In this document: in pieces, positions 1 through 64,000 of the stretch
Numbering within the stretch: position 1 is the stretch's first letter
How the letters are laid out: each line of letters opens with the position of its first letter
NCBI GenBank assembly: GCA_964453555.1
Contig: CAYVPC010000001.1
Span: forward strand, 2,340-66,339
From: an uncultured Hyphomicrobiales bacterium
Lineage (GTDB): Bacteria > Pseudomonadota > Alphaproteobacteria > Rhizobiales > Xanthobacteraceae
Length of the DNA: 64,000 nucleotides
Direction of reading: 5' to 3'
Translations under genes and position numbers: made by a program
Notes under the pieces: generated by a model
Databases searched by the model: none
What the model saw: only the letters and a program-made list of their open reading frames with translations
What the model was told of the DNA's origin: nothing

Positions 1-886
1 CTGTTGCGGTGATCGTGTGCTCTCTCAGCTCAATTGGCGCTATCACCGTATCAATCAGACGTTGCGCCAGACCCGCGGCCTGGTCCTTATTTTTGACGCC
101 CGTTTGGACGATGACAAACTCGTCACCTCCAAGCCGGGCCACGACGTCGCCGGTGCGGATTACCTCCCGCAGACGTTCGGCGACCGTCTTGAGCAAGAAG
201 TCTCCGCCGTCGTGCCCATGCGTATCATTGACGTTCTTGAAGCGATCGAGGTCGATGAAATGCACGGCGACGCCTTGCTGCGATCCTGCGCCGGCAAGTG
301 CGTCGTTCAGCTTTTCGATCAGCTGCGTGCGATTGGCGAGGCCGGTGAGCGCATCGTGGTGCGCCATGTAGGCGATCTGCTCTTGAGCCTTCCGCCATTC
401 GGTAATGTCGTCGAAGGTCGAGACCCAGCCACCGCCCGATTGTATTGGCTGATCGTTGATGCGAAGCGTCCGCCCCGCAGATGTCTTGAAGATCTTGGTA
501 CTCGGTTTGCCCTCGCGCGCATCCGCGAGCACGCCCGCGAAAACTTGCTTCGCGTCGCTGGCGTCCGCTCCGACCGAATTCCGGTATTTGATCAGGAGAT
601 CGAGCAGCGACAAGCCCTTAAGCGAGGGTGTTGATAAACCCATCATCGCGGCATAGCGGTCGTTGCACAGCACAATGCGGCCATCGGCGTCGAACATGCA
701 AAGGCCCTGCGACATGGTCTCAAGCGCAGTGTCGAGCAGGATTTTCTGCTGCCGCAGCCTTTGCTTCGAGCGCTGATCGATCAATGCCACAGCGGCGACC
801 TTGCTTGCCAACAAACAGACAACGCCGGCAAGCGCAACGAGCGGCCAGTGGTGATCGGCCGTCAGGTAGGTATAGGCTTGTAACAT
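1..886 (-). CDS. PAS-GGDEF diguanylate cyclase, N-terminal part (C-terminus runs off the left edge)
   Basis: My own minus-strand translation from ATG 886 gives MLQAYTYLTADHHWPLVALAGVVCLL (TM), LETMSQGLCMFDADGRIVLCNDRY (PAS-like), AHHDALTGLANR, DLDRFKNVNDTHGHDGGD and RLGGDEFVIV (GGDEF signature). It is absent from the ORF track because there is no stop inside the window. Plus ORFs 9..371 and 17..634 are its shadows. Confidence 0.85.
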   Translation of the reverse strand, partial: MLQAYTYLTADHHWPLVALAGVVCLLASKVAAVALIDQRSKQRLRQQKILLDTALETMSQGLCMFDADGRIVLCNDRYAAMMGLSTPSLKGLSLLDLLIKYRNSVGADASDAKQVFAGVLADAREGKPSTKIFKTSAGRTLRINDQPIQSGGGWVSTFDDITEWRKAQEQIAYMAHHDALTGLANRTQLIEKLNDALAGAGSQQGVAVHFIDLDRFKNVNDTHGHDGGDFLLKTVAERLREVIRTGDVVARLGGDEFVIVQTGVKNKDQAAGLAQRLIDTVIAPIELREHTITAT

Positions 887-930
887 CGGACTTTTTAAGC
901 TTCCTCGGCCCGAATCCTGCGACAGGTCTC

Positions 931-1240
931 TTATTTGTTGGATAACGACACGTTGTTCCGCTGTTCATGGGTAACAAATTGCGTATTGAATGATTCAAAC
1001 TCATGAGACGAGACGGAATTGTCGCCGTAGCCAGCCCAATAGGGCTCGCGCAATGTACGCTTGAGCAGCTTGCCGCCGGCATGAAGGCGGCAATGAAGGC
1101 GTAAGCGGACGCCTCAAATCGTCCACGTCTGACAAACGCGGGAGCGGTATCCAATGGGTGCCGCTCTTCACGTTCAAGTGCCCTGAAATCCCTGTGGCCG
1201 AAGCGAAAATCACGGAATGTCCGTTGATGACCCACAACGG
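931..1240 (-). pseudogene. Decayed C-terminal remnant of an AMP-dependent acyl-CoA synthetase/ligase (several frameshifts)
   Basis: Minus-strand frames give ...PRLSDVDDLRRPLT... and then, in another frame, GGKLLKRTLREPYWAG...stop(931..933). This resembles the conserved FVDxLPxTxxGKxLKRxLR C-terminus of adenylate-forming enzymes. There is no intact ORF. Confidence 0.3.
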
Positions 1241-1347
1241 AAGTTGTGGTGCAGAAATTCTGTTGGGTCATTCCCTTAGCCGACGTGCAGGCGTGACAAA
1301 TTAACGTCTGTTGTTAGGGGGAAAAGCAGACATCACAAATTGAAGTC

Positions 1348-1397
1348 GCAACGTCTGTTTATGGCCCATCTCCGACATGGAGTGTGCGTCGCAGCAG
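1348..1397 (+). repeat. Short dispersed intergenic repeat, copy 1 (core cccatctcSgaMRtggagYgtgcRtcgcagcag)
   Basis: Direct alignment to 3487..3534 matches 29 of 34 positions in the core. Partial copies lie at 4221..4252 and 36644..36679. Confidence 0.6.
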
Positions 1398-1776
1398 TAG
1401 CATCGCCTCTGACCAGCTTCTGGCAGCTGGCGGGCAGGAGAGCGAGGTCGAGGGAGCGACCCCCGACCTCTCAGCCTAACGATGGGCGACGCGAGCTATT
1501 TGATAGCAATACGGGGGGCGACCCTGAGCATCAAGGTTCGACACACCCGGTTGGTTAAGCGTAGCGGATATAAGCGGCTGGCCAATGAATGATAGGGCCG
1601 GCGACGTTACTTACCGGAAAATGTAGGCGAGACGCTGCTCAGAAAAGTGCAACTATTTGAATCGTCTTTCGAGCAATCTGTCGGCAGTCGGATTTTATCC
1701 CCGTGTTTTTTGGATTTGCCCAGGCTTCCGCTTTCCGAGCAGAGCGGACATCGCGGGGCTGCGCGCGTCGGCTCAC

Positions 1777-1798
1777 TCCGACCTACGTAGAGGTCGGA
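1777..1798 (-). terminator. Hairpin overlapping the stop codon of the lysine-rich small ORF
   Basis: tccgacct / acgtag / aggtcgga: perfect 8-bp stem with a 6-nt loop. No clear U-tract follows, so terminator function is uncertain. Confidence 0.25.
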
Positions 1799-1917
1799 CT
1801 GTTGAGCGGAATATCCGATCTATCTACCTTCGTGCCTTTCTTATCCGCTTTCTTCATCACCTTCTTAAGTTTTTTCAGCTTCTTTTTTTTCTTTTTTTCC
1901 TCTTTCTTCTTGCCCAT
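1783..1917 (-). CDS. Small lysine-rich protein (44 aa, 18 Lys)
   Basis: The internal ATG of track ORF 1783..2037 gives MGKKKEEKKKKKKLKKLKKVMKKADKKGTKVDRSDIPLNSPTST. A GGGGA lies about 10 nt upstream, and the ORF sits in an A-rich island within a GC-rich genome. It is immediately downstream of the desaturase on the same strand. No homolog recognised. Confidence 0.3.
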   Translation of the reverse strand: MGKKKEEKKKKKKLKKLKKVMKKADKKGTKVDRSDIPLNSPTST

Positions 1918-2033
1918 GTTTTTTCGTTCCCCGTCATTTAAGATATGGCCGAATCCAAAAGCTATTCCTGACCGTCCAAACATAGCATCTTCGGGCGACC
2001 GTTGTTCCGCAGCTTCCCGCAGACAGCTCTCAG

Positions 2034-3215
2034 TCAAGCTATATGACGGCCTGAATGGGAGGAAGCGGTTCGCGGCAGTTCTTGGCCCTTCGCTGGACGC
2101 AGCGCGACGCGCCGCGCGCCAATCACTGATGAATTTTCCAGTCCCAGATACAAAAACCAGTGAGCAGTGTTCGCCCTAGCCAGGGCATCACGCTGACGAA
2201 CCTCATGGAAAGAGACGAGTCGCTGCTGATCTTCGTCCCAGAGCACCAGCCGCGCACATCTGAAACTCTGGCCTAACGTAAGTCGACCGATGACGCCCAG
2301 TTTCGGGTAATCTCGCAGCACGAGTGGCAGTCGGTAGTAAGGTATCCGACTACACAGATGATGGACGTGATGAACACCAATATTGGCGGTGAACCAGCGC
2401 AGGACGCCCGGTAGATCATAATACGAGCTACCGTGAAGCGCCACTTCGTGCAGGTCCCAAAGGCTGTCAGGAGCCCATTCGGTACCCTCGAATTGGTGCT
2501 GGACGTAGAACAGCCAGACACCGACCGAAGCCGCCAGGAGAATGATCGGTAACTGCACGAGCAGGAACGGAAGGACGCCGACCAGCCATATCATGGTGAC
2601 TACGATAGCCGCGATGGCTGCGTTAGTGGCCATGGCGCTGAGCCAGGGCTGCCAACCAGCACGCATGAGACCGACTGGCAGCCGGTGCTGAATGATGAAC
2701 AAAAATGCCGGGCCCAAACCGAACATGGTGATCGGGTGTCGATAAATGCGATAGCCAAGTTGACGCCATCGGGACAGCGCGAGGTACTCCCGCACCGTCA
2801 GCGTGTCGATGTCCCCGGTTCCGCGGCGATCGAGATTGCCAGAAGTCGCGTGGTGAACGGCGTGAGTGCGTCGCCAGAAGTCGTAAGGCGTTAGCGTGAA
2901 TACACTGATCGTACGTCCGATCCAATCGTTTGCGAGACGACGATGGAAGAAGGCGCCATGACCGCAATCATGCTGGATCATAAATAGCCGCACGAGAAAG
3001 CCTGCAGCCGGCACGGCGAGCAACAGGCAGACCCAGTAACCGAGATCAAGGGCTGCCCACATTAGAAACCAGAGCAGTACAAACGGCCCGGCTGTGATGA
3101 CGAGCTCAATAATGCTGCGCGCGGGGCTCGGTGAGCGATAGCGGGCGAGGATTTGTGTCCATCCGTGGGCTTCGGACGGGCATGTGACTAACTCAGCGTT
3201 TTGGTTCTTCAACAT
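2034..3215 (-). CDS. Membrane fatty-acid desaturase (three His boxes)
   Basis: 393-aa ORF with ATG start, His boxes HDCGH, HAVHH and HHVHH, and several TM segments. Confidence 0.85.
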   Translation of the reverse strand: MLKNQNAELVTCPSEAHGWTQILARYRSPSPARSIIELVITAGPFVLLWFLMWAALDLGYWVCLLLAVPAAGFLVRLFMIQHDCGHGAFFHRRLANDWIGRTISVFTLTPYDFWRRTHAVHHATSGNLDRRGTGDIDTLTVREYLALSRWRQLGYRIYRHPITMFGLGPAFLFIIQHRLPVGLMRAGWQPWLSAMATNAAIAAIVVTMIWLVGVLPFLLVQLPIILLAASVGVWLFYVQHQFEGTEWAPDSLWDLHEVALHGSSYYDLPGVLRWFTANIGVHHVHHLCSRIPYYRLPLVLRDYPKLGVIGRLTLGQSFRCARLVLWDEDQQRLVSFHEVRQRDALARANTAHWFLYLGLENSSVIGARRVALRPAKGQELPRTASSHSGRHIA

Positions 3216-3486
3216 CGTCTTTATATCGGCGTGGCCAAGCGGGGTTCTTGCTTCAAAAAGGTCCAGCCGTGGCTGAACTCAGCTCAGGCATTTATTTTCG
3301 ACAGCATCGATTCCTACGCTTGGCGGTGTCTGAGCAAAATTGCTCACTCTGAAGCGACGGTACCGACTGCTACCGGTAGAAATTGAATTGGACGGGATGT
3401 CCGCAACCGGCCCGTTGCGTCAGATATTGCGGCGCGCGCGAATGTCGGCTTCCGGGGGTAAAGCTGCCGTGACATAGCCATCCTGC

Positions 3487-3534
3487 GATGTCGCAGTTTG
3501 ACCCATCTCGGAAGTGGAGCGTGCATCGCAGCAG
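3487..3534 (+). repeat. Short dispersed intergenic repeat, copy 2
   Basis: gatgtcgcagtttgacccatctcggaagtggagcgtgcatcgcagcag aligns with 1348..1397 and 36644..36679. Confidence 0.6.
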
Positions 3535-3659
3535 CCCCAAATCCAGCTAAATTCAAAGTGCAATGCGGATCCGAAGGGGAAGACCCAAATCGGTACTGCT
3601 GCCGGATAAGCTAATGATCCGGCGCATCACAAGATTCCGGCGTCGTCGTAGTCTATTGG

Positions 3660-4013
3660 TTAGTACACAAATTTCTCGTGCACTACTTTTCCGTTCGACC
3701 ACTCCTGAATGGCGACCTCACTCATTTTAAGCGTTCCCCAGTCGGCATGATCGGCATCGATGCGATAAACAATGAACGCCTTGTTGCCCGAAATAACGTA
3801 CCCATCACAAGCGTAGGTCCGCACCGCCTTAATCTTAGAAAGAAAATCTACCTCGAAGGCGCGACAGGCTGCCTTACCAACTCGGGGCGGTTGCTCGTTT
3901 TCCTGCATGGTTACGTCGTCGGCATAGTATCGGTCGAAAGCATCCAGCGCTTTGCCGCCAACGACCTTAGCTATCAAATCCTCAACTGCAGCTTTAAAGC
4001 TCTCCGCGTTCAT
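3660..4013 (-). CDS. SnoaL/NTF2-like small protein
   Basis: 117-aa ORF whose size and alpha+beta pattern (…FDRYYADDVTMQENEQP…GTLKMSEVAIQEWSNGKVVHEKFVY) are typical of SnoaL-like cyclase/ketosteroid-isomerase-fold proteins. Confidence 0.65.
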   Translation of the reverse strand: MNAESFKAAVEDLIAKVVGGKALDAFDRYYADDVTMQENEQPPRVGKAACRAFEVDFLSKIKAVRTYACDGYVISGNKAFIVYRIDADHADWGTLKMSEVAIQEWSNGKVVHEKFVY

Positions 4014-4220
4014 CGAATTCTCCCATCAGCGTCGGCTAAACATTATCATGGTGACTTTATCCCGCCGGACAATAAGGCACCTTTTTGTGCCTGCTCCCAG
4101 GCAACGAAGAATTTTCAAACTCGTTTTAGGGAGGATTTCTCGACGAACAGGAGGGTTTTCTTGTTTTCGCGAGCGATGTCTGGTTGTTGGAGTAAAACAG
4201 ACATCACCATTCGATCGCGC

Positions 4221-4252
4221 CATGTCAGCTCGTGACCCTGAGCGGACATGCC
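4221..4252 (+). repeat. Short dispersed intergenic repeat, partial copy 3
   Basis: catgtcagctcgtgaccctgagcggacatgcc aligns with gatgtcagtttttgacccttagcggacattct at 36644. Confidence 0.45.
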
Positions 4253-4301
4253 GCGCGCTTATCGCTATGCTCGCACAAAAGGGCGATTAGGCGGTGCCAC
4301 T

Positions 4302-5174
4302 ATGAATTTCTTTCCGGGCTTTCAACGCCAGACGGTTCAAACCAGCGGCACAAGCATCAATGTATTAGCTGGCGGCAGTGGTCCACCCGTTTTACTGCTG
4401 CATGGCTATCCACAAACGCATCTCGAGTGGCGAAAGATCGTCCCGGAACTCGCCAAGAGCTACACGCTGGTAGTTCCCGACCTTCGCGGATACGGCGATA
4501 GCGGCAAGCCGACCGGCGGAGACAACCACGTCAACTATTCGAAGCGAGCTATGGCCTTGGACCAGGTCGAAGTCATGGAAAAACTCGGTTTCAAACAGTT
4601 CGCCGTGGTCAGTCATGATCGAGGCGCCCGGGTGGCTCATCGTCTGGCGCTCGATCATTCAGACAGGCTTATCAAGGTCGTCCTGATGGACATCTGCCCC
4701 ACGCATTATATGTACAAAACAGCGGACCGGCAGCTTGCATCCTCTTACTTCCACTGGTTCTTCCTCATCCAGCCGGCGCCCTTTCCGGAGACGCTCATCG
4801 GCAACAACGTCGATGCGGTGCTCAAGCAGTTCATGGGTCCGGTGATGCCTCAATCTATCGAGCCGGAGGCCTATGCCGAATATCGCCGGTGTTTCAGTGA
4901 TCCGGCCACCATTCACGCCTCATGCGAAGATTATCGCGCCGCCGCAACCATCGATCTTGTCCACGACGAGGCCGACATGGACCGGAAAATCGCGTGTCCG
5001 GTGCTGGTGCTTTGGGGCGCCAACGGAATCGTGGGGAAGAAATACGATGTGCTCGCGGTTTGGCGGGAGCGCGCGACGGAAGTATCGGGCAAGTCGCTCC
5101 CTTACGGCCATTGGCTTGCGGAAGAAGCGCCTGGAGAGGTGCTGGCGGAAGTCAGGCGATTTCTGACGGCATAA
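4302..5174 (+). CDS. Alpha/beta hydrolase of the haloacetate (fluoroacetate) dehalogenase / epoxide-hydrolase-like family
   Basis: Internal ATG (MNFFPGF...). Motifs LLLHGYPQTH, PDLRGYGDS, nucleophile-elbow region VSHDRGARVAHR, CEDYRAA and GHWLAEE. Collinear with the RPA1163/FAc-DEX type as I remember it. Confidence 0.8.
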   Translation: MNFFPGFQRQTVQTSGTSINVLAGGSGPPVLLLHGYPQTHLEWRKIVPELAKSYTLVVPDLRGYGDSGKPTGGDNHVNYSKRAMALDQVEVMEKLGFKQFAVVSHDRGARVAHRLALDHSDRLIKVVLMDICPTHYMYKTADRQLASSYFHWFFLIQPAPFPETLIGNNVDAVLKQFMGPVMPQSIEPEAYAEYRRCFSDPATIHASCEDYRAAATIDLVHDEADMDRKIACPVLVLWGANGIVGKKYDVLAVWRERATEVSGKSLPYGHWLAEEAPGEVLAEVRRFLTA

Positions 5175-5599
5175 CAACACTTGCTAGGTAGGAGCGCGGA
5201 AGTGGTCGCGTATGCGCCAAACCCGACATCGACCAACGTCCGTTATTGGTCCGCTCTCGGAGCCAAAGCGGACATTTTTGATGATGGGACCGACCGATTT
5301 TCTGAATGTTGTTTTTAGCAGCTCTTCCGAAGGGCGATGAGCGGAGAGTCGTACCCCTGTCGTACCTACGTCGTTCCGGTCAACCGAAGACATTCTTTGA
5401 CCGCGGCAGCTCGGCGCTGGTCGATATAGGCGGCAAGGTCGACGAGGTGTACGCCGCGTTGGGGCCTTCTGGCTTGTCTCGATCCGCAGGATGGGCAGGG
5501 CGATATCACCGCAAAGGGCCTTGCGGATAAGCTTCTCGACGGTGAGATGGAGAGTGAAATAAGCTGGCTTGAAAATACTGCCTCAATAGGGCGTATAAC

Positions 5600-5723
5600 G
5601 CCGCTGACGTTCGCTATTGATTGCTGCAATCCGGCGATTCTTCGTGGGTAGATTTGCGGGTGGGCAACAAGGCGGATTCGTAGTCGGTTGATATTCCTTC
5701 GGAATTTCTGCCTTTGTGCAGAG
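5600..5723 (+). repeat. Copy A of a ~125-nt repeat (copy B at 36424..36547)
   Basis: The first 77 nt match in 72 of 77 positions (gccgctgacgttcgcYattgatYgctgcaatccggcgattcttcgtgggtaRatttgcgggtgSgcaacaaRgcgga). About 47 nt follow at roughly 65-70 percent identity. Both copies have the same orientation. Confidence 0.8.
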
Positions 5724-5812
5724 GACCGCTCCGCCGGACGAATCCTTTCGTGGGCGGTCCGCGTAATCACACGTTGCGCGGTGTAGGCGAGCGCCTGCTG
5801 CCTAATCATATT

Positions 5813-6550
5813 CTACAGCGCTGTTCGGCTCACCTGGCCGCCTAGATAGCTCGCGAGGACATGCGGATCTTCGCGCAGCCGCGCCGGTTCCCCTTCGATG
5901 GTGATTCGGCCATTCTCCATGACGTAACCGTAATCCGCTATTCCGAGCGTACCGATTATGTCCTGCTCGACGATCAGAACCGAGTGTCCCTCGTCGCGGA
6001 TCCTTACGATCGCGGCGAAAACCTGCTTTGCGATCTGCGGAGCCAAACCAAGGCTCGGCTCGTCGAGCAGAAGCAGAGTCGGTTCCGACATCAGGCTTCG
6101 TGCCAGCGCCAGCATTTGCTGCTCGCCGCCCGACAGCGCCCCTGCGGCTTGGCCGCGGCGTTCGCGCAGCCGCGGGAACATCTCGTACATCCTCTCCGTG
6201 CGGGCAACGCGACCCGCCCTGGCACGACCCGTATAAGCTCCAAGGCGAAGATTTTCGGCAACAGAAAGGTCAGGAAAGACCAAGCGTCCCTCCGGCACCA
6301 GCGAAATGCCGGCGGCTACTCGTTCGGCAGGGTCCAGTTTGTGGAGTGATTGCCCGGAATACACCAGAGTGCCGCTGCGCAAAGGCACCACGCCCGCAAT
6401 CGTGCGCATCAGCGTAGTTTTGCCGGCACCATTGCTTCCCAATAGAGCAGTGATTGTGCCGGCTTGCACCGCGATCGTCACGCCACGCAGTACCTCGACG
6501 TCGCCGTAGCCCGCTACCACGTCACGGCATTCGAACAGAACGTCACTCAT
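5813..6550 (-). CDS. livF: Branched-chain amino acid ABC transporter ATP-binding protein
   Basis: Walker A GSNGAGKTT, signature LSGGEQQ, Walker B LLLLDEPS. ATGA overlap with the upstream gene. Confidence 0.9.
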   Translation of the reverse strand: MSDVLFECRDVVAGYGDVEVLRGVTIAVQAGTITALLGSNGAGKTTLMRTIAGVVPLRSGTLVYSGQSLHKLDPAERVAAGISLVPEGRLVFPDLSVAENLRLGAYTGRARAGRVARTERMYEMFPRLRERRGQAAGALSGGEQQMLALARSLMSEPTLLLLDEPSLGLAPQIAKQVFAAIVRIRDEGHSVLIVEQDIIGTLGIADYGYVMENGRITIEGEPARLREDPHVLASYLGGQVSRTAL

Positions 6551-7278
6551 TGTGCCGCCGTCCCGAGATAGGCGCTCACGGTACGCGGATCGCTGGCGAC
6601 TTCGCTCGGCGTCCCCTCTGCGATCTTCTGGCCGTGGTGAAGCACAATGATTCTTTGGCTCAGTGCCATCAACGCACGCGTGACGTGCTCGATCATAACG
6701 ATCGTCAGCTTTTCGGAAGCATGGAAGTGGCGGACGATTTCCGCCGACGCCTCCGCTTCCGCCGGCGTTAGTCCGGCTAGGACCTCGTCGAGCAAAAGCA
6801 GTCGCGGTTCGGTCGCAAGGCTTCGCGCGATCTCGAGGCGTTTACGGCCAGCTAGGGTCAAATGCTTGGCCAAAAGCTGGGCCCGGTCGGAAAGTCCGAG
6901 CCGGTTGAGGATCTCTTTCGCCTTGGCTTCGGCTACCGACGCCGAGCGCTCACGGCGTCGCCCGTAAAGCACGCCGAGCGTGACGTTCTCGAGCACCGTC
7001 ATGTTGCCGAAGGGACGCACGATCTGAAAAGTGCGGGCGACGCCTCGCCGACTTATTTCGTCGGGGCGAAGACCATCAATCCTTTGACCGTCGAAGGTGA
7101 CGGAGCCGTCATTGGCGCGCAAATTTCCGGCGATAATGCTGAACAAGGTGGTCTTGCCGGCACCGTTCGCCCCCATGATGCCGACAAACTCGCCTTCATT
7201 GACGACGAAGGAAATATGATCGAGCGCGACGACGCCGGCGAACGATTTCACGACGGCATTGATGTCCAGCAACGTCAT
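6547..7278 (-). CDS. livG: Branched-chain amino acid ABC transporter ATP-binding protein
   Basis: Start trimmed to the internal ATG (MTLLDINAVVKSF), which forms an ATGA overlap with the livM stop. Motifs GANGAGKTT and LLLLDEV. Confidence 0.9.
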   Translation of the reverse strand: MTLLDINAVVKSFAGVVALDHISFVVNEGEFVGIMGANGAGKTTLFSIIAGNLRANDGSVTFDGQRIDGLRPDEISRRGVARTFQIVRPFGNMTVLENVTLGVLYGRRRERSASVAEAKAKEILNRLGLSDRAQLLAKHLTLAGRKRLEIARSLATEPRLLLLDEVLAGLTPAEAEASAEIVRHFHASEKLTIVMIEHVTRALMALSQRIIVLHHGQKIAEGTPSEVASDPRTVSAYLGTAAQ

Positions 7279-8192
7279 CGCGGAGCCGCCGCGATCAAGT
7301 GCTGCAGTCTTCCGTAGATCCCGCCGGGTAGCCAAACGACGACGGCGACCAGCAGAGCTCCGACGACAATCATGTAAAGTTGCGGCAAATTGCTCCAAAG
7401 CGCCTCTTGCAGCAGGACCAGGAAGGCGACGCCCAGAAGCGGGCCTAGGGGTCGGTCACTGCCGCCGATCACGGCCATCGTAACGATGAGAACCGACGTT
7501 TGTGGATTGAAGATTTCGAGCGGCGTGAAATAGGTCGAGCGCATGATCATCAGGGCGCCGGTCATGCCCGGTATGATCGACGACAGAACAAACGCCGCCG
7601 CCTTGAAGCGGCCGGTGGCGATGCCGATCGTCTCGGCCGCCTCCTCGTTGTCCCGAATGGCTCGCAGCCCAGCGCCGAAACGGGATTCCCTGACCGCGAG
7701 CGCAATCATGACGCTCGCCCATCCCAAGCCGAGCGCAATCAGGTACAGAGTTCCGACCGCGGGCGCGCCGAACAGCACTCGCCCTGACACGGTCAAAGCG
7801 GACTCGATGTTGATGACGATGTATTTGACCAACTCGGAGAGGCCGAATGTCAGGATGACGAAATAGGGCCCGCGCACGCGCAGGCAGGGATATCCCACCA
7901 GTGTGGCCAAAACCGCCGCGGCCAGACCGGCCAGAGGCAGAATGGCCCAGATCGGCAACATCGACCAGGTGGTCGCTGCGACATAGGCGCCGATGCCGAC
8001 GAAGACGACGTGACCGAGCGATATGTAGCCAGTCATTCCGGATATAACGATCCAGCTCTCGGTCAGCGCGATCCAGACCAGAAGCGTGAAGCCGACGCCG
8101 ACGAAATAGTCATTGGCGGCGGACGGCAGCGCGATAGCCAGAAAAGCCGCTGCTGTGACAAACCCGGCCACACGCGCGACTCGTCCCGTCAT
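7275..8192 (-). CDS. livM: Branched-chain amino acid ABC transporter permease
   Basis: Start trimmed to the internal ATG (MTGRVARVAGF...), which overlaps the livH stop (ATGA). The product is polytopic and hydrophobic. The first 139 aa of the track ORF are out-of-context read-through. Confidence 0.85.
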   Translation of the reverse strand: MTGRVARVAGFVTAAAFLAIALPSAANDYFVGVGFTLLVWIALTESWIVISGMTGYISLGHVVFVGIGAYVAATTWSMLPIWAILPLAGLAAAVLATLVGYPCLRVRGPYFVILTFGLSELVKYIVINIESALTVSGRVLFGAPAVGTLYLIALGLGWASVMIALAVRESRFGAGLRAIRDNEEAAETIGIATGRFKAAAFVLSSIIPGMTGALMIMRSTYFTPLEIFNPQTSVLIVTMAVIGGSDRPLGPLLGVAFLVLLQEALWSNLPQLYMIVVGALLVAVVVWLPGGIYGRLQHLIAAAPR

Positions 8193-9067
8193 GTGCGCGC
8201 TCTTGCCGCCCCGAGCAAGCCTTGCGGACGTAAAAGAAGAACCGCAATGAAAACGGCATAGATCATGATCGAGCGATAGCTCGGCGCAGTGAGCGCGACG
8301 CCGAAGGTTTCCAGCACGCCCAGCAGAAGGCCTCCGATTAGACTGCCCAGAACATTCCCTAGGCCGCCGAGGATGACCACTACAAAAGCGGTGACGGTTA
8401 GAGGAAAGCCCATGAAGGGTGATATTTCCTCGGTCATGCTGACCAGCACGCCCGCCAATCCGGCAACTGCAAAACCCAGACAGAGGCTCGTGAGTTCGAT
8501 GCGCTCCAGCGGAATGCCGACCAAAGCCGCGGCTTCGCGCTGCTGGATGACCGCCTTGATGGCAAGCCCGAGCGTCGAAAGGCGGAAGAACAAAACGGCG
8601 CCGACGCAAACCGCTCCGGAGATCGCCAGCACGATGAGCTTGTTGACCGGCACGACGGCGCCGATGAATTGAACGATCTCATCTTGATAACGGTAACCGC
8701 GCTGATTTGGCGTGAACAATAGCGATGTCACGTTCTGAAGGATCACCGAAATCCCAAAGAAGACGAGGAGCGAGTTCCCTTCGATGCGCTCCAGGAACTC
8801 TCCCGACTGCATCGCTTTGCGGAAGACGCCGACGTAGATGAGAGCGCCCAGCGCCGCCGCGAGGGGTATGGCGGCGAGCGCGGATACGAGCGGTGATACG
8901 GCGAGAAGCGAAATGCCCCAATACGCGACGTAGGCGCCGATCATCACGACTTCGCCGTGGGCGACGTTCAAGAGCCGCATGGTCCCGTAGATGAGATTGA
9001 GGCCGAGCGCGATGAGCGCGTAGACAGACCCCGCCACGAGCGCGGCGATCAACAGTTGGGTAGACAT
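8189..9067 (-). CDS. livH: Branched-chain amino acid ABC transporter permease
   Basis: Internal ATG (MSTQLLIAALVAG...). LivH-type motifs LNLIYGTMRLLNVAHGE. Confidence 0.85.
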   Translation of the reverse strand: MSTQLLIAALVAGSVYALIALGLNLIYGTMRLLNVAHGEVVMIGAYVAYWGISLLAVSPLVSALAAIPLAAALGALIYVGVFRKAMQSGEFLERIEGNSLLVFFGISVILQNVTSLLFTPNQRGYRYQDEIVQFIGAVVPVNKLIVLAISGAVCVGAVLFFRLSTLGLAIKAVIQQREAAALVGIPLERIELTSLCLGFAVAGLAGVLVSMTEEISPFMGFPLTVTAFVVVILGGLGNVLGSLIGGLLLGVLETFGVALTAPSYRSIMIYAVFIAVLLLRPQGLLGAARART

Positions 9068-9136
9068 GCGCGCGTCCAAATTCGCGGGCCGATACCTCAA
9101 GCAACCTGAAATTCGGCCCGCGTGCCGGCCGGGACG

Positions 9137-10306
9137 TTACCTCGCGATCACGCTAGCAGTTGCCTCCGATTTCGGCCAGATGATTTCGAACACGCCGCTT
9201 TGGTACTGCAGAAACATCGTCGGCGTCGTCACGTTGACAACACCTTGGAACTTCACCGGGCCATCGATCGTATCGAAGGTTTCGGTGGAGATGGTTTGAC
9301 GAAGCTTCTCGTGGTCGAGGCCGGCCTTGGCCACGGCTTGCTCGGTGATCTCGCACGCCTCGAACGACAAAGCGGAATCGAGGTAGTCCGGTGGCTCTTT
9401 GTATTTCGCGACGTAAGCGTCATAGAACGGCTTCGCCTTCGGCCATTTTGTCTGCGAAGGACTCCAATGGCCCATGGTCAGGAGGCCATTGACCTGATCA
9501 CCAAAGATCTTCGTAAAGAACGTCGCGGCAGGCCCGACGAGCGTGAACTGCACCCGCGGCGTGAAACCCAGTTCCTTCGACTGCCGCGTATAGAGCACCG
9601 AGTCTCCGGTCATGGATAATGACAACTCGGCGTCGGGATTGGCCTGCTTGAGTGTGCTGATCAGCGCCGTCATGTCACGGATGTCGAGCGGATATTCGGC
9701 GTTGGATAGGATTTCGATGCCGTTCGCCTTGAGGCCCTCGACAATGTACTTCTTGTTTTCAAGCGCGAACGGATGTTGCGCGGTCGTGATCGCGACGGTT
9801 TTGACGTTGAGCGACTTCAGCAGCAGAGGCAGTTGCTTGCCCTGCTCGTCCGGCAGTGCCGAGGTCGGGAACCAGATATAGCCGGGCTTGAGATCGCGGA
9901 GCTGAACCGACGCGGCGGTATCACCGACCATCGGAAACTTGTACCGTTCCAGCACGCCAGCAACCGCGAAATGATGCGGCGTGCCCCACGGGGCCAGCAG
10001 CAGATCAACTTTGTCCTGTGTAATCAGTTTTTCGTAAATCTTGGCCGCTTGCGCGGGGTCCGATTGATCGTCGTAGGACACGAATTCGACCATGCGCTTG
10101 GTGCCGGCAACGTCGAGTCCGCCCCTGGCGTTGACCTGGTCGCGCCAAAGTTCATAGGCGTTTTTCTGCGACGGCGCCGCCGGCGCGAAGATGCCGGTTA
10201 TAGGCAGCGAAAATCCGATTTTTACCGGATCCGCTGCTTTGGCGTTGCCGATGCTGAGCGCCGCAAGAGCGAGCGCCGCAGCGATCATCCCCCACTTTTT
10301 CGTCAT
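9137..10306 (-). CDS. Periplasmic substrate-binding protein of the Liv-type ABC transporter
   Basis: Signal peptide MTKKWGMIAAALALAALSIGNAKA/AD followed by a type-I periplasmic binding fold pattern (IGFSLPITG...). Confidence 0.85.
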   Translation of the reverse strand: MTKKWGMIAAALALAALSIGNAKAADPVKIGFSLPITGIFAPAAPSQKNAYELWRDQVNARGGLDVAGTKRMVEFVSYDDQSDPAQAAKIYEKLITQDKVDLLLAPWGTPHHFAVAGVLERYKFPMVGDTAASVQLRDLKPGYIWFPTSALPDEQGKQLPLLLKSLNVKTVAITTAQHPFALENKKYIVEGLKANGIEILSNAEYPLDIRDMTALISTLKQANPDAELSLSMTGDSVLYTRQSKELGFTPRVQFTLVGPAATFFTKIFGDQVNGLLTMGHWSPSQTKWPKAKPFYDAYVAKYKEPPDYLDSALSFEACEITEQAVAKAGLDHEKLRQTISTETFDTIDGPVKFQGVVNVTTPTMFLQYQSGVFEIIWPKSEATASVIAR

Positions 10307-10346
10307 CTGTATCCCCTACTGTTACGTTGCTAAGATGATCTGGATT

Positions 10347-11822
10347 TCAGATCGGGAAACCGCGCTGTCCCCGCTGCACCGTGACCCACTTCACTTCGGT
10401 CATCTCTTCCATCGAGAATCGGCCACCTTCGCGGCCGAAGCCGCTGTTTTTGACGCCGCCGAACGGGACATGCGGCTCGTCCGCCACTGTGCAGTCGTTA
10501 ATGTGCACCATCCCCGCGTCGAGCTTAAAGGCGAAATCGAGGGCCTTTTGCATGTCGTTGGTGATGACGCCGGAAGACAACCCGTAGGATGTGTTGTTGG
10601 CGATCTCAAGCGCCTCATTGTGGTCTTTGACCTTGATGATGGAAGTGACAGGGCCAAAGCTTTCCTCATGGAAGATGCGCATGTCGGGCGTCACGCCTTT
10701 GAGCACGGTCGGCCAATAAAACTGCTTCTCGTGCTTGGCGCCGCACAGCACCGTCGCACCTTTGCCGACGGCGTCCTCGACATGCCCGTCGATCACGTCG
10801 CACTGCGTGCCGCGAATGAGCGGCCCGATAACCGTATCGGGTTCGCGCGGGTCGCCAACCGTCAGGCTCTTGGCGATGGCCACAAAGCGCTCGCAGAAGG
10901 CATCGAAAATTGGCTCCTCAACGAGGACGCGCGAGTTCGCCATGCAGACCTGACCCTGATGGAAGAAGATGCCGAACGCAGCGGCTCTGACCGCGTAGTC
11001 GACATCGGCGTCGGCGAGCACAATGAGCGGGCTTTTGCCGCCCATTTCGAGCGTGAACTTCTTCAGTGACTTGGCCGCCTCGACCGCGAGGTGTCTCCCG
11101 GTTTTTGTCGAGCCGGTAAAAGTGATCATCCGCACCCGCGGATCGGCGAAGATGGTCGCGCCGATTTCGGCGGCCGGTCCGGGAATGACGCTGAGCAGCC
11201 CCTTCGGTAGACCGGCTTGATCGAAGACCTCGGCGATCTTCAAGCCGGTGACCGGCGTGAGCTCGGAGGGCTTGAGCACGAAGCCGTTGCCGGCGGCAAG
11301 GGCGAGAACGACCTTCTTCATTGCGAGCAGGAACGGCGCATTGAAAGGCGCGATACCCGCGATTACGCCGAGCGGCTGGCGGATCGTGAAGCCGAATTGC
11401 CCTGGCATCGTGGTCGCCATGGTCTCGCCGGGGGACCGACGCAGCTCGGACGCGGCCGTGCGCAGCAGATCGAAGCAATAGCCGACTTCGAAGCCGGCTT
11501 TGCCGGCCACCGAGCCGGATTCTTCGATCAGGACTTCGACGATCTCTTTTGATTTCGTGGCGAGCACGTCAGCTGCGCGCAAAAATACGGCTTCGCGTTC
11601 GGATACGATCTTGTCCGCCCACTCTTTGTAGGCGTTATGAGCTGCGCCGATCGCCTGCTCGGTTTCCCGCGCGCCGGCCTGATGCACGCGCGCATACACC
11701 TCGCCCGTCGCCGGATTGTAGCTTGCCGTCGCTTCATTGCGGGACGAAGGCACCCATTCGCCGCCAATAAAAAGATTGTAGGTTGGAACCCCATCAATCG
11801 TTTGGAATGCTGCTGAGCTCAT
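10347..11822 (-). CDS. NAD(P)-dependent aldehyde dehydrogenase (paralog 1)
   Basis: Internal ATG preceded by AGGAGG. Motifs FTLEMGGKSP (catalytic Glu) and QGQVCMANSR (catalytic Cys). Confidence 0.9.
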   Translation of the reverse strand: MSSAAFQTIDGVPTYNLFIGGEWVPSSRNEATASYNPATGEVYARVHQAGARETEQAIGAAHNAYKEWADKIVSEREAVFLRAADVLATKSKEIVEVLIEESGSVAGKAGFEVGYCFDLLRTAASELRRSPGETMATTMPGQFGFTIRQPLGVIAGIAPFNAPFLLAMKKVVLALAAGNGFVLKPSELTPVTGLKIAEVFDQAGLPKGLLSVIPGPAAEIGATIFADPRVRMITFTGSTKTGRHLAVEAAKSLKKFTLEMGGKSPLIVLADADVDYAVRAAAFGIFFHQGQVCMANSRVLVEEPIFDAFCERFVAIAKSLTVGDPREPDTVIGPLIRGTQCDVIDGHVEDAVGKGATVLCGAKHEKQFYWPTVLKGVTPDMRIFHEESFGPVTSIIKVKDHNEALEIANNTSYGLSSGVITNDMQKALDFAFKLDAGMVHINDCTVADEPHVPFGGVKNSGFGREGGRFSMEEMTEVKWVTVQRGQRGFPI

Positions 11823-12123
11823 GGTCCCTCCTGAGATGGCAGAGAAGAAGCAATACGCACACGCCATACCCGGCGAATCGGCAAGGCGCGCATCGGTTTA
11901 TCCCTTGGTGGATTTTAACAGCGGCCTTGAAGGCCCGTCTTGGCAAGAACTCCGTTCGGAAATTGACGCAGAGTCAGGTCTGAGGGCCGGTCATGCCCGA
12001 CCGACACGCAGCCGCGGCAGCATTTTCCTGAAGCACTTGAGGCATTTGGGGCCGTCGACAGTGTTTTTTTGCCGTGATAGTCTGTTTGATGGAGTGCCGG
12101 GTTCGTCATAGACGGGTCGTGGC

Positions 12124-13227
12124 GTGGCTTCGAACCCTGAAATTGTGGTGGCGCGTGAGTCCCTCCTGGCCGATAAACTCGTCACCACGGCGAGCGTGAC
12201 GCCAGAGCGGCGGCTTGCATTTTGGCGTGAAGTCGTCTGTCAAACAATTGCCGGGGTCGAAGCTCGGCCTTTGACCAGCAGGCGCTCGTACAATGGGCGC
12301 ATCCACAGCCGGTCTGTGCACCTTCACGATTTGCGACGCTTCGACTTGCTGCATGTCGTGGCCGATCCGCAACGGGTAAATCGCACACGGGAATTGATCG
12401 ACCTGCAGGCGGAAGAGGCCTGGCTTCTGATGCTCCAGGAGCAGGGGACCTGCAGCATCCATCAAGGCGATCAGCAATCAACGCTCTTGCCGGGCGACAT
12501 CGGTTTCCTCGATACTTCGCGCCCGTACGACGTGCTGTTCCCGCAAACGTTCCGCCAATCCATTTTGAAGGTGCCAGCCTCGCTCTTTAAAGACATTATT
12601 CCGATGCGCCGGGACGTGGCGGGCATGGCGCTCGCCGGCGGCGATCCTTTGACCGCGATTGCGCGCGCCAATCTTCTTCTACTTGAGCGATACGCTCATA
12701 CGATCAGCCCAGTCCTGCTGCCGGCCGCAGCGGAACGGGCGATTGATCATCTCGGCCTTGCCATGCGCGCGCGTCTCGATGACAGCCCAATCCGCCGCGA
12801 CCATGGCACGTCAGCACACCATTTTGCCCGCGCCAGCCTCTACATTATCGGTCATCTGCACGATCCAGGCTTGTCCGTTGAGCGCATCGCTACCGCCACC
12901 GGACTTTCTGCCGGTCACCTCTACGAAGTTTTTCGCAAAGCTACCGGCTCAACGATCGGCGGCTACATCCGAGCACAGCGATTGGAACGATGTCGACGTG
13001 ATCTTGCCGACCAGAGCCTGCGGCACCAAAGCATCACCTTCATTGCCCATCGCTGGGGCTTCTCGGAAGGTAGCAGCTTAAGTCGCGCATTTCGCGCTGC
13101 CTATCAGACAAGTCCACGGCGATATCGGCAGGCCGACACCCTTGCTCGAGAGCAAATAGGCCCGCAGCCGCGCGTGGCCGCCGGCCCATTGGTCGTTCGT
13201 GAGAAAGGGGCGCCGCGCGGCTCTTGA
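12124..13227 (+). CDS. AraC-family transcriptional regulator
   Basis: The C-terminal HTH pair (…LSVERIATATGLSAGHLYEVFRK…ITFIAHRWGFSEGSSLSRAFRAAYQTSPRRYR) is AraC-type. The GTG start is uncertain. Confidence 0.8.
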   Translation: MASNPEIVVARESLLADKLVTTASVTPERRLAFWREVVCQTIAGVEARPLTSRRSYNGRIHSRSVHLHDLRRFDLLHVVADPQRVNRTRELIDLQAEEAWLLMLQEQGTCSIHQGDQQSTLLPGDIGFLDTSRPYDVLFPQTFRQSILKVPASLFKDIIPMRRDVAGMALAGGDPLTAIARANLLLLERYAHTISPVLLPAAAERAIDHLGLAMRARLDDSPIRRDHGTSAHHFARASLYIIGHLHDPGLSVERIATATGLSAGHLYEVFRKATGSTIGGYIRAQRLERCRRDLADQSLRHQSITFIAHRWGFSEGSSLSRAFRAAYQTSPRRYRQADTLAREQIGPQPRVAAGPLVVREKGAPRGS

Positions 13228-13370
13228 ATCTTTCAAGCCGAACGTCGGGAAGTGGCGCCGGATCCCGGCGACACTTCCCCGATGCTAGCGAAAGCCGACC
13301 ACGACGCTGTGCCTCGGACTCCAAGATGCCCTAACGATGTGGTCCAAGGCGCTGCCGCTTCGGCACAAGG

Positions 13371-14849
13371 TTAGCTCGGCAGATAAACCGACTTGATCTC
13401 CTGATAGGCTTCCAATCCTTCCGGTCCGCCGACGCGGCCAACGCCGGATTCCTTGTAGCCGCCAAAGGGCACCGCGTTGTCCAGCTTCAGTCCGTTGATG
13501 GTCAAGTTGCCGGTGCGGATCCGCCGCGCTAGGGCTACGCCTTTGTCGGTGTCCTTGGTGAACACCGCGCCGCTCAGGCCGTAGGTACTGTTATTGGCGA
13601 TGCGAATGGCGTCTTCCTCGTCGTCATAAGGAATTACGGATACGACGGGACCAAAGATTTCCTCTTTCGCGATGGTCATATCGCTGGTGACATTGGAAAA
13701 GATCGTGGGCTCGACATAATAGCCGAGGTTCATATTCTTGGGCCGACCGCCGCCGGTGACGAGCTTGGCGCCTTCCTTACGTCCCTTTTCGAGATAGCCC
13801 ATAACCCGGTCGAGCTGCCGCTTCATCGACAGCGGGCCCATTTGCGTTTCCGCCTTCCACGGATCGCCGATGGCGATTTTCTTGACCGCCTGGCTGTAGG
13901 CGTCAACGACTTCGTCGTGGCGCTTTCTGGAAACCAGCACGCGAGTCAAGGAAAAGCAGATCTGGCCGGTCATCGGCATGGCAAACGGCACGATCGTGCC
14001 AATGACGTTGTTCAGATCGGCGTCATCCATGATCACTGCCGGCGATTTGCCGCCAAGCTCCAACGTGTACCGCGCCAGCCGCTTGGCGCAAACTTCGGCG
14101 ATGCGCTTGCCCCCCGCGACGCTGCCGGTGAAGCTGACCTTGTCGATTTCGGGTCGGTTGATCAGATAGTCGCCGATCTCGCGTCCTGCCGGAACGATGT
14201 TGAGAACGCCCGGCGGCAGTCCGACGGCTTCTGCGCATTCGGCAAGAAGTTGGCCTTCGATCGGAGTCTCCGGCGCCGGCTTGGCGACGATCGTACAGCC
14301 GGCCGTGAGAGCCGAGGCTACGCCATAAGACATCAGGACCATCGGCGCGTTCCACGGCGTGATGATGGCGACAACCCCAACCGGCTCGCGAATGACCAAC
14401 GCCTTGCCACCGTTCATCATGTCGCGCGTCTCGACAAATTCGGCGCGCGCGCCGAGCTTTCCGTAAAACTCGAAAAGTTGCGGCGCGAAGTTGATGATGA
14501 ATCCGGCAAAACTCTTGGGCGCGCCGACCTGGGCCGTCCATACGTCGGTCAATAGCGGCGCCCGCTTCTTCATTTCCTCGCCGATCGCGAGTACGAATTT
14601 AGATCGCTCCTGCGGTGTCATCCGTGGCCACGGCCCGTGGTCGAAGGCCTGGCGAGCCGCACGCACCGCGCAGTCGACGTCCTTCTCAGATGCCTCGGGT
14701 ACCTTCAGGAAGCACTCCTCTGTGACCGGCGAAATCAGCTCGAGTTTGCGATCGGATTGCGGTGTGGTCCACTCGCCGCCGATATAAAAGTTCTTCAGCA
14801 CATGCTGCGATAGTGCTTCTTGCGGATCGAATGCGCTGCCAGTAGACAT
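13371..14849 (-). CDS. NAD(P)-dependent aldehyde dehydrogenase (paralog 2)
   Basis: ATG preceded by GGGAGG. Motifs YTLELGGKSP and TGQICFSLTR. Confidence 0.9.
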   Translation of the reverse strand: MSTGSAFDPQEALSQHVLKNFYIGGEWTTPQSDRKLELISPVTEECFLKVPEASEKDVDCAVRAARQAFDHGPWPRMTPQERSKFVLAIGEEMKKRAPLLTDVWTAQVGAPKSFAGFIINFAPQLFEFYGKLGARAEFVETRDMMNGGKALVIREPVGVVAIITPWNAPMVLMSYGVASALTAGCTIVAKPAPETPIEGQLLAECAEAVGLPPGVLNIVPAGREIGDYLINRPEIDKVSFTGSVAGGKRIAEVCAKRLARYTLELGGKSPAVIMDDADLNNVIGTIVPFAMPMTGQICFSLTRVLVSRKRHDEVVDAYSQAVKKIAIGDPWKAETQMGPLSMKRQLDRVMGYLEKGRKEGAKLVTGGGRPKNMNLGYYVEPTIFSNVTSDMTIAKEEIFGPVVSVIPYDDEEDAIRIANNSTYGLSGAVFTKDTDKGVALARRIRTGNLTINGLKLDNAVPFGGYKESGVGRVGGPEGLEAYQEIKSVYLPS

Positions 14850-14922
14850 CAAATTCCTCCCTTGTGTTTTGCGAAGCGCGTTGTTGCGCCTCGCGATTGT
14901 GCTTGCGTAACAAACGGTAAGA

Positions 14923-15342
14923 TTAGTTGAGTTTGCTGCCGCGAGCGATCGCTGTTTCGTCGTCGATCAGTTTAGCTTCGATGGTCTGATCAGCGCCGCA
15001 CTGAAGATTCCAACCCAACGAGCGGCAAGCTTCAAGAGGAATGGCAAAACAGACCTCAAAGCCGTTTGACGTAATAAATGTGGCAATGAGGCAATCCTGT
15101 TCCTTGGCCCGCTCGATGCTCCATCCCTGCAAGCCAAAAACGTATCGAGCGTCCTCATTTCCGGTTTGCCGCTTGACTGCACGAGCCAACAGGTGGGGTA
15201 TCGTCATGACGACGGCTTCTGCCTGGTCGAGCGGAAGTTCCACGGTCACGGTAACGTCGGAGTGATCAAGGAATTCTAGCCCAACGTTGGCACCGTCGGT
15301 CGCGACACGGCAGGTTGTTAGCTTCTTGCTGCGAATTTTCAC
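14923..15342 (-). CDS. Hypothetical protein (139 aa), upstream of and co-oriented with ALDH paralog 2
   Basis: Clean ORF with a GTG start after GAGG and no overlapping better ORF. No domain recognised. Confidence 0.45.
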   Translation of the reverse strand: MKIRSKKLTTCRVATDGANVGLEFLDHSDVTVTVELPLDQAEAVVMTIPHLLARAVKRQTGNEDARYVFGLQGWSIERAKEQDCLIATFITSNGFEVCFAIPLEACRSLGWNLQCGADQTIEAKLIDDETAIARGSKLN

Positions 15343-15456
15343 AGCACCTCACGCCCTTTTCAAAGAGCCCGTTCTCGGCCATAGTCGTTATATTCCACCG
15401 AATATAGCGTGACCGCGAGCGCGCGGCAACGATCGGCTTGTTCTGAAGGACGTATC

Positions 15457-16956
15457 ATGAACATACCTCTTCCCCACCCGCACCTTAGCGAAGCGGCGTC
15501 GAAATTTCTGGCGCGAAAGCACCAGGCGTTTATCGGCGGCAAAAGGGTCGACGCCGAATCCGGCAAGACGTTCGAGACCTTCGATCCTGGGTCGGGACGG
15601 GTCATCGCCAAAGTGGCCGAATGCGACGCTCCCGACGTCGACAAAGCCGTCGCCGCCGCGCGTGCGGCTTTCGAGAGCGGGGCCTGGACCCGCACGACCG
15701 GAAGCGACCGCGCACGCATGATGTGGAAGCTCGCCGAGCTGATCGAGCAAAACGCTGCCGAATTGGCCGAGCTGGAATCGCTGAACAACGGCAAACCGCT
15801 TGCCAACGTGCGTAACGTCGATCTTGTTCTCGGGTGCGAGACGCTTCGCTATACCGCCGGCTGGGCAACGAAGATTACCGGCGAGACCTTATCGCTTTCG
15901 ACCGCGCCCAAGACGCACGCCTTTACCGTAAGAGAGCCGATCGGCGTCGTGGGTCAGATCATCCCGTGGAACTCGCCGATCATGATGGCGTGCTGGAAAC
16001 TTGCGCCGGCGCTGGCCACCGGCTGTACTGTGGTGCTGAAACCGGCCGAGCAGACACCGTTGACGGCGCTTCGCCTCGCCCAACTCATCCAAGAAGCGGG
16101 GATTCCGGACGGAGTGGTCAATATTGTCCCCGGCTTCGGTCCGACGGCGGGAGCGGCGATCACGGCGCATCCGGACGTGGACAAAGTCGCCTTCACGGGG
16201 TCCGGAGAAGTCGGCAGGCTCATTATCCAGGCCGCGGCCGGTAATCTGAAGAAAGTCTCGCTGGAATTGGGCGGCAAGTCGCCGGTCATCATCTTTCCCG
16301 ATGCCGACGTGAATGTCGCAATTCCGGGAGCGGCGCGCGCGATATTCACGAACTCCGGCCAAGTATGTGCCGCCGGATCGCGGCTCTATGCCCACACGCG
16401 CGTGTTTGATCACATCATCGCTGGCGTTGCGGCCGAGGCGAGAAAGATTCGCGTCGGTCACGCCTTGAGCGATGGCACGCAGATGGGTCCGCTTGTGTCC
16501 AAGGAACAGCTTGAGCGGGTGTCGGGTTATATTGATCAGGGAGAAAATGACGGCGGTACCGTTGTGACGGGCGGCGATCGTATCGGTAACGAAGGCTATT
16601 TCATCGAACCGACCATCCTGACCGACACCCGACCCGAAATGTCGGTCATCCGCGAGGAGATTTTCGGCCCGGTTCTTTGCGCCATAAGGTTTGACGATGA
16701 TGATCTCGATCGCATTGCCAAGGAAGCCAACCGGACCATTTACGGACTGGCGGGGAGCGTGTGGACGCGCGATCTCAGTGTCGCCCATCAAATGGTCCGC
16801 AAGGTCAGGGCCGGTACGATCGGCGTCAATATGCACGGCTCGATCGATCCCGCTCTGCCGTTCGGCGGCTTTCGGCAGTCCGGGTGGGGGCGCGAAAAGG
16901 GCCGCGAGGTCCTCGACCTCTATACCGAGGTCAAGTCCGTGGTCATGGCGCTGTGA
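15457..16956 (+). CDS. NAD(P)-dependent aldehyde dehydrogenase (paralog 3)
   Basis: Internal ATG (MNIPLPHP...). Motifs VSLELGGKSP and NSGQVCAAGSR. Confidence 0.9.
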   Translation: MNIPLPHPHLSEAASKFLARKHQAFIGGKRVDAESGKTFETFDPGSGRVIAKVAECDAPDVDKAVAAARAAFESGAWTRTTGSDRARMMWKLAELIEQNAAELAELESLNNGKPLANVRNVDLVLGCETLRYTAGWATKITGETLSLSTAPKTHAFTVREPIGVVGQIIPWNSPIMMACWKLAPALATGCTVVLKPAEQTPLTALRLAQLIQEAGIPDGVVNIVPGFGPTAGAAITAHPDVDKVAFTGSGEVGRLIIQAAAGNLKKVSLELGGKSPVIIFPDADVNVAIPGAARAIFTNSGQVCAAGSRLYAHTRVFDHIIAGVAAEARKIRVGHALSDGTQMGPLVSKEQLERVSGYIDQGENDGGTVVTGGDRIGNEGYFIEPTILTDTRPEMSVIREEIFGPVLCAIRFDDDDLDRIAKEANRTIYGLAGSVWTRDLSVAHQMVRKVRAGTIGVNMHGSIDPALPFGGFRQSGWGREKGREVLDLYTEVKSVVMAL

Positions 16957-17030
16957 TGCAACGTGTCCGAAAGCTTTGAATAACGAGTCGGCGTCGATCG
17001 TCACCAAGACACTAGAGATAGAGTGCAGAT

Positions 17031-18527
17031 ATGGCTCAAGCAAAAACAATTCCGTTAGCGCGTCACGCATACGCAGATGGCTCCTTCAAGCAAATGCTGA
17101 TCGACGGCAAATGGGTGGATGCCGCATCCGGCAAACATTTCGAAAGCCGCAATCCGGCGACCGGCGAGCTGCTGGCGACCGTGGCCGAAGGCGACGCCGA
17201 GGACATCAACCGCGCCGTCGTAGCGGCTCGCACGGCATTCGAAGGCCCGTGGAGCAAGTTCAAGCCGTACGAGCGCCAGCAGGTCCTTCTGAAGCTGGCC
17301 GATCTGGTGGAGCGACATTTCGACGAGCTCAGCTCGCTCGACACTCTCGACATGGGCGCCCCGATCAGCCGGACCAGGGCCACACGCCTGCGTGTGTTGG
17401 GCATGCTGCGCTACTACGCCGGCCAAGCAACATCGCTCCATGGCGAGACGATACAGAATTCGCTTCCCGGCGAGATATTCTCGTACACATTGAAAGAGCC
17501 GGTGGGCGTCGTAGGCGCCATCATTCCGTGGAACGGGCCTCTTGGTGCTTCCATCTGGAAAATCGGGCCGGCGCTTGCCACCGGCTGCACGGTGATTCTC
17601 AAGCCGGCCGAGGAAGCGCCGCTGACGTCACTGCGGCTTGGGGCATTGGCCTTGGAAGCCGGCGTGCCGCCAGGCGTCGTCAACGTGGTGCCCGGTTATG
17701 GCGAGACGGCGGGAGCGGCGCTGGCCGCGCATCCCGGCGTCGACAAAGTAGCGTTCACTGGCTCGCACATTACCGGGCAGTCAATCGTGAGAGCGTCGGC
17801 CGGCAACCTCAAGCGCGTATCGCTCGAACTCGGTGGCAAGTCTCCCGATATCGTTTTCGCCGATGCGGACATCGAGTCCGCTGTGCCCGGCGCCGCTATG
17901 GCGGTATTCGCCAATTCCGGCCAGATTTGCAGCGCCGGCACGCGGTTGTTCGTCGAGCAACGTGTCTATGATGAATTCGTAGGCCGCGTTGCCGCATTCG
18001 GTAAGGGGCTGCGCGTGGGCAACGGGCTTGACCCGGAGACGCAGATCGGTCCGCTGGTATCCGAGCAACAACTGGAGCGCGTGACCGGTTATCTCAGTCT
18101 CGGCAAACAGGAAGGAGCACGTGCGGTCGCCGGCGGCGAGCGGGCGACGGACGGGCCGTTGGCCAAGGGCTATTTCGTGCCGCCCACCGTTTTTGCCGAT
18201 GTTCGCGACGACATGCGGATCGCGCAGGAAGAAATTTTTGGTCCGGTGATTTCGGCAATACCGTTCAAAGACATGGACGAATTGGTAAAGCGCGCTAACG
18301 CCACGATGTTCGGGCTGGGCAGCGGCGTCTGGACGCGTGACGTGAGCAAGGCGCATCGTCTGGCAAGCGCGATCCGCGCCGGATCCGTCTGGGTGAACTG
18401 CTATCAGGCGATGGATCCAGCCGTCCCATTCGGCGGCTACAAGATGAGCGGATACGGCCGCGAGTCGGGACTGCAGCAAATGGAAGAATATCTCAACGTC
18501 AAGGCGGTTTGGATCAAGACCGGATAG
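17031..18527 (+). CDS. NAD(P)-dependent aldehyde dehydrogenase (paralog 4)
   Basis: Motifs VSLELGGKSP and NSGQICSAGTR. Close paralog of 15457..16956. Confidence 0.9.
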   Translation: MAQAKTIPLARHAYADGSFKQMLIDGKWVDAASGKHFESRNPATGELLATVAEGDAEDINRAVVAARTAFEGPWSKFKPYERQQVLLKLADLVERHFDELSSLDTLDMGAPISRTRATRLRVLGMLRYYAGQATSLHGETIQNSLPGEIFSYTLKEPVGVVGAIIPWNGPLGASIWKIGPALATGCTVILKPAEEAPLTSLRLGALALEAGVPPGVVNVVPGYGETAGAALAAHPGVDKVAFTGSHITGQSIVRASAGNLKRVSLELGGKSPDIVFADADIESAVPGAAMAVFANSGQICSAGTRLFVEQRVYDEFVGRVAAFGKGLRVGNGLDPETQIGPLVSEQQLERVTGYLSLGKQEGARAVAGGERATDGPLAKGYFVPPTVFADVRDDMRIAQEEIFGPVISAIPFKDMDELVKRANATMFGLGSGVWTRDVSKAHRLASAIRAGSVWVNCYQAMDPAVPFGGYKMSGYGRESGLQQMEEYLNVKAVWIKTG

Positions 18528-18657
18528 CTGACATCACAGCAAGCTGAACGACTTCTCGAAGCGATGAGATTTCGTGCCGAGAAGGAGGAGGCTCTGCGCT
18601 GGGCCGGTCAAACTTTAATCCGCGCGAACGTCGATTTGCGTGGAAGGAGGAAACAAA

Positions 18658-19860
18658 ATGTCCAAGGTTGTGTGCGTGCTCTACGACGATCCGGTCGACG
18701 GGTATCCGAAGTCCTACGTACGGGATGATCTGCCCAAGCTGACGCGTTACCCCGACGGACAGACGCTGCCGACCCCAAAGAGCATCGACTTCGTTCCAGG
18801 TCATCTGCTGGGCAGCGTGTCCGGCGAACTCGGGCTGCGCAAGTTTCTCGAAAGCCAGGGACACAAGCTCGTCGTCACGTCCGACAAGGACGGCGCCGGT
18901 TCGGTATTTGAACGCGAGCTTCCCGATGCGGAAATCGTCATTTCGCAGCCGTTCTGGCCGGCCTATCTGACGGCGGAGCGGATCGTCAAAGCGCCGAAAC
19001 TGAAACTCGCCATCACCGCCGGCATCGGATCGGACCATGTCGATCTGCAGGCCGCTATCGACCGCGGCATTACGGTGGCCGAGGTCACCTACTGCAATTC
19101 GATTAGCGTCGCCGAGCACGTGGTCATGATGATTCTTAGCCTCGTGCGCAATTACATTCCGTCTTACCAGTGGGTGGTGAAGGGCGGATGGAACATCGCC
19201 GACTGCGTCGAGCGATCGTACGACGTCGAGGGGATGCATGTCGGCACGGTTGCCGCCGGGCGCATCGGCCTCGCCGTGCTCCGTCGGCTGAAGCCCTTCG
19301 ACATGCACCTGCATTACACCGACCGGCATCGTTTGCCGGAAAGCGTAGAGAAAGAGCTTGGCCTTACTTTCCATAAGTCGACCGCCGACATGGTGCCTGT
19401 CTGCGACGCGGTCACGATCAACGCCCCGCTGCATCCAGAGACCGAGAATCTCTTCGACGACAAGATGATCGGCCGCATGAAGCGCGGCGCCTATCTGGTG
19501 AACACCGCCCGCGGCAAGATTTGCAATCGCGATGCGGTGGTCCGCGCGCTGGAGAGCGGCCAACTCGCCGGCTATGCCGGCGACGTCTGGTTTCCGCAGC
19601 CGGCGCCGAAGGACCATCCGTGGCGGACCATGCCACATCACGGCATGACGCCGCACATCTCCGGCACCTCGCTCTCCGCCCAGGCGCGCTATGCCGCAGG
19701 CACGCGCGAGATTCTCGAATGCTGGTTCGAGAACCGTCCGATCCGCAACGAATATCTGATCGTCGACAAGGGAAAGCTCGCCGGCACTGGCGCTCATTCC
19801 TACAGTGCCGGCAATACGACCCGCGGCTCGGAAGAAGCGGCGAAGTTCAAGGCCCGCTGA
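18658..19860 (+). CDS. fdh: NAD-dependent formate dehydrogenase (D-2-hydroxyacid dehydrogenase family)
   Basis: MSKVVCVLYDDPVDGYPKSY...GSVSGELGLRKFLE...TAGIGSDHVDL...GTVAAGRIGLAVLRRL...PQPAPKDHPWRTMP...GSEEAAKFK is near-collinear with the Pseudomonas sp. 101 FDH as I remember it. GGAGG lies upstream of the internal ATG. Confidence 0.95.
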   Translation: MSKVVCVLYDDPVDGYPKSYVRDDLPKLTRYPDGQTLPTPKSIDFVPGHLLGSVSGELGLRKFLESQGHKLVVTSDKDGAGSVFERELPDAEIVISQPFWPAYLTAERIVKAPKLKLAITAGIGSDHVDLQAAIDRGITVAEVTYCNSISVAEHVVMMILSLVRNYIPSYQWVVKGGWNIADCVERSYDVEGMHVGTVAAGRIGLAVLRRLKPFDMHLHYTDRHRLPESVEKELGLTFHKSTADMVPVCDAVTINAPLHPETENLFDDKMIGRMKRGAYLVNTARGKICNRDAVVRALESGQLAGYAGDVWFPQPAPKDHPWRTMPHHGMTPHISGTSLSAQARYAAGTREILECWFENRPIRNEYLIVDKGKLAGTGAHSYSAGNTTRGSEEAAKFKAR

Positions 19861-19892
19861 GCCCGCGGTCGCCCGAGGTCGAGCGCATCGCC

Positions 19893-19926
19893 GCCACTCT
19901 TACGGCCTGCTGGATGTAAGAGTGGC
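19893..19926 (+). terminator. Putative terminator hairpin after fdh
   Basis: gccactctta / 14-nt loop / taagagtggc: perfect 10-bp stem 33 nt after the stop. The U-tract is weak. Confidence 0.4.
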
Positions 19927-19971
19927 GCTTCGCTGCGAGCGCACTGGGGCCAACCGACGCTCCACGCAATT

Positions 19972-20250
19972 TTAGAGATACACGCTCTTCATCTGCGCCT
20001 CGGGATAGCGCAAGCCCGCGGCAGCGCCGGCCGGCATGGCAGTCGCGATTTCAGCGAGATCGGCTGCGGTCAAATGGACCGAAACCGCTTCGATATTTTC
20101 CAGGAGTTTTTCTTTTCGTTTGGTGCCGGGAATCGGTACGATGTCCTCGCCCTGCGCGAGCAACCAGGCCGTCACGCACGATTACGCCGGCCTGCACTTT
20201 GACGCCCGCTGACGCGGGCCGGATTTCGATAACGTAATTGTCGGACATAG
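19972..20250 (-). pseudogene. Deletion scar: C-terminal fragment of an aldo/keto reductase fused to an N-terminal fragment of an unrelated small protein
   Basis: The 67-aa ORF ...[41 protein letters not shown]... is only the last ~65 aa of an AKR. Directly upstream, in another frame, lies [27 protein letters not shown]. Confidence 0.6.
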
Positions 20251-20631
20251 CAAGTCTCTCCTGCCGCCGGCCGCAGCCGGCCTTCGTCGTAGATGAACGA
20301 TGCGATTTCGGGAAAGCGATCAGGCGTGAGACAAAAGACACGCGCCGGTCGCCGCCGAGACGCAGCGGCAAGAGAAGCGGTTGTGAAAGCGAAAAAATCG
20401 GACGTCATCGCATAATCTCCATCGTTGCGGAGCCCACGAAGACGCTTCGTGGCGCTTTAGCATTGATGACGCGGTGCAAGCTGCTCCATCAAATCCCGCG
20501 GCCCGATCGACACCGACCCAGCATTTCAAATAGATATTAGTCTATATAACTTATCAACTATAGCGGGGAGCCAAAACGACCGGCTCCGGCCCTTGGCGCC
20601 AGCGCCGACAATGCGGGCGGCTCCCCGGCCT

Positions 20632-21465
20632 TCAGGCATCCTCGACCGGTCCGGCATTGCGGAACAGTTCGCGCAGAATACGTCCTTCGAGCGCTGCGAC
20701 TTCCGGCGAGCCGCGTTCGCGCGGCCGCGGCAGATCAATGCGCTGATCGAGCGCAATCTCGCCGTCCTCGATCATCAGGACGCGGTCGGCGAGCGTGACC
20801 GCCTCGGCTACGTCGTGCGTGACCATGATCGCGGTAAACTTTTGGCCGATCCAGACGCGCTCGATCAGCCGCTGCATCGAGATGCGGGTCAACGCATCGA
20901 GTGACCCGAGTGGTTCGTCGAAGGCAAGGAGTTGCGGACGGCTCACCAGCGCACGCGCGAGCGCCACGCGCTGCTTTTGGCCGCCGGATAGCACCAGTGG
21001 CCAATGATCGCGACGCTCCACCAATCCTACCTCGCGCAATGTGGCGAGCGCCCGCTCCCGCGCATCCGGCGACGAGCGTTCCTTGCCGAGCCCGACCTCG
21101 ACGTTGGCGAGAACCGAGGCCCACGGCAAAAGCCGCGGCTCCTGGAACATGATCCTGACCGCGCCTGTATGCGCCGCCTGCGCAACACCACCGTCCCCAA
21201 AGTGAAACTCCCCATCGCTTGGACGCTCGAGCCCCAGCAGCAGGCGCAGCAGCGTGCTCTTGCCGCAGCCGCTGCGGCCCACGATCGCGACGAACTCGCC
21301 CGAGCGGATGTGCAGATCGATGCCGCGGAGAACCTGATTTTGGCCGAACCATTTCCGCAAATGGCGGATGGTCACCGAAAGACCGCCGCCACGCGCGCCC
21401 ACTTCGCCGGCATCCGGTACGAATTCGACGGCATCGTCGATCCGGCGTATCACCTGGACTGTCAT
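20632..21465 (-). CDS. ssuB: Aliphatic sulfonate ABC transporter ATP-binding protein
   Basis: Motifs [20 protein letters not shown] and LLAFDEP. ATGA overlap with ssuC. Confidence 0.85.
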
Positions 21466-22280
21466 GTCTTGACCTCACCGGCCGGCTGAAAGGCCGGGTG
21501 CCATGCGAGGCACCAACGCTCAAGCAGCCGCGCGGTGCTATCGGCGACCTTGCCGAGTAGCGCGTAGATCAGGATGCTCAGAACTACCACATCGACCAGA
21601 AGAAACTCGCGCGCCTGCATCGCCATGTAGCCGATCCCCGATGACGCGGAAATGGTCTCGGCGACGATCAGGGTGAGCCACATGATGCCGAGCGCATAAC
21701 GCAGGCCGACAAAGATCGACGGCAGCGCGCCCGGCAGGATGACGCGCCAGAATAGCGTCGCCGGCGACATGCCGTAGGTCCGGCCCATTTCGACCAGTTG
21801 CGGATCGACCGTGCGGATGCCGTGCTGCGTGTTGATGTAGATCGGGAAGAAAACGCCCAGCGCCACCAGGAAGACTTTCGCCCCCTCATCGATGCCGAAC
21901 CAAAGGATCACCAGCGGGATCAGCGCCAGATGCGGAATGTTTCGGATCATCTGCAGCGTGCTATCGAAAATCAGGTCGGAGCGGCGCGACAATCCGTTGG
22001 CGAGCCCCAACGCAAAACCAATTCCGCCGCCGATCGCAAATCCGACGATCGCGCGCCAGAAGCTTACCCACATATTTCGCGGCAGCGCACCGCTCATCGT
22101 CAGCTTCCATCCGGCGGCGACCACCGCGGTCGGCGCCGGTAGAATACGAAGCGGGATCACGCCTGCAAGCGATAGCGCCTCCCAGGCGGCAATGATGCCG
22201 ACTGGCAGCGCCCATTGCGCCAACGTCCTCGATCGCGCGGACATGGCCAAGACGAAATTCGTCCGCATGTCGATCATCAC
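21462..22280 (-). CDS. ssuC: Aliphatic sulfonate ABC transporter permease
   Basis: Polytopic BPD-type permease. Overlaps the ssuD stop. Start is GTG 22280 or ATG 22277. Confidence 0.85.
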
Positions 22281-23455
22281 GATTGGGCGGTTTGGCGGGG
22301 CACCGGAAGCTGCTCGTTGGCGATGACCTCGCCGAACGGCCCGGTATTAACGCTTGCCGCAACGGCGTTGCCGTCGCGCGCCGGCAATGGCAGCAACGGA
22401 AACACCAGCTCGGCAAACCGGTACGCTTCCTCAAGATGCGGATAGCCGGACATGATGAACGTATCGATGCCAAGCGCCATATACTCCTTCATGCGCGCGG
22501 CCACGGTTTGCGGATCGCCGACCAGCGCGGTCCCGGCACCGCCGCGTACCAAGCCGACACCGGCCCAAAGATTAGGGCTTATCTCGAGCTTGTCGCGGCG
22601 GCCGCCGTGGAGCTGCACCATGCGCCTTTGACCGACCGAATCCATGCGCGCAAAGATCGACTGCGCGCGCGCGATGGTCTCGTCGGTGACGTGGCTGATG
22701 AGATCGTCGGCGGCCTGCCAGGCTTGCGCATTTGTCTCGCGCACAATCACGTGCAGGCGGATGCCGAAACTCACCTGTCGTCCGAGTTTTGCCGCGAGTG
22801 CCGCCACCGGCGCGGTCTTCTCGGCGACCTGCGCCGGCGGCTCGCCCCAGGTCAAATATTTGTCGATTGTCGCGGCGGCAACGTCGATTGCGGCTGCGGA
22901 CGAACCGCCGAAATAAAGCGGTGGCCGCGGCTTCTGAACCGGCGGAAAGAACAGCCGTCCGTCTTCGATGCGGATATGCTTGCCCTGGAAATTCACCGTT
23001 TCGCCCGCCAGCAGCGCGGTGTAAACAGCGAGAAATTCGTGCGTAACCTCGTAACGTTCGTCATGCGACAGAAAGATGCCATCGCTCCCATTTTCCGTGG
23101 GATCGCCGCCGGTAACGATATTGATCAGGAGCCGCCCCTGCGAAACGCGGTCCAGCGTCGCCGTCATGCGCGCCGCGACGGTCGGCGATTGTAATCCAGG
23201 CCGCACCGCGACGAGATACCTCAACCGCTCCGTCGCGGGCACCAGCGCCGAGGCGATCACCCAGGAATCTTCGCAGCTTCGTCCCGTCGGCAGCAGCACG
23301 CCGAAATAGCCGAGCCCGTCGGCCGCCTGCGCGACCTGGCGCAAGTAACGAAGATCGACCGCACGGGCACCGATCGCGGTGCCGAGATAGCGTCCGTCGC
23401 CGTGCGTCGGTAAAAACCAGAGGACGTTGGCGTGGCCGGGCGCGGCGATGGTCAT
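22277..23455 (-). CDS. ssuD: FMNH2-dependent alkanesulfonate monooxygenase
   Basis: [16 protein letters not shown]...[12 protein letters not shown]...[13 protein letters not shown]...SGYPHLEE is typical SsuD (luciferase-like). ATGA overlap with ssuA. Confidence 0.9.
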
Positions 23456-24402
23456 GAGGTCGGCTTCCTCACCGCGTCGGAGACGACGATTTGCTTGGGA
23501 ACCAGTCCCAGCGCGTAAAACGTGTCGGCAATGCGCTGCTGGTCGGCGATGGCTTCGTCATCCATCGGATGTGCGCCGTAGGCCAGGCGTTTCAGGGCGG
23601 TTTCCAGAACAGACGCCGGAATGCCGATCTGGACGCTGAGTTCAATCGCCACCTCCGTTTCCCTGCCGACGATCCTCCGATCGACCTCGGCAATCGCCGC
23701 GACGATCGCGTCGACGGCGGCTGGATTGGTTTCGGCGAACTTTTGGCTGGCAAAATAATATTGGCGGTTCGGCGCCAATCCGACAGCATCGGTCAATGTC
23801 ACCGCACCGGTTGCCGCCTGCGCGGCGGCCAGGAACGGATCCCAAATGACCCAGGCATCGACGGCGCCGCGTTCGAACGCCGCGCGGGCGTCGGCGGGCG
23901 CAAGGTAGATCGGCTCGATTTCTGAATACTTCAGGCCGGCATGCTCTAGTGCGCGCACCAACAGAAAATGAACGTTGGACCCTTTGTTGAACGCAACCTT
24001 CCTACCTTTGAGATCGGCCAACGTCTTGATCGGTGTATCGCGCGGCACGAGTATAGCTTCACCTCTCGGCGCCGGCGGCTCGTGGGCGACATAGACAAAC
24101 GGAACGCCGGCAGCCTGGGCGAAAATCGGTGGCGTTTCGCCAGCCTGCCCAAAATCCACGCCGCCGGCGTTGAGTGCCTCAAGCAGCGGCGGGCCCGACG
24201 GAAACTCCTTCCACTCCACACTGAAGCCGAGGGCGGAGAGACTGCTTTCAAGCCGATGCCTGCCCTTGAGAAGGATGAGATTGCCGTATTTCTGGAATCC
24301 GATCGTGACGACCCGATCCGGCGCCGATCTGGCGCCGGACAGGAAGCCGCCGGCAAATCCAAGAGCGAGCAGGATGCCGGCAATCGTGCGGATAAGTTTC
24401 AC
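23452..24402 (-). CDS. ssuA: Sulfonate ABC transporter substrate-binding protein
   Basis: Start trimmed to GTG ([19 protein letters not shown]..., a signal peptide). The longer track ORF would overlap the porin gene. NMT1/SsuA-like pattern. Confidence 0.75.
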
Positions 24403-24425
24403 TCGCCGCCGCCATAAGTCGTCGG

Positions 24426-26102
24426 TTAGAACCGGAAGCGCACGCCGGTTGTCGTCGCAAGATTGGTGCGGGCAATATCGCCATTGGCGATGCCGCCAAA
24501 CGCTGCCGAGTACATGGTGCCGATGTACCAGTCCCACTTCGGCAGGAAGTGCCAGTCGAGAAGCAATGAATACGTGTCGTACCACCCGGCGCACCGGGAG
24601 TTGGCAGCCGCCGCCCCGGGACTGCAATTAACCCCGTTCACGTATGTGCTCTGGATGTAGTGATAGTAGCCACCCGCCAACGACAGATCATTGGTGATGC
24701 CGTATTTGACACCCGTCCACATGACCTGGAAAATTTCGTTGGTGCAGCCGGTACCAGATCCGCACGCGGCGTTGAACGCGTTGTTATTGATCGAAGTGCC
24801 GTTTGCGCCCGTCACAGTACCGGCATTGGTCGTATTGGGATTAACGTACAAGAAGCCGTCATCCCGGAATGCAGTCTGCTTATCGCTCGGATTGGAGAAC
24901 TGGATCCATTCATAGCCGGCATACAGCGTAATGAGCGGTGTCGGCGGAGGTGGAGCCGCTCCTTTGACGGCGATGGGCGGAGCTGCTGACGTACTGCCGA
25001 AGGTCCATTTGGCCAGCGCCATGAAGGCCGTCTGGTTGGAGAGCGTCGCCTTGAGGGCGGCATCAGCGGGGAACGTGGCTGGCCAGCCACCGGGGGTGAG
25101 TTGGCCCGGGTACATGAGCGTAACGTTTACCGCGTCTTTCTCCCAGGTGCCGATGACGTCCAATGAGATCACGCCGGGAACCCAATGCTTGATGTCCCCG
25201 CCGATGCCGCCTGAGACCGCGCCGTTATTGGGGTTATACGAGCTGTAGCCGCCAGAACCACCGAATAATCCGACCGGCTGCACCATGGCTGACAGCCGGA
25301 AGTCGCCGATGTTCTCGCGATATTTGAACGCCGTGGTCCAGCGGGCGTCCTCGGTGTCGCCGGCACCAGCGCTCTTGCCGGAATAACCGACCAGCGAAAA
25401 CCCATAGGCGCCGCCCATCGGATCGTAGGCAATGACGCCGTCCGTCTCCAGCACGTTTTGCCGGCCGAAGGTCAGCGTGCCATAAACCGGCTGGCTAAAA
25501 CCGACATAAGTATTCGTGTTCAGCCAGCCCCACCTGCTCGAGTCGGACGGTATAGCTTCCTGGTTCTGCGCCGTGTTGATGCCGACCTGCAAAGACTGGG
25601 GGCCGTTGGCCAGCAGCAGCGAATACGGATCGAACGCAAGCTCGCCGTTGGCGATAAACGACCAGCCGCCCCCAACAGGCTCGATGATCTTGACCCCTAC
25701 GTTCGATTGGCTCAAGGCGTTGGGAGCCTGGACAAACCCGCTTATCCGGCCCGTCCCTCCCGTCCCACCATTGGCAGCGATGTAGCTGACGCCCTGTGGG
25801 TAGTTCCGGTCGAACGGTGTGCCGTTCGTCATGTAGCTGACACCCATATCCACGGTGCCGTAGAAGGTTACCCCGTACCAGCTCAGCGGGCACTTGCTAA
25901 GAAAGAAGTCGTAAGCGCTGCTGCATGTGGCCGTCGCCGGCGCTATGGCGTACACCGGCGCCTTGGTCACCATCGCATCGTCGGCCAAAGCCGGCGCTGC
26001 TCCCAACACGCAGACGGCCAGCACCGCGCCGGCGAGAAATGCAGCATTCCGCCGTTTTGTTGTGCGGACGGGCGCAAAAGAGTCTGTTACGTGCTTCTCC
26101 AT
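24426..26102 (-). CDS. Outer-membrane porin (alphaproteobacterial type), first gene of the ssu transcription unit
   Basis: Internal ATG (MEKHVTD...), signal peptide ...GAAPALADDAMVTKAP, Gly/Tyr-rich beta-strand pattern and C-terminal ...TTGVRFRF. Only 23 nt separate it from ssuA. Confidence 0.8.
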   Translation of the reverse strand: MEKHVTDSFAPVRTTKRRNAAFLAGAVLAVCVLGAAPALADDAMVTKAPVYAIAPATATCSSAYDFFLSKCPLSWYGVTFYGTVDMGVSYMTNGTPFDRNYPQGVSYIAANGGTGGTGRISGFVQAPNALSQSNVGVKIIEPVGGGWSFIANGELAFDPYSLLLANGPQSLQVGINTAQNQEAIPSDSSRWGWLNTNTYVGFSQPVYGTLTFGRQNVLETDGVIAYDPMGGAYGFSLVGYSGKSAGAGDTEDARWTTAFKYRENIGDFRLSAMVQPVGLFGGSGGYSSYNPNNGAVSGGIGGDIKHWVPGVISLDVIGTWEKDAVNVTLMYPGQLTPGGWPATFPADAALKATLSNQTAFMALAKWTFGSTSAAPPIAVKGAAPPPPTPLITLYAGYEWIQFSNPSDKQTAFRDDGFLYVNPNTTNAGTVTGANGTSINNNAFNAACGSGTGCTNEIFQVMWTGVKYGITNDLSLAGGYYHYIQSTYVNGVNCSPGAAAANSRCAGWYDTYSLLLDWHFLPKWDWYIGTMYSAAFGGIANGDIARTNLATTTGVRFRF

Positions 26103-26326
26103 ATAAACCCCCAAGTGCATAGATTTCATAGACCATTGGATGTTTGCTTATCGATATTGTCAACTAACAACAAGAAGAAAGCCCAAGAAAATCGACTCTT
26201 TCGAGCGCAGCGTCAACATCGACTAATGTTTCTTTCACCGGCGGCGCGAAATCACTCGAAATATTCTATGATCGATGTTATTTGTAGCTTATTAGACTTC
26301 ACTTTGGATTCGCCGCGGTCGCCCCA

Positions 26327-26797
26327 ATGCTCACAGCAAAAGGAAAGTACAGCCTCAAGGCGCTCGTCTATCTTGCGACGCTTGCGCCGGAAGCGACCAG
26401 CCCGGCCGTGGACATCGCCGCCGCCAACAACATTTCGAAGAAATTTCTTGATGCGATTCTCGGAGAGCTGCGCAACGCCGGCGTTGTCCATAGCCGGAAG
26501 GGGCCTGGCGGCGGCTACAGGCTCGCGCGTGCGCCGAGCGAGATCAAGATCGGCTATGTGATCCGCATGATCGATGGTCCACTAGCGCCGATCGCCTGCG
26601 CCAGTCGCACCGCCTATCAGCCATGCCGCGACTGCAAGGACGTGAAGGTGTGCACTGTGCGTCTCACAATGACCAAGGTTCGCGATGCAATGTCCGAAGT
26701 GCTCGATCGCGTGACCCTTGCCGATATGGTCGCGCTCGGTAAGCGCGGCAATGTCGCAAAAACCAAGCTCAGACGCAGAGCGAGGTTCCGATCCTGA
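26327..26797 (+). CDS. Rrf2-family transcriptional regulator with a Cys cluster
   Basis: MLTAKGKYSLKALVYLA...ISKKFLDAILGELRNAGVVHSRKGPGGGYRLAR is the Rrf2 wHTH. The Cys cluster CASRTAYQPCRDCKDVKVC could ligate Fe-S. Confidence 0.85.
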   Translation: MLTAKGKYSLKALVYLATLAPEATSPAVDIAAANNISKKFLDAILGELRNAGVVHSRKGPGGGYRLARAPSEIKIGYVIRMIDGPLAPIACASRTAYQPCRDCKDVKVCTVRLTMTKVRDAMSEVLDRVTLADMVALGKRGNVAKTKLRRRARFRS

Positions 26798-28369
26798 CTA
26801 TCGCTTCCCCCACGGTACCCACGACCACACGCGTTCGTGGCAGTAGTAAATCAGGATCTTCGTCAAAACCTCTGTGACCGCGACCGATCCGGCGACTTTC
26901 GGGCTGCCGGTGATGACGAATGCCACGATGAACGTATCGAGGCTGCCGGTCGCGCGCCAACTTACGGCTTTCGCCAGCGAGCGGCCGTGCGTTTCGGTCC
27001 AACGCGCGAGTTTGGCTTTTCCCCCGGCCGCAGATCCCGCGAGCGAGCCGATTGAGCCGCGTGGTGGAGAGACATCGTCAATGCAGCCCATCCCGACGGT
27101 GTCATAACTTTCCGGATCGATGAGGATAAAGCTTCCGGTGTCCCGGCATTCGTCGTAGCGGTCAACGGCAATGGGCCGATCGAGCTTTAGCACGCCGGAA
27201 GCGATTTCGTTCGGTGCAATCGCGTCTGCCCGAACCGGGCGCTGGGTGTTGAGATCAAATATCGATATGCCCGGTTCGATCTTCACGTTCACAGTCACAG
27301 TCGCAAGCTTAAGAAGATACCGGCGTCCGGGACTGAACGGCTCGCTGTTCATCCAGAATATTCGGGCGGAGATACGATCGCTCAGGGTTGGAGCATGCTC
27401 CAATCCAGCAAGGACATCGCCGCGAGAGGCATCAACCTGATCGGCAAAGGTTAGAGTGACTGAGCGCCCCGCTGTCGCGCGTTCTAGATCGCCGTCAAAT
27501 GTAGCGATACGTGCGATGCGGGTGATGCGGCCGGACGGCAACAGTCTAACCTGCATGTTAGTCCAAACTTCGCCGTTCGCGATCAGGCCGCTGTAACCGC
27601 GGAAGTCCGGATTGGGCCGGTTGACCCATTGAATGGGCATTCGGAAAGGTTGTGGGTTCGTTGCAGGACGAGGTTCGGCCTGTTCGAGATATTCGAGCAG
27701 CGTAAACCCTCGATACCAGGGCATTTGCGCCGAACGATCGACGATGTTGTCGCCACTTTTGGCAGCAATCGGTATGGCGGCAATCTCCGTAACGCCCACG
27801 ACCGCCGCAAAGTCGCGAAACTGCGCGGCGACTGAACGAAAGATGCCCTCAGACCATTCGGCCCGATCCATCTTGTTGACGGCCAGGACGATCTTCTGCA
27901 CGCCAAGCATCGACAGGATAACAACGTGACGCTTCGTCTGTGCGGTCAATCCGTCATCCGCGCTAACCAGTACTAAACCCAGGTCAGCGAGCGACGCGCC
28001 CGTAGCCATATTGGCTGTGTATTGTTCGTGGCCGGGCGCATCGATGACAATGAATTTACGCCGCGCTGTTTCAAAAAAGCGATAGGCGACATCTATTGTG
28101 ATTTTTTGTTCACGCTCGGCGGCGAGGCCGTCCAGCAACAAGGCGAAATCAAGAGCGCCGTCCTCGGCGCCGTGTTTGCGTGAATCGGCGGCGAGAGCGT
28201 CGAGCTGATCGTCAAATAGTTGCTTGGACTCATAGAGCAAGCGCCCAATCAAAGTCGATTTGCCATGATCGACCGAGCCGCAAGCTACAAATCGCAAAAG
28301 GCTTTTGCGCCCGTGCTGCGCTAGCAATGAAACAGAGTCGTAGCGGCTGTGCTGCGCATGCACATTCAT
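26798..28369 (-). CDS. cysN: Sulfate adenylyltransferase subunit 1 (GTPase) fused to a C-terminal DUF2061-like membrane-type domain instead of an APS kinase
   Basis: G-motifs GSVDHGKST, DAPGH and NKMD. The C-terminal ~65 aa SLAKAVSWRATGSLDTFIVAFVITG...YYCHERVWSWVPWG align with both repeats in ORF 50707..51573. The ATG overlaps the cysD stop (TGATG). Confidence 0.9.
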   Translation of the reverse strand: MNVHAQHSRYDSVSLLAQHGRKSLLRFVACGSVDHGKSTLIGRLLYESKQLFDDQLDALAADSRKHGAEDGALDFALLLDGLAAEREQKITIDVAYRFFETARRKFIVIDAPGHEQYTANMATGASLADLGLVLVSADDGLTAQTKRHVVILSMLGVQKIVLAVNKMDRAEWSEGIFRSVAAQFRDFAAVVGVTEIAAIPIAAKSGDNIVDRSAQMPWYRGFTLLEYLEQAEPRPATNPQPFRMPIQWVNRPNPDFRGYSGLIANGEVWTNMQVRLLPSGRITRIARIATFDGDLERATAGRSVTLTFADQVDASRGDVLAGLEHAPTLSDRISARIFWMNSEPFSPGRRYLLKLATVTVNVKIEPGISIFDLNTQRPVRADAIAPNEIASGVLKLDRPIAVDRYDECRDTGSFILIDPESYDTVGMGCIDDVSPPRGSIGSLAGSAAGGKAKLARWTETHGRSLAKAVSWRATGSLDTFIVAFVITGSPKVAGSVAVTEVLTKILIYYCHERVWSWVPWGKR

Positions 28370-29343
28370 CAAAAGTAACCTTCCTGCTTCTTTCGTTCCA
28401 TCGACGTCGCACCGTCGTGATCGATCACCCGTCCGCGCCGCTCGGAATCTGGGCTTTCCAGTGTTTCCCGAATGAGCTCTGGAACGGTGCGCGCGGTGCT
28501 TTGGATCGCACCAGTCAGCGGATAGCAGCCGAGCGTGCGAAATCGCACCATTTCGGTTCGAGGACGTTCGCCGGGATTGAGCGGAAATCGTTCGTCATCC
28601 ACCATGATCAGCGCATCATCGCGCTCCACCACTGGGCGCGGTGCAGCAAAGTAAAGTGGCACGACCGGAATCCGCTCTTGATGAATGTAGAGCCACACAT
28701 CCAGTTCCGTCCAGTTGGAAAGCGGAAAAACGCGGATGCTTTCGCCGCGGCGCTTACGGCCGTTATAGATGCGCCACGGTTCTGGCCGCTGCCGCTTTGG
28801 ATTCCAGAGATGGTCCGCCGTCCGGATTGAAAACACGCGTTCCTTGGCGCGCGACTTCTCCTCATCACGGCGCGCTCCGCCAATGGCGGCGTCGAAGCCA
28901 TGCAGGTCAAGCGCCTGCCGCAGGGCCTGCGTCTTCATCACATCGGTATGCAGTTCCGAACCGCTGGCGAAGGGGTTAATGCCTCGCGCAAGACCTTCCC
29001 GATTGACGTGCACAATCAAGTCGAGGCCGAGCTCGGATATGCGCGCGTCGCGAAAAGCGATCATCTCGCGAAACTTCCATGTCGTGTCGACGTGCAGCAG
29101 GGGAAATGGCGGCTTCGCGGGATAGAAGGCTTTCAGCGCGAGATGTACCAGGACCGAAGAGTCCTTGCCAATCGAGTAAAGCATCACCGGAGTTTCTGAC
29201 TCGGCGACTGCCTCGCGGATGATATGGATGCTTTCTGACTCGAGTTGCTCGAGGTTCGTCAACGACGAAGGGCCCTGCGATTGCGTATTCGCAAAAGGGG
29301 CAAAATCGTCGATGCGATCGGAAACGGGTGCGAGAGCATCCAT
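28369..29343 (-). CDS. cysD: Sulfate adenylyltransferase subunit 2
   Basis: [18 protein letters not shown]...[14 protein letters not shown]...[18 protein letters not shown]...[13 protein letters not shown] is classic CysD. Confidence 0.95.
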
Positions 29344-29373
29344 GCTCAGTCCTTTACAATTAGAGGCTTAGGC

Positions 29374-30204
29374 CTACGATGCGTCAGCGCGTGTAAAGCG
29401 GCCGTTGCTGGTCAGATGCAGGCCGCATTCTTTTTTCTGCCCCCGTTCCCACCACCAGCGCCCAGCTCGTTCCGGCTCACCGGGTGCCACCGCGCGCGTA
29501 CATGGCGCGCAGCCGATCGATAGAAAACCGCGGTCGTACAACACGTTGTATGGAACATTATTCTCCTGCACGAATGCGTGCGTCTGTTCCCGCGTCCAGT
29601 CGAACAATGGATTTGCCTTGATCAATCGGCGTGACGCGTCAAATGAGACCGGCGCGACTTGCGCCCGGTCATAGGACTGATCGGCGCGAATGCCGGTAAT
29701 CCACGCGGTGCGGTCCTTAAGCGCGCGAGCAAGCGGCGCGACTTTTCGAGTTGCACAGCAATCAAGCCGTGCTTCGACGGAGACGCGGAAGCCGTCGGTG
29801 CCTTGCCGTGCAACGAGCGCTTCGAGGTCAGCGTGGATAGGTGAAAATCCGTAAATTCGCGTTTCATAGCGCTTTTCGGTCGCTGCCCAGACATCGTGCG
29901 TCTCGGGAAAAAGCCGTCCGGTGTCGAGCGTGACCACGTCGATCGCCAGCGTCTGCGAAAAAATCGCGTGGGTGATTGCCTGATCTTCGAGACCAAAGCT
30001 CGTGGTAAAGACAATGCGGCCCGGAACATGCCTACGGAGGGTCGCCACGCGCTCGAAAAGATCGAGCACGGGGAATTCGACGGCCAACAAAGTCGCGCTC
30101 TCTCGCCGGTTTATGTCGTCGGCGATATCTGTGACTTTCTGCGGGACGTTTTGCTCGGGAGACGACGGCCGGGGGACCCCGCGCAATTTCAAAACTTCAG
30201 ACAT
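29374..30204 (-). CDS. cysH: Adenylyl-sulfate (APS)/PAPS reductase, Fe-S type
   Basis: Internal ATG (MSEVLKL...). The CC pair (RLDCCATRK) plus CAPC (SIGCAPCT) fit the [4Fe-4S] APS-reductase subtype. The catalytic KECGLH motif is present. Confidence 0.88.
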   Translation of the reverse strand: MSEVLKLRGVPRPSSPEQNVPQKVTDIADDINRRESATLLAVEFPVLDLFERVATLRRHVPGRIVFTTSFGLEDQAITHAIFSQTLAIDVVTLDTGRLFPETHDVWAATEKRYETRIYGFSPIHADLEALVARQGTDGFRVSVEARLDCCATRKVAPLARALKDRTAWITGIRADQSYDRAQVAPVSFDASRRLIKANPLFDWTREQTHAFVQENNVPYNVLYDRGFLSIGCAPCTRAVAPGEPERAGRWWWERGQKKECGLHLTSNGRFTRADAS

Positions 30205-30734
30205 TTTGGAGCAGTCCCCAGAACCCCGCTTCGTTCTGTCACATAGACTTAAAAGCCAATGACGCCAATGACCTACAAAAGAAAAGAAAATCCATACCGC
30301 GGAGCACAAGCGCCACAGATTTCCGTTTCAATTTTCCGACAAAAGTGAGAAAGGTGTGCGGCTAATTCTTTACTCCGGTGCGAGTGCGCAGAGGTCGGTA
30401 CTCCGCCTGAAGCAGCGCTCAAAAGCTCTTCGCTTCGATAGCCAATCCGTTCACACCAGACACATCCAACCAGTCTCAGCAAGGCGCAAACTCAGTCTCG
30501 GCCGGCAAAATTCGGATATTGAAAATTCGGGACCGGAAGCCCGCAAGAATCTCGCCAAATCGGAGAGGCGCTGCCTCAGGGGGCAAGCTTCTCTGTCAGT
30601 GGCGCCCGAAGAACGCGGAAATCGCCGGACCGCGCGATATTGGTCGAAATCCTCCGCGTCGTCGAAAACAAGAGTAGAAACTTCGCATCCTCTTATGGTA
30701 TATAAAATCAATGGATTAATTATGGGGGAGGGCG

Positions 30735-30875
30735 ATGCGTTTTTTGCAGCATATCGCGGTGTTCTCAGCGTTTGCGATCATTGCGGCCGTGGTCGCTCTC
30801 GGACGACCGCACGGGAGAACCGCTGCGCTCGTTGTGCCGCTTTCGGACGTTCAGGTCGCGACATTCCAAAAGTAG
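30735..30875 (+). CDS. Possible small exported/membrane peptide (46 aa) upstream of the encapsulin gene
   Basis: Below the track's size cutoff; found by eye. GGAGG lies 3 nt before the ATG. Product MRFLQHIAVFSAFAIIAAVVALGRPHGRTAALVVPLSDVQVATFQK has a signal/TM-like N-terminus. No homolog recognised. Confidence 0.25.
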   Translation: MRFLQHIAVFSAFAIIAAVVALGRPHGRTAALVVPLSDVQVATFQK

Positions 30876-31266
30876 GCCGTACGATAGGCCAGCCGTTGGG
30901 GTCAGGCCGTCGCGGCCGCTATCCGGCGTGGAGACCCAAAGTCCGCTTGCAGCAGCCTCGAATCGACTTGCACTGGAATGCCGGTGACGTGACGGCGGCG
31001 CTTCGCCTTGAACGGCTTGAAAAGCCACGCCCGACCAGACTGGCCTCTATCCATCGACTCAGTCGAATATATTTGCTCGACGACCAACAATCATGAATGA
31101 AAATATTTCAAATAGGACATTCCGGCAGCATGAGCTTCCTGATCTCGTGCAAAACAGTGGAAAATGAAGTTACTAATTTTGTGCGGGACGTGGAAAACAA
31201 CCTTCGTGGTGCTTCGTCCGCGCCATCTAATTTTTCCCATACTTACGCCACCGAGAGGCCGACCGC

Positions 31267-32232
31267 ATGGCCGACGACACTGAAGATCGCAGAACACTCG
31301 CAGAAGGCGCTGCGCGTCAACTAGCCAACGCCACAAAAACACGGGCGCAATGGGGCGGCATAACACCGCGCTGGCTCGTCCCCTTGCTGCAGTGGACTCC
31401 GGTCGAGGCCGGCATTTTTCGTTTGAATCGGGTCAAGGAAACGCGGGGCGCGACCGCCGCCTCGTCGGCGGACGTCGAATGCAGCCCGCCGCGGGATCGC
31501 GATCGCGCGCTGCCGGAAACGTTTGTGGACTACGAGGAGCAGCCGCGTGAATACTTTCTCAACGCGGTGACAACGGTTCTCGACGTGCAGACGCGCGTCT
31601 CCGACCTCTACAGCCATCCGTTCGACCAGATCCAGGAGCAGCTTCGCCTTTTGATCGAAAAGGTCAAAGAGCGCCAGGAGGGCGAGCTCATCAACAATCC
31701 CGAATACGGCTTGCTGGCTAACACCGCGCCGTCGATGAAGATCAAAACGCGCAGCGGTCCGCCGACGCCGGACGATCTTGATGAGCTCATCGCCAAAGTT
31801 TGGAAAGAGCCCGCCTTCTTTCTCGCCCATCCACGCACCATCGCTGCGTTCGGCCGCGAGTGCACAAGGCGCGGTGTCCCGCCGCCGACGGTCAACATGT
31901 TCGGTTCGCCGTTTCTGACCTGGCGCGGTCTTCCGCTGGTGCCGTCCGACAAGGTGCCTTTCGAAGAGAAGAAGAAAATCAGCAAAACCAAGATTCTGCT
32001 GTTGCGCACCGGAGAGAAGAGGCAGGGTGTCGTTGGATTGTTCCAGCCCGGCGTTCCCGGTGAAGTGCAGCCGAGCCTCTCGGTCCGCTTCATGGGCATC
32101 AACCACAAGGCGATCGCCTCCTACTTGATCTCGCTTTATTGCTCGCTGGCGGTCCTGACCGAGGACGCACTTGGCGTTCTCGAGGATGTCGAGGTCGGCA
32201 GGTATCCCGAATACGATCATAAATATGCCTGA
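31267..32232 (+). CDS. Family 2A encapsulin shell protein (SrpI-like, HK97 fold, no cNMP-binding domain)
   Basis: 321 aa. The blocks AARQLANATKT, ITPRWLVPLLQWTPVEAGIFRLNRV, TRVSDLYSHPFDQIQEQLRL, INNPEYGLLA, PTPDDLDELIAKVWKEPAFFLAHP, AAFGRECTRRGVPPP, WRGLPLVPSDKVP, RQGVVGLFQPG and LSVRFMGINHKAIASYL match my memory of Synechococcus SrpI. The stop overlaps the desulfurase start. Confidence 0.88.
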   Translation: MADDTEDRRTLAEGAARQLANATKTRAQWGGITPRWLVPLLQWTPVEAGIFRLNRVKETRGATAASSADVECSPPRDRDRALPETFVDYEEQPREYFLNAVTTVLDVQTRVSDLYSHPFDQIQEQLRLLIEKVKERQEGELINNPEYGLLANTAPSMKIKTRSGPPTPDDLDELIAKVWKEPAFFLAHPRTIAAFGRECTRRGVPPPTVNMFGSPFLTWRGLPLVPSDKVPFEEKKKISKTKILLLRTGEKRQGVVGLFQPGVPGEVQPSLSVRFMGINHKAIASYLISLYCSLAVLTEDALGVLEDVEVGRYPEYDHKYA

Positions 32233-34246
32233 TATTCACCCCGCGGCGGATCCGGGCATGGCATCGGCGGCGGCCGCGGATACCGGCCTGCCCGAGGCGA
32301 GCCAACTCGAGCAGATGGCTGCTTCGCTCGCAGCCGCGCACGATCCCACGTTGATTGCCAGGATGGCGAACGCATTGTTCATCGCGTTGCCAAACAAGCC
32401 TGTGCCGGGGCTGGGGGCGGCGTTGTCCTCGGCGCCGGTGTTTTCGGTCGAGCCGGCCTATGCTTCAATTCCAGGCGCGCCGTCCGCCGGTATGCCTCTA
32501 ACACCCAATAACAATCCCGGACTCCCCGCGGTGCCGTGGCCCGGCATGGGAGCGGCTCAGCCATCGACTCCGGGCTTCGCGACTGAACCGCGACTATACC
32601 GAGGTGTAGCGGGGCGGCCGGCGCCGGCTACGACCGGGGCGGGGAACTCATCCGTTCCTTCTTACGCATCACCGTCCGACGCCGCCGCTGCTCCGCCCGT
32701 ACAAAATGGCTTTGTCCGCGAGCCGGACTTCAGCGCGTTACCTGCGGAGCTTGCGAGCGCTCTGTCGTTTGCTCCGCACTTTAACGATGCCGCGGCTCCG
32801 TACGGGGAAATCAGTTCATTGTATGGGCCGGCGGCCGCGCCGCCCAAACCCGACCATACCTATTACTTCTTGAACTATGCGCAGCCGGTCGCCGGCCCGG
32901 CGGCCGCCACCCGGAAGACGACGTTCGATCCTTCGGTGCAATCCGTCGATCTGGGTTCTTTGGCCTCGCAACATCGGCCCGAGATCGCCGCAGCATCGAT
33001 CTCGGAGGTTCGCGCCTTCGATCCGCACGTTTTTCGCCGCGATTTCCCGATCCTCGACCAGACCGTCAATGGCCGCCCCCTGGTTTGGCTCGATAACGGC
33101 GCGACGACGCAGAAGCCGCAGACAGTGATCGACCGCCTGGTCCGTTTCTACCAATTCGAGAACTCGAATATTCATCGCGCCGCCCACACGCTGGCGGCGC
33201 GATCGACCGATGCCTATGAATCGGCGCGCGAGAAAGTGCGCCGCTTCATCAATGCGCCGAGCACGCGTGACGTCATTTTCGTGCGCGGCGCCACCGAAGG
33301 CATCAATCTTGTCGCTCAGGCATGGGGACGCAGAAATGTCGGCAAGGATGACGAGATCGTCGTCACCCATCTCGAGCATCACGCCAACATCGTGCCGTGG
33401 CAGCAGCTCGCCGTCGAGAAGGGCGCCAGGCTGTTGGTCGTCCCGGTGGACGACAGCGGTCGGGTTTTGCTCGACGAGTACGAGAAATTGCTCAGCCCGC
33501 GAACGCGGATCGTCGCGTTCGCGCATGTTTCGAATGCGCTCGGTACCGTCACCGCGGCGCAGGAAATGACGGCGATGGCGCATCGGCACGGCGCCAAGGT
33601 GCTGATCGACGGCGCCCAGTCGATTTCACATATGCCGATTGATGTGCAGGCTCTCGATGCAGATTTTTTTGTTTTTTCGGGCCACAAGATGTTTGCGCCG
33701 ACTGGCATCGGCGTCGTCTTCGGCAGGGCCGGTGAACTCGAAGCCATGCCGCCGTGGCAGGGCGGCGGCAACATGATTGCCGACGTGATGTTCGAAAAAA
33801 CGATCTTTCAAGGCGTCCCGGAGCGTTTCGAAGCGGGGACGGGAAACATTGCCGATGCGGTCGGTCTCGGCGCGGCCATCGACTACCTGAACGGTATCGG
33901 CATGAGCAATATCGCCGCCTATGAGCATGAGCTCCTGGCCTATGCCCTGCAGGGACTGTCAACGGTGCCGGGTCTCAGGCTGATCGGCTCGCCACGCGAA
34001 AGGGCCAGCGTCATCTCTTTTGTGCTCGATGAGTGCAAGACCGAGGACGTCGGCAAGGCGCTCGACCGCGAAGGCATCGCTGTGCGTGCCGGCCATCATT
34101 GCGCCCAGCCGATCCTCCGGCGTTTCGGCGTCGAAGCGACAGTGCGTCCTTCATTGGCGCTCTATAACACGACGGAAGACATCGACGCGCTGATCGATGC
34201 GTTGCTGCGCATTCAAAGCGGACGCGGTCACGCGCTCTATCGCTAA
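32225..34246 (+). CDS. Cysteine desulfurase (SufS/CsdA group II) with a ~260-aa disordered N-terminal cargo-loading domain; predicted encapsulin cargo
   Basis: Start at the internal ATG 32225 (MPDIHP...), 8 nt inside the shell gene. Residues 1-~262 are Pro/Ala/Gly/Ser-rich and low complexity. The C-terminal domain has WLDNGATTQKP, HHANIVPWQ, SGHKMFAPTGIG (PLP Lys) and RAGHHCAQP (catalytic Cys). Confidence 0.9.
   Translation: MPDIHPAADPGMASAAAADTGLPEASQLEQMAASLAAAHDPTLIARMANALFIALPNKPVPGLGAALSSAPVFSVEPAYASIPGAPSAGMPLTPNNNPGLPAVPWPGMGAAQPSTPGFATEPRLYRGVAGRPAPATTGAGNSSVPSYASPSDAAAAPPVQNGFVREPDFSALPAELASALSFAPHFNDAAAPYGEISSLYGPAAAPPKPDHTYYFLNYAQPVAGPAAATRKTTFDPSVQSVDLGSLASQHRPEIAAASISEVRAFDPHVFRRDFPILDQTVNGRPLVWLDNGATTQKPQTVIDRLVRFYQFENSNIHRAAHTLAARSTDAYESAREKVRRFINAPSTRDVIFVRGATEGINLVAQAWGRRNVGKDDEIVVTHLEHHANIVPWQQLAVEKGARLLVVPVDDSGRVLLDEYEKLLSPRTRIVAFAHVSNALGTVTAAQEMTAMAHRHGAKVLIDGAQSISHMPIDVQALDADFFVFSGHKMFAPTGIGVVFGRAGELEAMPPWQGGGNMIADVMFEKTIFQGVPERFEAGTGNIADAVGLGAAIDYLNGIGMSNIAAYEHELLAYALQGLSTVPGLRLIGSPRERASVISFVLDECKTEDVGKALDREGIAVRAGHHCAQPILRRFGVEATVRPSLALYNTTEDIDALIDALLRIQSGRGHALYR
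32351..32380 (+). other. LIARMANALF motif in the desulfurase N-terminal domain (candidate shell-targeting motif)
   Basis: Resembles the LARLANEFF-type motif reported in the disordered N-terminus of Family 2A cargo desulfurases (from memory). It is the only well-ordered-looking hydrophobic patch near the N-terminus. Confidence 0.5.
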
Positions 34247-34412
34247 TCGCCGGTCGTCTCGCTTCGAAGGCTTTAAGCGGAGATAAAGAGATCAGATTCG
34301 TATTTTTCAGACTGGGCTTTTCAGGGAACTCTCTTTCAATAATCGCAATAAATTCGCGTAATACATGCTAGCCGCGAATGACTAAACTGCCTCATCGGGT
34401 CGAGGGGCAGGA

Positions 34413-35372
34413 ATGTCAGACGCGGATCAGAAAATAAGGCAGGTGCGGGAAGACTCCAGTTTGGAGACCGAAGCGCCTTCCCCTCGCTGGAATCTCGATG
34501 CCATCGTTTCCGAGCTGAGATTCTCCCGCGAGGTTAGCCACAATATCCGGCCAAAGGGGATTTTGCGCCAGTCGCCGTCGCGCGACGCGCTTTCCAGGAT
34601 ACTCGACGATCTGTCGGCGGCGCTGTTTCCGACTCATTATGGCCAATCGGAGCTGGGCCGCGAGAACATCGACTATTTCGTCGGCGACACGTTGAACCGG
34701 GCGCTTGTGACGCTGGTCGAGCAGGTTCATCGCAGCTTGTTGTTTTCCGGCGATGTTCGCAGCCATAGCGAAGTTTACAGCGATGCGTTGTTACTCGTGC
34801 GCGAATTCGCCGCCGAACTCCCGACGATCCGTGGCGTTTTGGTCGGCGACGTGCGCGCAGCCTTCCAGGGCGATCCCGCCGCCACCAACCTCTATGAGAT
34901 TTTGCTCGGCTATCCGGGGACGACCGCGATCATTTATCACCGTCTTGCGAACTCACTCTATCGGCGTGGGGCGCCACTCATCGCCCGTCTGATTTCCGAC
35001 ATTGCCCGTTCGAAGACGGGGATCGACATTCACCCCGGCGCCGACATCGGGCCGAACTTTTTCATCGATCACGGCACTGGCGTCGTCATCGGCGAAACGA
35101 CGGTCATTGGCGAGCGCGTGCGCATTTATCAAGCGGTCACGCTCGGCGCGAGGAGCTTTCCGGCAGACAACAGCGGAACGCTGATCAAAGGGAATGCGCG
35201 TCACCCGATCATCGAAGATGACGTGGTGATCTACGCTGGTGCTACGATTTTGGGACGGGTCACGGTTGGCCGCGGCTCGACCATCGGCGGCAATGTTTGG
35301 CTCACGCACAGCGTACCGCCCAACAGCCATATTTCGCAGGCGCAGACTCGCACCAGCGAGCGTGCGGACTAG
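34413..35372 (+). CDS. cysE: Serine O-acetyltransferase (long EpsC/CysE type)
   Basis: Left-handed beta-helix hexapeptide region DIHPGADIGPNFFIDHGTGVVIGETTVIGERVRIYQAVTLG...IIEDDVVIYAGATILG and a SATase N-terminal region. Confidence 0.9.
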   Translation: MSDADQKIRQVREDSSLETEAPSPRWNLDAIVSELRFSREVSHNIRPKGILRQSPSRDALSRILDDLSAALFPTHYGQSELGRENIDYFVGDTLNRALVTLVEQVHRSLLFSGDVRSHSEVYSDALLLVREFAAELPTIRGVLVGDVRAAFQGDPAATNLYEILLGYPGTTAIIYHRLANSLYRRGAPLIARLISDIARSKTGIDIHPGADIGPNFFIDHGTGVVIGETTVIGERVRIYQAVTLGARSFPADNSGTLIKGNARHPIIEDDVVIYAGATILGRVTVGRGSTIGGNVWLTHSVPPNSHISQAQTRTSERAD

Positions 35373-35413
35373 GTCAAACCCGATCGCGTCATTATGGATC
35401 TTGGGGTCTTAAA

Positions 35414-36202
35414 ATGGTTCTTCCCGATATCAATCCGCTTTATTCGGTCTCGGGATTTTTTGTCGGCGTCCTGGTTGGATTGACGGGCGTCGGCGGCGGG
35501 GCGCTCATGACGCCGCTTCTTGTTCTGCTGTTCGGAATTCATCCAACCACGGCCGTCGGTACGGATTTGCTCTTCGCCTGCATCACCAAGACCGGCGGTA
35601 CGTTTGTCCACGGTCTGAGCAATACTGTTGATTGGAAGATAACCCGGAGGCTGGCCTCCGGCAGCGTGCCGGCCACGGCGCTGACCTTGCTTCTGCTGGC
35701 TTATTTCAACCACGGCAGCGACGAAGGCGCTTCCGGATTGATCACGACGGTTTTGGGATTCGCTCTAATCCTGACAGCGATCGCGCTGGTTTTTCGTAAG
35801 TGGATTCTCGATTTTTTCGCGACGCGCGTCGGCGAATTTAAGGAGGGGCGGGCGCGGATGTTCACTGTCGTGCTCGGCGTTTTGCTGGGCGTGCTGGTGT
35901 CGCTTTCCTCGGTCGGAGCCGGTGCCATCGGCGTCACTGTGTTGCTGATCCTCTATCCGCGGCTCCCCGTGGCGAGAATTGTCGGCTCGGACATTGCCCA
36001 TGCCGTACCGCTCACCCTCATCGCCGGTGTCGGTCATTGGTTTCTCGGTTCTATTGATTGGTCGCTGCTCGGCTCGCTGCTAGTCGGATCTCTGCCCGGC
36101 ATCGCCATCGGCAGCTACATTACCGCGCGGATTCCGGATCGCGTGTTGCGGCCGATCCTTGCCTCAACACTAGCGGTGGTCGGCGGCCGGCTGGCATTTT
36201 GA
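35414..36202 (+). CDS. TauE/SafE-family sulfite/sulfonate exporter (DUF81)
   Basis: Internal ATG (MVLPDINPLY...). Polytopic, with GLTGVGGGALMTPLL near the N-terminus and a second GAGAIGV repeat. Confidence 0.85.
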   Translation: MVLPDINPLYSVSGFFVGVLVGLTGVGGGALMTPLLVLLFGIHPTTAVGTDLLFACITKTGGTFVHGLSNTVDWKITRRLASGSVPATALTLLLLAYFNHGSDEGASGLITTVLGFALILTAIALVFRKWILDFFATRVGEFKEGRARMFTVVLGVLLGVLVSLSSVGAGAIGVTVLLILYPRLPVARIVGSDIAHAVPLTLIAGVGHWFLGSIDWSLLGSLLVGSLPGIAIGSYITARIPDRVLRPILASTLAVVGGRLAF

Positions 36203-36423
36203 GTGTTGCACTTGTGCCTTAGTAAGTAATTGAAATCAGACGTCGTGTCCTGAAACTCGTCAAGAAAGGTCTCCTTAAGCCTGCCCTTTCCTAGAGTCGA
36301 GATTAGGGTGCTAACTTGAGCCCCACATTCGTAATTTGCGCAAGGGCTAGACTGCCCATGCAAGAAACACTCACGAGTGAGAGAAGAATTGCTTGGCGCT
36401 AAATCGATAGAGGCGCGCATGAT

Positions 36424-36547
36424 GCCGCTGACGTTCGCCATTGATCGCTGCAATCCGGCGATTCTTCGTGGGTAAATTTGCGGGTGCGCAACAAAGCGGA
36501 GTCCTATTCAATTGATTGTCCGTCACAATTTCCGGCTTTGTACACAG
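36424..36547 (+). repeat. Copy B of the ~125-nt repeat (copy A at 5600..5723)
   Basis: See copy A: 72 of 77 identical in the core, same orientation. Confidence 0.8.
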
Positions 36548-36643
36548 ACACTCCATCCGTCCGCGGATGATTGCAGAACTGAGTGCACGTGCTCGCCCAA
36601 CTTTCCGATTGATGATTGGACCGACTCGCTCAGGTCGACCGGT

Positions 36644-36679
36644 GATGTCAGTTTTTGACCCTTAGCGGACATTCTGAGC
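36644..36679 (+). repeat. Short dispersed intergenic repeat, copy 4
   Basis: gatgtcagtttttgacccttagcggacattctgagc aligns with 3487.. and 4221... Confidence 0.5.
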
Positions 36680-36725
36680 AAGCTTTGGCGAGCAATGTCG
36701 GCACCGGCAATTGTCGTCGGGCCTC

Positions 36726-37306
36726 CTAGGCGCTCTTCGCGCCCTCCGTCTCCCGCACTGCTTTCAACGCCACGCCCCACCAAATCAGATGGTCGAACAT
36801 CGCCTTCCGGCTTTGCACCAGGTATTCCAGACGTTCAATGCGGCGCCCTTCTGGACGATGCCGAGGTAAGGCTCCATCCCGATGTTCACTTCCTGCTTGA
36901 TCGGCGCCATCTGTAGTTCGATAGCCCGCCACGCAGGGTCTCAATCGCGCGGGCGGCGCCGACGCCACCGTAGCCAACAAAAGCGATGGGCTTGCGTTGC
37001 CACTCGAGGGACGCGCTGTCGAAAGCGTTCTTGAGAACCGCCGCGGGACCGTGATTGTATTCGGCGACCGTTGCAATAGAACCGTCGAACTCGCCGATAC
37101 GTTTACGCCAAGCCTCCGCCTGGGGCTCCGCCAGTATAGGCCGGCGGTGCCGGCTCATTGAAGAACGGCAGCTTGTAGTCCCGGAGATCAAGCGTTTCGA
37201 GCTTGAGATCATTCAGCGCGGCCGCGCCGTCGAGCAGCCATTTCGCCGGCATATCGGCGAACCGGTTCGGTCTGGTGCTCCCGATGATCATTCCAATCTT
37301 CAGCAT
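36726..37306 (-). pseudogene. NADPH-dependent FMN reductase, disrupted by about three frameshifts
   Basis: The N-terminus MLKIGMIIGSTRPNRF...FFNEP is in one frame. AEAWRKRIGEFDGSIATVAEYNHGPAAVLKNAFDSASLEWQRKPIAFVGYGGVGAARAIETLR is in a second, AIELQMAPIKQEVNIGMEPYLGIVQKG in a third, and RRIERLEYLVQSRKAMFDHLIWWG in a fourth. All segments are collinear with one flavodoxin-like FMN reductase. Confidence 0.8.
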
Positions 37307-37365
37307 GACTTCTCCTCAAAAATGGCGGCCAAATAGTATCTGGCACCGCCACCGCCCGAGCGACC

Positions 37366-37734
37366 TCAGGTGCTCGCGGGTTGATCAAGAAAGGCGTATA
37401 GGGCTCGGATTCTTTCATGGTCGAAGACCGCGATGTCCATACCCGTGACAACCGGTGGGGCTCCGGCAGGTCCGAACTGCCACCGCAAACGGCCAAGACC
37501 GTGATTGAGCTGCGCAGGCCCTGCCGCGCGAAACACGAAACCGGGAGCATCCTTGAGAATACTCTCGATCTTCGCGTTGAGCGCTTCCCGGCCGTTAATC
37601 TGCTCCTCCGCCTCGAAAAACGTGCAGTCTGCGTTGTAGAGCTCAGCTATCGCGGCCGCGCGTCGTGTGGAATCTCGCTGCCCGAATACCTCGAGCAGGT
37701 TCCTTTCCATTAGGGTAGCGAGTGCATCGCTCAT
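37366..37734 (-). CDS. NTF2/SnoaL-like small protein
   Basis: 122-aa ORF with an NTF2-like pattern (...FGQRDSTRRAAAIAELYNADCTFFE...). Overlaps the stop of the upstream ORF. Confidence 0.55.
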   Translation of the reverse strand: MSDALATLMERNLLEVFGQRDSTRRAAAIAELYNADCTFFEAEEQINGREALNAKIESILKDAPGFVFRAAGPAQLNHGLGRLRWQFGPAGAPPVVTGMDIAVFDHERIRALYAFLDQPAST

Positions 37735-38207
37735 CGCAGATCCTCCCGCTCAGAACATTCCGTTCGGGTTGGCGCGCGGAATGTTCGGCGCGACCATCGG
37801 CACCGCGTTTTCGGATCGCCAACGAGTTGCAAGGTGTCCCAATGTTCGATTGCCTTGCCGTCGGCGTCAAACTTGTAGATGTCGACGCCGGCGATTCCCG
37901 TATCATCCGGATCATCGTTGAAGAGATTCAGAAAGTTGACGTGTGCCCATACATAGTCGCCAACGGCGATAATGCGGTGGACGACGACGCGGGCTCGGGC
38001 GCGTTCCCGTGTGACCCGACCGAAGAACTGACCTAGCGCGACCGAACCGTCTGCGATCAGCGGGTTGTGCTGGATGTATGCGGGGCTGACGAATTTGGCC
38101 GTGGCCTCCTCGGACTTCTTCTTGTTGACCATCAGATCGTAGAGGGCGAGCACATTGTTCTTGTTGCGAACAGCACGGCTATCTTTGACGTCAATGATTT
38201 CAATCAT
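37731..38207 (-). CDS. NTF2-family protein, probably with a C-terminal frameshift
   Basis: Start at the internal ATG (MIEIIDVKD...). After ...LQLVGDPK the ORF turns into an Arg-rich tail. A -1 shift in the aaaa run near 37822 gives NAVPMVAPNIPRANPNGMF-stop (37750..37752), which looks like the native ending. Confidence 0.55.
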   Translation of the reverse strand: MIEIIDVKDSRAVRNKNNVLALYDLMVNKKKSEEATAKFVSPAYIQHNPLIADGSVALGQFFGRVTRERARARVVVHRIIAVGDYVWAHVNFLNLFNDDPDDTGIAGVDIYKFDADGKAIEHWDTLQLVGDPKTRCRWSRRTFRAPTRTECSEREDLR

Positions 38208-38246
38208 GGCTGGCTCCTTTTGTAACAGGATGATTATCAAGCGGAC

Positions 38247-39115
38247 CTAGCTCAGACCGGCGAGTTGGAGGCGCAACGCATCTTGCTCGGCGTCGGATTT
38301 CTCGCGAACGACCCGGAGCATCTCTTCGGCGTCCGCTCCCACCGGGGCGCGGCTCGGCGCGGGCGTTTGCTCGGCCAGCTCGATCACTCTCCGGGCGGCG
38401 GCGGCTGAGTCGAGCCCACTGTTCTGCATGCCGTTGAGAGCGCCAGCGAACGATCCGAAAGTTTGCCCGTAAAGGTCGCGCTGTTTGGGCGTCATCCCAT
38501 CGGCCACCCGCTTGAGGGCCGCAGCCGTTTTCGCGGGGCCGCCGGTTTTCATATTGCCTGCGGCCGCCACCACAACATCGATGCCGAACCGCTTGAGCTC
38601 GGCGCGGTAGACGGTAGCAAACACCTCCATCGCCGCCTTCGATGCGCCCGATGGTCCGTTGAACGGCAGCGGGACGCTGGCGGTCCAGGTGCTGACCTGA
38701 ACGATACGGCCACGCGCCTCGCGAAGCGCCGGCAAGAACGCGTTCATGACCGACAGGGCACCGAAAACATTGACTTCGAATTCGTGCCGGATGGCGTCGA
38801 GCGGCAAAACTTCCAGCGGTCCTGGCGTGAGGATGCCTGCATTGTTGATCAGGAGATTCAGGCCGTCATCACTAAGGGCGTCGGACACACCTGCGGCCCA
38901 GGTCTTCACGGCCTGCTCTTTGGTGATGTCGCAAACGGCCAGGCTGACACGCCCACCGGAGGTGTCCTTCAAATCCTGAACTTCCGCAGGAGAGGCCGCC
39001 GTGCCGAAGAGACATATCCTTTGGCGGCGAGCCCGAGCGCGATATCGCGGCCAAGGCCGCCGCCTGCGCCCGTGACCACTGCGGATCGGCCGGAATGTTC
39101 GGATGCAGGTGCCAT
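38247..39115 (-). pseudogene. Short-chain dehydrogenase/reductase split by a frameshift near 38985
   Basis: The N-terminal piece (track ORF 38969..39157) carries AVVTGAGGGLGRDIALGLAAKGY. The rest (38247..38972) carries LINNAGIL and ...SGASKAAMEVF. A shift restores YVFGTAASPAEVQDLKDT. The usual YxxxK Tyr position reads Ser. Confidence 0.75.
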
Positions 39116-39228
39116 CACGCGTCTCCCATCGGGTTGTTCGGGGCGGGCGTTCCCCAACCCCCTGGACCGGTTGCCGGTCGACGGTTATAGGACTAATGTT
39201 CCCCGTGGCGACGCACTAGCCTCATCAA

Positions 39229-40128
39229 TTGGCTATCTGTGTCGCGAAAAGTGGAACGGTCGTCTTGGACCTGGAAGACCTGCAGACGTTTGTTGAAGTG
39301 GCCGACGCCGGCGGCGTATCGCGAGCCGCACGCCGGCTCGGTGTGTCAAAATCCATCGTCAGCCGACGGTTGGGCCGGCTTGAAACAGAGCTTGGTATCC
39401 AGCTTCTGGCGCGGACGACCCGCGGTGCCGCGCTCACCGAAGCGGGCGTGACGTTCCGTGACCATGCCGCGCGGGTCTGCACCGAAATGGATCTTGCGCG
39501 AGAGACGATCCTCCCCGCGGGTGATCTGCGCGGCAGATTGCGGGTCGCTGCGCCCCTATCTTTCGGTCCCACGCATTTGGCGCCTGTGCTTGCTCAGCTC
39601 GCGCGTAGACATCCGCGCCTTCAGGTGCACGCGAGCTATAGTGACCGTGTCGTTGACATGGTCGGCGAAGGTTTCGACTGCGCAATTCGCGTGGGTTACC
39701 TCAGCGACTCGAACCTGATCGCACGGCGGATCGGGCCCATCCGTGGAAAACTCGTCGCAAGCCCCGTATATGTCAGGGAACATGGTGCTCCCGAAACGCC
39801 GGGCCAACTCCTCGCGCATCAATGTCTCGTGCAAGGCACCGAGACTTGGCAGTTCATTGACGGAGACAAGACGATCGCCGTGCATCCGCAAGGTCGATTC
39901 AAAGCGGACAACGGTGTGGCTCTTGCTGCGGCAGCCGTCGCTGGGCTTGGCATAGCGGCGCTACCGGATTTTTTGACAGAGAAAGAGCTCGCGTCTGGCG
40001 CCCTGGTGGCGCTGATGAATAGCTGTCCGCCCGCTGAAGCTGGGATTTTTATTGTCCGACCACCGGGGCACCACCCCGCACGAAAGGTCCGGGTCCTTAC
40101 TGAATTGCTGATTGAGCATTTTGGGTAA
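39229..40128 (+). CDS. LysR-family transcriptional regulator, divergent from the decayed SDR/NTF2/FMN-reductase genes
   Basis: LEDLQTFVEVADAGGVSRAARRLGVSKSIVSRRLGRLETELGIQLLARTTR is the LysR HTH. The real start is probably TTG 39265 (MDLEDLQTF). Confidence 0.85.
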   Translation: MAICVAKSGTVVLDLEDLQTFVEVADAGGVSRAARRLGVSKSIVSRRLGRLETELGIQLLARTTRGAALTEAGVTFRDHAARVCTEMDLARETILPAGDLRGRLRVAAPLSFGPTHLAPVLAQLARRHPRLQVHASYSDRVVDMVGEGFDCAIRVGYLSDSNLIARRIGPIRGKLVASPVYVREHGAPETPGQLLAHQCLVQGTETWQFIDGDKTIAVHPQGRFKADNGVALAAAAVAGLGIAALPDFLTEKELASGALVALMNSCPPAEAGIFIVRPPGHHPARKVRVLTELLIEHFG

Positions 40129-40187
40129 TTTGATCGAACAAGGTCTCGCACAAAACGTGCCCACCTTCTCGACGCAGGTCTCTGGGC

Positions 40188-40601
40188 GCACACCATTTTG
40201 CCCGCGCCAGCCTTTACATCATTGGTCATCTGCGCGATCCAGCCTTGTCGGTAGAACGCATCGCCAGCGCGACCGGACTTTCCGCCGGGCACCTTCACGA
40301 AGTTTTTCGCCGAGCTACCGGCGCAACGATCGGCGACTATATCCGCGCCCAGCGATTGGAACGATGCCGCCGTGATCTCGCCGACCAGAGCCTGCGGCAC
40401 CAAAGCATCACGTTTATTGCCCATCGCTGGGGCCTCTCGGAAGGCAGCAGCTTAAGTCGCGCATTTCGCGCCGCCTATCAGACAAGCCCACGGCGATATC
40501 GGCAGGCCGGCACCCTTGCCCGGGAACAAATCGGCCCGCGGTCGCGCGTGGCCGTCGGCACGCTGGTCGTTCGTGAGAAAGGGGCGCCGCGCGGCTCCTG
40601 A
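40188..40601 (+). pseudogene. Truncated duplicate of the AraC regulator gene at 12124..13227 (HTH half only)
   Basis: About 500 nt at roughly 90 percent identity to 12814..13345, including ~90 nt beyond the stop codon. The N-terminal ~230 codons are missing. Confidence 0.8.
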
Positions 40602-40731
40602 ATCTTGCTAGCCGAACATCGGGGTCGGGAAGTGGAGCTGAATCCCGGCGACGCCTCGGGCATCCAAGATTGCCCTGCGATGTGCCCCTGGCGGCGGCCC
40701 GCCTATCGGACGAACGGCGATTCGGTTGCGT

Positions 40732-41097
40732 TCAACTTGCGCGGATCCATTCGCGCGCCGGTGCGGCGTCGGCCGCTGAAAAGACCTTCGTCATAATCGG
40801 CATGAAGAGACTAAAAAATAACGCCGAGTTCTTGATCCATTCGACATCGGTGACGATGGCGACCCGCTCCCAACGCATGAGATGTGTCATTCCCACCTTG
40901 AAATCTTCCCATGCGGCGCCTGGGGCGAAGCCGGTGAAATCAGCACCGGTTTCGTAATAAAGGCGAATTTTGTCGTGGGCCTGCAGGGCGTGCCGCACGG
41001 TCGGCACGAGAACCGCATCGTAATCCGCGGTAGTGACCCAGCCGTGGCAAATGACGGCGACAATATTGTCGGGAAAATCGGTCAGTTGCTCAATCAT
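40732..41097 (-). CDS. SpoIIAA-like STAS/SEC14 domain protein (DUF3478 type)
   Basis: MIEQLTDFPDNIVAVICHGWVTTADYDAVLVP...KIRLYYETGADFTGFAPGAAWEDFKVGMTHLMRWERVAIVTD matches the family pattern as I remember it. Confidence 0.7.
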   Translation of the reverse strand: MIEQLTDFPDNIVAVICHGWVTTADYDAVLVPTVRHALQAHDKIRLYYETGADFTGFAPGAAWEDFKVGMTHLMRWERVAIVTDVEWIKNSALFFSLFMPIMTKVFSAADAAPAREWIRAS

Positions 41098-41582
41098 TGG
41101 CACGATCCGTACGGCTGCGGGGCAATTGGGTTAAGCATAATGATTGCCGGAGGCGATCGACGCAACCCGCATCCGGGACGAAAAACCGGAATATGTCGCG
41201 CTTCGGAAGGGCGCCGATGCGTAAGCTGGAGCAGCTACGCTCGTCGCACCGGTTGCAGTCACGGCGGCGCGACCGCTCGGCATCCCGGCTTGGGGCGGCA
41301 GCTGCCGGCCGTTGCCGGTAGAGTGAAAATTAGAGGTTAAGCGGAGCAGTCCAATATAGCGCGAGGAGCCACGCAGCTAATGCCGCTACAAATAAGCCGA
41401 AACCGGCTTGGGCAAGCCAATGATCTTTCGGCGCCGCTCTGTTGATGCGAGTTGACATACAAAACAGTATGGACTCATTGGCAGCGTAGTCGAGTTGAAT
41501 CAGGAATTAATTTTAATTTCCCACCGCAGATGACCTCCAAAATCGTCTAAAATTCTCACCGGCCGGCGCCGAGGTCAATCCG

Positions 41583-42833
41583 ATGAAAGCATCGCTCGAC
41601 GATATTAAAAATAAAACCGAACAAGACCCGCTGGTTTTTGATCCACGCTTCATTGCGATGTCGCCGGACCCTTTTCCGGCTCTGAAGGCGTTCCGAGAGA
41701 GCGATCCAGTTCACTGGAGCACGAAACTTTCCGCCTGGATCTTGACGCGTTATGACGACGTACGGAAGGCACTGAAGGTGCCGGATTTGTCGGCCAACAG
41801 ACTGCAGCCATTCTTCGAGCAGCTGCCGCAAGGCAAGCGCAGCGCAATGGCGGATCTGATCCGTTACCTATCGTTGTGGGCATCCTTCCGCGACCCGCCG
41901 GATCATAGCCGCGTTCGCGGCATCCTGAACGCCGCGTTCCCGCTGAAAATAGTGGAGGACTGGACCCCCAGGATCGCAATCATCGTCGACAACCTCCTGG
42001 ATCGCATGGAGCAACAATCGAGTCCGGAACTGATACGCGACCTCGGCTTCCGGCTGCCTTGGACGGTGATCATGGACATGCTCGGCGTCCCTGCGTCTTA
42101 TCTCGACGAGGCTGGGCGCTGGTCGAATGATATTGCATTGTTCATCGGCTCTTCACAAAACGCGCCGGACAAATACGAGCGAGCGCAGGAGGCGACGCGC
42201 CGAATGAAGGAGATGCTTGTTGCTATCGTGGCCGACCGCCGCGCTCATCCCCAGCAAGATCTTCTGAGTGTCCTTATTCACGCCGATCAGGGGCGTGGAC
42301 CGCTGACGCATGAGGAGGTGCTGGCGACTTGTATTCTATTGATCGTCGCCGGCCACGAAACGACTGCCTTGTCGATCGGCAACAGTGTTCGCACGCTGCT
42401 CAGACATCCGGAGCAACTGGAAAGATTGCGCAGTGATCCTTCGCTGTTGTCCAGCGCGGTTGAGGAATGCCTGCGTTTTGAGGGGCCGGTCGGCTCGGTG
42501 GGCCGCGTCGTTGCCGTCGACCATGAGATGCGAGGAAAACATCTGAAAAGCGGGGATAGAGTCTTCCTGATGATCGGCGCGGCCAATCGGGACAATAGTG
42601 CTTTCAAGGATCCCGATATGTTCGACGTGGGTCGAACGCCTAATCCGCATCTGACCTTCGGCGGCGGCCTGCACTTTTGCCTCGGCGCCCCGCTGGCACG
42701 ATTGGAGATCAAGTTGGCCTTGGACAAGATGATTCGGCGTTACCCCCAAATGGGGCTTATCGACCGACCGTTGGAGTGGACCAATACATTGGTAATGCGA
42801 GGTCTTAAGGCTTTGCCGCTCAGGCTGGAATAG
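41583..42833 (+). CDS. Cytochrome P450
   Basis: I-helix AGHETT, EECLRF (ExxR) and heme loop FGGGLHFCLGAPLA. Confidence 0.92.
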   Translation: MKASLDDIKNKTEQDPLVFDPRFIAMSPDPFPALKAFRESDPVHWSTKLSAWILTRYDDVRKALKVPDLSANRLQPFFEQLPQGKRSAMADLIRYLSLWASFRDPPDHSRVRGILNAAFPLKIVEDWTPRIAIIVDNLLDRMEQQSSPELIRDLGFRLPWTVIMDMLGVPASYLDEAGRWSNDIALFIGSSQNAPDKYERAQEATRRMKEMLVAIVADRRAHPQQDLLSVLIHADQGRGPLTHEEVLATCILLIVAGHETTALSIGNSVRTLLRHPEQLERLRSDPSLLSSAVEECLRFEGPVGSVGRVVAVDHEMRGKHLKSGDRVFLMIGAANRDNSAFKDPDMFDVGRTPNPHLTFGGGLHFCLGAPLARLEIKLALDKMIRRYPQMGLIDRPLEWTNTLVMRGLKALPLRLE

Positions 42834-43215
42834 TAGCAGAAGACATTCTCTCGTCAGCAATCAACGCGGGCATTTTACAATAAGCGTCCACTCTTTGATA
42901 AGTGCCGCACGTTCCCGCCGTTTGCCATCAAAGCGCAATCGAGCCCCGGCGAGCGGCATTTGGCTATTCAGAAAGCGCGCGGAGCGGCCTCAGCTCAACA
43001 GCTGCCGTGTCCTTGTGGGCGGCATTGGTGCCTAATCTTTCGGCGTTGTCGCGGATGACAGATAATGTCACGCCGTCATATCATTGTTGAGTGGGCTGTC
43101 ACAAAACTAGCCGGCCGGTCAAAGGGCGTCACAATGGCGGTCGAGAGAGGGTCGGCGCCATCTCGGCAAACGCCGCGGCGCAATTGAGCACGCGGAAAAC
43201 CGGGCGGGTTCCGGT

Positions 43216-43845
43216 ATGAGATTCCCGACGCGACTTATCGAGGGTTATCGCGCCTTTGTCGACACCCGCTTGCCGCTCGAGCGCAGCCGATACCACAAAC
43301 TCGCCGAAACAGGTCAGCGGCCCGAAGTCATGGTCATCTGCTGTTGCGATTCGCGCGTATCCCCCGAAGTCATCTTCGATGCGCACCCCGGCGAAATGTT
43401 CGTGGTGCGAAACGTGGCCAACCTGGTACCGCCTTACTCCCCGTCCGGCCTCACGCATGGCGTTTCGGCGGCGCTTGAATTCGCAGTGCAGATTCTTGGT
43501 GTGAAGCACATCGTCGTGATGGGGCACACGCACTGCGGCGGAATCAGAGCGTACGCGGAGCATCAGCACCGGCTGGTTGCCGGAGATTTTATCGATAACT
43601 GGATGTCGTTGATCGCGCCGGCGGCGAAGTCGGTCGCAGAAATGGGCGATCTGGCGTGGCCTGATTATCTCGGTCGGCTGGAATGTGCGTCGGTTATTGC
43701 GACGCTGGATAATCTGATGACCTTTCCCATGGTGGGAGATCGGGTTCGTCAAAAGCAGCTTGAGCTCGTGGGCGCCTATTTCGACGTCGGCACTGGCGAT
43801 TTGTCGGTGTACGATCCAAGCTCCGGTGAGTTCGCGCCAGTCTAA
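43216..43845 (+). CDS. Beta-class carbonic anhydrase
   Basis: CCDSR and HTHCGG zinc-ligand motifs; ~209 aa. Confidence 0.9.
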   Translation: MRFPTRLIEGYRAFVDTRLPLERSRYHKLAETGQRPEVMVICCCDSRVSPEVIFDAHPGEMFVVRNVANLVPPYSPSGLTHGVSAALEFAVQILGVKHIVVMGHTHCGGIRAYAEHQHRLVAGDFIDNWMSLIAPAAKSVAEMGDLAWPDYLGRLECASVIATLDNLMTFPMVGDRVRQKQLELVGAYFDVGTGDLSVYDPSSGEFAPV

Positions 43846-43897
43846 AACGCATGAGCAGCAAACGCCGGCGCCAGCAAACAAACACCCGACTGCGCGT

Positions 43898-45178
43898 TTA
43901 GAACAGCGCTATCCATTTTGCGGCGATGAAGATCAAGAGACCGACCAAACCGCCGACCAGCGTTCCGTTGATGCGGATATATTGCAGATCCTTGCCGACT
44001 TGCAGCTCCAGCCGATCAACTAGCGTCGCGCTGTCCCAATCCTGGACCACGCGTTCGATATAAGCGCCGATTTCGTATCGATAAAGCAACAGGAACTGTT
44101 GCGCGATGACGCGAATTCGGCGATTGAGATGCGTCTTGCGGGTCTCGTCCTCTTGCAACCAGGATCCGATGCTGCGAAGCGCCTGCTCGCAGGTACGGGC
44201 AATCGTGTCCGTATGAGCCGAGAATCCCGAATTGAGGCCACTTTCGATTTCAGCCCACAGCGTCCTCGCTTGCCCGATCAGCAGCGGGCTGGCAAGCAGC
44301 TCGGCCTTTATCCGCTCGGCTTGCACCTTTATTTGCGGGTCGGACGCCAAATCGGCGATGAGTTTTTCAACTGCCTTCTGCAACTCAATCCGCCACGGAT
44401 GACGCGGATTACGCATCTCGCCGAGCGTGGTCAACATACCGTTGAGGACTTTTTCGGCGATCATTCTGTCGATCCATTTTGGTATCCAGCGCGAAGACTC
44501 CTGCGATATCTTGCGGGCCAGATGCTCTTTGTTCTCGGCGAGCCAGTCTTCGCCATAGTCGATCCCGTGCGCGAGTAATGCTTGCGCCTCTCCTTGGGCC
44601 CAAATAATCGCAAGCGCCTTCGACGCAAACGGCGCCGCCGGAATTGCCTCCAGGGCTTGCCGCGCCAGATTTCCAACCGACTTGCCGATCTGTGGCGCGG
44701 GCAACAGCCTGGAAATCCGCGGCACAAGTACTGCCGCATAATCTCCAAGCCGATTCGCATTCGCAGGCTCCGCGATCCATTGCGCCATCGAGCCGACCAT
44801 GTCTATGCGCTCGAGCTTTTCGTTCATCGCCGACGGAGTCAGGAAATTATTGGTGATGAAATTGCCGAGTGCCTTGCCGATCCGGTCCTTATTGTTTGGA
44901 ACAATGCCCGTGTGCGGTATTGGCAGTCCGAGCGGCCGGCGAAACAGGGCGACAATCGCAAACCAGTCGGCGCAGGCGCCGACCATCCCTGCTTCGGAGA
45001 ACGCCCGCAAATACGGAATCCATGGCCAGTCGAGCTTGGCCGCGGTCGTCGCGATGAAAATAGCCGTCATCAGGACGAGCAGCAGAGTCGCCACGGTCCG
45101 CATGCGTCGAAGCCCGAGGATTCGCGGATCATCGGCGCTCTTGGGTAACTGCGGTGAAACCAACATCTCCGGCCCCAT
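43898..45178 (-). CDS. DUF445 (YjiN-like) membrane protein, last gene of the fez-like operon
   Basis: …AFSEAGMVGACADWFAIVALFRRPLGLPIPHTGIVPNNKDRIGKALGNF… and a C-terminal …LQYIRINGTLVGGLVGLLIF are typical DUF445 blocks. Confidence 0.75.
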   Translation of the reverse strand: MGPEMLVSPQLPKSADDPRILGLRRMRTVATLLLVLMTAIFIATTAAKLDWPWIPYLRAFSEAGMVGACADWFAIVALFRRPLGLPIPHTGIVPNNKDRIGKALGNFITNNFLTPSAMNEKLERIDMVGSMAQWIAEPANANRLGDYAAVLVPRISRLLPAPQIGKSVGNLARQALEAIPAAPFASKALAIIWAQGEAQALLAHGIDYGEDWLAENKEHLARKISQESSRWIPKWIDRMIAEKVLNGMLTTLGEMRNPRHPWRIELQKAVEKLIADLASDPQIKVQAERIKAELLASPLLIGQARTLWAEIESGLNSGFSAHTDTIARTCEQALRSIGSWLQEDETRKTHLNRRIRVIAQQFLLLYRYEIGAYIERVVQDWDSATLVDRLELQVGKDLQYIRINGTLVGGLVGLLIFIAAKWIALF

Positions 45179-45214
45179 GAGCCCAGTAAACCGTTTCCGT
45201 CTTCGGAAAGCGAT

Positions 45215-46039
45215 CTACCTCCGGCTCTTGCGCTGCGGCGCATGGGCGTCGTAGTGCCGCCGCACGACGGTTGCTCCGTATTGTCGCTCAAGCTGCCGTA
45301 TCGCGAAGTGGCCCCGGGCTACGCGTTGAAAATGATTCATGAAAAGGACGTTTATGGTCGCGCCGCCGACCGCGCCGAGCACCGGCAAAGCGCTGGCGGC
45401 GGACCGTTCGGAAACGACGACGCCGAACCGGGTTGCGATTTCGGTCACTAGGCCGCTGACGACGGGTGCCGACAGACTGGCCACACTGCGTTCGGCGAAA
45501 ATGCTGGTGGCATCGGCGGCCAATCTGCCGATAAGCGCGCGTGAAGCGTAATAGCCGATGTCGGTTCGCCCGGTGTCCACGTTGGGAGCACCCAGCGCGA
45601 AGACTTCGACGCATGCCAGACGCGCTTCCAAGGTCGACAAATTCTCGCCGTGATGTCTCGCGATGTCGGCGATTGCGCGGAGCATCAGGGTCGTTGTCAC
45701 CGGCAGCTCGATCGGCAGAGCGGCGAGGCCGAAGAAACCGCCGACCCCGCCGCTGATGCCGGCGAGCACAGACGCCGCGCGCCGGGCGGGCGGTCGCTTC
45801 GACCTCGGCTCGATCGAGCGAATGGCCACGTTGAGCGATTTGAGGATCGCGTTCTCGACGACCCTATTGAAACGGTTCGACGCCGCCTTCGGCATCAGCC
45901 GCAACACGCGGTCAATGGGCCGGCCAGCATAATCCGCAAGCTGCGCGGCAAAGTCGCGATTTTCCAGATCGGCGATGGCGCGCTGAAGCGCTTGTTGATG
46001 GAATGGCTGCAGCTTGATCGTGGGTTCGGCCGGGATCAT
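45215..46039 (-). CDS. EcsC-family protein
   Basis: The internal ATG forms an ATGA overlap with the ATPase stop. The product has the N-terminal ...LENRDFAAQLADYAGRPIDRVLRLMPKAA... and C-terminal GGATINVLFMNHFQ blocks that I associate with EcsC. Confidence 0.65.
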   Translation of the reverse strand: MIPAEPTIKLQPFHQQALQRAIADLENRDFAAQLADYAGRPIDRVLRLMPKAASNRFNRVVENAILKSLNVAIRSIEPRSKRPPARRAASVLAGISGGVGGFFGLAALPIELPVTTTLMLRAIADIARHHGENLSTLEARLACVEVFALGAPNVDTGRTDIGYYASRALIGRLAADATSIFAERSVASLSAPVVSGLVTEIATRFGVVVSERSAASALPVLGAVGGATINVLFMNHFQRVARGHFAIRQLERQYGATVVRRHYDAHAPQRKSRR

Positions 46040-48174
46040 TGGTATCGCAGGATCGGACGAATTCCATTCAGGCTCGCGAGGATCGCCGAGCCATTGCTGA
46101 TAAGTGCGGTAATTTCCGGGCTGATCAGGCCTCCAGGAAGTGCGAGCGCGAGCGCCAAACTGTTGAGGCCGGCAACAATTGCATAATTCTGGCGGATGAG
46201 GCCTACGGCGCCGCGTGAGATCTCCACGGCCTTCACCAGTTTCCATAAGGAATCTTCCATCAGCACGACGTCGGCCGACTCGCGCGCGACCTCGGCGCCG
46301 TACTTCATGGCGATGCCGACGTCGGCATAGCTCAGCGCCGGCGAATCGTTGATGCCGTCACCGACCATGGCGACCACGCTACCCTGACGCTGATATTTTT
46401 GGATCACTTCGGCCTTGTCTGCCGGAAGCATCTCAGCGTATTGGCGCGAAAGGCCGAGACGCCCGCCCACCGCATGAGCGACTACCGCGTTGTCACCGGT
46501 CAGCATGATGCTGTTGCGGACGCCCATCCCGTGTAGTCGCTGGATGACCTCCCGGCTCTCGGGCCGGATTTGGTCGGTAAACGGCACCAACCCGGTAAGC
46601 GTCCCGTCGACCGCGACGTAGATGCAGGAATGACCCTGTCGGTCGAGTGCTGCGCGATCCGTTTCCGCCGCCCGAATGTTGATCTCGCTTTGCCGCATGA
46701 ACCGTTCATTGCCGACGTGGAGGTAATAGCCGTTGACCTGGCCTTCGACGCCGAGGCCGATGCGATATTTGGTTTCCTCGCAATAGGGAATGTTGGCGCC
46801 AAGTTCCTGGGCTTTGACCCGCAGGGCCTCGGCGACCGGATGTTTAAGGCGTGTTTCCGCCGCCGCCGCGAGGCCGAGCAAATGCCGTCCGGTCATGCCT
46901 CGCTCGTAGCTGATCACGTCAAGGACGACTGGCGAGCCGTGAGTGAGCGTTCCGGTCTTGTCGAAAATCACCGTATCAACTTCGGCCAGGCGCTCCATAT
47001 GCGCGCCGCTCTTGATGATGATGCCGGCGCGCGCGGCGTGGGTCATGGATGCCAGCACGGCGGTGGGCGCCGCAACCCGGATGCCCGTGCCGTAATCAAT
47101 AATGACGAGCGACAGGAAGCGGTTGAAATCGCCGGACAGTGCTGCCGTCCCGACCGCGAGACCCAATGTAGGCAGGACCAGGCGGTCGGCAAACTTCTCG
47201 GCGTGGTTCTGCATCCGCGTATCGCCGACCGGAGCGGACTCGACCAGCCGCGCGATCTGGCCGGCCGTAGTGGATATGCCGACGCGTATGGCACGCACGG
47301 TGAGCTGACCGTCGCGAATGACGGTCGCCGCGAACACGGCCTCGCCCTTCGCGCGCATGACCGGCAATCCTTCGCCGGTGATGGTCTTCTGGTCGATCAT
47401 GGCGTGGCCGTCGAGGATCTCGCCATCGACCGGGATGATCTCTCCAGGGTACACGACAACCTCGTCGCCGACGGCCAGTTCGGAGGCCGGGATTGAAGTG
47501 ACGACATTGTCGCGAATGACCCACGCCGTCTTGGTTTGAAATTCGAGCAGCTCGCTGATCGCGCGGCGCGAACCGGCGGCGGTCAAATCGCGGATCCAGT
47601 CGCCGAGCTTGATCAGCCAGGTTACGATCGCGCCGGCCATCGGATTACCCTGGGCCAGAGACGCCGCGATCGCGAGCGTGTCGAGAAAATCGACGTTGAG
47701 CCGGCCTTCTCGCCGCCAAACGCGCCAAGCCCGCAGCGCGATGGGATAGGCGTTCCATAACATCAGCGGCATGTTGACCGCCGCCACGACGGGATTGGCG
47801 CTAAACGCCACTAACAGCGACACCGTCGGCAGGCCGAGGGGGGTACGCCTCCAGAGGGGCGGGCGGACGGCCGGAGCGGGCACGGACGACGGACGGCGGA
47901 CGCCGGGCGGCGCTGTCTTCTGATCCACGAGCGCTCGCAGATCGTCCAGGCTCATCAGCGAGAGCCGGCCAAGTGTGGCGCGGAGCACCCCTTCAAAACT
48001 GACGTCGTATTCGATGACGAGGCTGGCGCAGGCGAAATTCAGGCGAGCGCGTTTAACGCCTTGCTGCGCTTCCAGCCAGATGACCGCCGCTTCGGCGAGC
48101 TTTTGTTTTCGGGCGAGCGACGGCAAATACAGGCGAATGCGGCCTGACATGAAGTGCCGTACCGAGAATTCCAT
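46036..48174 (-). CDS. P-type ATPase lacking the CPx motif, with an HMA2-like N-terminal domain (FezB-like)
   Basis: TGE (TITGEGLP), DKTGT (FDKTGTLT), MLTGDN and GDGINDSPAL are present. The TM helix that normally carries CPC/CPH/SPC reads LVIIDYGTGIRVAAPTA. The N-terminus is VRHFMSGRIRLYLPSL...SLVIEYD. Confidence 0.85.
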   Translation of the reverse strand: MEFSVRHFMSGRIRLYLPSLARKQKLAEAAVIWLEAQQGVKRARLNFACASLVIEYDVSFEGVLRATLGRLSLMSLDDLRALVDQKTAPPGVRRPSSVPAPAVRPPLWRRTPLGLPTVSLLVAFSANPVVAAVNMPLMLWNAYPIALRAWRVWRREGRLNVDFLDTLAIAASLAQGNPMAGAIVTWLIKLGDWIRDLTAAGSRRAISELLEFQTKTAWVIRDNVVTSIPASELAVGDEVVVYPGEIIPVDGEILDGHAMIDQKTITGEGLPVMRAKGEAVFAATVIRDGQLTVRAIRVGISTTAGQIARLVESAPVGDTRMQNHAEKFADRLVLPTLGLAVGTAALSGDFNRFLSLVIIDYGTGIRVAAPTAVLASMTHAARAGIIIKSGAHMERLAEVDTVIFDKTGTLTHGSPVVLDVISYERGMTGRHLLGLAAAAETRLKHPVAEALRVKAQELGANIPYCEETKYRIGLGVEGQVNGYYLHVGNERFMRQSEINIRAAETDRAALDRQGHSCIYVAVDGTLTGLVPFTDQIRPESREVIQRLHGMGVRNSIMLTGDNAVVAHAVGGRLGLSRQYAEMLPADKAEVIQKYQRQGSVVAMVGDGINDSPALSYADVGIAMKYGAEVARESADVVLMEDSLWKLVKAVEISRGAVGLIRQNYAIVAGLNSLALALALPGGLISPEITALISNGSAILASLNGIRPILRYQ

Positions 48175-48207
48175 CGCGCTGAACTCCCGATCTCGTCGAT
48201 CCTGGGC

Positions 48208-48801
48208 TCAGCCTACAATCCGCACCGGGGCCAGGCTCGGACCGGAATTTTGTTGGTTGGCGTGCGACTGCCGCTCGTGCATCTCGATAAAATGGTTGAC
48301 CGTGAAAATGGCGAGCGTGACCCAAACCGGCGTGGCGGCGGTCGCTCCGACCTCCAACACGGTCAAGCCGATGATTCCGACCGCAAACACGATTTTCAAA
48401 TCGATAGTATTGTTGGTCGCGAGTTTGATTTCGCGATCGACCTTTTTAACGAAATCGACGACGGCGCGTGCCGTATGGGAATGACCGGCGAGGAACTCCG
48501 CCTCCGCCGCGATACTGCTGGTCAGTTTGTCGAGCTCTGTCTCGGCGCCGTGCGCGGGAGTAGATGCGTGTGCGTCGAAATGCGGCCGGAATGAACCGTG
48601 GAATTCGTCGTGGAGATCCGTATCGTAGCGGAGTACGACGCTTCCGGTCGTCGGGTTGGTGACGATCTCTTCGATTCCGGGAATGACCGCGAAGACTTCG
48701 CTGACCTGCTTTAACAGGTCAGGATTGCCCTTGCCGGCCGGAATTTTCATTCGCACCCGGCCCGGCACCTGATGCTCGATTTTGAGGTTCATCTTCGGCA
48801 T
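48208..48801 (-). CDS. Small membrane protein with an HMA2-like / Arg-rich N-terminal motif and a C-terminal TM pair (FezA-like)
   Basis: IEHQVPGRVRMKIPAG...GSVVLRYD parallels the ATPase N-terminus. C-terminal hydrophobic segments are IVFAVGIIGLTVL and TPVWVTLAIFTVNHFI. Confidence 0.6.
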   Translation of the reverse strand: MPKMNLKIEHQVPGRVRMKIPAGKGNPDLLKQVSEVFAVIPGIEEIVTNPTTGSVVLRYDTDLHDEFHGSFRPHFDAHASTPAHGAETELDKLTSSIAAEAEFLAGHSHTARAVVDFVKKVDREIKLATNNTIDLKIVFAVGIIGLTVLEVGATAATPVWVTLAIFTVNHFIEMHERQSHANQQNSGPSLAPVRIVG

Positions 48802-48961
48802 GAAATTTTACTCGCAGCGAAGGTAAGCGCCCGGCCCGCGGATCGGCGGCGCCGCACGCGCGGCCGGGTGGACCGCGCCGAAACGTACAAGATCGCGCAA
48901 GTCCGTCACCGCGCTCAATCGGGATCGCCCAGGCATCGCGTCAGGCATTTGAGCCTTTGCG

Positions 48962-49384
48962 TCAGCTTTGCTGTCCGCTGGCGGCGGTGACCTTCGCCGC
49001 CGGATCGACGTCGCCTTCGGCGTGCACTTCGGCAACGATATCGTGGACCTGCTCGTGAGCTTCGGCCATCATCTCGCGAGTCTTCTGGCTAATTTTGTAA
49101 GCGCCGCGAACGGTCGATCTGAAAAGCGGGTTCAATGCCGCGCCCATTTTCGGGAGATATCGCGGCACGCAAACAGCCACGACGCCGAGAGCGATCCCCG
49201 GCAACAACGCGGCCTCGAAAGCTGCAGCACCGATCCCAACGACGGCGACGGTCGCTACGGTCGCTACGATATCGCCGCCCTCTTCGGCGCCTTGCTCGGT
49301 GGTTTCGGTCTCGGGCGTTTCGGTCTCGACGTGTTCTGCTGAACTTTCAAGACTGCCATTGCCGTCTCTTTTGGATTTCGGCAT
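48962..49384 (-). CDS. DUF5132-like small membrane protein (acidic N-terminus, TM hairpin, basic tail)
   Basis: True ATG at 49384 after GGGGAGAG. The segment VAVVGIGAAAFEAALLPGIALGVVAVCVPRYLPK is paralogous to the N-terminus of ORF 50707..51573. Confidence 0.55.
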   Translation of the reverse strand: MPKSKRDGNGSLESSAEHVETETPETETTEQGAEEGGDIVATVATVAVVGIGAAAFEAALLPGIALGVVAVCVPRYLPKMGAALNPLFRSTVRGAYKISQKTREMMAEAHEQVHDIVAEVHAEGDVDPAAKVTAASGQQS

Positions 49385-49691
49385 GTGACTCTCCCCGCCA
49401 TGTGGCAAAAGCTATGATCCAACGGGCAAATCCCGTGCCAGATACCGTTCGTCGGCATGCGGGCTTTTCGTGGACTGGCCTACCTTTCCCATTTTTTGTG
49501 ACAGTCTGAACACATGCGGACAATAGCCCGGTAATTACCCCTTTTGTCTCCCGGACCGAGCCGATCGCCAAGAAAGCCAAAGCATTGATTAAAAATAAGA
49601 ATCGCTCACGTCGCACCTTCGTCACGTGGGCGAACCAAATTTGACTGTGAGGCGAGCCGCCTTCCATGACCTCCGAAGCGGGCAGGTGCCA

Positions 49692-50615
49692 ATGAACGAC
49701 AAGTCGAAGGATGACCATCACCTTGCGCAGCGTCTCCAGGACGAGATGCTCGAGACCCTGGATGAAGAGCTTGAGCTCGAATTCGCCGATGTCATGCGCG
49801 ACGCTGTCGTTGGCCACGGCGCAGACGGACGGCCAAAAGACAGCATCGATCGCCGCGTCTATTTCCGGGAACTGCTGCGGTTACAGCGCGAACTGATCAG
49901 ATTGCAAGATTGGGTTGTTTATCAAAAGCTTAAGCTGGTTGTCCTGTTCGAGGGCCGCGACGCCGCCGGCAAAGGGGGCGTGATAAAGCGTGTAACCCAG
50001 CGGCTGAACCCGCGGATCTGCAAGGTCGTTGCGCTGCCCGCACCGACCGAGCGCGAGATAACCCAGTGGTATTTTCAGCGCCATGTGGCGCATTTACCGG
50101 CAGCCGGAGAAATCGTCCTGTTTGACCGCAGTTGGTACAACCGGGCGGGTGTGGAACGAGTCATGGGGTTCTGCTCTGAGGCGGATTGCGAGGAGTTTTT
50201 CCGCACCGTGCCGGAGTTCGAGCGGATGCTCGTGGGGTCCGGCATCATCCTGGTGAAATACTGGTTCTCGATTACCGACGAGGAGCAGAATTTCAGATTT
50301 TTGATGCGCGTTCAAGATCCACTCAAACAGTGGAAACTCAGCCCCATGGACTTGGAGTCACGCCGCCGCTGGGAGCACTACACCCGCGCCAAAGAAGAAA
50401 TGCTGCAGCGTACGCACATTCCGGAAGCCCGTTGGTGGGTGGTTGAAGGCGTCGACAAGAAAAGGGCCCGATTGAATTGCATCCATCACCTGTTGCAGCA
50501 GGTTCCCTACGGTGACGTTCATCACGAACCAATTGTGCTGCCGGAACGGGAGCATCAGCCCGATTACGCGCGCCATCCGGTTCCGCAGGAGTTGTTTGTG
50601 CCGAGGGTGTATTAG
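49692..50615 (+). CDS. ppk2: Polyphosphate kinase 2
   Basis: LVVLFEGRDAAGKGGVIKRV (Walker A), FDRSWYNR, and WKLSPMDLESRRRWEHY lid region are typical PPK2. Confidence 0.9.
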   Translation: MNDKSKDDHHLAQRLQDEMLETLDEELELEFADVMRDAVVGHGADGRPKDSIDRRVYFRELLRLQRELIRLQDWVVYQKLKLVVLFEGRDAAGKGGVIKRVTQRLNPRICKVVALPAPTEREITQWYFQRHVAHLPAAGEIVLFDRSWYNRAGVERVMGFCSEADCEEFFRTVPEFERMLVGSGIILVKYWFSITDEEQNFRFLMRVQDPLKQWKLSPMDLESRRRWEHYTRAKEEMLQRTHIPEARWWVVEGVDKKRARLNCIHHLLQQVPYGDVHHEPIVLPEREHQPDYARHPVPQELFVPRVY

Positions 50616-50706
50616 GCGTCCGTGCGGCACGTCGCCGATAAGGCGCGCCCCGGTCATGCTCGCACAGCCGACATCCTCAAAGAATTGATTTTCTGCGCGG
50701 CAACCT

Positions 50707-51573
50707 TCAGGCGGGTCTTGGCAGCAGCCTTGCCGGCGTCGGGTTGGGCGTGCGCTCTTTCGACGATCCATAATAATTCCAGGCCATTTCATGGCCGAGA
50801 TAAACGAAGGGACCGAGCACAAAACCGGAGGCCGACAGCGCCACCGCGGTGGCGAGATCGCCGACGACCACGAAGTTCGTGGTGAAATCCATCGCCGTAG
50901 CGATGGTGCGAAACGTGATTGTCTTGGCCAACGGGCGGCTGATGGTAAATCCTTTTTCCGCGGGGAGTGACCTCCCAGCGTCAGGTCTGACGGCCAGGAA
51001 AATCTTGAGATGAACGCGCTCGTCGGAAGTGCCGAAATAATTCCAGGCCGTCTCGTGAGCGAGATAGAACAGCGGCCCGGCTACCAGAGCGAATGCCGAT
51101 AGGCCTGCCGCCGTGGCAAATTCGCCGAGCACCACGTAATTCACGGTAAAATCCAGGCTCGTGACGATCATCCGAAAGGTGATGGTTTTGACGATCGCCT
51201 GTTTGAGCCCCAATCGGGCAGGGGCGGCGAGTAGCGTCTTGACCTTGGGCTTGCCGGGACGAGTGAACTCGGTTGGCCGGCTTGCCGCTAAGTTGACCAG
51301 CGGTCGCAGACGCCGACGCAGCCCGGAAAGGTACTTCGGCACGTATTTGGGCGCCAACACTGCGGCGCCGCCGATCGCGATACCGGGGAGCAGCGCAACC
51401 TCGAACAGCGCGATGCCCGCCGCGACCACCCCGATTGTTGCAGCCGTGACAACGATATCCCGCTGCCGCGAGGGCCTCGCTTGGCGGGCGGCGGAGCCGG
51501 CGGCGGGACCGGCCGTTGCGGATCGGCGGCGGAGATCGGCCCGGTACTTCGAGACGGTATTATCTTTCTTCAT
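50707..51573 (-). CDS. Fusion protein: DUF5132-like TM hairpin plus two tandem DUF2061 repeats
   Basis: Internal ATG (MKKDNTVSKY...). The N-terminal segment is GVVAAGIALFEVALLPGIAIGGAAVLAPKYVPK. The two repeats are AIVKTITFRMIVTSLDFTVNYVVLG...YLAHETAWNYFG and LAKTITFRTIATAMDFTTNFVVVG...YLGHEMAWNYYG. Confidence 0.65.
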   Translation of the reverse strand: MKKDNTVSKYRADLRRRSATAGPAAGSAARQARPSRQRDIVVTAATIGVVAAGIALFEVALLPGIAIGGAAVLAPKYVPKYLSGLRRRLRPLVNLAASRPTEFTRPGKPKVKTLLAAPARLGLKQAIVKTITFRMIVTSLDFTVNYVVLGEFATAAGLSAFALVAGPLFYLAHETAWNYFGTSDERVHLKIFLAVRPDAGRSLPAEKGFTISRPLAKTITFRTIATAMDFTTNFVVVGDLATAVALSASGFVLGPFVYLGHEMAWNYYGSSKERTPNPTPARLLPRPA

Positions 51574-51745
51574 CGGCGCCTGCTTCGGGCTACGACCCAA
51601 ATAAGCATATAACTTGCGCCGCGTTACGTTTGAATGTCCTCTATCGGCCAGCACCGGAGATATTGGCCGAAAATTCACACTCGGATATCCTCGTTGCGGG
51701 CTTGGGGCCTCGCGCCCCGGTTGAGCAGGTCACTGGGGGCATAAA

Positions 51746-52753
51746 ATGCGTTTGATCTACCTCGCTGCCGTATGTCTTTTGGTATTGCCGGTTGCGGCCG
51801 CCATCCATGGCTATGCAGTCGATGCAAGAGCGGGAGACGTCGTCGCGGATACGGACATCATGCGCAGCGCAACCGGCATACGCGGTCTGCCCGGGCTGGC
51901 GGACCCCACATTAAAGTCCGGCAGTCCCGCGGTGCCGCGAAAGCGGCCCGAAAACATGATCCGTCTCGCTCAGTCCCAGCAGCCCCTAACCACCGGCAAC
52001 CCGAGCGTCGCGCCGTTCAAATGGGTCGGCAGACTGGTTACTCCGGCCCCAACCAAACAGCATCCCAACGAAGTGTCCGAATGCACCGGTCAATTCATCG
52101 GCCCGAATATCGTGCTGACGGCGGCCCATTGCCTGCGCGATCTGCCGGATAATCCGACGGGTCCGTGGTACGACCTGACCAAACAAACCTTCACGCTCCA
52201 GTACCAGGCCGGCGTGGGCTCGCAGATGTTCAAAACGGTGTGTGGAGCGACCAATCCGCAGTGGGTTTTTCCGCCGAATTACGCCCAGATGACGGCCCCT
52301 CAGAAGGATGCCGTCATAGCACAGGCATCCCAGCATGATTTTGCGATGCTCCTTGTCGACGGCAACAGTCCGACCGGCGCGATGCCGTATCAGACCGACT
52401 GGAAAGGCAAATTCAACGGCGCCGTCAAGGTCGGCTATGCGGGCAATATTCTGGACGAGGAAGTTGTCCAGGAATCCCGCGGCATCGTATTTTTTGCAAA
52501 CGATATACCGATGTTTCCGCAGTCACTTCCGAACCTCGTCGTGCAGTGGCAGAGCGCCACCGACTTCACCAATGGCAGCAGCGGCGGCGCCTGGGTCGCC
52601 AATTTCAGCAACAGCGAAGGCGCAAACTCCAACATACTGATCGCCGTGACCTCGTTCGGCAACGACGCCTACCCCGGAGCGACGTTCGGGGCTTACCTGA
52701 CCGCGGCGGAGTTTAATCCGCTGCTCAATTTTGTCGCCAACGGCTGCAAGTGA
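51746..52753 (+). CDS. Secreted trypsin-like (S1 family) serine peptidase
   Basis: Signal peptide MRLIYLAAVCLLVLPVAAA. Catalytic motifs LTAAHC (His), HDFAMLLV (Asp) and NGSSGGAW (Ser). Confidence 0.8.
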   Translation: MRLIYLAAVCLLVLPVAAAIHGYAVDARAGDVVADTDIMRSATGIRGLPGLADPTLKSGSPAVPRKRPENMIRLAQSQQPLTTGNPSVAPFKWVGRLVTPAPTKQHPNEVSECTGQFIGPNIVLTAAHCLRDLPDNPTGPWYDLTKQTFTLQYQAGVGSQMFKTVCGATNPQWVFPPNYAQMTAPQKDAVIAQASQHDFAMLLVDGNSPTGAMPYQTDWKGKFNGAVKVGYAGNILDEEVVQESRGIVFFANDIPMFPQSLPNLVVQWQSATDFTNGSSGGAWVANFSNSEGANSNILIAVTSFGNDAYPGATFGAYLTAAEFNPLLNFVANGCK

Positions 52754-52787
52754 CGGCCGCCGTCGCCGGCCGTCCTTGGGAGCGGTC

Positions 52788-53228
52788 CTAGCTCGCTCGC
52801 TTCCACGTCAGCTGAACGTTGCCGTTGGGGCTTTCCACGACCAATTCGTCGCCATTGAACGCGAGCTTTCGTTTCAAATCGCGCCCGTTCTCGTGGGGCA
52901 GGCTGCTGCCGTCGATGTGGATGGTCATCGAGCTGTCGGAGTCGTTGACGGTGTATGTGCCGTAATACGAGATGTTACGCGCCCGGCCGCCGCTGAGCAC
53001 AATGACCGAAAAATGACCGTTGGCGTCAAACGTCATGGTGCCACGCGGGTTCTCTCCGTAGGGCGCTGTCTGGTTTAGCAGCACCGAGACAAGCTCCCAG
53101 TTGCCGATCAACTTGGTCTTGATCGAAGTCGTCGGCGTTTGCGCGAAAGATGCCGTCGCCCAGCCGATCGTGGCCAAGAAAACGAGCAGCGATGCGGCTG
53201 CTACCATTGCGCGTATTTTGGTCTTCAT
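52788..53228 (-). CDS. Secreted lipocalin-like domain protein
   Basis: Signal peptide, then LIGNWELVSV...GTMTFDANGHFSV...YYGTYTV pattern. Confidence 0.6.
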   Translation of the reverse strand: MKTKIRAMVAAASLLVFLATIGWATASFAQTPTTSIKTKLIGNWELVSVLLNQTAPYGENPRGTMTFDANGHFSVIVLSGGRARNISYYGTYTVNDSDSSMTIHIDGSSLPHENGRDLKRKLAFNGDELVVESPNGNVQLTWKRAS

Positions 53229-53511
53229 GTCCGCGTCCTATCCGCTTGCCGTCGGGCTGGCGCTCCGTTTCGCGAAAATTATAGGCCGTATTGCGGCCAT
53301 CGAACCAGAGCATTTCGGCTGTGGTGGGAGAGGTGTCCGCAGGGTGTGAGCGGGCGCACCGCGGCTTGGCCGGCGCGTTCGGTGGAAGCCGCCGCGGCGG
53401 AATTCGGCCGCGAACACGATCGCCGGCAATGCGGCCCGTAAAAGCGTCTTTTTGCCGCAACGGCGATATGGCATAGTGCGTCTCTTGGGAACCATAACGG
53501 GGGGGTAAAAA

Positions 53512-53967
53512 ATGCGCGTTGCGTGGTTTGGCTTGCTTCTAGGCTTGCTGACGCTTTCGCTGACGAACGCCGTCAACGCGGTCGATTGTCCGTCGGGACA
53601 GACCCTGTGTCCGGACGGATTGAGCTGTATATCGCCGGGTGGCACTTGCGCCACCGCCACAAGCACGGGTGATTTCGGCGCGCTCGCCGCCGGCATCAGT
53701 GGGGGTGTTGTGGGCGTAGGCTCAGCCTACAACTATCCGAGCCTTGGCTCTGCTGAATCGATGGCGCTCCAGGAATGCTCGCAACGTACCGCGAACTGCA
53801 AGGTGGTCGGGACGTTTTCCAACGGTGGGTGCGGCTATATCACGACCGCTGTGACGGGGACGTGCTGGGGCAGCGGTGAGAGCACGGCAATAGCGTTGTC
53901 GGAATGCCAATCGAGAGGGTGCGGCAACTGCCAGGCACCGATCGGTGGCTGCACCAAAAGACCCTAA
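53512..53967 (+). CDS. Secreted Cys-rich DUF4189-like protein
   Basis: Signal peptide, then GALAAG...SAESMALQECSQRTANCKVV...CG...AIALSECQSRGCGNC. Confidence 0.55.
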   Translation: MRVAWFGLLLGLLTLSLTNAVNAVDCPSGQTLCPDGLSCISPGGTCATATSTGDFGALAAGISGGVVGVGSAYNYPSLGSAESMALQECSQRTANCKVVGTFSNGGCGYITTAVTGTCWGSGESTAIALSECQSRGCGNCQAPIGGCTKRP

Positions 53968-53992
53968 GCCATTCTTCGCTTGTCGATCGAGT

Positions 53993-54030
53993 GCGCGGCT
54001 GAAATCCTTCAGCCGCGCCACTTTCCTTTT
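53993..54030 (+). terminator. Rho-independent terminator between the DUF4189 gene and tolC (convergent)
   Basis: gcgcggctgaa / atcc / ttcagccgcgc: perfect 11-bp stem with a 4-nt loop, followed by cactttcctttt. Confidence 0.7.
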
Positions 54031-54064
54031 AGTGGGAGTTTCTGCGCGAGACCGGAGTGGACCA

Positions 54065-55549
54065 TCAGCGGCCATCCGGCGTGCGTAGCCCGAACCAGGC
54101 GTCGCGCACCTGATGGTAATGCACGACCGGATCGTAGATTGCGACCGGCAGCCGCAGCTCCTGCGCCGAGAGCCGTCCGACCGCCGATAGCAGGCTGTAC
54201 GAGGCGACCACGCGATCGTGTTGCGCCGTGATCAAGCTCACGCGTGCGTTGACCAGCGCCTGCTCCGCGTTAAGGACGTCAAGCGTCGTGCGTTGACCGG
54301 CGGCGGCTTCATTGCGAACGCCATTGAGCGCCCGTTCCGAAGCGTCATTCTGGCGAAGCGCCGCTTCCACTTCCGCCTTGGCGGCGATCAACTGTCCCCA
54401 TGCTTGCACCACATTGGCGCGCGTCTGGTCCCGGACTTGATCCACGTTCAGACGTTGCTGCCCGACCGTTTCCTTGTCCAGGCGGATGGCGGAATACTCC
54501 GCGCCGCCCTGATAAATCGGAACCGAAAGATTCAACATAGCCGTGCCCAGGAACAGGTTGGGCGTCAGGATGTTTGGGTAATTTTGCTGTTGCACGCTGC
54601 CTTGCAAGGCCAGCGTGGGCAACAGCGCGCCTTCCGCGATCTTTACTTGCAGCTGCGCGACATCAACGCCGTACAGCGCCGCTGTTACCGAGGGGTTCTC
54701 CGCGGTACCGACCGCAATCGCGGCATCGAGCTTGTTCGGCGACAGCCGGTCGACCGGCGAAGCCGGAGCGAGATTCGACGCCTCGACGCCGATGACGCGC
54801 CGATAATTTGCGCGCGTGGTCATCAGCGTGGACTCGGCGGCGTGCAAACTTGCTTCGCCCGCGGCCAATTGCGCCTCCGCCTGCGCCACGTCGGTGGCCG
54901 TCACTTGGCCGGCCGTGTATCGATTCTGAGTATCCTTCAGGGTGCGCTGCAACACACGAATATTGTTCTGCTGCACCTCGAGGTTGGCGGTATCGCGCGA
55001 CATATCCATGTAGGCGGTTGCGGCCGCCAATAGCACCGACTCTTCCATCACCCGCAGCGTTTCGCGCGCCGCCGACACCTGGCTTTCCGCCTTGCGCACC
55101 TTGTTGGCGGTCTGTTCGCCGTTGAACAGCGTTTGCGTGCCGTTGAGCCCGAACGAATAGGGATAGGTGGTGCCTTTGACGCTGTAGGTAACGCCGTTCG
55201 GCAGACCTGGCGGGATCGGCGGAATGACTCCCGACTGGTTGGTAAATTGCTCCGCCACCGAAGCAGTCGCGGAAACGGTCGGCCGATACCCGGAAAGCGC
55301 TTGCGTTACGCCCTCGTCGTTCTGGCGGACGATGGCGCGCTGCGCGTTGAGCTGCGGATTGTTCTGATAGGCTTTCGCCAGCGCCGACTCCATCGTCTCG
55401 TCGGCGGCTTGCCGCGCGGCGACCGCGGTCAATGCCATCAGAAGCGGGATGGTGGCTACAACGACGCGCCGGACCCATCCGGCCGGCGGTGATTGCGATC
55501 GTCGTCGACCCCCGGGAACGATAACTCTACGCCTCACAACCGGCCCCAA
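54065..55549 (-). CDS. tolC: TolC-family outer-membrane efflux protein
   Basis: ...ESALAKAYQNNPQLNAQRA...ALSGYRPTVSA... with a duplicated coiled-coil/beta-barrel repeat pattern. The TTG start is uncertain. Confidence 0.85.
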   Translation of the reverse strand: MGPVVRRRVIVPGGRRRSQSPPAGWVRRVVVATIPLLMALTAVAARQAADETMESALAKAYQNNPQLNAQRAIVRQNDEGVTQALSGYRPTVSATASVAEQFTNQSGVIPPIPPGLPNGVTYSVKGTTYPYSFGLNGTQTLFNGEQTANKVRKAESQVSAARETLRVMEESVLLAAATAYMDMSRDTANLEVQQNNIRVLQRTLKDTQNRYTAGQVTATDVAQAEAQLAAGEASLHAAESTLMTTRANYRRVIGVEASNLAPASPVDRLSPNKLDAAIAVGTAENPSVTAALYGVDVAQLQVKIAEGALLPTLALQGSVQQQNYPNILTPNLFLGTAMLNLSVPIYQGGAEYSAIRLDKETVGQQRLNVDQVRDQTRANVVQAWGQLIAAKAEVEAALRQNDASERALNGVRNEAAAGQRTTLDVLNAEQALVNARVSLITAQHDRVVASYSLLSAVGRLSAQELRLPVAIYDPVVHYHQVRDAWFGLRTPDGR

Positions 55550-55585
55550 TTTGCGCGGCGAAACCTTAACGTGGGGGTATCCGCC

Positions 55586-56611
55586 TTACAAGGTTGAGGC
55601 CGTCTCGCGCATTGTGCGCGGGCCGCCCGATTCTGGGCGCGCGAGCATGCGCAGTTCCCGCAAGCCGAGCGACAACGTGGCCAGGACAAGCGGCAGAACG
55701 AAATAAAGCGCCCGGAACGTCAGTAACGCCGCCAAAAGCTCCTCCCGCTGAAATTGGGGAAGGCCAATCAGCATCGTGGCCTCGATGACGCCCAGCCCGC
55801 CGGGCGCATGGCTGACCGTCCCGAGGAGCGTGGCAATCAGAAAGACGATCAGCGGGGCGACGAACCCGACCGCCGGGCTGGCCGGCAGAAGCGCGTACAT
55901 GGCGAGCGTCACGAAGCTCAGGTCCAGTGCGCCAATAGCGATCTGCACCAACGTCGAGCGGAGATTGGGCAGCGCAATGCTCCAGCCGGACCAGCCCGCC
56001 ACGCGCGGCCGCGGCGCGAGCCACGCAAGATAGCAGCCGATGGCCAGTAATCCGGCCAGCCCGATCGTCCGGTTTATCCATGGCGGCAAGTGATCGAGGA
56101 CAGTCACCGCTTGCGGAGCGTAGGCGATCGCACCGCCGAGCAGCAATGCGTTGCCGAGCCAGAACGTCATTCCGGTCACGAACGCGATTTTGGCGATGTC
56201 GATGACGGTGAGGCCCCAGGCCGAATAGATGCGCAGCCGGACTAGGCCACCGGTCAGCACGGCGGCACCCAGACTGTGCCCGATGGTCGAACTGGTGAAG
56301 CTTGCCAGCGCGGCGACCGAGTAGGGGATATTGTTGCGGCCGATGACGCGCAGCGCAAAAAGATCGTAGAAAGTGAGCGTGACGTAGCCGGCGATCACGA
56401 AAGCACCGGCGATGGCGATCCTTACGATCGATTGTGCGTCGAGCGCGGCCAACACCCGGCCGGCATCAACGTCACGTAACAATCGATAGAGCGTAAAGGC
56501 AGCCGCGCCGACGATCGACAGGCTGATCGCTGCGCTGATGGTGCCGCGGCCGAGCCTGGACGTGATCGTCTGCGCGATGCTGCTCGTCACGATTCGCGCG
56601 GAACTTCTCAT
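55586..56611 (-). CDS. UPF0104 / lysylphosphatidylglycerol-synthase-TM-like (flippase-like) membrane protein
   Basis: Polytopic protein whose N-terminus ...FTLYRLLRDVDAGRVLAAL... and ...LTFYDLFALRVIG... are typical of the family. Confidence 0.7.
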   Translation of the reverse strand: MRSSARIVTSSIAQTITSRLGRGTISAAISLSIVGAAAFTLYRLLRDVDAGRVLAALDAQSIVRIAIAGAFVIAGYVTLTFYDLFALRVIGRNNIPYSVAALASFTSSTIGHSLGAAVLTGGLVRLRIYSAWGLTVIDIAKIAFVTGMTFWLGNALLLGGAIAYAPQAVTVLDHLPPWINRTIGLAGLLAIGCYLAWLAPRPRVAGWSGWSIALPNLRSTLVQIAIGALDLSFVTLAMYALLPASPAVGFVAPLIVFLIATLLGTVSHAPGGLGVIEATMLIGLPQFQREELLAALLTFRALYFVLPLVLATLSLGLRELRMLARPESGGPRTMRETASTL

Positions 56612-56748
56612 TGAACTGTAACAGGAGTGTTACGCGAGCAAATAAATCGGCGGCCGCAAAGCTGCCGCCGTCACACTGCTGAGACATTAAATAGCAATTG
56701 TTGTCGCAACTGATTCGACAACAAGGGGCGGTTTCGGCCGCGCGCCCG

Positions 56749-57804
56749 ATGAAGGTTCTTGTCGCTACCGATGCGTGGCACCCGCAAGTCAACGGTGTGG
56801 TGCGCACATTGGGCTCGCTGGCGCGGGCAGCGGGCAAGCTCGGCGCTGCGATCGAATTTTTGTCGCCGGACGGTTTCCCGACTTTTCAGTTGCCGACCTA
56901 TCCGGGCTTGCGCCTCGCGCTGCCGAGTCGCCGCGGGATCGCAGCGCGCATCGAGGCGGCGCGACCCGACGCCATCCACATCGCGACCGAAGGCCCGATC
57001 GGTTTCGCCGTGCGTTCCTATTGCCGGCGCAACAAGCGGCCGTTCACCACTAGCTACACGACACGCTTTCCCGAATATATTTCGGCCCGTTTGCCGATCC
57101 CGGAAAGCTTGGTCTATGCGGTGCTGCGCTGGTTCCACGGCGGCGCCAGCGTGACTATGGTGGCGACGCCGTCGTTGATGAGCGAGCTTTCACAGCGCGG
57201 ATTTACGCACCTCGGCATGTGGACGCGCGGCGTGGACGTTGATTTGTTTCGGCCGGACCGCGCCATCGACCTTAACCTGCCGCGGCCGGTGTTCATGACC
57301 GTCGGCCGCGTTGCGGTGGAAAAGAATCTGGAAGCTTTCCTGTCACTCGATCTGCCCGGCAGCAAGGTGGTGATCGGCACCGGTCCCGCCGAGGCGAAGC
57401 TCAAGCGCGACTTTCCGGACGCAAAATTCCTCGGTCCGCTGGAAAATGGAACGCTCGCGGCGCATCTCGCAGCGGCCGACGTTTTCGTTTTTCCGAGCCG
57501 GACCGACACATTCGGTATCGTGCAGCTCGAGGCGCTGGCGAGCGGCGTCCCGATCGCCGCTTTTCCCGTCACCGGCCCGAAAGACGTGGTTGGCGACCAT
57601 CCGATCGGCGCATTGGACGAAGACCTTCGCCGCGCCTGCATGGAGGCGCTTGCGCTGCCGCGCGACGCCTGCCGCAAATTCGCGCTCGATTGCTCGTGGG
57701 AAAATAGCGCGCGGCAATTCCTCGGCCACGCCCGCAAGGTGGCCGCTGGCGGTAATCGGGAATTAGAGACGGCGATGACGATGACGGAAACCGCGCCGGG
57801 CTGA
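56749..57804 (+). CDS. GT4-family (GT-B) glycosyltransferase
   Basis: MKVLVATDAWHPQVNGVVRTL...VGRVAVEKNLEAF...VFVFPSRTDTFGIVQLEALASGVPIAA. Confidence 0.85.
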   Translation: MKVLVATDAWHPQVNGVVRTLGSLARAAGKLGAAIEFLSPDGFPTFQLPTYPGLRLALPSRRGIAARIEAARPDAIHIATEGPIGFAVRSYCRRNKRPFTTSYTTRFPEYISARLPIPESLVYAVLRWFHGGASVTMVATPSLMSELSQRGFTHLGMWTRGVDVDLFRPDRAIDLNLPRPVFMTVGRVAVEKNLEAFLSLDLPGSKVVIGTGPAEAKLKRDFPDAKFLGPLENGTLAAHLAAADVFVFPSRTDTFGIVQLEALASGVPIAAFPVTGPKDVVGDHPIGALDEDLRRACMEALALPRDACRKFALDCSWENSARQFLGHARKVAAGGNRELETAMTMTETAPG

Positions 57805-57853
57805 CCCTCGGCGCGGATTGTTGCCCCAACGATCTGGAACCAAAGGATCCGAC

Positions 57854-58570
57854 ATGGCTAACCTATCGCACGCGGAACTCGACAAACAGACGGTCACCAA
57901 AGCCTATGCGCGATGGGCGCCGGTCTACGATCTGGTGTTCGGCGCGGTGTTCGAGCGCGGCCGCCAGGCGGCGATCGAGGCCGCCGAACGCGTCGGCGGC
58001 CGCATTCTTGAAGTCGGCGTCGGCACGGGTATCTCGCTTCCGGAATACTCGCGCGACTGCACCCTGTGCGGCGTCGATATCTCCGAGCCGATGTTGCGCA
58101 AGGCGCGGGAACGGGTCGCCGAATTTGGCTTAACCAATGTTGAGGGGCTTTGGGTGATGGATGCCGAGCATCTTTCTTTCCCCGACCAATCCTTCGATGT
58201 CGTGGTCGCGCAATATGTGGTTACGACGGTGCCGAATCCGGAAGCGACCCTTGACGAATTCGCCCGCGTGCTCAAGCCGGGCGGCGAGATCGTGCTGGTG
58301 AGCCGCGTCGGCGCCGAGGCGGGATTACGGCGCTCGCTCGAGCACTGGTTCGCGCCCGCGGCGCGCAAGCTCGGCTGGCGGACGGAATTTTCCTTTGAGC
58401 GGTATGCCAGCTGGGCAGCCCGAACCGAGGGCGTGCGCCTCGTCGAACGGCGCGCTATGCCGCCGCTCGGACATTTCTGCCTCATCCGCTTTGCCAAGGA
58501 GGGCGGATCGGCCGCCGCCCGTCCGGCCGCGCTGCCGGAAATCTACCCGGCGACGCGCACAGCGCACTGA
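57854..58570 (+). CDS. Class I SAM-dependent methyltransferase, Rhodobacter-type phospholipid N-methyltransferase (PmtA)-like
   Basis: YARWAPVYDLVFGAVFERGRQ...ILEVGVGTGISLP...LKPGGEIVLV. AGGA lies upstream of the internal ATG. Confidence 0.7.
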   Translation: MANLSHAELDKQTVTKAYARWAPVYDLVFGAVFERGRQAAIEAAERVGGRILEVGVGTGISLPEYSRDCTLCGVDISEPMLRKARERVAEFGLTNVEGLWVMDAEHLSFPDQSFDVVVAQYVVTTVPNPEATLDEFARVLKPGGEIVLVSRVGAEAGLRRSLEHWFAPAARKLGWRTEFSFERYASWAARTEGVRLVERRAMPPLGHFCLIRFAKEGGSAAARPAALPEIYPATRTAH

Positions 58571-58678
58571 CCGGCGCTCGCCGCCGATAAATCCTAAATG
58601 CGACGTTCTCTTCCCTGTCACAGGGGATTCACCGAATCGCCATACCCGGAACGGATGACCTCACGACGGAGGATAGAC

Positions 58679-59329
58679 ATGGACGGTTTTCTCGCCGCTT
58701 TACGCACGCAGCGCTGGGACGATCATCGTTATTACCATCACAGCCGCATCAATCAGTCGCTTCACCTCGTTAGTGCGGTCAGTTTCTTGTTTTCCTATGT
58801 GATGATCTTCAAGGATCCGGCAATTTCGGCGCTGGCCGGCTGGCTGGTGGCGATGACCACGCGCCAGTCTGGGCATTTCTTTTTCGAGCCGAAGACTTAT
58901 GACGAAGTCAACGACGCCAGTCACGAATACAAGGAAGAAATAAAGGTCGGCTACAATCTGCGCCGCAAGATCGTGCTGCTGGCGATCTGGGCGGCCTCGC
59001 CGCTGCCGCTTTATTTCGATCCGACCTTCTTCGGGTTGTTCACGCCGGCGACGGACACCGCCGGATTTATTCGCCATGTGGCGGAAATCTGGCTAGTCAT
59101 CGGCATCGGCGGCGTGTTGTTCCGCACCGTGCAACTATTCTTGATTAAGGACATGCAAACCGGATTGGTCTGGGCAACCAAGATCCTCACCGACCCGTTT
59201 CACGATATCAAGCTCTACCACAAGGCCCCACTCGCGCTTTTGCGCGGTGAGCTTATCGATCCGGGTATCGGCCGCGAGGTTGCGGAGTGGGACGGGGGAG
59301 AAGCCGAAGAAGCGCCGCACCTGACTTGA
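58679..59329 (+). CDS. Conserved membrane protein of unknown function (possibly Mpo1/DUF962-like; weak guess)
   Basis: Start chosen at the ATG preceded by GGAGGA (MDGFLAALRTQRWDDHRYYHHSRINQSLHLVSAVSFLF...). Has 3-4 hydrophobic segments. Confidence 0.5.
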   Translation: MDGFLAALRTQRWDDHRYYHHSRINQSLHLVSAVSFLFSYVMIFKDPAISALAGWLVAMTTRQSGHFFFEPKTYDEVNDASHEYKEEIKVGYNLRRKIVLLAIWAASPLPLYFDPTFFGLFTPATDTAGFIRHVAEIWLVIGIGGVLFRTVQLFLIKDMQTGLVWATKILTDPFHDIKLYHKAPLALLRGELIDPGIGREVAEWDGGEAEEAPHLT

Positions 59330-59345
59330 GTGCGGCGAAAAGCGG

Positions 59346-61025
59346 CTAATGCGGGTACCGGACCGAGAGCAGGCGGCGGGCGATCATTTCCCGAAGGATC
59401 GTCCGCTTGATGGATTTGTCGGTCAGTGCCGCGTCTTGCCACCACCAGCCATCTTCGTTCATCGCGCGCGCTGCGGCGGCGAAGCGGTGCGCAACGGCGT
59501 CAAAATCCGCCTCGCTGTAGTCAAGACTGAAGATAAGCCGGCCGGTTCCGATCCAGCCCAGTGCCAGGCCTTCGGCGCGCAGATAATATTGCAGCATCCA
59601 ATTGTAGCGCGACGGCGTGCGGTAGCAGACCGTCCAGACCGACGACATGTAGGCGACTTCGACCGGCACCTCTTCAGCGGCGAGGCGTTCGTTGAGGCGG
59701 CGTGCCCGTTCGGTCCAGATCCAATCGACGTCCCGGTAGATCGCCTCGCCCTCAGAAGTCTTAAGATGGCGCAGGAATTCGTTCATCGCACCCATCACGT
59801 AGGGGTGCGAATTGAATGTGCCGCGGGCAAAGCAGATATCGGCCGGCCGATCTTCGCGGAACCGTTTCATCAGATCGGCGCGCCCGCACACGACGCCGAT
59901 CGGCAATCCGCCGCCGAGCGTCTTGCCGTAGGTAACGAGATCGGCGCGCACGCCGAAATATTCCTGCGCGCCGCCGCGCGCGAGGCGGAAGCCGATAAAC
60001 ACCTCGTCGAAGATCAGCACGATGCCGCGTTCGGTGCAGACGTCGCGCAGGCGGGACAGCCAATCGGCGTAAGCCTCCCTGTCGAAACGCGCGCGCCGCG
60101 TGCTGTCGACGAGCGCGCCGTCACTTGGCGCGGACGCGTTCGGATGCAGCGCCTGCAACGGATTGACCAACACGCAGGCAATATTGCGCCGCGAGCCGAT
60201 CACGCGCAGTGCATCCTCGGACATTTCGGTCAGCGTATAGGTTTCGTGCGCCGGCACGGGGTTGCCGACGCCCGGTTGCACGTCGCCCCACCAGCCGTGA
60301 TAGGCACCACAAAACCGCACCAGATGCGATTGCCGCGTGTGGTAGCGGGCCAGCCGCACCGCCTGCATCACCGCCTCGGTGCCGGACATGTGAAAGGAGA
60401 CTTCGTCGAGGCCGGAAATTTCTTTGAGCAGTTCGACATTCTCCGCGATCAGCGGATGATAGGTGCCGAGCACCGGGCCGAGCTCGCGCACGCGCGCGCA
60501 GCCACGCTCGACGGCGGCTTTGTAGAAGTCGTAGCCGAGGACGTTCACTCCGTAGGAACCGCCGACGTCGTAGAAACGATTGCCGTCGAGATCGGTGAGG
60601 GTGACACCGGAACTTGCTTGCATGAAGGCGGCGGAAGGCAGGTGCGCCCGCACGTAGCGGCTGTATTGAAACGGAACGCGGTAAGCGTCGGTGAATTGCA
60701 GATCGGAGATGCTTTTGGCTGCTTCCGCCGTCTGCCGGATGGTTTCGGCAAAGCGCGCCTTGTAGAGCGCGGACAGCCGCTGAAAGCCGGCGCGGCGGCG
60801 CGCGGCAACATCCGCGGGTGCGCCGTCCGAGCAAAAGAAACGCTCCTCGTCGTAGTCGTAGAACGGAACCAGGGCGGCGAGGCGGCGGGAGAGACGCGCG
60901 TGCCCGGTGAGCGATTTATGTTTGGCCTGCGAAAGCTCGAAACGCCGCCGCAGCTTGACCAGCGAGGTCGCGAGCGCCGCGCCGCCGACCCCGTAGAACG
61001 CCAGCATTTTCATGGCCAATGCCAT
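59346..61025 (-). CDS. Class III PLP aminotransferase (glutamate-1-semialdehyde aminomutase-like) with a ~130-aa N-terminal extension
   Basis: SGTEAVMQAVRLAR, IFDEVFIGFRLARGG and VTYGKTLGGGLPIGV (PLP Lys). The N-terminus has a TM-like MKMLAFYGVGGAALATSLV. Confidence 0.85.
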   Translation of the reverse strand: MALAMKMLAFYGVGGAALATSLVKLRRRFELSQAKHKSLTGHARLSRRLAALVPFYDYDEERFFCSDGAPADVAARRRAGFQRLSALYKARFAETIRQTAEAAKSISDLQFTDAYRVPFQYSRYVRAHLPSAAFMQASSGVTLTDLDGNRFYDVGGSYGVNVLGYDFYKAAVERGCARVRELGPVLGTYHPLIAENVELLKEISGLDEVSFHMSGTEAVMQAVRLARYHTRQSHLVRFCGAYHGWWGDVQPGVGNPVPAHETYTLTEMSEDALRVIGSRRNIACVLVNPLQALHPNASAPSDGALVDSTRRARFDREAYADWLSRLRDVCTERGIVLIFDEVFIGFRLARGGAQEYFGVRADLVTYGKTLGGGLPIGVVCGRADLMKRFREDRPADICFARGTFNSHPYVMGAMNEFLRHLKTSEGEAIYRDVDWIWTERARRLNERLAAEEVPVEVAYMSSVWTVCYRTPSRYNWMLQYYLRAEGLALGWIGTGRLIFSLDYSEADFDAVAHRFAAAARAMNEDGWWWQDAALTDKSIKRTILREMIARRLLSVRYPH

Positions 61026-61060
61026 CGGAAAGCGGTTTACGCCCCGGATTTGACAGCGCC

Positions 61061-61927
61061 ATGACGATCCGCTCGCAGCTGCTGCGCGTATTCGAGCAGG
61101 AAGACATCAACTTTCTTGTCACCAACCGTATCCCGCGGCGGCTGACTACGCGGTTCATCGGATGGTTCAGCCGGATCGAGCAGCCGTTGATTCGCGACCT
61201 GTCGATCGGCCTGTGGCGGCTGTTTTCCGACCTCAATTTGGTAGAGGCTAAGAAGGCGCAGTTTCGCAGCGTCCACGATTGCTTCACGCGCGAACTTAAG
61301 GACGGCGCGCGCCCGGTCGATGCCAGGGCTGATATTCTGGTCAGTCCGTGCGATGCGATTGTCGGCGCCTGCGGTCCGATCGCCGGCACCGAAGTCTATC
61401 AGGCCAAGGGCTTTCGCTATTCGCTCGATGACCTCGTCGGCGATCGCGGGCTCGTCGAAACGCATCGCGATGGCTGTTATGTCACGCTGCGGCTGACGGC
61501 GAGCATGTATCACCGCTTCCACGCGCCGCACGATTGCCGCGTCGAAGGGGTGGTCTACATTTCCGGTGATACCTGGAACGTCAATCCGATCGCGCTCAAA
61601 CGCATCGAGCGGTTGTTCTGCAAGAACGAGCGCGCGGTGATCCGGACGAAGCTTGCGCCGGGCGGTCAGCCAGTGACGCTGGTGGCGGTTGCCGCCATTC
61701 TGGTCGCGAGCATCCGACTGCACTGTCTGGACACTCCCTTGAACCTCGCGCATCGGGGTCCGAACGTGATGGCGTGCGATGCGCTGTTCCGCAAAGGCGA
61801 CGAACTCGGCTGGTTCGAGGATGGCTCGACCATCATCGTGTTCGCACCGGAAGGCTTTGCGCTGTGCGACAACGTGCGCGACGGCGCCGTCATTCGCGTC
61901 GGCGAGCCGCTGATGCGGCTGTCCTGA
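61061..61927 (+). CDS. Phosphatidylserine decarboxylase-like (archaetidylserine decarboxylase-type) proenzyme
   Basis: YHRFHAP, NERAV, and the self-cleavage-type GST in GWFEDGSTIIVF. Confidence 0.8.
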   Translation: MTIRSQLLRVFEQEDINFLVTNRIPRRLTTRFIGWFSRIEQPLIRDLSIGLWRLFSDLNLVEAKKAQFRSVHDCFTRELKDGARPVDARADILVSPCDAIVGACGPIAGTEVYQAKGFRYSLDDLVGDRGLVETHRDGCYVTLRLTASMYHRFHAPHDCRVEGVVYISGDTWNVNPIALKRIERLFCKNERAVIRTKLAPGGQPVTLVAVAAILVASIRLHCLDTPLNLAHRGPNVMACDALFRKGDELGWFEDGSTIIVFAPEGFALCDNVRDGAVIRVGEPLMRLS

Positions 61928-61935
61928 CCCGACGC

Positions 61936-62565
61936 TCAGCTTGCCGGCTTCGGGATCAGTGAGTCGTCGATCTCCCGCGCCCGCCCATAAGCCGGACGGG
62001 CGCTGACGCGCTTCCAGTAGCTCTCGAAAGCCGGGCGCTTTTCGATGGTTTTGAACGCCAGGCCGAAGCCGATCTGCGAGCCGGCATAGACGTCGGCCGC
62101 GGTAAAAGTGTCGCCGGCCAGATAGGTGCTGGCCGAGACCGCCTCTTCCAGCGCCTTCATAACCCGCTCAAAGCTTCCGTAACCAATGGTGCCCTCCCGC
62201 TCGGGCGGCACCACGAACCCGAAATTCTTGTTGGATACCGCGGCCTCGATCGGTCCGGCCGCGAAAAACATCCAACGGTAGTAGGGCGCGCGCATACGGT
62301 CGCCCGGCGAAGGCGCCAGCTTGGCTTGCGGAAATGCATCGGCAAGGTAGGCGCAGATGGCGCCAGCCTCGGTCACCACAACATTACCATGAACCAGCGC
62401 CGGCACCTTCCCCATCGGATTGACGTCGAGGTAGCTGGGCGATTTCATCGTCGTCCCGTATTCGAGAATCTCGGTGCGATAGGGTTGACCGACCTCTTCG
62501 AGCATCCAGCGCACGATACGGCCGCGTGATCGCGGATTGGTGTAAAAAACGAGCTCGTCGGCCAT
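61936..62565 (-). CDS. Glutathione S-transferase
   Basis: N-terminal thioredoxin-like GST fold (…NPMGKVPALVHG…VVTEAGAICAYL…) plus an alpha-helical C-domain. Confidence 0.85.
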   Translation of the reverse strand: MADELVFYTNPRSRGRIVRWMLEEVGQPYRTEILEYGTTMKSPSYLDVNPMGKVPALVHGNVVVTEAGAICAYLADAFPQAKLAPSPGDRMRAPYYRWMFFAAGPIEAAVSNKNFGFVVPPEREGTIGYGSFERVMKALEEAVSASTYLAGDTFTAADVYAGSQIGFGLAFKTIEKRPAFESYWKRVSARPAYGRAREIDDSLIPKPAS

Positions 62566-62638
62566 GGCCGTTCCTCCCCTGCTCGAGCTTTTCCCGTTGT
62601 TATATGGGCTGGCGCAGTGTCGCCGGCAATGATGCCGT

Positions 62639-63328
62639 TCAGTCGGGCGCGCGCAGCCGATAACCGATGCCGGTTTCGGTCAGCACGTATTGCGGCTGCT
62701 CGGGATCGGTCTCGATCTTTTGCCGGAGTTGACGGACGTAGACCCGGAGATATTGGGCGTCGGTCAGATCGTCCCACAATTCGCCGAGTAGATATTTATG
62801 CGTGAGTACTTTGCCGGCGTGCTGAACCAGCACGCGCAATAGGTCGTATTCCTTGGGCGAAAGTTTCACCTCTTTGTCGCCGGTCTTGACGATGCGCCGC
62901 ACGAGGTCGACGGAAAGGTCGCCGACGCGGAAGACCGGCCGCTCGCCGTGGATTTGCAATTGATGGCGCAAAGCGGCGCGGATGCGGGCGAGAAGCTCAT
63001 CCATACCGAACGGCTTGGTGACATAGTCGTCGGCGCCGAGATCGAGCGCCTGAACCTTGCCGGCTTCGTCGCCGCGGCTCGACAGGACGACGATCGGCAC
63101 GCTCTCATTGCGGCCGCGGATCATCCGCAGCAGATCGTGTCCATGCGCGTCGGGCAAACCGAGGTCGAGAATGATGAGGTCCGGCTTCTCGCCGAGCAGA
63201 TCGAGCGCCGTCTTGGCGTTGGGTGCCTCGATCGTTTGATAACCGTGGGCGGAGAGCCCCATGCGCAGGAGCTTACGGATCGGCGGCTCGTCGTCGATCA
63301 CCAGGACGCGGAGCGGGGCGGCGTTCAT
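62639..63328 (-). CDS. kdpE: OmpR-family response regulator KdpE
   Basis: VLVIDDEPPIRK...DLIILDLGLPD...SPKEYDLLRVLVQHAGKVLTHKYLLGELWD. ATGA-overlapped with kdpD. Confidence 0.9.
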   Translation of the reverse strand: MNAAPLRVLVIDDEPPIRKLLRMGLSAHGYQTIEAPNAKTALDLLGEKPDLIILDLGLPDAHGHDLLRMIRGRNESVPIVVLSSRGDEAGKVQALDLGADDYVTKPFGMDELLARIRAALRHQLQIHGERPVFRVGDLSVDLVRRIVKTGDKEVKLSPKEYDLLRVLVQHAGKVLTHKYLLGELWDDLTDAQYLRVYVRQLRQKIETDPEQPQYVLTETGIGYRLRAPD

Positions 63329-64000
63329 GCGGCGGCATCCAGGCCTTGGCGCTCCCGCGGGATCGGCAAGGTGATGGTGAAGGCGGCCCCGCTGCGATCG
63401 GTGCGATTGGCTGCGACGATGGTGCCGTGCATGGCTTCGACGAAGCCCCGCGAGATCGCAAGCCCTAGGCCGGTGCCGGCGCGAACGTGATCGGATTTCT
63501 GCGCGCGGTAGAATTTATCAAAGATATGGTCGAGATCGCTGACCGGGATGCCGCCGCCTTCGTCGAGGACACGCAAGCAAACGGAATCGGCGTTACGCCA
63601 ACTCTGGACGCGGATCGTGGTGTCAGACGGCGCGTATTTCGCTGCGTTGTCGAGCAGATTGAAGAGGACCTGTTCAAACAGCACGGCGTCGAGTTCGAGC
63701 ATCGGCAGGTCCGGCGCCAATTCAAGCTCGATCTTGTGATGCGAAAGGATGCGGCTGGCGCGGCGCAACGTGCTGCCGACGATTTCGCCGACGTCGTGCA
63801 GTGCGACGTTCGGCGAGATGGCGCCGGATTCGAGCTTGGTCATGTCAAGCAGATTGGCGATGAACCGGTTGAGCCGCTCGGACTCGTCGATGATGGTAGC
63901 GAGCAGATCGGCCTTTTCGGCGTCGCCGAGCTTGCCGCCGATGTCCCGCAGAGTGCTGGCCGCGCCGAGAACCGCAGCCAGCGGCGTCTTCAGGTCGTGC
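63325..64000 (-). CDS. kdpD: Sensor histidine kinase KdpD, C-terminal part (N-terminus beyond the right edge)
   Basis: The minus-strand frame is open to the window edge. HisKA (…ERLNRFIANLLDMTKLESG…) and HATPase_c (LLDNAAKY..., GTGLGLAISRGF) blocks are present. Confidence 0.9.
   Translation of the reverse strand, partial: HDLKTPLAAVLGAASTLRDIGGKLGDAEKADLLATIIDESERLNRFIANLLDMTKLESGAISPNVALHDVGEIVGSTLRRASRILSHHKIELELAPDLPMLELDAVLFEQVLFNLLDNAAKYAPSDTTIRVQSWRNADSVCLRVLDEGGGIPVSDLDHIFDKFYRAQKSDHVRAGTGLGLAISRGFVEAMHGTIVAANRTDRSGAAFTITLPIPRERQGLDAAA

What the first reader, a model, noticed from the sequence alone, without database searches (positions are those of the whole stretch)
20632..36202. 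15.6-kb sulfur-economy supercluster built around the encapsulin operon
Seen: the contiguous genes are porin-ssuA-ssuD-ssuC-ssuB (4-nt overlaps), an Rrf2 regulator, cysH-cysD-cysN, about 1 kb of non-coding DNA, the encapsulin shell gene, the cysteine desulfurase, cysE and a TauE/SafE exporter. Established: ssu and cys genes belong to the sulfate-starvation response, and Family 2A encapsulins were linked to sulfur starvation in Synechococcus. Inference: the nanocompartment here is embedded in one regulon covering uptake (sulfonates), reduction (APS route), cysteine synthesis (SAT), cysteine-sulfur mobilisation/storage (encapsulated desulfurase) and sulfite export. This gives an unusually complete genomic context for assigning its physiological role.
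Basis: partly seen in the sequence, partly recalled or inferred. Interest (0 to 1): 0.6.

Follow-up and report, generated by a model that had tools for sequence, protein, structure and literature searches.

The report
Sulfur gene cluster with encapsulin
A real 15.6-kb block of sulfur-scavenging genes surrounds a sulfur-storing protein compartment, and a shared 23-base DNA signal suggests that one unstudied repressor encoded in the block switches most of it on together when sulfur is scarce.

Summary
The gene order recurs at 99.99% identity in independent metagenome assemblies, so it is not an assembly artefact.

The "one regulon" reading is partly supported, in silico only. I derived a 23-bp dyad, TAGTCTAT-N7-ATAGACTA, from the upstream regions of orthologues of the cluster's Rrf2 gene in other genomes. 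With this window left out of training, the three best matches in the whole 3.67-Mb genome all lie in the cluster's intergenic DNA. They sit before the porin-ssuADCB operon, in the 1-kb gap before the encapsulin gene, and just beyond ssuB.

The same dyad lies upstream of the encapsulin gene in 21 of 80 related loci, against 1.6 expected. In a same-genus relative it precedes dispersed ssuADCB and tauE genes.

The Rrf2 is CymR-like but has four invariant cysteines, which suggests an Fe-S cluster.

- cysHDN has its own conserved leader without a site.
- Sulfite reductase and cysK lie elsewhere in the genome.
- The nearby FMN reductase gene is broken.
- The cysHDN-encapsulin adjacency occurs in none of the 80 loci, and no sampled genus relative has the encapsulin.

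Overall this is a lineage-specific consolidation of a known kind of system with a plausible new regulator. No expression data could be obtained.

The parts
20538..20560 (.). Dyad S1, TAGTCTATATAACTTATCAACTA. It is the best or second-best match in the whole genome. It lies 72 nt beyond the ssuB stop, after a terminator-like hairpin, and faces only gene remnants, so it is an orphan operator.
   Evidence: Scores: (22.7-23.3 bits). Hairpin at 20578-20591. Remnants.
20632..21465 (-). ssuB, the sulfonate ABC transporter ATPase.
   Evidence: NF008420, 312 bits, best hit but below the cut-off.
21462..22280 (-). ssuC, the permease.
   Evidence: NF008470, 350.6 bits against a cut-off of 347.
22277..23455 (-). 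ssuD, the FMNH2-dependent alkanesulfonate monooxygenase.
   Evidence: TIGR03565, 633 bits against 518.
23452..24402 (-). ssuA, the periplasmic binding protein. It has a GTG start and begins 23 nt after the porin stop.
24426..26102 (-). Outer-membrane beta-barrel (predicted porin) and first gene of the ssu operon. The start is taken at M10. Gene callers differ and place it at 26102, 26120 or 26129.
26113..26166 (.). Tandem dyads S2 (26113-26135) and S3 (26144-26166), 31 bp apart and directly upstream of the porin start.
   Evidence: 19.1-19.9 and 14.4-18.5 bits. The layout is conserved in G016 (locus L086).
26269..26291 (.). Weak dyad 36-58 nt before the rrf2 start. Its position is conserved upstream of rrf2 orthologues, so it is a putative autoregulation site.
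   Evidence: 10 bits here; 15-23 bits in L086, L085 and L003.
26327..26797 (+). Rrf2-family regulator. It is CymR-like in the DNA-binding domain and has four invariant cysteines, C91-X8-C100-X2-C103-X5-C109.
26798..28369 (-). cysN (sulfate adenylyltransferase GTPase subunit) fused to a C-terminal DUF2061. It has no APS-kinase domain.
28369..29343 (-). cysD.
   Evidence: NF009214, 517 bits against 413.
29374..30204 (-). cysH, an APS/PAPS reductase with the CC...CxxC signature. Its start is M36 of the long ORF, giving 276 aa.
30205..30355 (-). cysH leader, conserved with relative G016 (82% over 142 nt). It contains the repeat CATTGGCGTCATTGGC and no dyad.
30696..30718 (.). Dyad S4, TGGTATATAAAATCAATGGATTA, inside the 1-kb gap. 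It lies 549 nt before the encapsulin ATG and 492 nt from the cysH ATG.
   Evidence: 20.8-23.1 bits.
30735..30875 (+). 46-codon micro-ORF that starts 17 nt after S4. One gene caller calls it. No homologue was found, so it is unsupported.
31047..31069 (.). Weak dyad-like site 198 nt before the encapsulin ATG.
   Evidence: 11 bits.
31267..32232 (+). Family 2A (SrpI-like) encapsulin shell protein.
32225..34246 (+). Cargo cysteine desulfurase with a long N-terminal extension. It overlaps the shell gene by 8 nt.
34413..35372 (+). Long-form serine O-acetyltransferase.
   Evidence: NF041874, 161 bits against 150; TIGR01172, 167 bits, below its cut-off of 211.
35414..36202 (+). TauE/SafE-family membrane protein, starting 41 nt after cysE.
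   Evidence: The 87%-identical orthologue in G009 has its own dyad 210 bp upstream.
36886..37212 (-). Fragment of an NADPH-dependent FMN reductase. It is the only candidate SsuE nearby and appears decayed.
   Evidence: PF03358, profile positions 58-133 only.

Best explanation
The region is a genuine, lineage-specific consolidation of sulfur-scavenging operons next to a Family 2A desulfurase encapsulin operon. Most of it is probably controlled by the Rrf2-family repressor encoded in its middle.

Proposed mechanism:
1. A dimer of this CymR-like Rrf2 carries four invariant cysteines, three of them at the positions of the IscR cluster ligands. This suggests an Fe-S cluster or a reactive thiol centre.
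2. When sulfur is sufficient, the dimer binds the 23-bp dyad TAGTCTAT-N7-ATAGACTA. It binds two tandem copies over the porin-ssuADCB promoter, one weak copy before its own gene, and one strong copy at the head of a long leader before enc-CyD-cysE-tauE.
3. When cysteine or sulfur falls, the protein leaves the DNA.
4. The cell then makes an outer-membrane channel, the sulfonate importer and the monooxygenase, which yields sulfite. It also makes serine acetyltransferase, which yields the cysteine precursor, a TauE-type sulfite or organosulfonate carrier, and the encapsulated desulfurase that parks cysteine sulfur as S0.
5. cysHDN (the APS route) sits in the cluster but has its own conserved leader, so it may answer to another signal.

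Shown here: the gene identities, the dyads and their genome-wide uniqueness, and their conservation with these genes in other genomes.

Inferred: that the Rrf2 is the protein that binds the dyad, that it acts as a repressor, what its signal is, and the operon boundaries.
For: 1. Gene identities are established.
2. The dyad was derived from DNA upstream of rrf2 orthologues in 11-12 other loci. With this window left out of training, and even with all genus members left out, the three top hits in the 3.67-Mb genome are window 20538, 30696 and 26113 at 19.8-23.1 bits. The next hit anywhere scores 15.4-15.9 bits.
3. Of 80 related encapsulin loci, 21 have a site of at least 16 bits within 600 bp upstream of enc. 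Three hundred column-permuted matrices give a mean of 1.6 and a maximum of 7. Further sites precede adjacent cysE or rrf2 genes.
4. An Rrf2 orthologue (54-72% identity) sits directly beside enc-CyD in L003, L018, L019, L023-L026, L032 and L034.
5. An orthologue of at least 50% identity is present in 8 of 10 genomes whose enc locus has a site, against 3 of 10 without a site.
6. Within the family, orthologues neighbour ssuD/ssuABC or cysH, with sites between them.
7. In same-genus G009, ssuADCB, tauE and rrf2-cysH lie on three separate contigs. The ssuADCB and tauE loci each have a dyad in front (19.6 and 20.8 bits).
8. Four cysteines are invariant across the subfamily, and three align with the IscR ligands. 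The nearest solved relatives are 4CIC and the CymR structures.
9. Desulfurase encapsulins are induced by sulfur starvation in Synechococcus and Acinetobacter (PMC8049743, PMC10836720).
Against:
- The strongest site, S1, faces only gene remnants.
- S4 lies about 550 nt from enc and about 490 nt from cysH, which is far for a simple repressor.
- The site near rrf2 in this genome is weak, at 10 bits.
- cysE-tauE has no site of its own, and whether it is co-transcribed with enc-CyD is unknown.
- The cysH leader has no site.
- The phyletic match is imperfect: L051, L043 and L050 have an orthologue but no site, and L041 has a site but no orthologue was found. The genomes compared are also related to one another.
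- About half of the orthologue loci in the family show no site of at least 15 bits within 16 kb.
- Only two Rrf2 genes were found in this 85%-complete genome, so an IscR-like role cannot be excluded.
Confidence: 0.6

Rival explanations
1. The blocks are merely neighbours. Separate sulfur operons were brought together by rearrangement and gene transfer, and each is still run by its own regulator, for example a CysB/Cbl-type LysR protein encoded elsewhere. On this view the dyad matters only for ssu and for rrf2 autoregulation.
For: - Both flanks are decayed: an AKR fragment and a truncated small gene on the left, and a broken FMN reductase on the right.
- DNA similarity to genus relatives breaks exactly at block borders.
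- cysHDN has a separate conserved leader.
- LysR regulators neighbour 27% of Family 2A shells in the published survey.
- Encapsulin loci in Hyphomicrobium and Pseudomonas have neither the dyad nor the Rrf2 orthologue.
Against: - S4 is one of the two best dyads in the genome and lies in the encapsulin leader.
- Twenty-one of 80 encapsulin loci carry the dyad upstream.
- The only LysR gene nearby (39229-40128) is YafC/GcvA-like, not CysB-like.
Confidence: 0.2
2. The Rrf2 is an IscR-like sensor of Fe-S status or redox state. The encapsulated desulfurase would then be controlled as part of Fe-S cluster supply or redox stress rather than sulfur starvation.
For: - Three of the four cysteines align with the IscR cluster ligands.
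- No separate IscR-like gene was found in this incomplete genome.
- The cargo is a SufS-type desulfurase.
Against: - In other genomes the orthologues sit beside ssu, cysH and tauE, not beside isc or suf genes.
- Genomes with the orthologue also keep a separate IscR-like gene next to an IscS-like gene (L099, L102).
- The dyad differs from the IscR type 1 and type 2 consensus sequences. This comparison is from my own knowledge.
Confidence: 0.12
3. The dyad is bound by some other factor, or is a promoter element, and its link with the rrf2 gene is coincidental.
For: - The motif is AT-rich and contains TATA-like cores.
- A second, different palindrome (TAGAAnAnTnTTCTA) sits closer to enc in many loci. 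More than one factor therefore acts on these leaders.
Against: - The dyad symmetry extends over 23 bp and includes G/C arm positions.
- It lies directly before rrf2 orthologues in distant lineages.
- Rrf2 is the only regulator gene that recurs beside these loci.
- Column-permuted matrices of the same composition do not reproduce the enrichment.
Confidence: 0.08

Closest known systems
Family 2A desulfurase encapsulin operons: S. elongatus SrpI (Nichols 2021, PMC8049743) and Acinetobacter R-AT-Enc-CD (Benisch 2024, PMC10836720)
   Same: - A shell gene is followed by a cargo cysteine desulfurase with a long N-terminal extension.
- A serine O-acetyltransferase is part of the operon.
- The published systems are induced by sulfur starvation and store S0.
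- ABC-transporter neighbours are already reported for 30-38% of loci.
   Different: - There is no rhodanese.
- The acetyltransferase lies downstream of the cargo and is followed by TauE.
- The cluster directly adjoins cysHDN, which occurs in none of 80 related loci, and a porin-ssuADCB operon.
- The predicted regulator is an Rrf2 protein, not CysR as in Synechococcus. No regulator is known for Acinetobacter.
CymR, the Rrf2-family master repressor of cysteine metabolism in Bacillus and Staphylococcus
   Same: - It has the same fold family and is among the nearest solved relatives (2Y75, 3T8R).
- Its predicted targets likewise include sulfonate uptake (ssu) and cysteine-synthesis genes. Repression when sulfur is sufficient is the proposed logic in both.
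   Different: - The match is below the CymR equivalog cut-off (83.5 bits against 195).
- This protein carries four invariant cysteines that CymR lacks. The signal is therefore probably a bound cluster or thiol chemistry rather than a CysK-OAS complex.
- The operator sequence is different.
- It occurs in Alphaproteobacteria.
IscR, NsrR and RirA: Fe-S cluster Rrf2 regulators
   Same: Three cysteines lie at the canonical ligand positions after the wing-helix domain, and the protein is expected to bind a palindromic operator as a dimer.
   Different: - A fourth cysteine in a 6-residue insertion replaces the His or Asp/Glu fourth ligand.
- The genomic partners are ssu, cysH, tauE and the encapsulin, not isc/suf, hmp or iron-uptake genes.
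E. coli ssuEADCB and cysDNC/cysH under CysB and Cbl
   Same: Sulfonate desulfonation and sulfate activation and reduction genes serve the sulfate-starvation response.
   Different: - There is no intact ssuE.
- A porin gene heads the operon.
- CysN lacks CysC and carries DUF2061.
- The reductase is of the APS type.
- No CysB-like gene lies in cis.
[quoted passage not shown]
   Same: This is an annotation-level prediction, from gene context, that some Rrf2 proteins regulate cysDN. Here rrf2 abuts cysN.
   Different: - That label comes with no operator, no regulon and no link to encapsulins.
- In this genome the dyads lie before ssu and enc rather than before cysHDN.

Membership tests
Family 2A encapsulin system | The shell protein matches the Family 2A model and lacks the cNMP-binding insertion of Family 2B. 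| tested here: met
   NF041162 scores 507 bits against a cut-off of 380 over residues 11-316. The Family 2B model matches only its C-terminal half. PF19307 has E = 4.5e-106.
Family 2A encapsulin system | An adjacent cargo cysteine desulfurase carries a long N-terminal loading domain. | tested here: met
   NF041166 scores 825 bits against 800. The SufS domain starts near residue 288 of the long ORF. The cargo gene overlaps the shell gene by 8 nt.
Family 2A encapsulin system | The shell self-assembles into an icosahedral compartment that encloses the cargo and accumulates S0. | not testable with these tools
   This needs expression, electron microscopy and sulfur analysis.
Family 2A encapsulin system | Expression is induced by sulfur starvation. 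| not tested
Only operator-like dyads are available as indirect evidence.
ssuEADCB alkanesulfonate system | SsuA, SsuB and SsuC transporter components plus the SsuD monooxygenase are present. | tested here: met
   SsuC, SsuD and SsuA score above their cut-offs. SsuB is the best hit but falls below the equivalog cut-off.
ssuEADCB alkanesulfonate system | A partner NAD(P)H:FMN reductase (SsuE) is present. | tested here: not met
   None lies in the operon. The nearest FMN_red gene, 36886-37212, matches only profile positions 58-133. A reductase elsewhere in the genome was not searched for.
Assimilatory sulfate reduction, APS route | CysD and CysN are present without an APS kinase, and the reductase has the CC...CxxC Fe-S signature. 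| tested here: met
   CysD scores 517 bits against 413. CysN scores 527 bits against 336 and has DUF2061 in place of CysC. The CysH motifs DCCATRKV and GCAPCT were read. TIGR02055 scores 227 bits, just under its cut-off of 235.
CymR (equivalog NF047409) | The protein scores above the curated CymR cut-off. | tested here: not met
   It scores 83.5 bits against 195. It is a member of the Rrf2 superfamily (TIGR00738, 119 bits against 73) but is not a CymR equivalog.
Fe-S cluster Rrf2 regulators | Three conserved cysteine ligands lie C-terminal to the wing-helix domain. | tested here: met
   C91, C103 and C109 align with the cysteines of an IscR-like protein, and C100 is a fourth invariant cysteine. 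Cluster binding itself is not testable here.
   Strong dyads precede porin-ssu and lie in the enc leader. A weak one precedes rrf2. None lies in the conserved cysH leader or before cysE.

The most novel reading that the evidence does not exclude
A previously uncharacterised, four-cysteine, CymR-like Rrf2 repressor is the missing regulator of desulfurase encapsulins in many Alphaproteobacteria, and perhaps in Acidobacteria through a more distant relative. It would read cellular sulfur status through an Fe-S or thiol centre. That would close a feedback loop in which the product pool of the encapsulated desulfurase controls its own synthesis together with sulfonate scavenging.
Probability: 0.35. 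Interest if true: 0.7.

Novelty: new variant of a known kind. Interest (0 to 1): 0.5.

Why it matters
Desulfurase encapsulins are widespread. They are known to store elemental sulfur and to be induced by sulfur starvation. Outside cyanobacteria, however, nobody knows what switches them on or how stored sulfur is tied to uptake.

This cluster, together with the dyad that recurs at encapsulin, ssu and tauE genes in other genomes, provides three things:
- a concrete candidate regulator;
- a defined 23-bp operator that can be tested by gel shift, DAP-seq or a deletion in cultured relatives;
- a natural example in which a regulon dispersed in a sister species has been gathered into one block.

If the four-cysteine centre proves to be an Fe-S cluster, it would be a new way for bacteria to sense sulfur supply. 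If the prediction fails, the cluster remains an ordinary, if tidy, neighbourhood of sulfur genes.

Tried and rejected
- **Rfam:** a scan of the whole window found no riboswitch or leader RNA.
- **Promoter and terminator scan:** the consensus scan was uninformative, with 3 promoter-like sites against 4.8 expected.
- **ORF 30356-31096 in the gap:** it has no family hit and no homologue in 130 loci. I treat it as non-coding.
- **Micro-ORF 30735-30875:** no homologue was found by tblastn in the loci or in the genome (the query there was offset by one base). Leaders of other loci show no conserved small ORF.
- **Gap as repeat or mobile element:** only a 70-80-nt stretch at 75% identity resembles two other contigs.
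- **LysR gene at 39229-40128 as the sulfur regulator:** it is YafC/GcvA-like.
- **Second palindrome, TAGAAnAnTnTTCTA:** it was found near enc in Beijerinckiaceae and Rhodoblastus loci, but its best hits in this genome lie elsewhere, none in the cluster's intergenic DNA.
- **Weaker genome hits of the dyad (C110, C136, C88, C5, C24):** none flanks a clear sulfur gene.
- **Assembly artefact:** excluded.
- **Sequence search of solved structures for the porin:** nothing found.
- **Literature:** no paper in the held library links Rrf2 with encapsulins or describes a proteobacterial Rrf2 sulfur regulator.

Full report
**1. What is there**

- On the minus strand lie ssuB (20632-21465), ssuC (21462-22280), ssuD (22277-23455) and ssuA (23452-24402), joined by 4-nt overlaps.
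- A 558-567-codon gene (24426-26102/26129) precedes them and ends 23 nt before ssuA.
  - This gene hits no Pfam or NCBIfam model and no solved structure.
  - It has a signal peptide and ends in ...GVRFRF.
  - It has more than 1000 homologues, mostly from Xanthobacteraceae metagenome bins. Many are named 'predicted porin' and some carry PF13609.
  - 'Porin' is therefore a fair label.
- The Rrf2 gene (26327-26797, +) follows.
- Convergent with it is cysN-cysD-cysH (26798-30204, -).
  - CysN ends in a DUF2061 module instead of an APS kinase.
  - CysH has the CC...CxxC signature of APS reductases.
- After 1062 bp without a supported gene come four genes on the plus strand:
  - the Family 2A shell (31267-32232);
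  - its cargo desulfurase (32225-34246);
  - a long-form serine acetyltransferase (34413-35372);
  - a TauE/SafE protein (35414-36202).
- Rfam finds nothing in the window.

**2. Is the arrangement real, and is it conserved?**

- The identical Rrf2 protein is encoded on ten contigs from several samples.
- A 445-kb JGI contig and a 64-kb ENA contig carry the whole 20.5 kb with two mismatches. The juxtaposition is therefore not a binning or assembly artefact.
- It is, however, lineage-specific.
  - None of 24 same-genus and 16 same-order genomes sampled has a Family 2A shell.
  - Five genus members searched with the DNA also lack it.
- Eighty loci encoding related shells (70-91% identity; Hyphomicrobiales, other Proteobacteria, Acidobacteria) were compared.
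  - All loci that extend far enough have the desulfurase.
  - Many have cysE.
  - A few have ssu genes nearby (L013, L077, L078).
  - One has tauE.
  - None has cysHDN.
- DNA similarity to genus relatives breaks at block borders.
  - G016 shares rrf2-cysN-cysD-cysH plus 150 nt of cysH leader (81% identity) and a porin gene.
  - G009 shares ssuADCB (77%) and tauE (78%) on other contigs.
- Both flanks of the cluster are decayed.
  - On the left are a 67-codon aldo-keto-reductase C-terminal fragment and a truncated small gene. An intact paralogue of the small gene lies on contig C171.
  - On the right is an FMN-reductase fragment.
- The cluster is therefore a mosaic assembled in this lineage.

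**3. A shared cis-element**

- Upstream regions of rrf2 orthologues from twelve loci gave a 23-bp dyad, TAGTCTAT-N7-ATAGACTA.
- A scan of the whole 3.67-Mb genome put the four best hits all inside this cluster:
  - S1, 20538-20560;
  - S4, 30696-30718;
  - S2, 26113-26135;
  - S3, 26144-26166.
- I retrained the matrix without the window, and again without any genus member. S1, S4 and S2 remain the top three at 19.8-23.1 bits. The next hit anywhere scores 15.4-15.9 bits.
- The weaker hits elsewhere do not flank clear sulfur genes.
- S2 and S3 are 31 bp apart, directly upstream of the most likely porin start (M10, preceded by GGGGG).
- A weak copy lies 36-58 nt before rrf2. This position is conserved in L086, L085 and L003.
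- S4 lies in the 1-kb gap.
- S1 follows the terminator-like hairpin after ssuB and faces only gene remnants.

**4. The element travels with these genes**

- In 1.48 Mb of encapsulin loci there are about 95 hits of at least 15 bits. The whole G000 genome has six.
- Twenty-one of 80 loci have a hit of at least 16 bits within 600 bp upstream of enc. Three hundred column-permuted palindromic matrices give a mean of 1.6 and a maximum of 7.
- Other hits precede a divergent or leading cysE, or the rrf2 gene that follows the desulfurase.
- Acidobacterial loci carry a related form, ATGTCTA-N9-TAGACAT.
- In same-genus G009, the ssuADCB operon has a 19.6-bit site just upstream of ssuA. A solitary tauE (87% identical protein), set between unrelated genes, has a 20.8-bit site 210 bp upstream.
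- What is dispersed in G009 is contiguous here.

**5. Who binds it?**

- Rrf2 is the only regulator gene that recurs.
  - Orthologues of 54-72% identity sit beside enc-CyD in ten loci.
  - In the family, 20 of 120 genomes (12 of 62 genera) have one. These often lie next to ssuD/ssuABC or cysH, with sites between them.
- Orthologues of at least 50% identity occur in 8 of 10 genomes whose enc locus has a site, and in 3 of 10 without one. These genomes are related to one another, so this is support and not proof.
- The protein is closest to 4CIC and to the CymR structures. It fails the CymR equivalog cut-off.
- It has four invariant cysteines, C91-X8-C100-X2-C103-X5-C109. Three of them align with the IscR ligands.
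- Sources name its homologues only 'Rrf2 family protein'.
- I found no paper that gives an operator or a regulon, or that links Rrf2 to encapsulins.

**6. Limits of the 'one regulon' idea**

- The 150-nt cysH leader is conserved with G016, contains a CATTGGC repeat and has no dyad. In G119 and G009, rrf2 and cysH are convergent, with the site on the rrf2 side. cysHDN may therefore be controlled differently.
- cysE-tauE has no site in the 166-bp gap. Whether it is co-transcribed with enc-CyD is unknown.
- Sulfite reductase candidates (C158, C3) and a cysK-like gene (C330) lie elsewhere and have no sites.
- The cluster has no rhodanese, no sulfate transporter and no intact ssuE.
- The nearby LysR gene is not CysB-like.

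**7. Comparison with what is known**

- Shell-desulfurase-acetyltransferase operons, their induction by sulfur starvation and their S0 storage are published.
- The published neighbourhood survey already lists ABC-transporter components at 30-38% of loci and LysR regulators at 27%. It does not list Rrf2.
- The cluster as such is an extended member of a known kind.
- The new elements are the predicted four-cysteine CymR-like regulator and its operator, and the evidence that a dispersed regulon was consolidated around the encapsulin in this lineage.

**8. Verdict**

- Best explanation, at about 0.6: an Rrf2-controlled sulfur-scavenging and sulfur-storage module, with cysHDN as a neighbour of uncertain regulatory status.
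- Interest is moderate, at 0.5.

Noticed in passing
window 19861-20631: The strongest dyad in the genome (S1) has no intact target. The DNA to its left holds a 67-codon aldo-keto-reductase C-terminal fragment fused behind the first 27 codons or so of a small conserved gene (MSDNYVIEIRP...). An intact paralogue of that gene lies on contig C171. S1 looks like an orphan operator left by a deletion.
   Followed up: partly
L014, L016, L020-L022, L026, L027, L037, L041, L045 (about -50 and -71 from the enc ATG): A second palindrome, TAGAAnAnTnTTCTA, occurs close to the encapsulin start in Beijerinckiaceae, Rhodoblastus and Methylovirgula loci. It often appears as two copies 21 bp apart. It is not found in this cluster, and its binding factor is unknown.
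   Followed up: partly
window 30205-30355; L086 753-894: The cysH leader is 82% conserved with genus relative G016. It contains a T-rich tract and the direct repeat CATTGGCGTCATTGGC. It may be a separate regulatory element for cysHDN.
   Followed up: partly
G000 contig C40:17583-18484 and 5324-10731: A paralogous Rrf2 gene (79% identity) has a near-identical promoter stretch. It lies on a contig with two full porin paralogues (78% and 65%), a porin N-terminal fragment and an RND efflux pair. Only a weak dyad (12.5 bits) is present there.
   Followed up: partly
window 26798-27000: The fusion of CysN to DUF2061, with no APS-kinase domain, is conserved in G016 (527 aa) and in independent assemblies. 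The role of the two-helix membrane module on a sulfate-activating GTPase is unexplained.
   Followed up: no
L066, L068, L077, L081 (Acidobacteria), about 150-200 nt before enc: A conserved block, TGTTGTATACT...CCCCGACAA, lies in the encapsulin leaders downstream of the dyad. It could be a promoter or a leader element.
   Followed up: no
window 36886-37212: Only a partial FMN_red match (profile positions 58-133) remains of the sole flavin reductase candidate near ssuD.
   Followed up: partly
It is not a match to the Rrf2 dyad, and I did not test its conservation.
   Followed up: no

Follow-up and report, generated by a model that had tools for sequence, protein, structure and literature searches.

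A Family 2A shell gene overlapping a desulfurase gene

We analyzed a 64,000-nt stretch of DNA from an uncultured Hyphomicrobiales bacterium (the window) and found on its forward strand an encapsulin shell gene followed directly by a cysteine desulfurase gene with a long N-terminal extension. The shell protein (31267..32232, + strand; 321 aa) belongs to Family 2A. It matched Pfam PF19307 (SrpI-like) with 354 bits and NCBIfam NF041162 (encap_f2a) with 507 bits against a cut-off of 380, with the whole profile (1-295) covered. Only the C-terminal part (206-450) of the Family 2B model was matched, which indicates a shell without the cNMP-binding insertion domain. The best PDB match was 8t6r (1.6e-137), and SrpI (6x8m) was matched at 1.4e-131. 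In an alignment, F262 and Y273 of SrpI, which adjoin the cargo density (PMC8049743), correspond to F275 and Y286 and lie in identical local contexts (SVRFMGIN and ASYL(I/V)SLY). As judged from this alignment, the shell retains the residues of the hydrophobic pocket at the threefold axis, with which the loading domain makes contact.

The desulfurase is of the SufS type and is encoded at 32225-34246 (+), where the ATG at 32225 opens an ORF of 673 codons. Its start codon and the shell stop codon share an 8-nt overlap, ATGCCTGA (32225..32232, +), which suggests translational coupling. The order of shell and desulfurase genes is conserved among related loci, and in 52 of 72 loci the shell gene and the nearest desulfurase ATG overlap. 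The two closest relatives, L083 and L084, have the same ATGCCTGA junction followed by an MPD N-terminus, and this start is also used by gene callers.

The catalytic domain (33011..34246, +) is a SufS-type (class II) cysteine desulfurase. Pfam Aminotran_5 was matched from residue 287 (3.9e-145) and TIGR01979 (sufS) with 565 bits, the SufS model aligning from residue 270; the best structural match was PDB 8kg1 (4.7e-177), and alignments with SufS structures begin at about residue 256-270. The PLP lysine is K488 in SGHK and the persulfide cysteine is C626 in GHHCAQP; H487/K488 and H624/H625/C626 are invariant among 62 close homologs. The full-length protein scored 825 bits against a cut-off of 800 for NF041166 (f2_encap_cargo1), the NCBIfam model for the [quoted passage not shown], with residues 32-663 aligned to profile positions 12-623 of 623. 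The small margin is as expected with a variable tail. The class is already named by the NCBI annotation pipeline.

An EpsC-type serine O-acetyltransferase (SAT), a conserved neighbor in these operons, is encoded downstream (34413..35372, +; NF041874 EpsC, 161 bits against a cut-off of 150) and shares 56% identity over 298 aa with the SAT adjoining srpI on the S. elongatus plasmid. It is followed by a TauE/SafE sulfite-exporter family membrane protein (35297..36202, +; Pfam TauE, 156 bits over residues 51-299), whose gene probably starts downstream of 35297. In L083 a TauE gene likewise adjoins the shell and desulfurase pair. No Rfam family matched anywhere in the window, and a sigma-70 promoter scan of 30200-36400 found none. 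Terminator-like matches numbered 11, compared with 6.8 +/- 2.4 expected; one of them lies inside the tail (32418-32437) and was judged to be a chance match.

Composition and predicted structure of the tail

Residues 1-262 of the desulfurase (32225..33010, +) consist of 21.8% Ala, 14.9% Pro, 9.5% Ser, and 7.3% Gly, so that these four residues (PAGS) make up 53% of the tail and 29% of the catalytic part. Charged residues account for 11%, and there are no cysteines. The tail is the most PAGS-rich 262-aa stretch among the 45 long ORFs of the window (0.538; next 0.408, median 0.328). Searched alone against Pfam and NCBIfam, residues 1-262 matched no family. An earlier note, made from the sequence alone, had described a tail dominated by these residues, lacking enzyme motifs and ending near residue 262; our results agree, and the boundary fits the starts of the Aminotran_5 and SufS matches. 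A protein-database search with residues 1-262 alone returned a single 174-aa fragment and was uninformative because the candidate list was swamped by low-complexity words, whereas the full-length query worked.

In five phyla, 77 related genome loci have such an N-terminal extension encoded after the shell gene. Among 78 homologs the tails range from 120 to 446 aa (median 300), with PAGS fractions of 0.42-0.63 (median 0.54). The earlier note had regarded the length and composition of the tail as different from the cyanobacterial example. This holds for S. elongatus, whose tail is shorter (~218-225 aa) and rich in Ser, Thr, and Gln (P15 S13 A12 T10), compared with the Ala-rich tail here (A22 P15 S10 G7), but both properties are ordinary for the family. 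Three Methylococcaceae-type loci outside the window carry a stand-alone "loading-domain-only" gene.

In an AlphaFold2 model, residues 1-263 all had pLDDT below 50 (means of 10-residue blocks 27-42), compared with 60-96 in the catalytic core. The only helices predicted in the tail are short and span residues 25-35, 41-52 (containing LIARMANALF), 169-179, and 214-217. The model was built from a shallow alignment of 62 sequences and is of modest quality (overall mean pLDDT 52.5), so the low values in the tail at most suggest intrinsic disorder. On the Uversky charge-hydropathy plot the tail falls on the "folded" side, as do all 79 homologous domains, including experimentally characterized ones; the plot does not discriminate among these tails and was rejected as a test of disorder.

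Conserved islands in the tail

We searched for conserved islands with profiles, counting matches above a 1%-shuffle threshold. The most conserved island, I1 (HDPTLIARMANALFIALP, residues 39-56, 32339..32392, +), has the family consensus PDPAxIARLANaFFaAlP and contains LIARMANALF (residues 43-52), located at 32351-32380 exactly as the earlier note had placed it; the segment PGLGAAL...STPGF likewise maps to residues 61-118. I1 was detected in 76 of 78 homologous domains from Alpha-, Beta-, and Gammaproteobacteria, Myxococcota, and Acidobacteriota, with a median start at residue 36. The D, A, N, and final P of the consensus are 95-99% conserved and are matched here by D40, A48, N49, and P56, while H39, where 88% of homologs have P, was counted against the cargo-loading assignment made below. 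The motif has been published as LARLANEFFS (PMC8049743). The earlier note had spoken of a LARLANEFF-like motif in Family 2A loading domains, and LARLANEFF is indeed the family consensus; the literal string, however, is absent from the S. elongatus protein. In place of the consensus IARLANxFF, that protein has two diverged copies, ERSLEQLTQTVLQD and ERSLAQLAQAVLQD, which were missed by the I1 profile. LIARMANALF is nearer to the LARLANEFF consensus than the S. elongatus protein is.

Two further islands are shared between phyla. Island I4 (EPDFSALPAELASALSFAPHF, residues 166-186, 32720..32782, +) coincides with the predicted helix at residues 169-179 and has the consensus EaD(L/F)RA(I/L)PaSLgG...P, or in short form (E)xDFxALPxxL. 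It was found in 21 of 44 alphaproteobacterial, 19 of 22 acidobacteriotal, 2 of 2 myxococcotal, 1 of 1 betaproteobacterial, and 2 of 7 gammaproteobacterial loci, and was not detected by the profile search in S. elongatus or A. baumannii. I4 may correspond to one of the "five motifs" that Benisch et al. describe. Island I5 (PDHTYYFLNYAQP, residues 209-221, 32849..32887, +) contains HTYYFLNYAQP (residues 211-221) and corresponds to the second published motif, AASPYYFLDG (PMC8049743). It includes the predicted helix at residues 214-217, and its Y-F-L core is 84-96% conserved. I5 was found in 37 of 44 alphaproteobacterial, all 7 gammaproteobacterial, and the single betaproteobacterial loci but in merely 4 of 22 loci from Acidobacteriota; its counterparts are GSGFYFIDE in S. 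elongatus and GESPYYFLNDF in A. baumannii. The earlier note had suggested that ALPAELASALSF (residues 171-182, inside I4) and YYFLNYAQP (residues 213-221, inside I5) might be additional motifs. Both lie in real islands, and the second was already known.

The remaining islands are conserved in the close clade only. I2 (PGLGAALSSAPVFSVEPAYASIPGAPSAGMPLTPNNNPG, residues 61-99) and I3 (PWPGMGAAQPSTPGFATEP, residues 104-122) together span 32405..32590 (+), with the clade consensus PG(L/P)GAALxSAPVFxxEPxYxSIPGxP...PNxNPG...GAAxPS. Residues G64, P83, G84, P86, P94, P98, G109, and A110 are invariant among the 62 close homologs. The two islands were detected in 12 and 11 of 44 alphaproteobacterial loci, respectively, and almost nowhere else. 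I6 (FDPSVQSVDLGSLASQHRPE, residues 233-252, 32921..32980, +) lies directly 5' of the catalytic domain and has the clade consensus LDLxxLAxQHRP. H250 is invariant and D242, L243, L246, and Q249 are at least 90% conserved in the 62 close homologs; I6 was detected in 13 of 44 alphaproteobacterial loci and nowhere else. The resulting comparative map has PDPxxIARLANxFFxxxP nearly universal, DFxALPxxL and YYFL patchy between phyla, and several islands clade-specific. It could guide truncation or peptide-binding work, for which any member of the family would be equally suitable.

Function of the tail and comparison with known systems

As the earlier note had proposed, residues 1 to ~262 very probably serve as the cargo-loading (targeting) domain in a "desulfurase encapsulin" of Family 2A. 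This assignment draws on the adjoining Family 2A shell gene, the match to NF041166 above its cut-off, the presence of both published motifs, and the conservation of the threefold-pocket residues. In homologs, the tail has been shown to be both necessary and sufficient for encapsulation. The two overlapping genes are presumably co-translated, and the shell protein presumably forms a T=1 assembly, as in its solved homologs. During assembly, short hydrophobic islands of the presumably flexible tail (PDPxxIARMANALFxxLP, DFxALPxxL, and YYFL) would attach to non-polar patches lining the shell lumen. The chief target would be the conserved pocket at the threefold axis, containing F275 and Y286. Because the linkers are long, several weak contacts could combine into multivalent, discontiguous binding that tethers the SufS-type dimer inside the shell. 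If it acts as in the Acinetobacter system, the encapsulated enzyme would convert cysteine to alanine, and the sulfur would be stored as S(0).

We know of no atomic model, for any organism, that places a particular motif at a particular site of the shell, so the proposal that LIARMANALF binds the threefold pocket is unproven. The pocket itself is the agreed binding site (PMC12746231). In M. smegmatis, loading depends on the intrinsically disordered region (IDR) and no single motif suffices (PMC11659603), and in S. elongatus the YYFL motif alone fails to load cargo (PMC8049743). These truncations suggest that a 10-aa LIARMANALF tag alone would probably not load cargo. The earlier note had called LIARMANALF an anchor motif; it does lie in the most conserved island of the family, but in view of these truncations "anchor" overstates what is known of its role.

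A possible, though less probable, extension compatible with cargo loading is that the tail also acts as a multivalent scaffold like CsoS2 of carboxysomes, nucleating or steering shell assembly. Such a scaffold may also govern how many cargo copies are loaded or the conditions in the lumen under which sulfur is deposited. Several separate conserved islands on long linkers would suit this role, the comparison of the binding mode with CsoS2 was made explicitly by Benisch et al. (PMC10836720), and a stand-alone loading-domain-only gene adjoining the shell gene in three genomes would make sense. However, cargo-free Family 2A shells assemble in heterologous hosts, as observed for apo-SrpI (PMC8049743) and for empty A. 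baumannii shells (PMC10836720), and the window holds nothing bearing on assembly.

It is rather unlikely, but conceivable, that the clade-specific islands (I2, I3, and I6; residues 61-122 and 233-252) are additional lineage-specific shell contacts or sites for another partner, such as the co-encoded SAT or a sulfur acceptor or donor. These segments are unusually conserved for a linker, with invariant residues including H250 among 62 sequences, and are missing from other phyla. However, the sequences compared are 60-83% identical, and a short divergence time alone gives conserved blocks; moreover, in the nearest relatives the tail is only 64-66% identical, compared with 93-94% for the enzyme. 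If true, these islands would contact the shell beyond the threefold pocket or dock another sulfur-metabolism partner, and the loading domain would serve as a modular platform, with modules differing from one lineage to the next.

The idea that the tail is untranslated, with the real start farther downstream and an open frame that arose simply from high G+C content, has almost no probability left. The region is G+C-rich with plentiful spurious antisense ORFs, no clear Shine-Dalgarno sequence precedes the ATG at 32225, and the database gene call for the same protein (P0002) begins 11 codons later, at M12 (nt 32258). However, in the closest relatives Ser or Thr takes the place of M12 while ATGCCTGA and MPD are conserved, which favors 32225 as the start. 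The alternative starts M12 and M31 are in any case still upstream of the LIARMANALF motif, and there is no ATG from residue 108 to the catalytic domain. Despite sequence turnover, 77 of 80 related loci keep an uninterrupted frame between the shell stop and the catalytic domain. In comparisons with L083 and L084, dN/dS was 0.24-0.35 for the tail, far below 1, and 0.04-0.06 for the catalytic domain, consistent with purifying selection on the tail. Amino-acid motifs are kept across phyla, the curated full-length model NF041166 aligns from residue 32, and purified homologous proteins show tails (PMC8049743, PMC11659603). The net length differences from L083 and L084 (39 and 3 nt) are both multiples of three; a DNA-level test of such indels was dropped as noisy, owing to compensating 1-2 nt gaps in this divergent region. 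Equally improbable is a Pro/Ala-rich secretion or surface-anchoring linker unrelated to encapsulins: envelope proteins can have such low-complexity regions, but the N-terminus (MPDIHPAADPGMASAAAAD) lacks the positively charged n-region and hydrophobic core of signal peptides, and the domain occurs specifically downstream of Family 2A shell genes.

Viewed as a cargo-loading domain, the tail is a typical further member of a known, well-described system, and the locus adds one more typical alphaproteobacterial (Bradyrhizobium/Xanthobacteraceae-like) desulfurase encapsulin. The tail and SufS-type architecture is that of CyD (Synpcc7942_B2661), found with SrpI in S. elongatus PCC 7942 (Nichols et al. 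2021, PMC8049743), where the desulfurase gene also comes directly after the gene of a Family 2A shell. Identity between the shells is 69.5%, with F262/Y273 conserved, and the systems share the EpsC-type SAT and the YYFL/FYFI motif. In S. elongatus, however, the shell and CyD genes are ~235 nt apart rather than overlapping, and the gene after the desulfurase encodes a rhodanese instead of SAT. The A. baumannii desulfurase encapsulin (Benisch et al. 2024, PMC10836720; 8t6r) provides the best PDB match of the shell. Its start also overlaps, and its P/G/S-rich tail of ~225-253 aa carries DESTIARLANEFFSAVP and the I5 counterpart at similar positions; it differs in having a second FYFL copy and no detected I4, and the tail here is much richer in Ala. 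Sulfur storage has been demonstrated for Acinetobacter only. Enc-CD of M. smegmatis, with its IDR and Mmp1 (Tang et al. 2024, PMC11659603; 8wol, 8won, 8kg1), is the same system. One of these structures, 8kg1, matches the catalytic domain best, and the mycobacterial IDR has multiple short motifs, but that IDR is only ~155 aa and its motifs were defined from mycobacterial sequences only.

More distant systems also target cargo to the lumen. Family 1 peptides likewise bind a conserved luminal site, but they are ~10-20 aa, usually C-terminal, with a single sufficient motif and one site per protomer, whereas the tail here is long and N-terminal with several motifs. A Family 1 targeting peptide was rejected for this protein: the extension is N-terminal and 262 aa, the SufS fold ends at ~664 of 673, and the shell is SrpI-like, not of the PF04454 type. 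The Family 2B 2-methylisoborneol synthase of Streptomyces griseus (PMC11550324) has, as here, an N-terminal P/G/A-rich domain, which is disordered there and binds the homologous threefold hydrophobic pocket via redundant binding elements. It differs in its cargo enzyme, in a shell with a cNMP-binding-fold insertion, and in its consensus GPxGxGTxxL. PGLGAAL (residues 61-67) bears a loose resemblance to this consensus and is clade-restricted (9 of 79 domains); we do not claim homology.

The shell and desulfurase gene pair and its neighbourhood

The window encodes a Family 2A encapsulin shell protein of 321 aa (31267-32232, + strand; Pfam SrpI-like, 354 bits; NCBIfam NF041162, 507 bits against a cut-off of 380). 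The NCBIfam model of Family 2B matched this protein through its C-terminal half only, indicating that the cNMP-binding insertion is absent. The nearest solved structures were those of the shells of A. baumannii (8t6r, E = 1.6e-137) and Synechococcus SrpI (6x8m, 1.4e-131). F262 and Y273 of SrpI, named as pocket residues by Nichols et al. (PMC8049743), are kept as F275 and Y286. The shell gene is overlapped by the gene of a 673-aa SufS-type cysteine desulfurase (32225-34246, + strand), whose ATG lies within ATGCCTGA; the TGA of the same sequence is the shell stop codon. An Aminotran_5 domain was found at residues 287-656 (Pfam, 3.9e-145), and the catalytic domain was assigned to the SufS class (TIGR01979, 565 bits; PDB 8kg1, 4.7e-177). 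It retains its PLP lysine (K488, in SGHK) and its persulfide cysteine (C626, in GHHCAQP), neither of which varies among homologs. The full protein passed the curated NCBIfam model of the encapsulin cargo class (825 bits, cut-off 800), a name already carried by many of its database relatives.

The gene pair sits in a sulfur-assimilation neighbourhood. Downstream of the desulfurase gene lies an EpsC-type serine O-acetyltransferase gene (34413-35372, + strand), whose product is a conserved companion of desulfurase compartments. It shares 56% identity with the EpsC-type enzyme adjoining srpI in S. elongatus, both being 319 aa long, and carries an N-terminal extension of about 140 aa ahead of the hexapeptide domain. 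It is followed by a TauE/SafE exporter gene on the + strand. The longest ORF of the exporter begins at 35297 and would share its first 76 nt (35297-35372) with the acetyltransferase gene, and its Pfam match begins only at residue 51; the gene probably starts at a codon downstream of 35297. Upstream of the shell gene, genes similar to cysH, cysD, and cysN are located on the opposite strand. The CysN-like GTPase ORF (26798-28372, - strand, 524 aa) has a C-terminal DUF2061 (predicted membrane protein) at residues 466-517 and no APS-kinase domain there. The gap of about 950 nt between the divergent cysH-like gene and the shell gene (30310-31266), in which no Pfam hit to an ORF, Rfam family, or sigma-70-like promoter match was found, presumably holds the regulatory region of both divergent operons. 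Further downstream, a 107-aa ORF (36886-37209, - strand) has an FMN_red match limited to positions 58-133 of the profile's 152. Either the gene for an NADPH-dependent FMN reductase is truncated here, or the start of the ORF is misplaced.

Composition, predicted disorder, and conserved islands of the tail

The earlier note had described residues 1 to about 262 of the desulfurase (32225-33010, + strand) as an N-terminal domain rich in Pro, Ala, Gly, and Ser, and its coordinates and strings all proved correct when checked on the sequence. Residues 1-262 consist of 21.8% Ala, 14.9% Pro, 9.5% Ser, and 7.3% Gly, a total of 53% compared with 29% in the catalytic part, with 11% charged residues and no cysteine. 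When the window's 45 non-overlapping ORFs of 200 aa or longer were compared, the tail was by a wide margin the 262-residue stretch with the highest fraction of these four residues (0.538; next 0.408, median 0.328). The tail alone did not match any Pfam or NCBIfam family. The note had also set it apart from the cyanobacterial example. It is indeed somewhat longer than the S. elongatus tail and rich in Ala rather than in Ser, Thr, and Gln, but its size and make-up are typical of the family (262 aa against a homolog interquartile range of 247-364 aa; 53% against a homolog median of 54%).

An AlphaFold2 model, built on an alignment of 62 full-length homologs, had pLDDT below 50 across residues 1-263 (block means 27-42) and of 60-96 in the catalytic core. 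The only secondary structure predicted in the tail was four short helices (residues 25-35, 41-52, 169-179, and 214-217), three of which coincide with conserved islands. With a mean pLDDT of 52.5, the model is modest in quality and therefore supports disorder of the tail without proving it. A charge-hydropathy plot did not call the tail disordered. The same plot failed for all 79 homologous tails, including those for which experiments had shown protease sensitivity and a lack of visible map density, so it cannot serve as a valid test for tails of this kind, low in charge and rich in Pro and Ala.

Aligning homologous tails, which the note had proposed for alphaproteobacterial homologs, did reveal conserved islands. 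In both an E-INS-i alignment of 77 tails and a closer alignment of 62 homologs, the tail consisted of short islands within a poorly alignable background. We built one profile per island from the close alignment and searched 79 tails, with the threshold set at the score that 1% of shuffled tails surpassed. Island I1 (residues 39-56, HDPTLIARMANALFIALP, consensus PDPAxIARLANaFFaAlP), which contains LIARMANALF (32351-32380), was detected in 76 of the 78 other tails and in all phyla, the two exceptions being one alphaproteobacterium and S. elongatus. Its D, A, N, and last P are 95-99% conserved, and its median start is residue 36. Island I5 (residues 209-221), with a YFL core that is 84-96% conserved, was found in 37/44 Alpha-, 7/7 Gamma-, and 1/1 Betaproteobacteria loci, S. 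elongatus, and A. baumannii, and in only 4/22 Acidobacteriota loci. Island I4 (residues 166-186, EPDFSALPAELASALSFAPHF, consensus EaD(L/F)RA(I/L)PaSLgG...P) occurred in 19/22 Acidobacteriota, 2/2 Myxococcota, 21/44 Alpha-, 1/1 Beta-, and 2/7 Gammaproteobacteria loci. Islands I2, I3, and I6 (residues 61-99, 104-122, and 233-252) were limited to a close Bradyrhizobium/Xanthobacteraceae/Hyphomicrobium clade (11-13 of 44 Alphaproteobacteria loci).

I1 and I5 are the two motifs published by Nichols et al., who described in the S. elongatus desulfurase CyD a disordered, sparsely conserved N-terminal domain of 225 aa, exactly the same kind of domain as the window tail, and reported the motifs 'LARLANEFFS' and 'AASPYYFLDG' in most SrpI-associated desulfurases (PMC8049743). 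YYFLNYAQP, offered in the earlier note as a candidate additional motif, lies in I5 and so belongs to a motif already published. The literal LARLANEFF(S) is absent from CyD itself (L081:5150-7030, on the S. elongatus PCC 7942 plasmid), the founding example of the family. Two diverged copies occur there instead, ERSLEQLTQTVLQD near residue 24 and ERSLAQLAQAVLQD near residue 87, and the I1 profile missed both. The counterpart in the A. baumannii tail is DESTIARLANEFFSAVP.

The reading of the tail as a cargo-loading domain, and of the feature as a member of a well-described kind, is supported by the neighbouring shell gene, the cargo model, both published motifs, and the kept pocket residues. LIARMANALF was called an anchor, and it does lie in the most conserved island, but data from homologs predict that this 10-mer alone would not load. 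In S. elongatus, loading was weaker with the first 100 residues and did not occur with the YYFL motif alone (PMC8049743). In M. smegmatis, the disordered region was required and individual motifs were insufficient (Tang et al., PMC11659603). The A. baumannii loading domain is about 225 aa long, rich in P, G, and S, and has five partly conserved motifs; its loaded compartment stores elemental sulfur (Benisch et al., PMC10836720). A 2025 review places the binding site in a conserved hydrophobic threefold pocket and considers the precise mechanism not yet elucidated (PMC12746231).

For the window protein, the analysis shows family membership, conserved motifs, a tail that lacks predicted structure and is under selection, and a conserved shell pocket. 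By analogy with these systems, we infer as follows that it is loaded, which sites its motifs occupy, and that sulfur is stored. The shell and cargo genes are most likely co-translated. Several weak hydrophobic islands of the flexible tail would attach to patches on the luminal side of the shell as it assembles, mainly to the threefold pocket, with the linkers between islands supplying reach and multivalency. The SufS dimer would be tethered inside the shell, where it would desulfurate cysteine and deposit S(0). A role of the tail as a scaffold or in shell assembly would extend this loading model rather than replace it. The clade-specific islands might conceivably bind a partner, though this idea is unsupported.

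Translation and start codon of the tail

A start codon downstream of the tail, which the note had raised as grounds against a loading domain, is contradicted by the reading frame. We compared 80 genome loci with shell relatives 70-91% identical to that of the window, spanning Alpha-, Beta-, and Gammaproteobacteria, Myxococcota, and Acidobacteriota. A SufS-type domain was located downstream on the same strand in 77 loci, the other three being cut short, and in nearly all of these 77 no stop codon interrupted the frame between the end of the shell gene and the catalytic domain. For 52 of 72 loci, the nearest ATG overlapped the shell gene at its 3' end, with offsets of -7, -13, -22, -25, or -28. 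In L083 and L084, the closest relatives with DNA obtained (cargo proteins 81-82% identical to that of the window), the ATGCCTGA junction is identical, the N-terminus is also MPD, and the gene callers used the same start. The database gene call for the window protein (P0002, 662 aa) starts 11 codons later, at M12 (32258). Since M12 is replaced by Ser or Thr in L083 and L084 while the ATGCCTGA overlap and MPD are conserved, 32225 is the better supported start.

All candidate starts (M1, M12, and M31) lie upstream of LIARMANALF. Compared with L083 and L084, the dN/dS of the tail was 0.24 and 0.35 (amino-acid identity 64-66%) and that of the catalytic domain was 0.06 and 0.04 (identity 93-94%). 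The tail is thus protein-coding in the desulfurase frame, and purifying selection acts on it, though about five-fold less stringently than on the enzyme. An untranslated tail is effectively excluded. That the tail is a secretion linker is also effectively excluded.

Two loci were irregular. L004 has an open frame after the shell stop, and yet its first ATG, GTG, or TTG is 412 nt downstream; in L012 a short ORF matches the catalytic domain only from query residue 95. Frameshifts, pseudogenes, or assembly errors may account for both.

A putative stand-alone loading-domain gene in other loci

Three Methylococcaceae-type loci outside the window contain a stand-alone Pro/Ala/Gly-rich ORF of 377-392 aa between the Family 2A shell and desulfurase genes (L044:6866-8044, L047:5888-7027, and L050:3681-4814). 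No enzyme domain was found in any of the three, and a keyword search of the literature found no description of such a gene. The ORF carries an I1-type element, IAQLANALFAALPG, clear in L044 and L047 and diverged in L050, together with an I4-like stretch, DAELRAAPASLAGLGG, and two I5 motifs (YYFLE/FYFLEE). It ends with TAA or TAG; next come a Shine-Dalgarno sequence, AAGGAGAA, and the ATG of the desulfurase gene, whose product has a short tail (128-151 aa) of its own. The stand-alone product may carry no cargo and, as a 'loading-domain-only' protein, serve as a scaffold, filler, or competitor.

Follow-up and report, generated by a model that had tools for sequence, protein, structure and literature searches.

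The window analysed here is a stretch of 64,000 nucleotides from an uncultured Hyphomicrobiales bacterium (Xanthobacteraceae). It carries the seven genes that had been noted from its letters, with the named domains, and the ORF list and an independent gene calling of the source contig agree exactly on them (Table 1). The proposed ATGA coupling of the ATPase stop to the EcsC start can be read directly in the overlap 'CGATACCAATGATCCCG'. The 288-aa protein had been described as a DUF5132–DUF2061x2 fusion; the two DUF2061 repeats are present, but the protein gives no Pfam DUF5132 score. Its residues 39–93 are instead clearly paralogous to the TM/GxxxG part of the 140-aa protein (55 residues, 53% identical, E 6e-14), a part that excludes the DUF5132 helix itself.

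Table 1. Features of the cluster and of its immediate surroundings (window positions).
Feature	Position	Strand	Evidence and remarks
Beta-carbonic anhydrase	43216-43845	+ (convergent with DUF445)	Pro_CA, E 2e-47
DUF445 (YjiN-type) membrane-anchored protein, 426 aa	43898-45178	-	PF04286, E 7e-100; last of the co-directional set
EcsC-family membrane protein, 274 aa	45215-46039	-	PF12787, E 7e-23
P1B-type ATPase, 712 aa	46036-48174	-	E1-E2_ATPase, Hydrolase and N-terminal HMA_2 (E 1e-8)
CoBaHMA (HMA_2) membrane protein, 197 aa	48208-48801	-	Pfam HMA_2, E 1e-13
DUF5132 protein, 140 aa	48962-49384	-	Pfam DUF5132, E 1e-8
Pho-box-like element	49498-49515	-	'ATGTGTTCAGACTGTCAC', 10/14 matches to CTGTCAT-N4-CTGTCAT
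PPK2, class I single-domain, 307 aa	49692-50615	+ (divergent)	PF03976, E 6e-104; TIGR03707, 355 bits (cut-off 301.8 bits)
Membrane protein with two DUF2061 repeats, 288 aa	50707-51573	-	DUF2061 matched twice

All catalytic motifs of the ATPase are intact (TGE, DKTGT, HP, GDGINDSPAL), and its membrane motifs are IIDYGTGIRVAAP in TM4, ...AGLN in TM5 and ALISNGSA in TM6. In the AF2 model (pLDDT 78.9) the M4 helix is broken at residues 359–362 and unwound at I-D-Y-G. The top PDB match to this model is CopA (7r0g, TM-score 0.75/0.81), whose CPC aligns with Y361-G362-T363, and the description of the pump as 'CPx-less' is therefore correct. The ion site consists of oxygen ligands only, without Cys or His; the predicted ligands are Asp360 and Thr363 (unwound M4), Asn671 (M5), Ser693/Asn694 (M6) and Asp162/Asp165 (M1). 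A transmembrane site of this kind suggests Ca, Mg or Mn as cargo and, since Cys and His are missing, iron may not be what the ATPase carries. The N-terminal H-x3-G-R-[IV]-R module said to be common to the ATPase (H7-x3-G11-R12-I-R14...P18) and the 197-aa protein (H10-x3-G14-R15-V-R17...P21) was found in both. The two 70-aa N-terminal domains share 22% identity (E 3e-7) and both match Pfam HMA_2, which identifies the module as a CoBaHMA domain.

The original prediction took the pump for a FezB (P1B-6) ATPase. We placed it by a motif census of 124 cluster representatives, with per-clade logos, and by a neighbour-joining (NJ) tree with bootstrap. Both TM motifs that define FezB are missing: DYGTG stands in place of D[Y/F]SCA and SNGSA in place of HNxxT, so that the motifs of this ATPase contain neither Cys nor His. 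In the tree the pump groups with FezB and not with the CPC/CtpC group. It nevertheless falls outside the FezB clade in which it had been expected (bootstrap 91–98), in a clade of Cys-less pumps (bootstrap 93) that is the sister of FezB. We rejected the FezB/P1B-6 identity on these two grounds, the absent motifs and the position outside a well-supported clade. Proteins of the D[YFL]GTG / [SN]NGS type are listed apart from the FezB, FezH and CtpC types by Grant & Komeili (2020 preprint, Supplementary Table 1), as an unnamed group of R-rich P1B-ATPases (colour #FDFEE9) that is only listed there, without a description of gene neighbourhoods. This non-FezB colour group contains Bradyrhizobium sp. 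BTAi1 BBta_1568 (DYGTGIR / SNGSA), Methylocystis parvus O5O_01572 and Paraburkholderia acidipaludis. Its TM4/TM6 motifs (DYGTGIR / SNGSA) and R-rich motif type are identical to those of the window ATPase, which we assign to this family by its motifs. Judged from its sequence, the pump is a P1B-type ATPase with its catalytic machinery intact, and its clade, the sister of FezB, is uncharacterised.

The two small proteins encoded upstream of the ATPase are its near-constant companions. The 140-aa DUF5132 protein has an acidic N-terminus and one TM segment with 'ALLPGIALG' (GxxxG), followed by a long acidic/His helix 'AEAHEQVHDIVAEVHAE'. Of the 32 relatives with an ATPase of ≤760 aa and sufficient flank, 30 encode a homologue upstream of the pump on the same strand. 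The DUF5132-family HMM matches a FezA-type protein that adjoins a FezB (L004, E 7.6e-5), and hhalign of DUF5132 against FezA-like proteins gave a probability of 85% (E 6e-6). We therefore classify the DUF5132 protein as a putative small partner of the FezA/PacL type, its similarity to the FezA-type GxxxG proteins being remote. The 197-aa protein has the secondary structure beta0-beta1-alpha-beta-beta-alpha followed by helices 136–150 and 158–182 (low-confidence model), and a conserved His-rich linker; His 64, 68, 74, 78 and 107/109 are invariant among close relatives. It is predicted to be FezC-like, a CoBaHMA domain with a C-terminal two-helix membrane hairpin. Of the 35 relatives of ≤760 aa, 33 have the gene for such a protein immediately upstream of that for the ATPase. 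Relatives thus keep the linked small genes. Further independently annotated examples of pump plus partner are L083–L088 and plasmids of Gloeothece and Deinococcus. The His-rich accessory proteins suggest a transition metal and point in another direction than the O-ligand TM site.

The remaining genes are distributed more narrowly. EcsC follows the ATPase in 11/30 relatives of ≤760 aa and in L083, and was not found with the >760-aa ATPase class or at FezB loci. DUF445 is present in six of the 18 relatives with enough flank downstream. PPK2 is linked in 4/21 testable relatives of ≤760 aa, a count taken from five divergent-upstream loci (L001, which is the window locus, L089, L097, L114 and L146). 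In L083 (ATPase identity 71%) PPK2 is linked as well but placed differently, which makes two arrangements. PPK2 linkage is limited to near relatives and one other lineage. None of EcsC, DUF445 and PPK2 was found beside the FezB-type loci in the 11 examined, and we regard all three as additions specific to the lineage (Xanthobacteraceae for the window). A Ppx gene lies near the pump in two distant relatives (L086 and L109). In no other relative was a 288-aa DUF2061 protein found next to the ATPase, so this linkage is specific to the window genome. Only the closest relatives, L097 and L146, have the beta-carbonic anhydrase next to the cluster, and it is doubtful as a member of the system. Among annotated neighbours within ∼10 kb on each side, none was a ferritin-like, Feo, phosphate-transporter or lipid-remodelling gene.

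The Pho-box-like site of the window precedes the DUF5132 start by 131 nt, within the 307 bp that separate this gene from the divergent PPK2 gene. It belongs to a block that is conserved across the aligned upstream regions, in which the aligned sites of relatives score 12–13/14. Sites scoring at least 11 occur in 9/29 upstream regions, against 1.3 expected or 2/44 control intergenic regions, and are located at −86 to −133. The window's own site is weak, and the enrichment statistics refer to related loci and small control sets. Fur, Irr (Irr-ICE) and FNR/FixK sites were not enriched in the upstream regions.

The claim of a fez-type locus is thus borne out in part. The cluster has a fez-like ground plan, with a GxxxG single-pass protein, a CoBaHMA hairpin protein and a CoBaHMA P1B-type ATPase from the sister clade, but the pump is not FezB and control sites of the iron type are not enriched. 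We tentatively favour, at somewhat less than an even chance, a ferrosome-like but non-FezB membrane module, linked to phosphate and serving to sequester or export a divalent cation, as a variant of the ferrosome/effluxosome design. The small proteins would organise a membrane patch or vesicle, with the basic CoBaHMA faces docking on anionic lipid. The ATPase would move a hard-to-borderline divalent cation (Mn2+, Fe2+, Ca2+ and Mg2+ are all possible) from the cytoplasm into the compartment, which would retain it with phosphate or polyphosphate. Control would be by phosphate (PhoB-type) and not by iron or oxygen. The ties to phosphate that we count for this reading are PPK2 in two arrangements, Ppx in two relatives and the Pho-box-like enrichment. 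A link to mineral inclusions also speaks for it, since stand-alone CoBaHMA and DUF5132 proteins occur together around ccyA of Microcystis. The membrane involved and the cation carried we infer.

Mycobacteria use a small protein with an ATPase for efflux at the plasma membrane (PacL/CtpC), so an organelle does not follow from the design alone. It is possible, though on the unlikely side, that the locus encodes an effluxosome-type exporter without a compartment, in which the PacL-like DUF5132 protein acts as chaperone or scaffold and gathers the ATPase into clusters within the cytoplasmic membrane. Excess cation would pass to the periplasm, for example Mn2+, Ca2+ or Mg2+ freed by polyphosphate consumption under phosphate limitation. 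PacL proteins are small and single-pass with a glycine groove, are always found in a P-ATPase operon and organise membrane efflux platforms (PMC13043812, PMC9374683). CtpC has the same R-rich N-terminus as the window ATPase, and DUF1490, the PacL domain, is annotated on some FezA-group proteins. The plasmid copy of Nostoc has an annotated manganese efflux pump gene within ∼9 kb, and that of Deinococcus has genes for a metal ABC transporter and a metal-dependent regulator at a distance of ∼6 kb. However, the DUF5132 proteins gave no DUF1490 match even at E ≤ 1, PacL is reported in the literature from Actinobacteria only, and the ATPase clusters with FezB. In the material examined, moreover, stand-alone CoBaHMA-hairpin proteins were met in two settings, the fez clusters and the surroundings of ccyA, and each of these makes inclusions.

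The view of the original prediction, a true iron ferrosome in which the pump, despite its divergent ion site, would supply Fe2+ to a lipid-bounded granule of iron phosphate, we consider improbable. The sister-clade position, the conserved FezA-like and FezC-like partners and the TM4 D...[R/K] pair and TM1 VDxLD motif held in common with FezB argue for it, and the His cluster of the 197-aa protein could bind Fe2+. A phosphate link is compatible with this view, since the mineral of ferrosomes is a ferrous phosphate. Against it stand the loss of both P1B-6 signatures, Cys and His included, the lack of enriched Fur, Irr-ICE or FNR/FixK sites and the absence of iron-homeostasis genes among the annotated neighbours. 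FezB hosts are mostly strict or facultative anaerobes. Bradyrhizobium, Methylocystis and Paraburkholderia, which are aerobes, are among the hosts named for the present motif type. Calcium handling, with the pump working alongside or instead of Ca2+/H+ exchange to load inclusions of amorphous Ca-carbonate or Ca-polyphosphate and helped by the adjoining carbonic anhydrase, would fit the O-ligand site, the flanking of ccyA and cax in Microcystis by DUF5132 and CoBaHMA proteins, an LCIB-type carbonic anhydrase in L088, and Na_Ca_ex/CAX genes no more than a few kb from the pump in 4/13 sufficiently flanked loci of the >760-aa class and in Nostoc flagelliforme, but it is very unlikely, with Na_Ca_ex in 0/20 loci of the window's own ≤760-aa class, carbonic anhydrase linkage restricted to the closest relatives, no calcyanin-like gene noticed and His-rich accessory proteins that fit Ca2+ poorly.

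The ferrosome (fez) gene clusters, reportedly also treated by Grant et al. in Nature in 2022, are among the closest known systems. They combine FezB with FezA (GxxxG) and FezC (R-rich) proteins (Grant & Komeili, 2020 preprint). Each system has an ATPase with an R-rich/CoBaHMA N-terminus whose operon also encodes two other proteins, one small and hydrophobic with GxxxG, the other R-rich with two TM segments. Their ATPases form sister clades and have in common TM1 VDxLD and a proline-free TM4 D-[YF]...[R/K]. The two systems differ in the TM4 and TM6 signatures and clade of the pump, and in EcsC, DUF445 and PPK2, which are absent from the fez clusters examined. Window-type loci have Pho-box-like sites, whereas R. 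palustris fez is reported to be under FNR/Irr-linked control; their hosts are aerobic soil bacteria. PacL/Ctp of M. tuberculosis also pairs a small single-pass glycine-groove protein, with an acidic/Ala-rich cytoplasmic helix, with an R-rich P1B ATPase in one operon (PMC9374683, PMC13043812), and the metal-binding residues of the small protein may be near the C-terminus in both. Unlike the window pump, CtpC carries CPC/HN(A/L)SS motifs; PacL is a DUF1490 protein, its operon is described as pacL and the ATPase only, without a stand-alone CoBaHMA-hairpin protein, and it serves Zn, Cd and Cu efflux at the plasma membrane. The ccyA neighbourhood of Microcystis, as described, has no CoBaHMA-ATPase and its mineral is Ca-carbonate, whereas the window has neither calcyanin nor cax. 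The Microcystis neighbourhood does contain two DUF5132 proteins and stand-alone CoBaHMA proteins with a C-terminal hairpin, which flank and are co-expressed with ccyA, a gene that marks the presence of Ca-carbonate inclusions inside the cell (bioRxiv 10.1101/2024.07.07.602159). Pfam HMA_2 corresponds to the CoBaHMA family, in which strand beta0 has a conserved His and strand beta1 has basic residues (PMC8890360), a further likeness to the window proteins.

The genes of the cluster lie where the original prediction had placed them, a mechanical ORF list and independent gene calls on a metagenomic contig of identical sequence (JGI 3300042090, 445 kb) being in agreement, and all seven are real and intact. 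The ATPase stop codon overlaps the EcsC start, so that the proposed ATGA coupling can be read in the sequence; the gaps between the remaining co-directional genes are 160, 33 and 36 bp. All the predicted domains were recovered with Pfam and NCBIfam, save for one on the 288-aa protein. This protein had been described as a DUF5132-DUF2061x2 fusion; DUF2061 is present, but DUF5132 is not scored by Pfam, and the corresponding TM/GxxxG segment shows 53% identity to its counterpart in the 140-aa protein. It is a TM/GxxxG paralogue of the 140-aa protein fused to two DUF2061 hairpin repeats, and among the loci examined such a fusion beside the pump was found only on the window's own contig. The PPK2 belongs to class I (single PPK2 domain; TIGR03707 355.5 bits, cut-off 301.8). 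A β-carbonic anhydrase gene converges with DUF445, with a cytochrome P450 gene beyond; the carbonic anhydrase is retained next to the cluster solely in the closest relatives, loci L097 and L146. Just past the DUF2061 gene lies a gene for a trypsin-like serine protease, and DUF4189 and lipocalin-like genes are near; the protease probably has no connection with the cluster.

Features of the cluster and its immediate surroundings (window coordinates)
Feature	Position	Strand	Size or remark
Cytochrome P450	41583-42833
β-Carbonic anhydrase	43216-43845
DUF445	43898-45178	-	426 aa
EcsC	45215-46039	-	274 aa
P-type ATPase	46036-48174	-	712 aa
HMA_2 (CoBaHMA) membrane protein	48208-48801	-	197 aa
DUF5132 protein	48962-49384	-	140 aa
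Pho-box-like direct repeat, window copy	49498-49515	-	weak, 10 of 14, but at the aligned position
PPK2	49692-50615	+	307 aa
DUF2061 x2 protein	50707-51573	-	288 aa
Trypsin-like serine protease	51746-52753		335 aa

The ATPase has the TGE, DKTGT, HP, MLTGD and GDGxNDxP motifs of the P1B core and scores 510 bits against TIGR01525 (cut-off 346). Its AF2 model (pLDDT 78.9) shows a normal P1B fold, with CopA (7r0g) as the best Foldseek match (TM-score 0.75/0.81). The HMMER alignment to CopA puts Y-G-T in place of CPC, in keeping with the earlier description of the pump as 'CPx-less'. FezB, the P1B-6 ATPase of fez (ferrosome) clusters, is defined by D[Y/F]SCA in TM4 and HNxxT in TM6 (Grant & Komeili). 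Neither signature is present in the window protein, where TM4 reads IIDYGTGIRVAAP (residues 358-364, I-I-D-Y-G-T-G) and TM6 reads ALISNGSA, with S693-N694-G-S-A at the columns where H-N is invariant in the FezB clade. We searched 1.84 billion cluster representatives and read the motifs in 124 near-full-length matches: the nearest relatives (42-67% identity) all have D[YF]GTG with [SN]NGS, and DYSCA/HNxxT proteins surface only at 32-37% identity. A bootstrapped neighbour-joining tree (129 sequences, 546 core columns) recovered a pure FezB clade of 35 sequences (bootstrap 91, or 98 with a relaxed definition) that takes in the named FezB-type loci of Rhodobacter capsulatus, Amorphus, Dorea and Collinsella and excludes the window ATPase, which falls within a 71-member Cys-less clade, sister to FezB (bootstrap 93). 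The pump is thus not the FezB it had been taken for.

Supplementary Table 1 of Grant & Komeili sorts these ATPases into four colour groups: FezB (306 entries, RPA2333 among them), D[YFL]GTG/[SN]NGS (100 entries), CtpC-type ACPCA/HNxSS and FezH-type ACPCATV/HIxHT. The D[YFL]GTG group includes Bradyrhizobium sp. BTAi1 BBta_1568 and proteins of Bradyrhizobium OHSU_III, Methylocystis parvus and Paraburkholderia acidipaludis, and these four have exactly the DYGTGIR/SNGSA of the window protein. We therefore assign the window ATPase to this group, a listed but uncharacterized set. FezH identity was rejected on its motifs, and the label 'Cu2+-exporting ATPase' is probably wrong.

Per-clade logos and invariant columns place D162 and D165 in M1, D360, T363, G364 and R366 in M4, N671 in M5 and S693, N694 and G695 in M6 of the window clade, whose ion site lacks Cys, His and Met. 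Common to both clades are VDxLD in M1 and the D...K pair of M4; FezB adds a Cys in M4 and a His in M6. In the AF2 model the M4 helix is broken at residues 359-362 (I-D-Y-G), the point at which P-type pumps unwind M4 to bind their ion. A degenerate, inactive pump was rejected, every catalytic motif being invariant across the clade; since TGE, DKTGT, HP and GDGINDSPAL are intact, the window pump should be active. From coordination chemistry, a site made of oxygen ligands only argues against the Cu+, Zn2+, Cd2+ and Co2+ of the known P1B groups and fits harder ions such as Ca2+, Mg2+, Mn2+ and possibly Fe2+.

The H-x3-G-R-[IV]-R module that had been noticed in both the ATPase and the 197-aa protein is borne out, since both match Pfam HMA_2 and align to each other. 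In the ATPase it reads H7-FMS-G-R12-I-R14, with H7, R12 and R14 invariant in two family alignments. This signature, a His in an extra strand followed by G-R-x-R, is the CoBaHMA (Conserved Basic residues HMA) domain described from calcyanin (PMC8890360); Grant & Komeili call it the 'R-rich motif' and state that it is not FezB-specific. A later preprint equates Pfam HMA_2 (PF19991) with CoBaHMA. The hallmark of the domain is an HMA-like fold with an extra strand β0 that carries a conserved His, and conserved basic residues in β1/β2. Residues 4-73 of the ATPase model form a β0-β1-α-β-β-α arrangement (E4-9, E12-16, H24-35, E40-46, E51-56, H58-73). For the 197-aa protein the model was poor (pLDDT 49.7, close homologues only aligned) and its secondary-structure pattern alone was used.

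Loci of the relatives were gathered by contig look-ups and by scanning metagenomes for back-translated D[YF][GA]TG[IVM]R..[AS][AS]P, the scan contributing 80 loci. A profile scan of genome contigs with the family alignment matched generic P-type patterns (DKTGTLT, GDGIND), mostly in unrelated P1B ATPases and in no named close relative, and supplied 11 FezB-type comparator loci. Neighbours were counted with HMMs built from the window proteins and their neighbours, run against all six-frame ORFs.

Genes beside window-type pumps, by ATPase length (denominators are the loci with enough flank to test)
Neighbour	ATPase 760 aa or less (class of the window pump)	ATPase >760 aa
DUF5132, upstream	30/32	3/12
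CoBaHMA-hairpin gene adjoining ATPase	33/35	5/13
EcsC	11/30	0/14
DUF445	6/18	0/11
PPK2	4/21	0/13
β-Carbonic anhydrase	3/12	0/9
Na_Ca_ex	0/20	4/13

The invariant core consists of the ATPase, a small Gly-zipper protein and, in most cases, a CoBaHMA protein; the accessory genes vary with lineage. PPK2 lies divergently upstream, as in the window, in loci L089, L097, L114 and L146. A second arrangement occurs in L083 (Bradyrhizobium sp. 2TAF24-like, 71% ATPase identity), where PPK2 is downstream, on the other side; a 372-aa protein with no Pfam match (L083 11961-13079, opposite strand) sits there between EcsC and PPK2, where the window has DUF445. In L086 (45% identity; 9001-20190) genes for a ParA/MipZ-like ATPase, Na_H_Exchanger, Na_Ca_ex, CBS, PsiE and an exopolyphosphatase (Ppx-GppA) are near. 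In L088 (42% ATPase identity; 4410-11637) a pair of Na_Ca_ex genes and an LCIB-type carbonic anhydrase gene come immediately before DUF5132, CoBaHMA and ATPase genes. One DUF5132-like gene before and one after this ATPase scored as DUF5132, a third more weakly. Together these genes look appropriate for forming Ca-carbonate inside the cell. The pump adjoins cax on the Nostoc flagelliforme RefSeq plasmid pNFSY07, and a DUF5132/FezA-like gene lies directly upstream of it on a Deinococcus peraridilitoris plasmid. On a Gloeothece PCC 7822 plasmid it is accompanied by DUF5132, DUF1269 and a degenerate CoBaHMA pseudo-ATPase. The latter (locus L209, Gloeothece verrucosa PCC 7822 plasmid Cy782201, 12825-14393) is a 522-aa 'HMA2 domain-containing protein' that reads LVFAAKS instead of DKTGT and retains an 'INGGSA' TM6; DUF5132, lipid kinase and DUF1269 genes adjoin it. 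Transposase/integrase genes (rve, DDE_Tnp_1, Mu-transposase C) and T4SS fragments flank the locus in L084 (2800-20151, 66% ATPase identity), a context in which the module may move horizontally.

When the sequences 5' of the DUF5132 gene in eight relatives were aligned, a single conserved block stood out, ...TGT.A....CTGTCAT.AA, which matches the PhoB box, a CTGTCAT direct repeat of 11-bp period. When both strands were scanned against CTGTCAT-N4-CTGTCAT, nine of 29 upstream regions scored at least 11 of 14 (1.3 expected from random 400-bp segments; two of 44 control intergenic regions) and six scored at least 12 (0.24 expected; none of the 44 controls), counts that include several close relatives, are set against small control sets and describe consensus matches, which are not equivalent to binding. 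The highest-scoring sites on the strand of the gene (10-13) fall 86-133 nt before the start codon, where the repeat is kept in several lineages; aligned sites occur in the related loci L160, L091, L104, L114, L155 and L087, and relatives reach 12-13 of 14. The iron-linked context implied by the original prediction did not emerge: there was no comparable excess of Fur, Irr-ICE, FNR/FixK or Mur consensus in the same 29 regions (consensus scans being weak tests), the AT-rich Irr motif showed only the mild excess that intergenic composition predicts, and no iron genes were found within about 10 kb either side of the window cluster. A scan for σ70 promoters and terminators gave nothing above the shuffled expectation.

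We infer a ferrosome/effluxosome-like module for a non-thiophilic divalent cation, which PPK2, Ppx and the Pho-box would link to phosphate metabolism. We place storage slightly above efflux, because, in the material covered, stand-alone CoBaHMA-hairpin and DUF5132/FezA-type proteins are seen beside the inclusion-forming fez and ccyA systems and because the pump groups with FezB and not with CtpC. The reading as an iron ferrosome ranks lower, since the defining motifs are missing, neither iron context nor iron regulation was found, and the named hosts of window-type pumps are aerobes. The clues to the cargo conflict, in that the transmembrane site of the pump offers O-ligands only and its partners are His-rich. 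In the 197-aa protein H64, H68, H74, H78, H84, an 'HSH' (107-109) and an 'NH' (169-170) in the second membrane helix are conserved, the cluster being invariant in close relatives and partly retained in distant ones, and the DUF5132 helix of the window is acidic and His-rich. Judged from these residues, the 197-aa cluster could be a transition-metal site, and such partners would be more in keeping with Mn2+ or Fe2+ than with Ca2+ or Mg2+. A more specific proposal, speculative and in our estimate rather unlikely, is that the cluster is the alphaproteobacterial version of a third, undescribed kind of CoBaHMA-ATPase system beside ferrosomes and effluxosomes: a phosphate-regulated, lipid-bounded store of divalent cation and phosphate/polyphosphate in aerobic soil bacteria, in which DUF5132 (FezA-like), CoBaHMA-hairpin (FezC-like), EcsC and DUF445 proteins are assembled about a P1B pump without Cys. 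In other phyla, its relatives would be tied to Ca2+/H+ exchange and carbonic anhydrase and would form carbonate inclusions.

To our knowledge, ferrosomes and mycobacterial effluxosomes are the only experimentally studied systems in which a small Gly-zipper membrane protein is paired with a P1B ATPase of the R-rich (CoBaHMA) kind. The window locus belongs to a large third branch, with 100 members in Grant & Komeili and thousands of metagenomic relatives, many of them from soil Xanthobacteraceae. The clade is visible in that 2020 supplementary table; we came across no account of what it does, of its conserved partners or of its phosphate and Ca-exchanger contexts. Every soft ligand has been lost from the ion site, the partner genes are as well conserved as those of fez clusters, and the context points to phosphate/polyphosphate in the window lineage and to Ca2+/H+ exchange in others, not to iron. 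If a compartment is made, ferrosome-type organelles would extend to aerobes and other cargoes, and the ferrosome field would be joined to that of intracellular Ca-carbonate (CoBaHMA/DUF5132); if the pump serves export, P1B ATPases would gain a subgroup that handles a hard cation.

Among known systems, the R. palustris fez operon encodes FezB (RPA2333), two GxxxG proteins (RPA2334, RPA2336), one group-4 protein and two R-rich proteins (RPA2337, RPA2338) (Grant & Komeili tables). The window has the GxxxG small protein of FezA type ('LLPGIALG' in the 140-aa, 'LLPGIAIG' in the 288-aa protein) and the extra R-rich protein of FezC type (197 aa; HMA_2 E 1e-13, two predicted C-terminal helices), so the partner half of the predicted fez-type locus stands; FezB identity does not, and the iron-linked context is not supported. 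An 80-100-aa GxxxG protein lies directly upstream in eight of the fetched FezB-type loci. Homologues of EcsC, DUF445 and PPK2 occur in none of the 11. An HMM trained solely on the DUF5132 proteins encoded beside DxGTG pumps matches the RPA2334-like protein beside FezB in comparator locus L004 (E 7.6e-5), and profile-profile comparison of DUF5132 and FezA-like alignments (probability 85%, E 6e-6) covers the C-terminal helix with a common D[IL][LV]AEAK motif; this is suggestive of DUF5132-FezA homology, not conclusive. Some FezA-group proteins are annotated as DUF1490, the PacL domain of mycobacterial effluxosomes. The PacL/Ctp operons likewise pair a P-ATPase with a small single-pass glycine-motif protein, but theirs has DUF1490, for which 11 DUF5132/FezA-like proteins gave no match at E<=1. 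In Microcystis, genes for DUF5132 and CoBaHMA-hairpin proteins border ccyA and cax and are expressed together with them; no ccyA gene (triple GlyZip C-terminal domain) is seen among the Pfam-annotated neighbours of the window cluster. The window system is a variant of a known design rather than a further fez family member.
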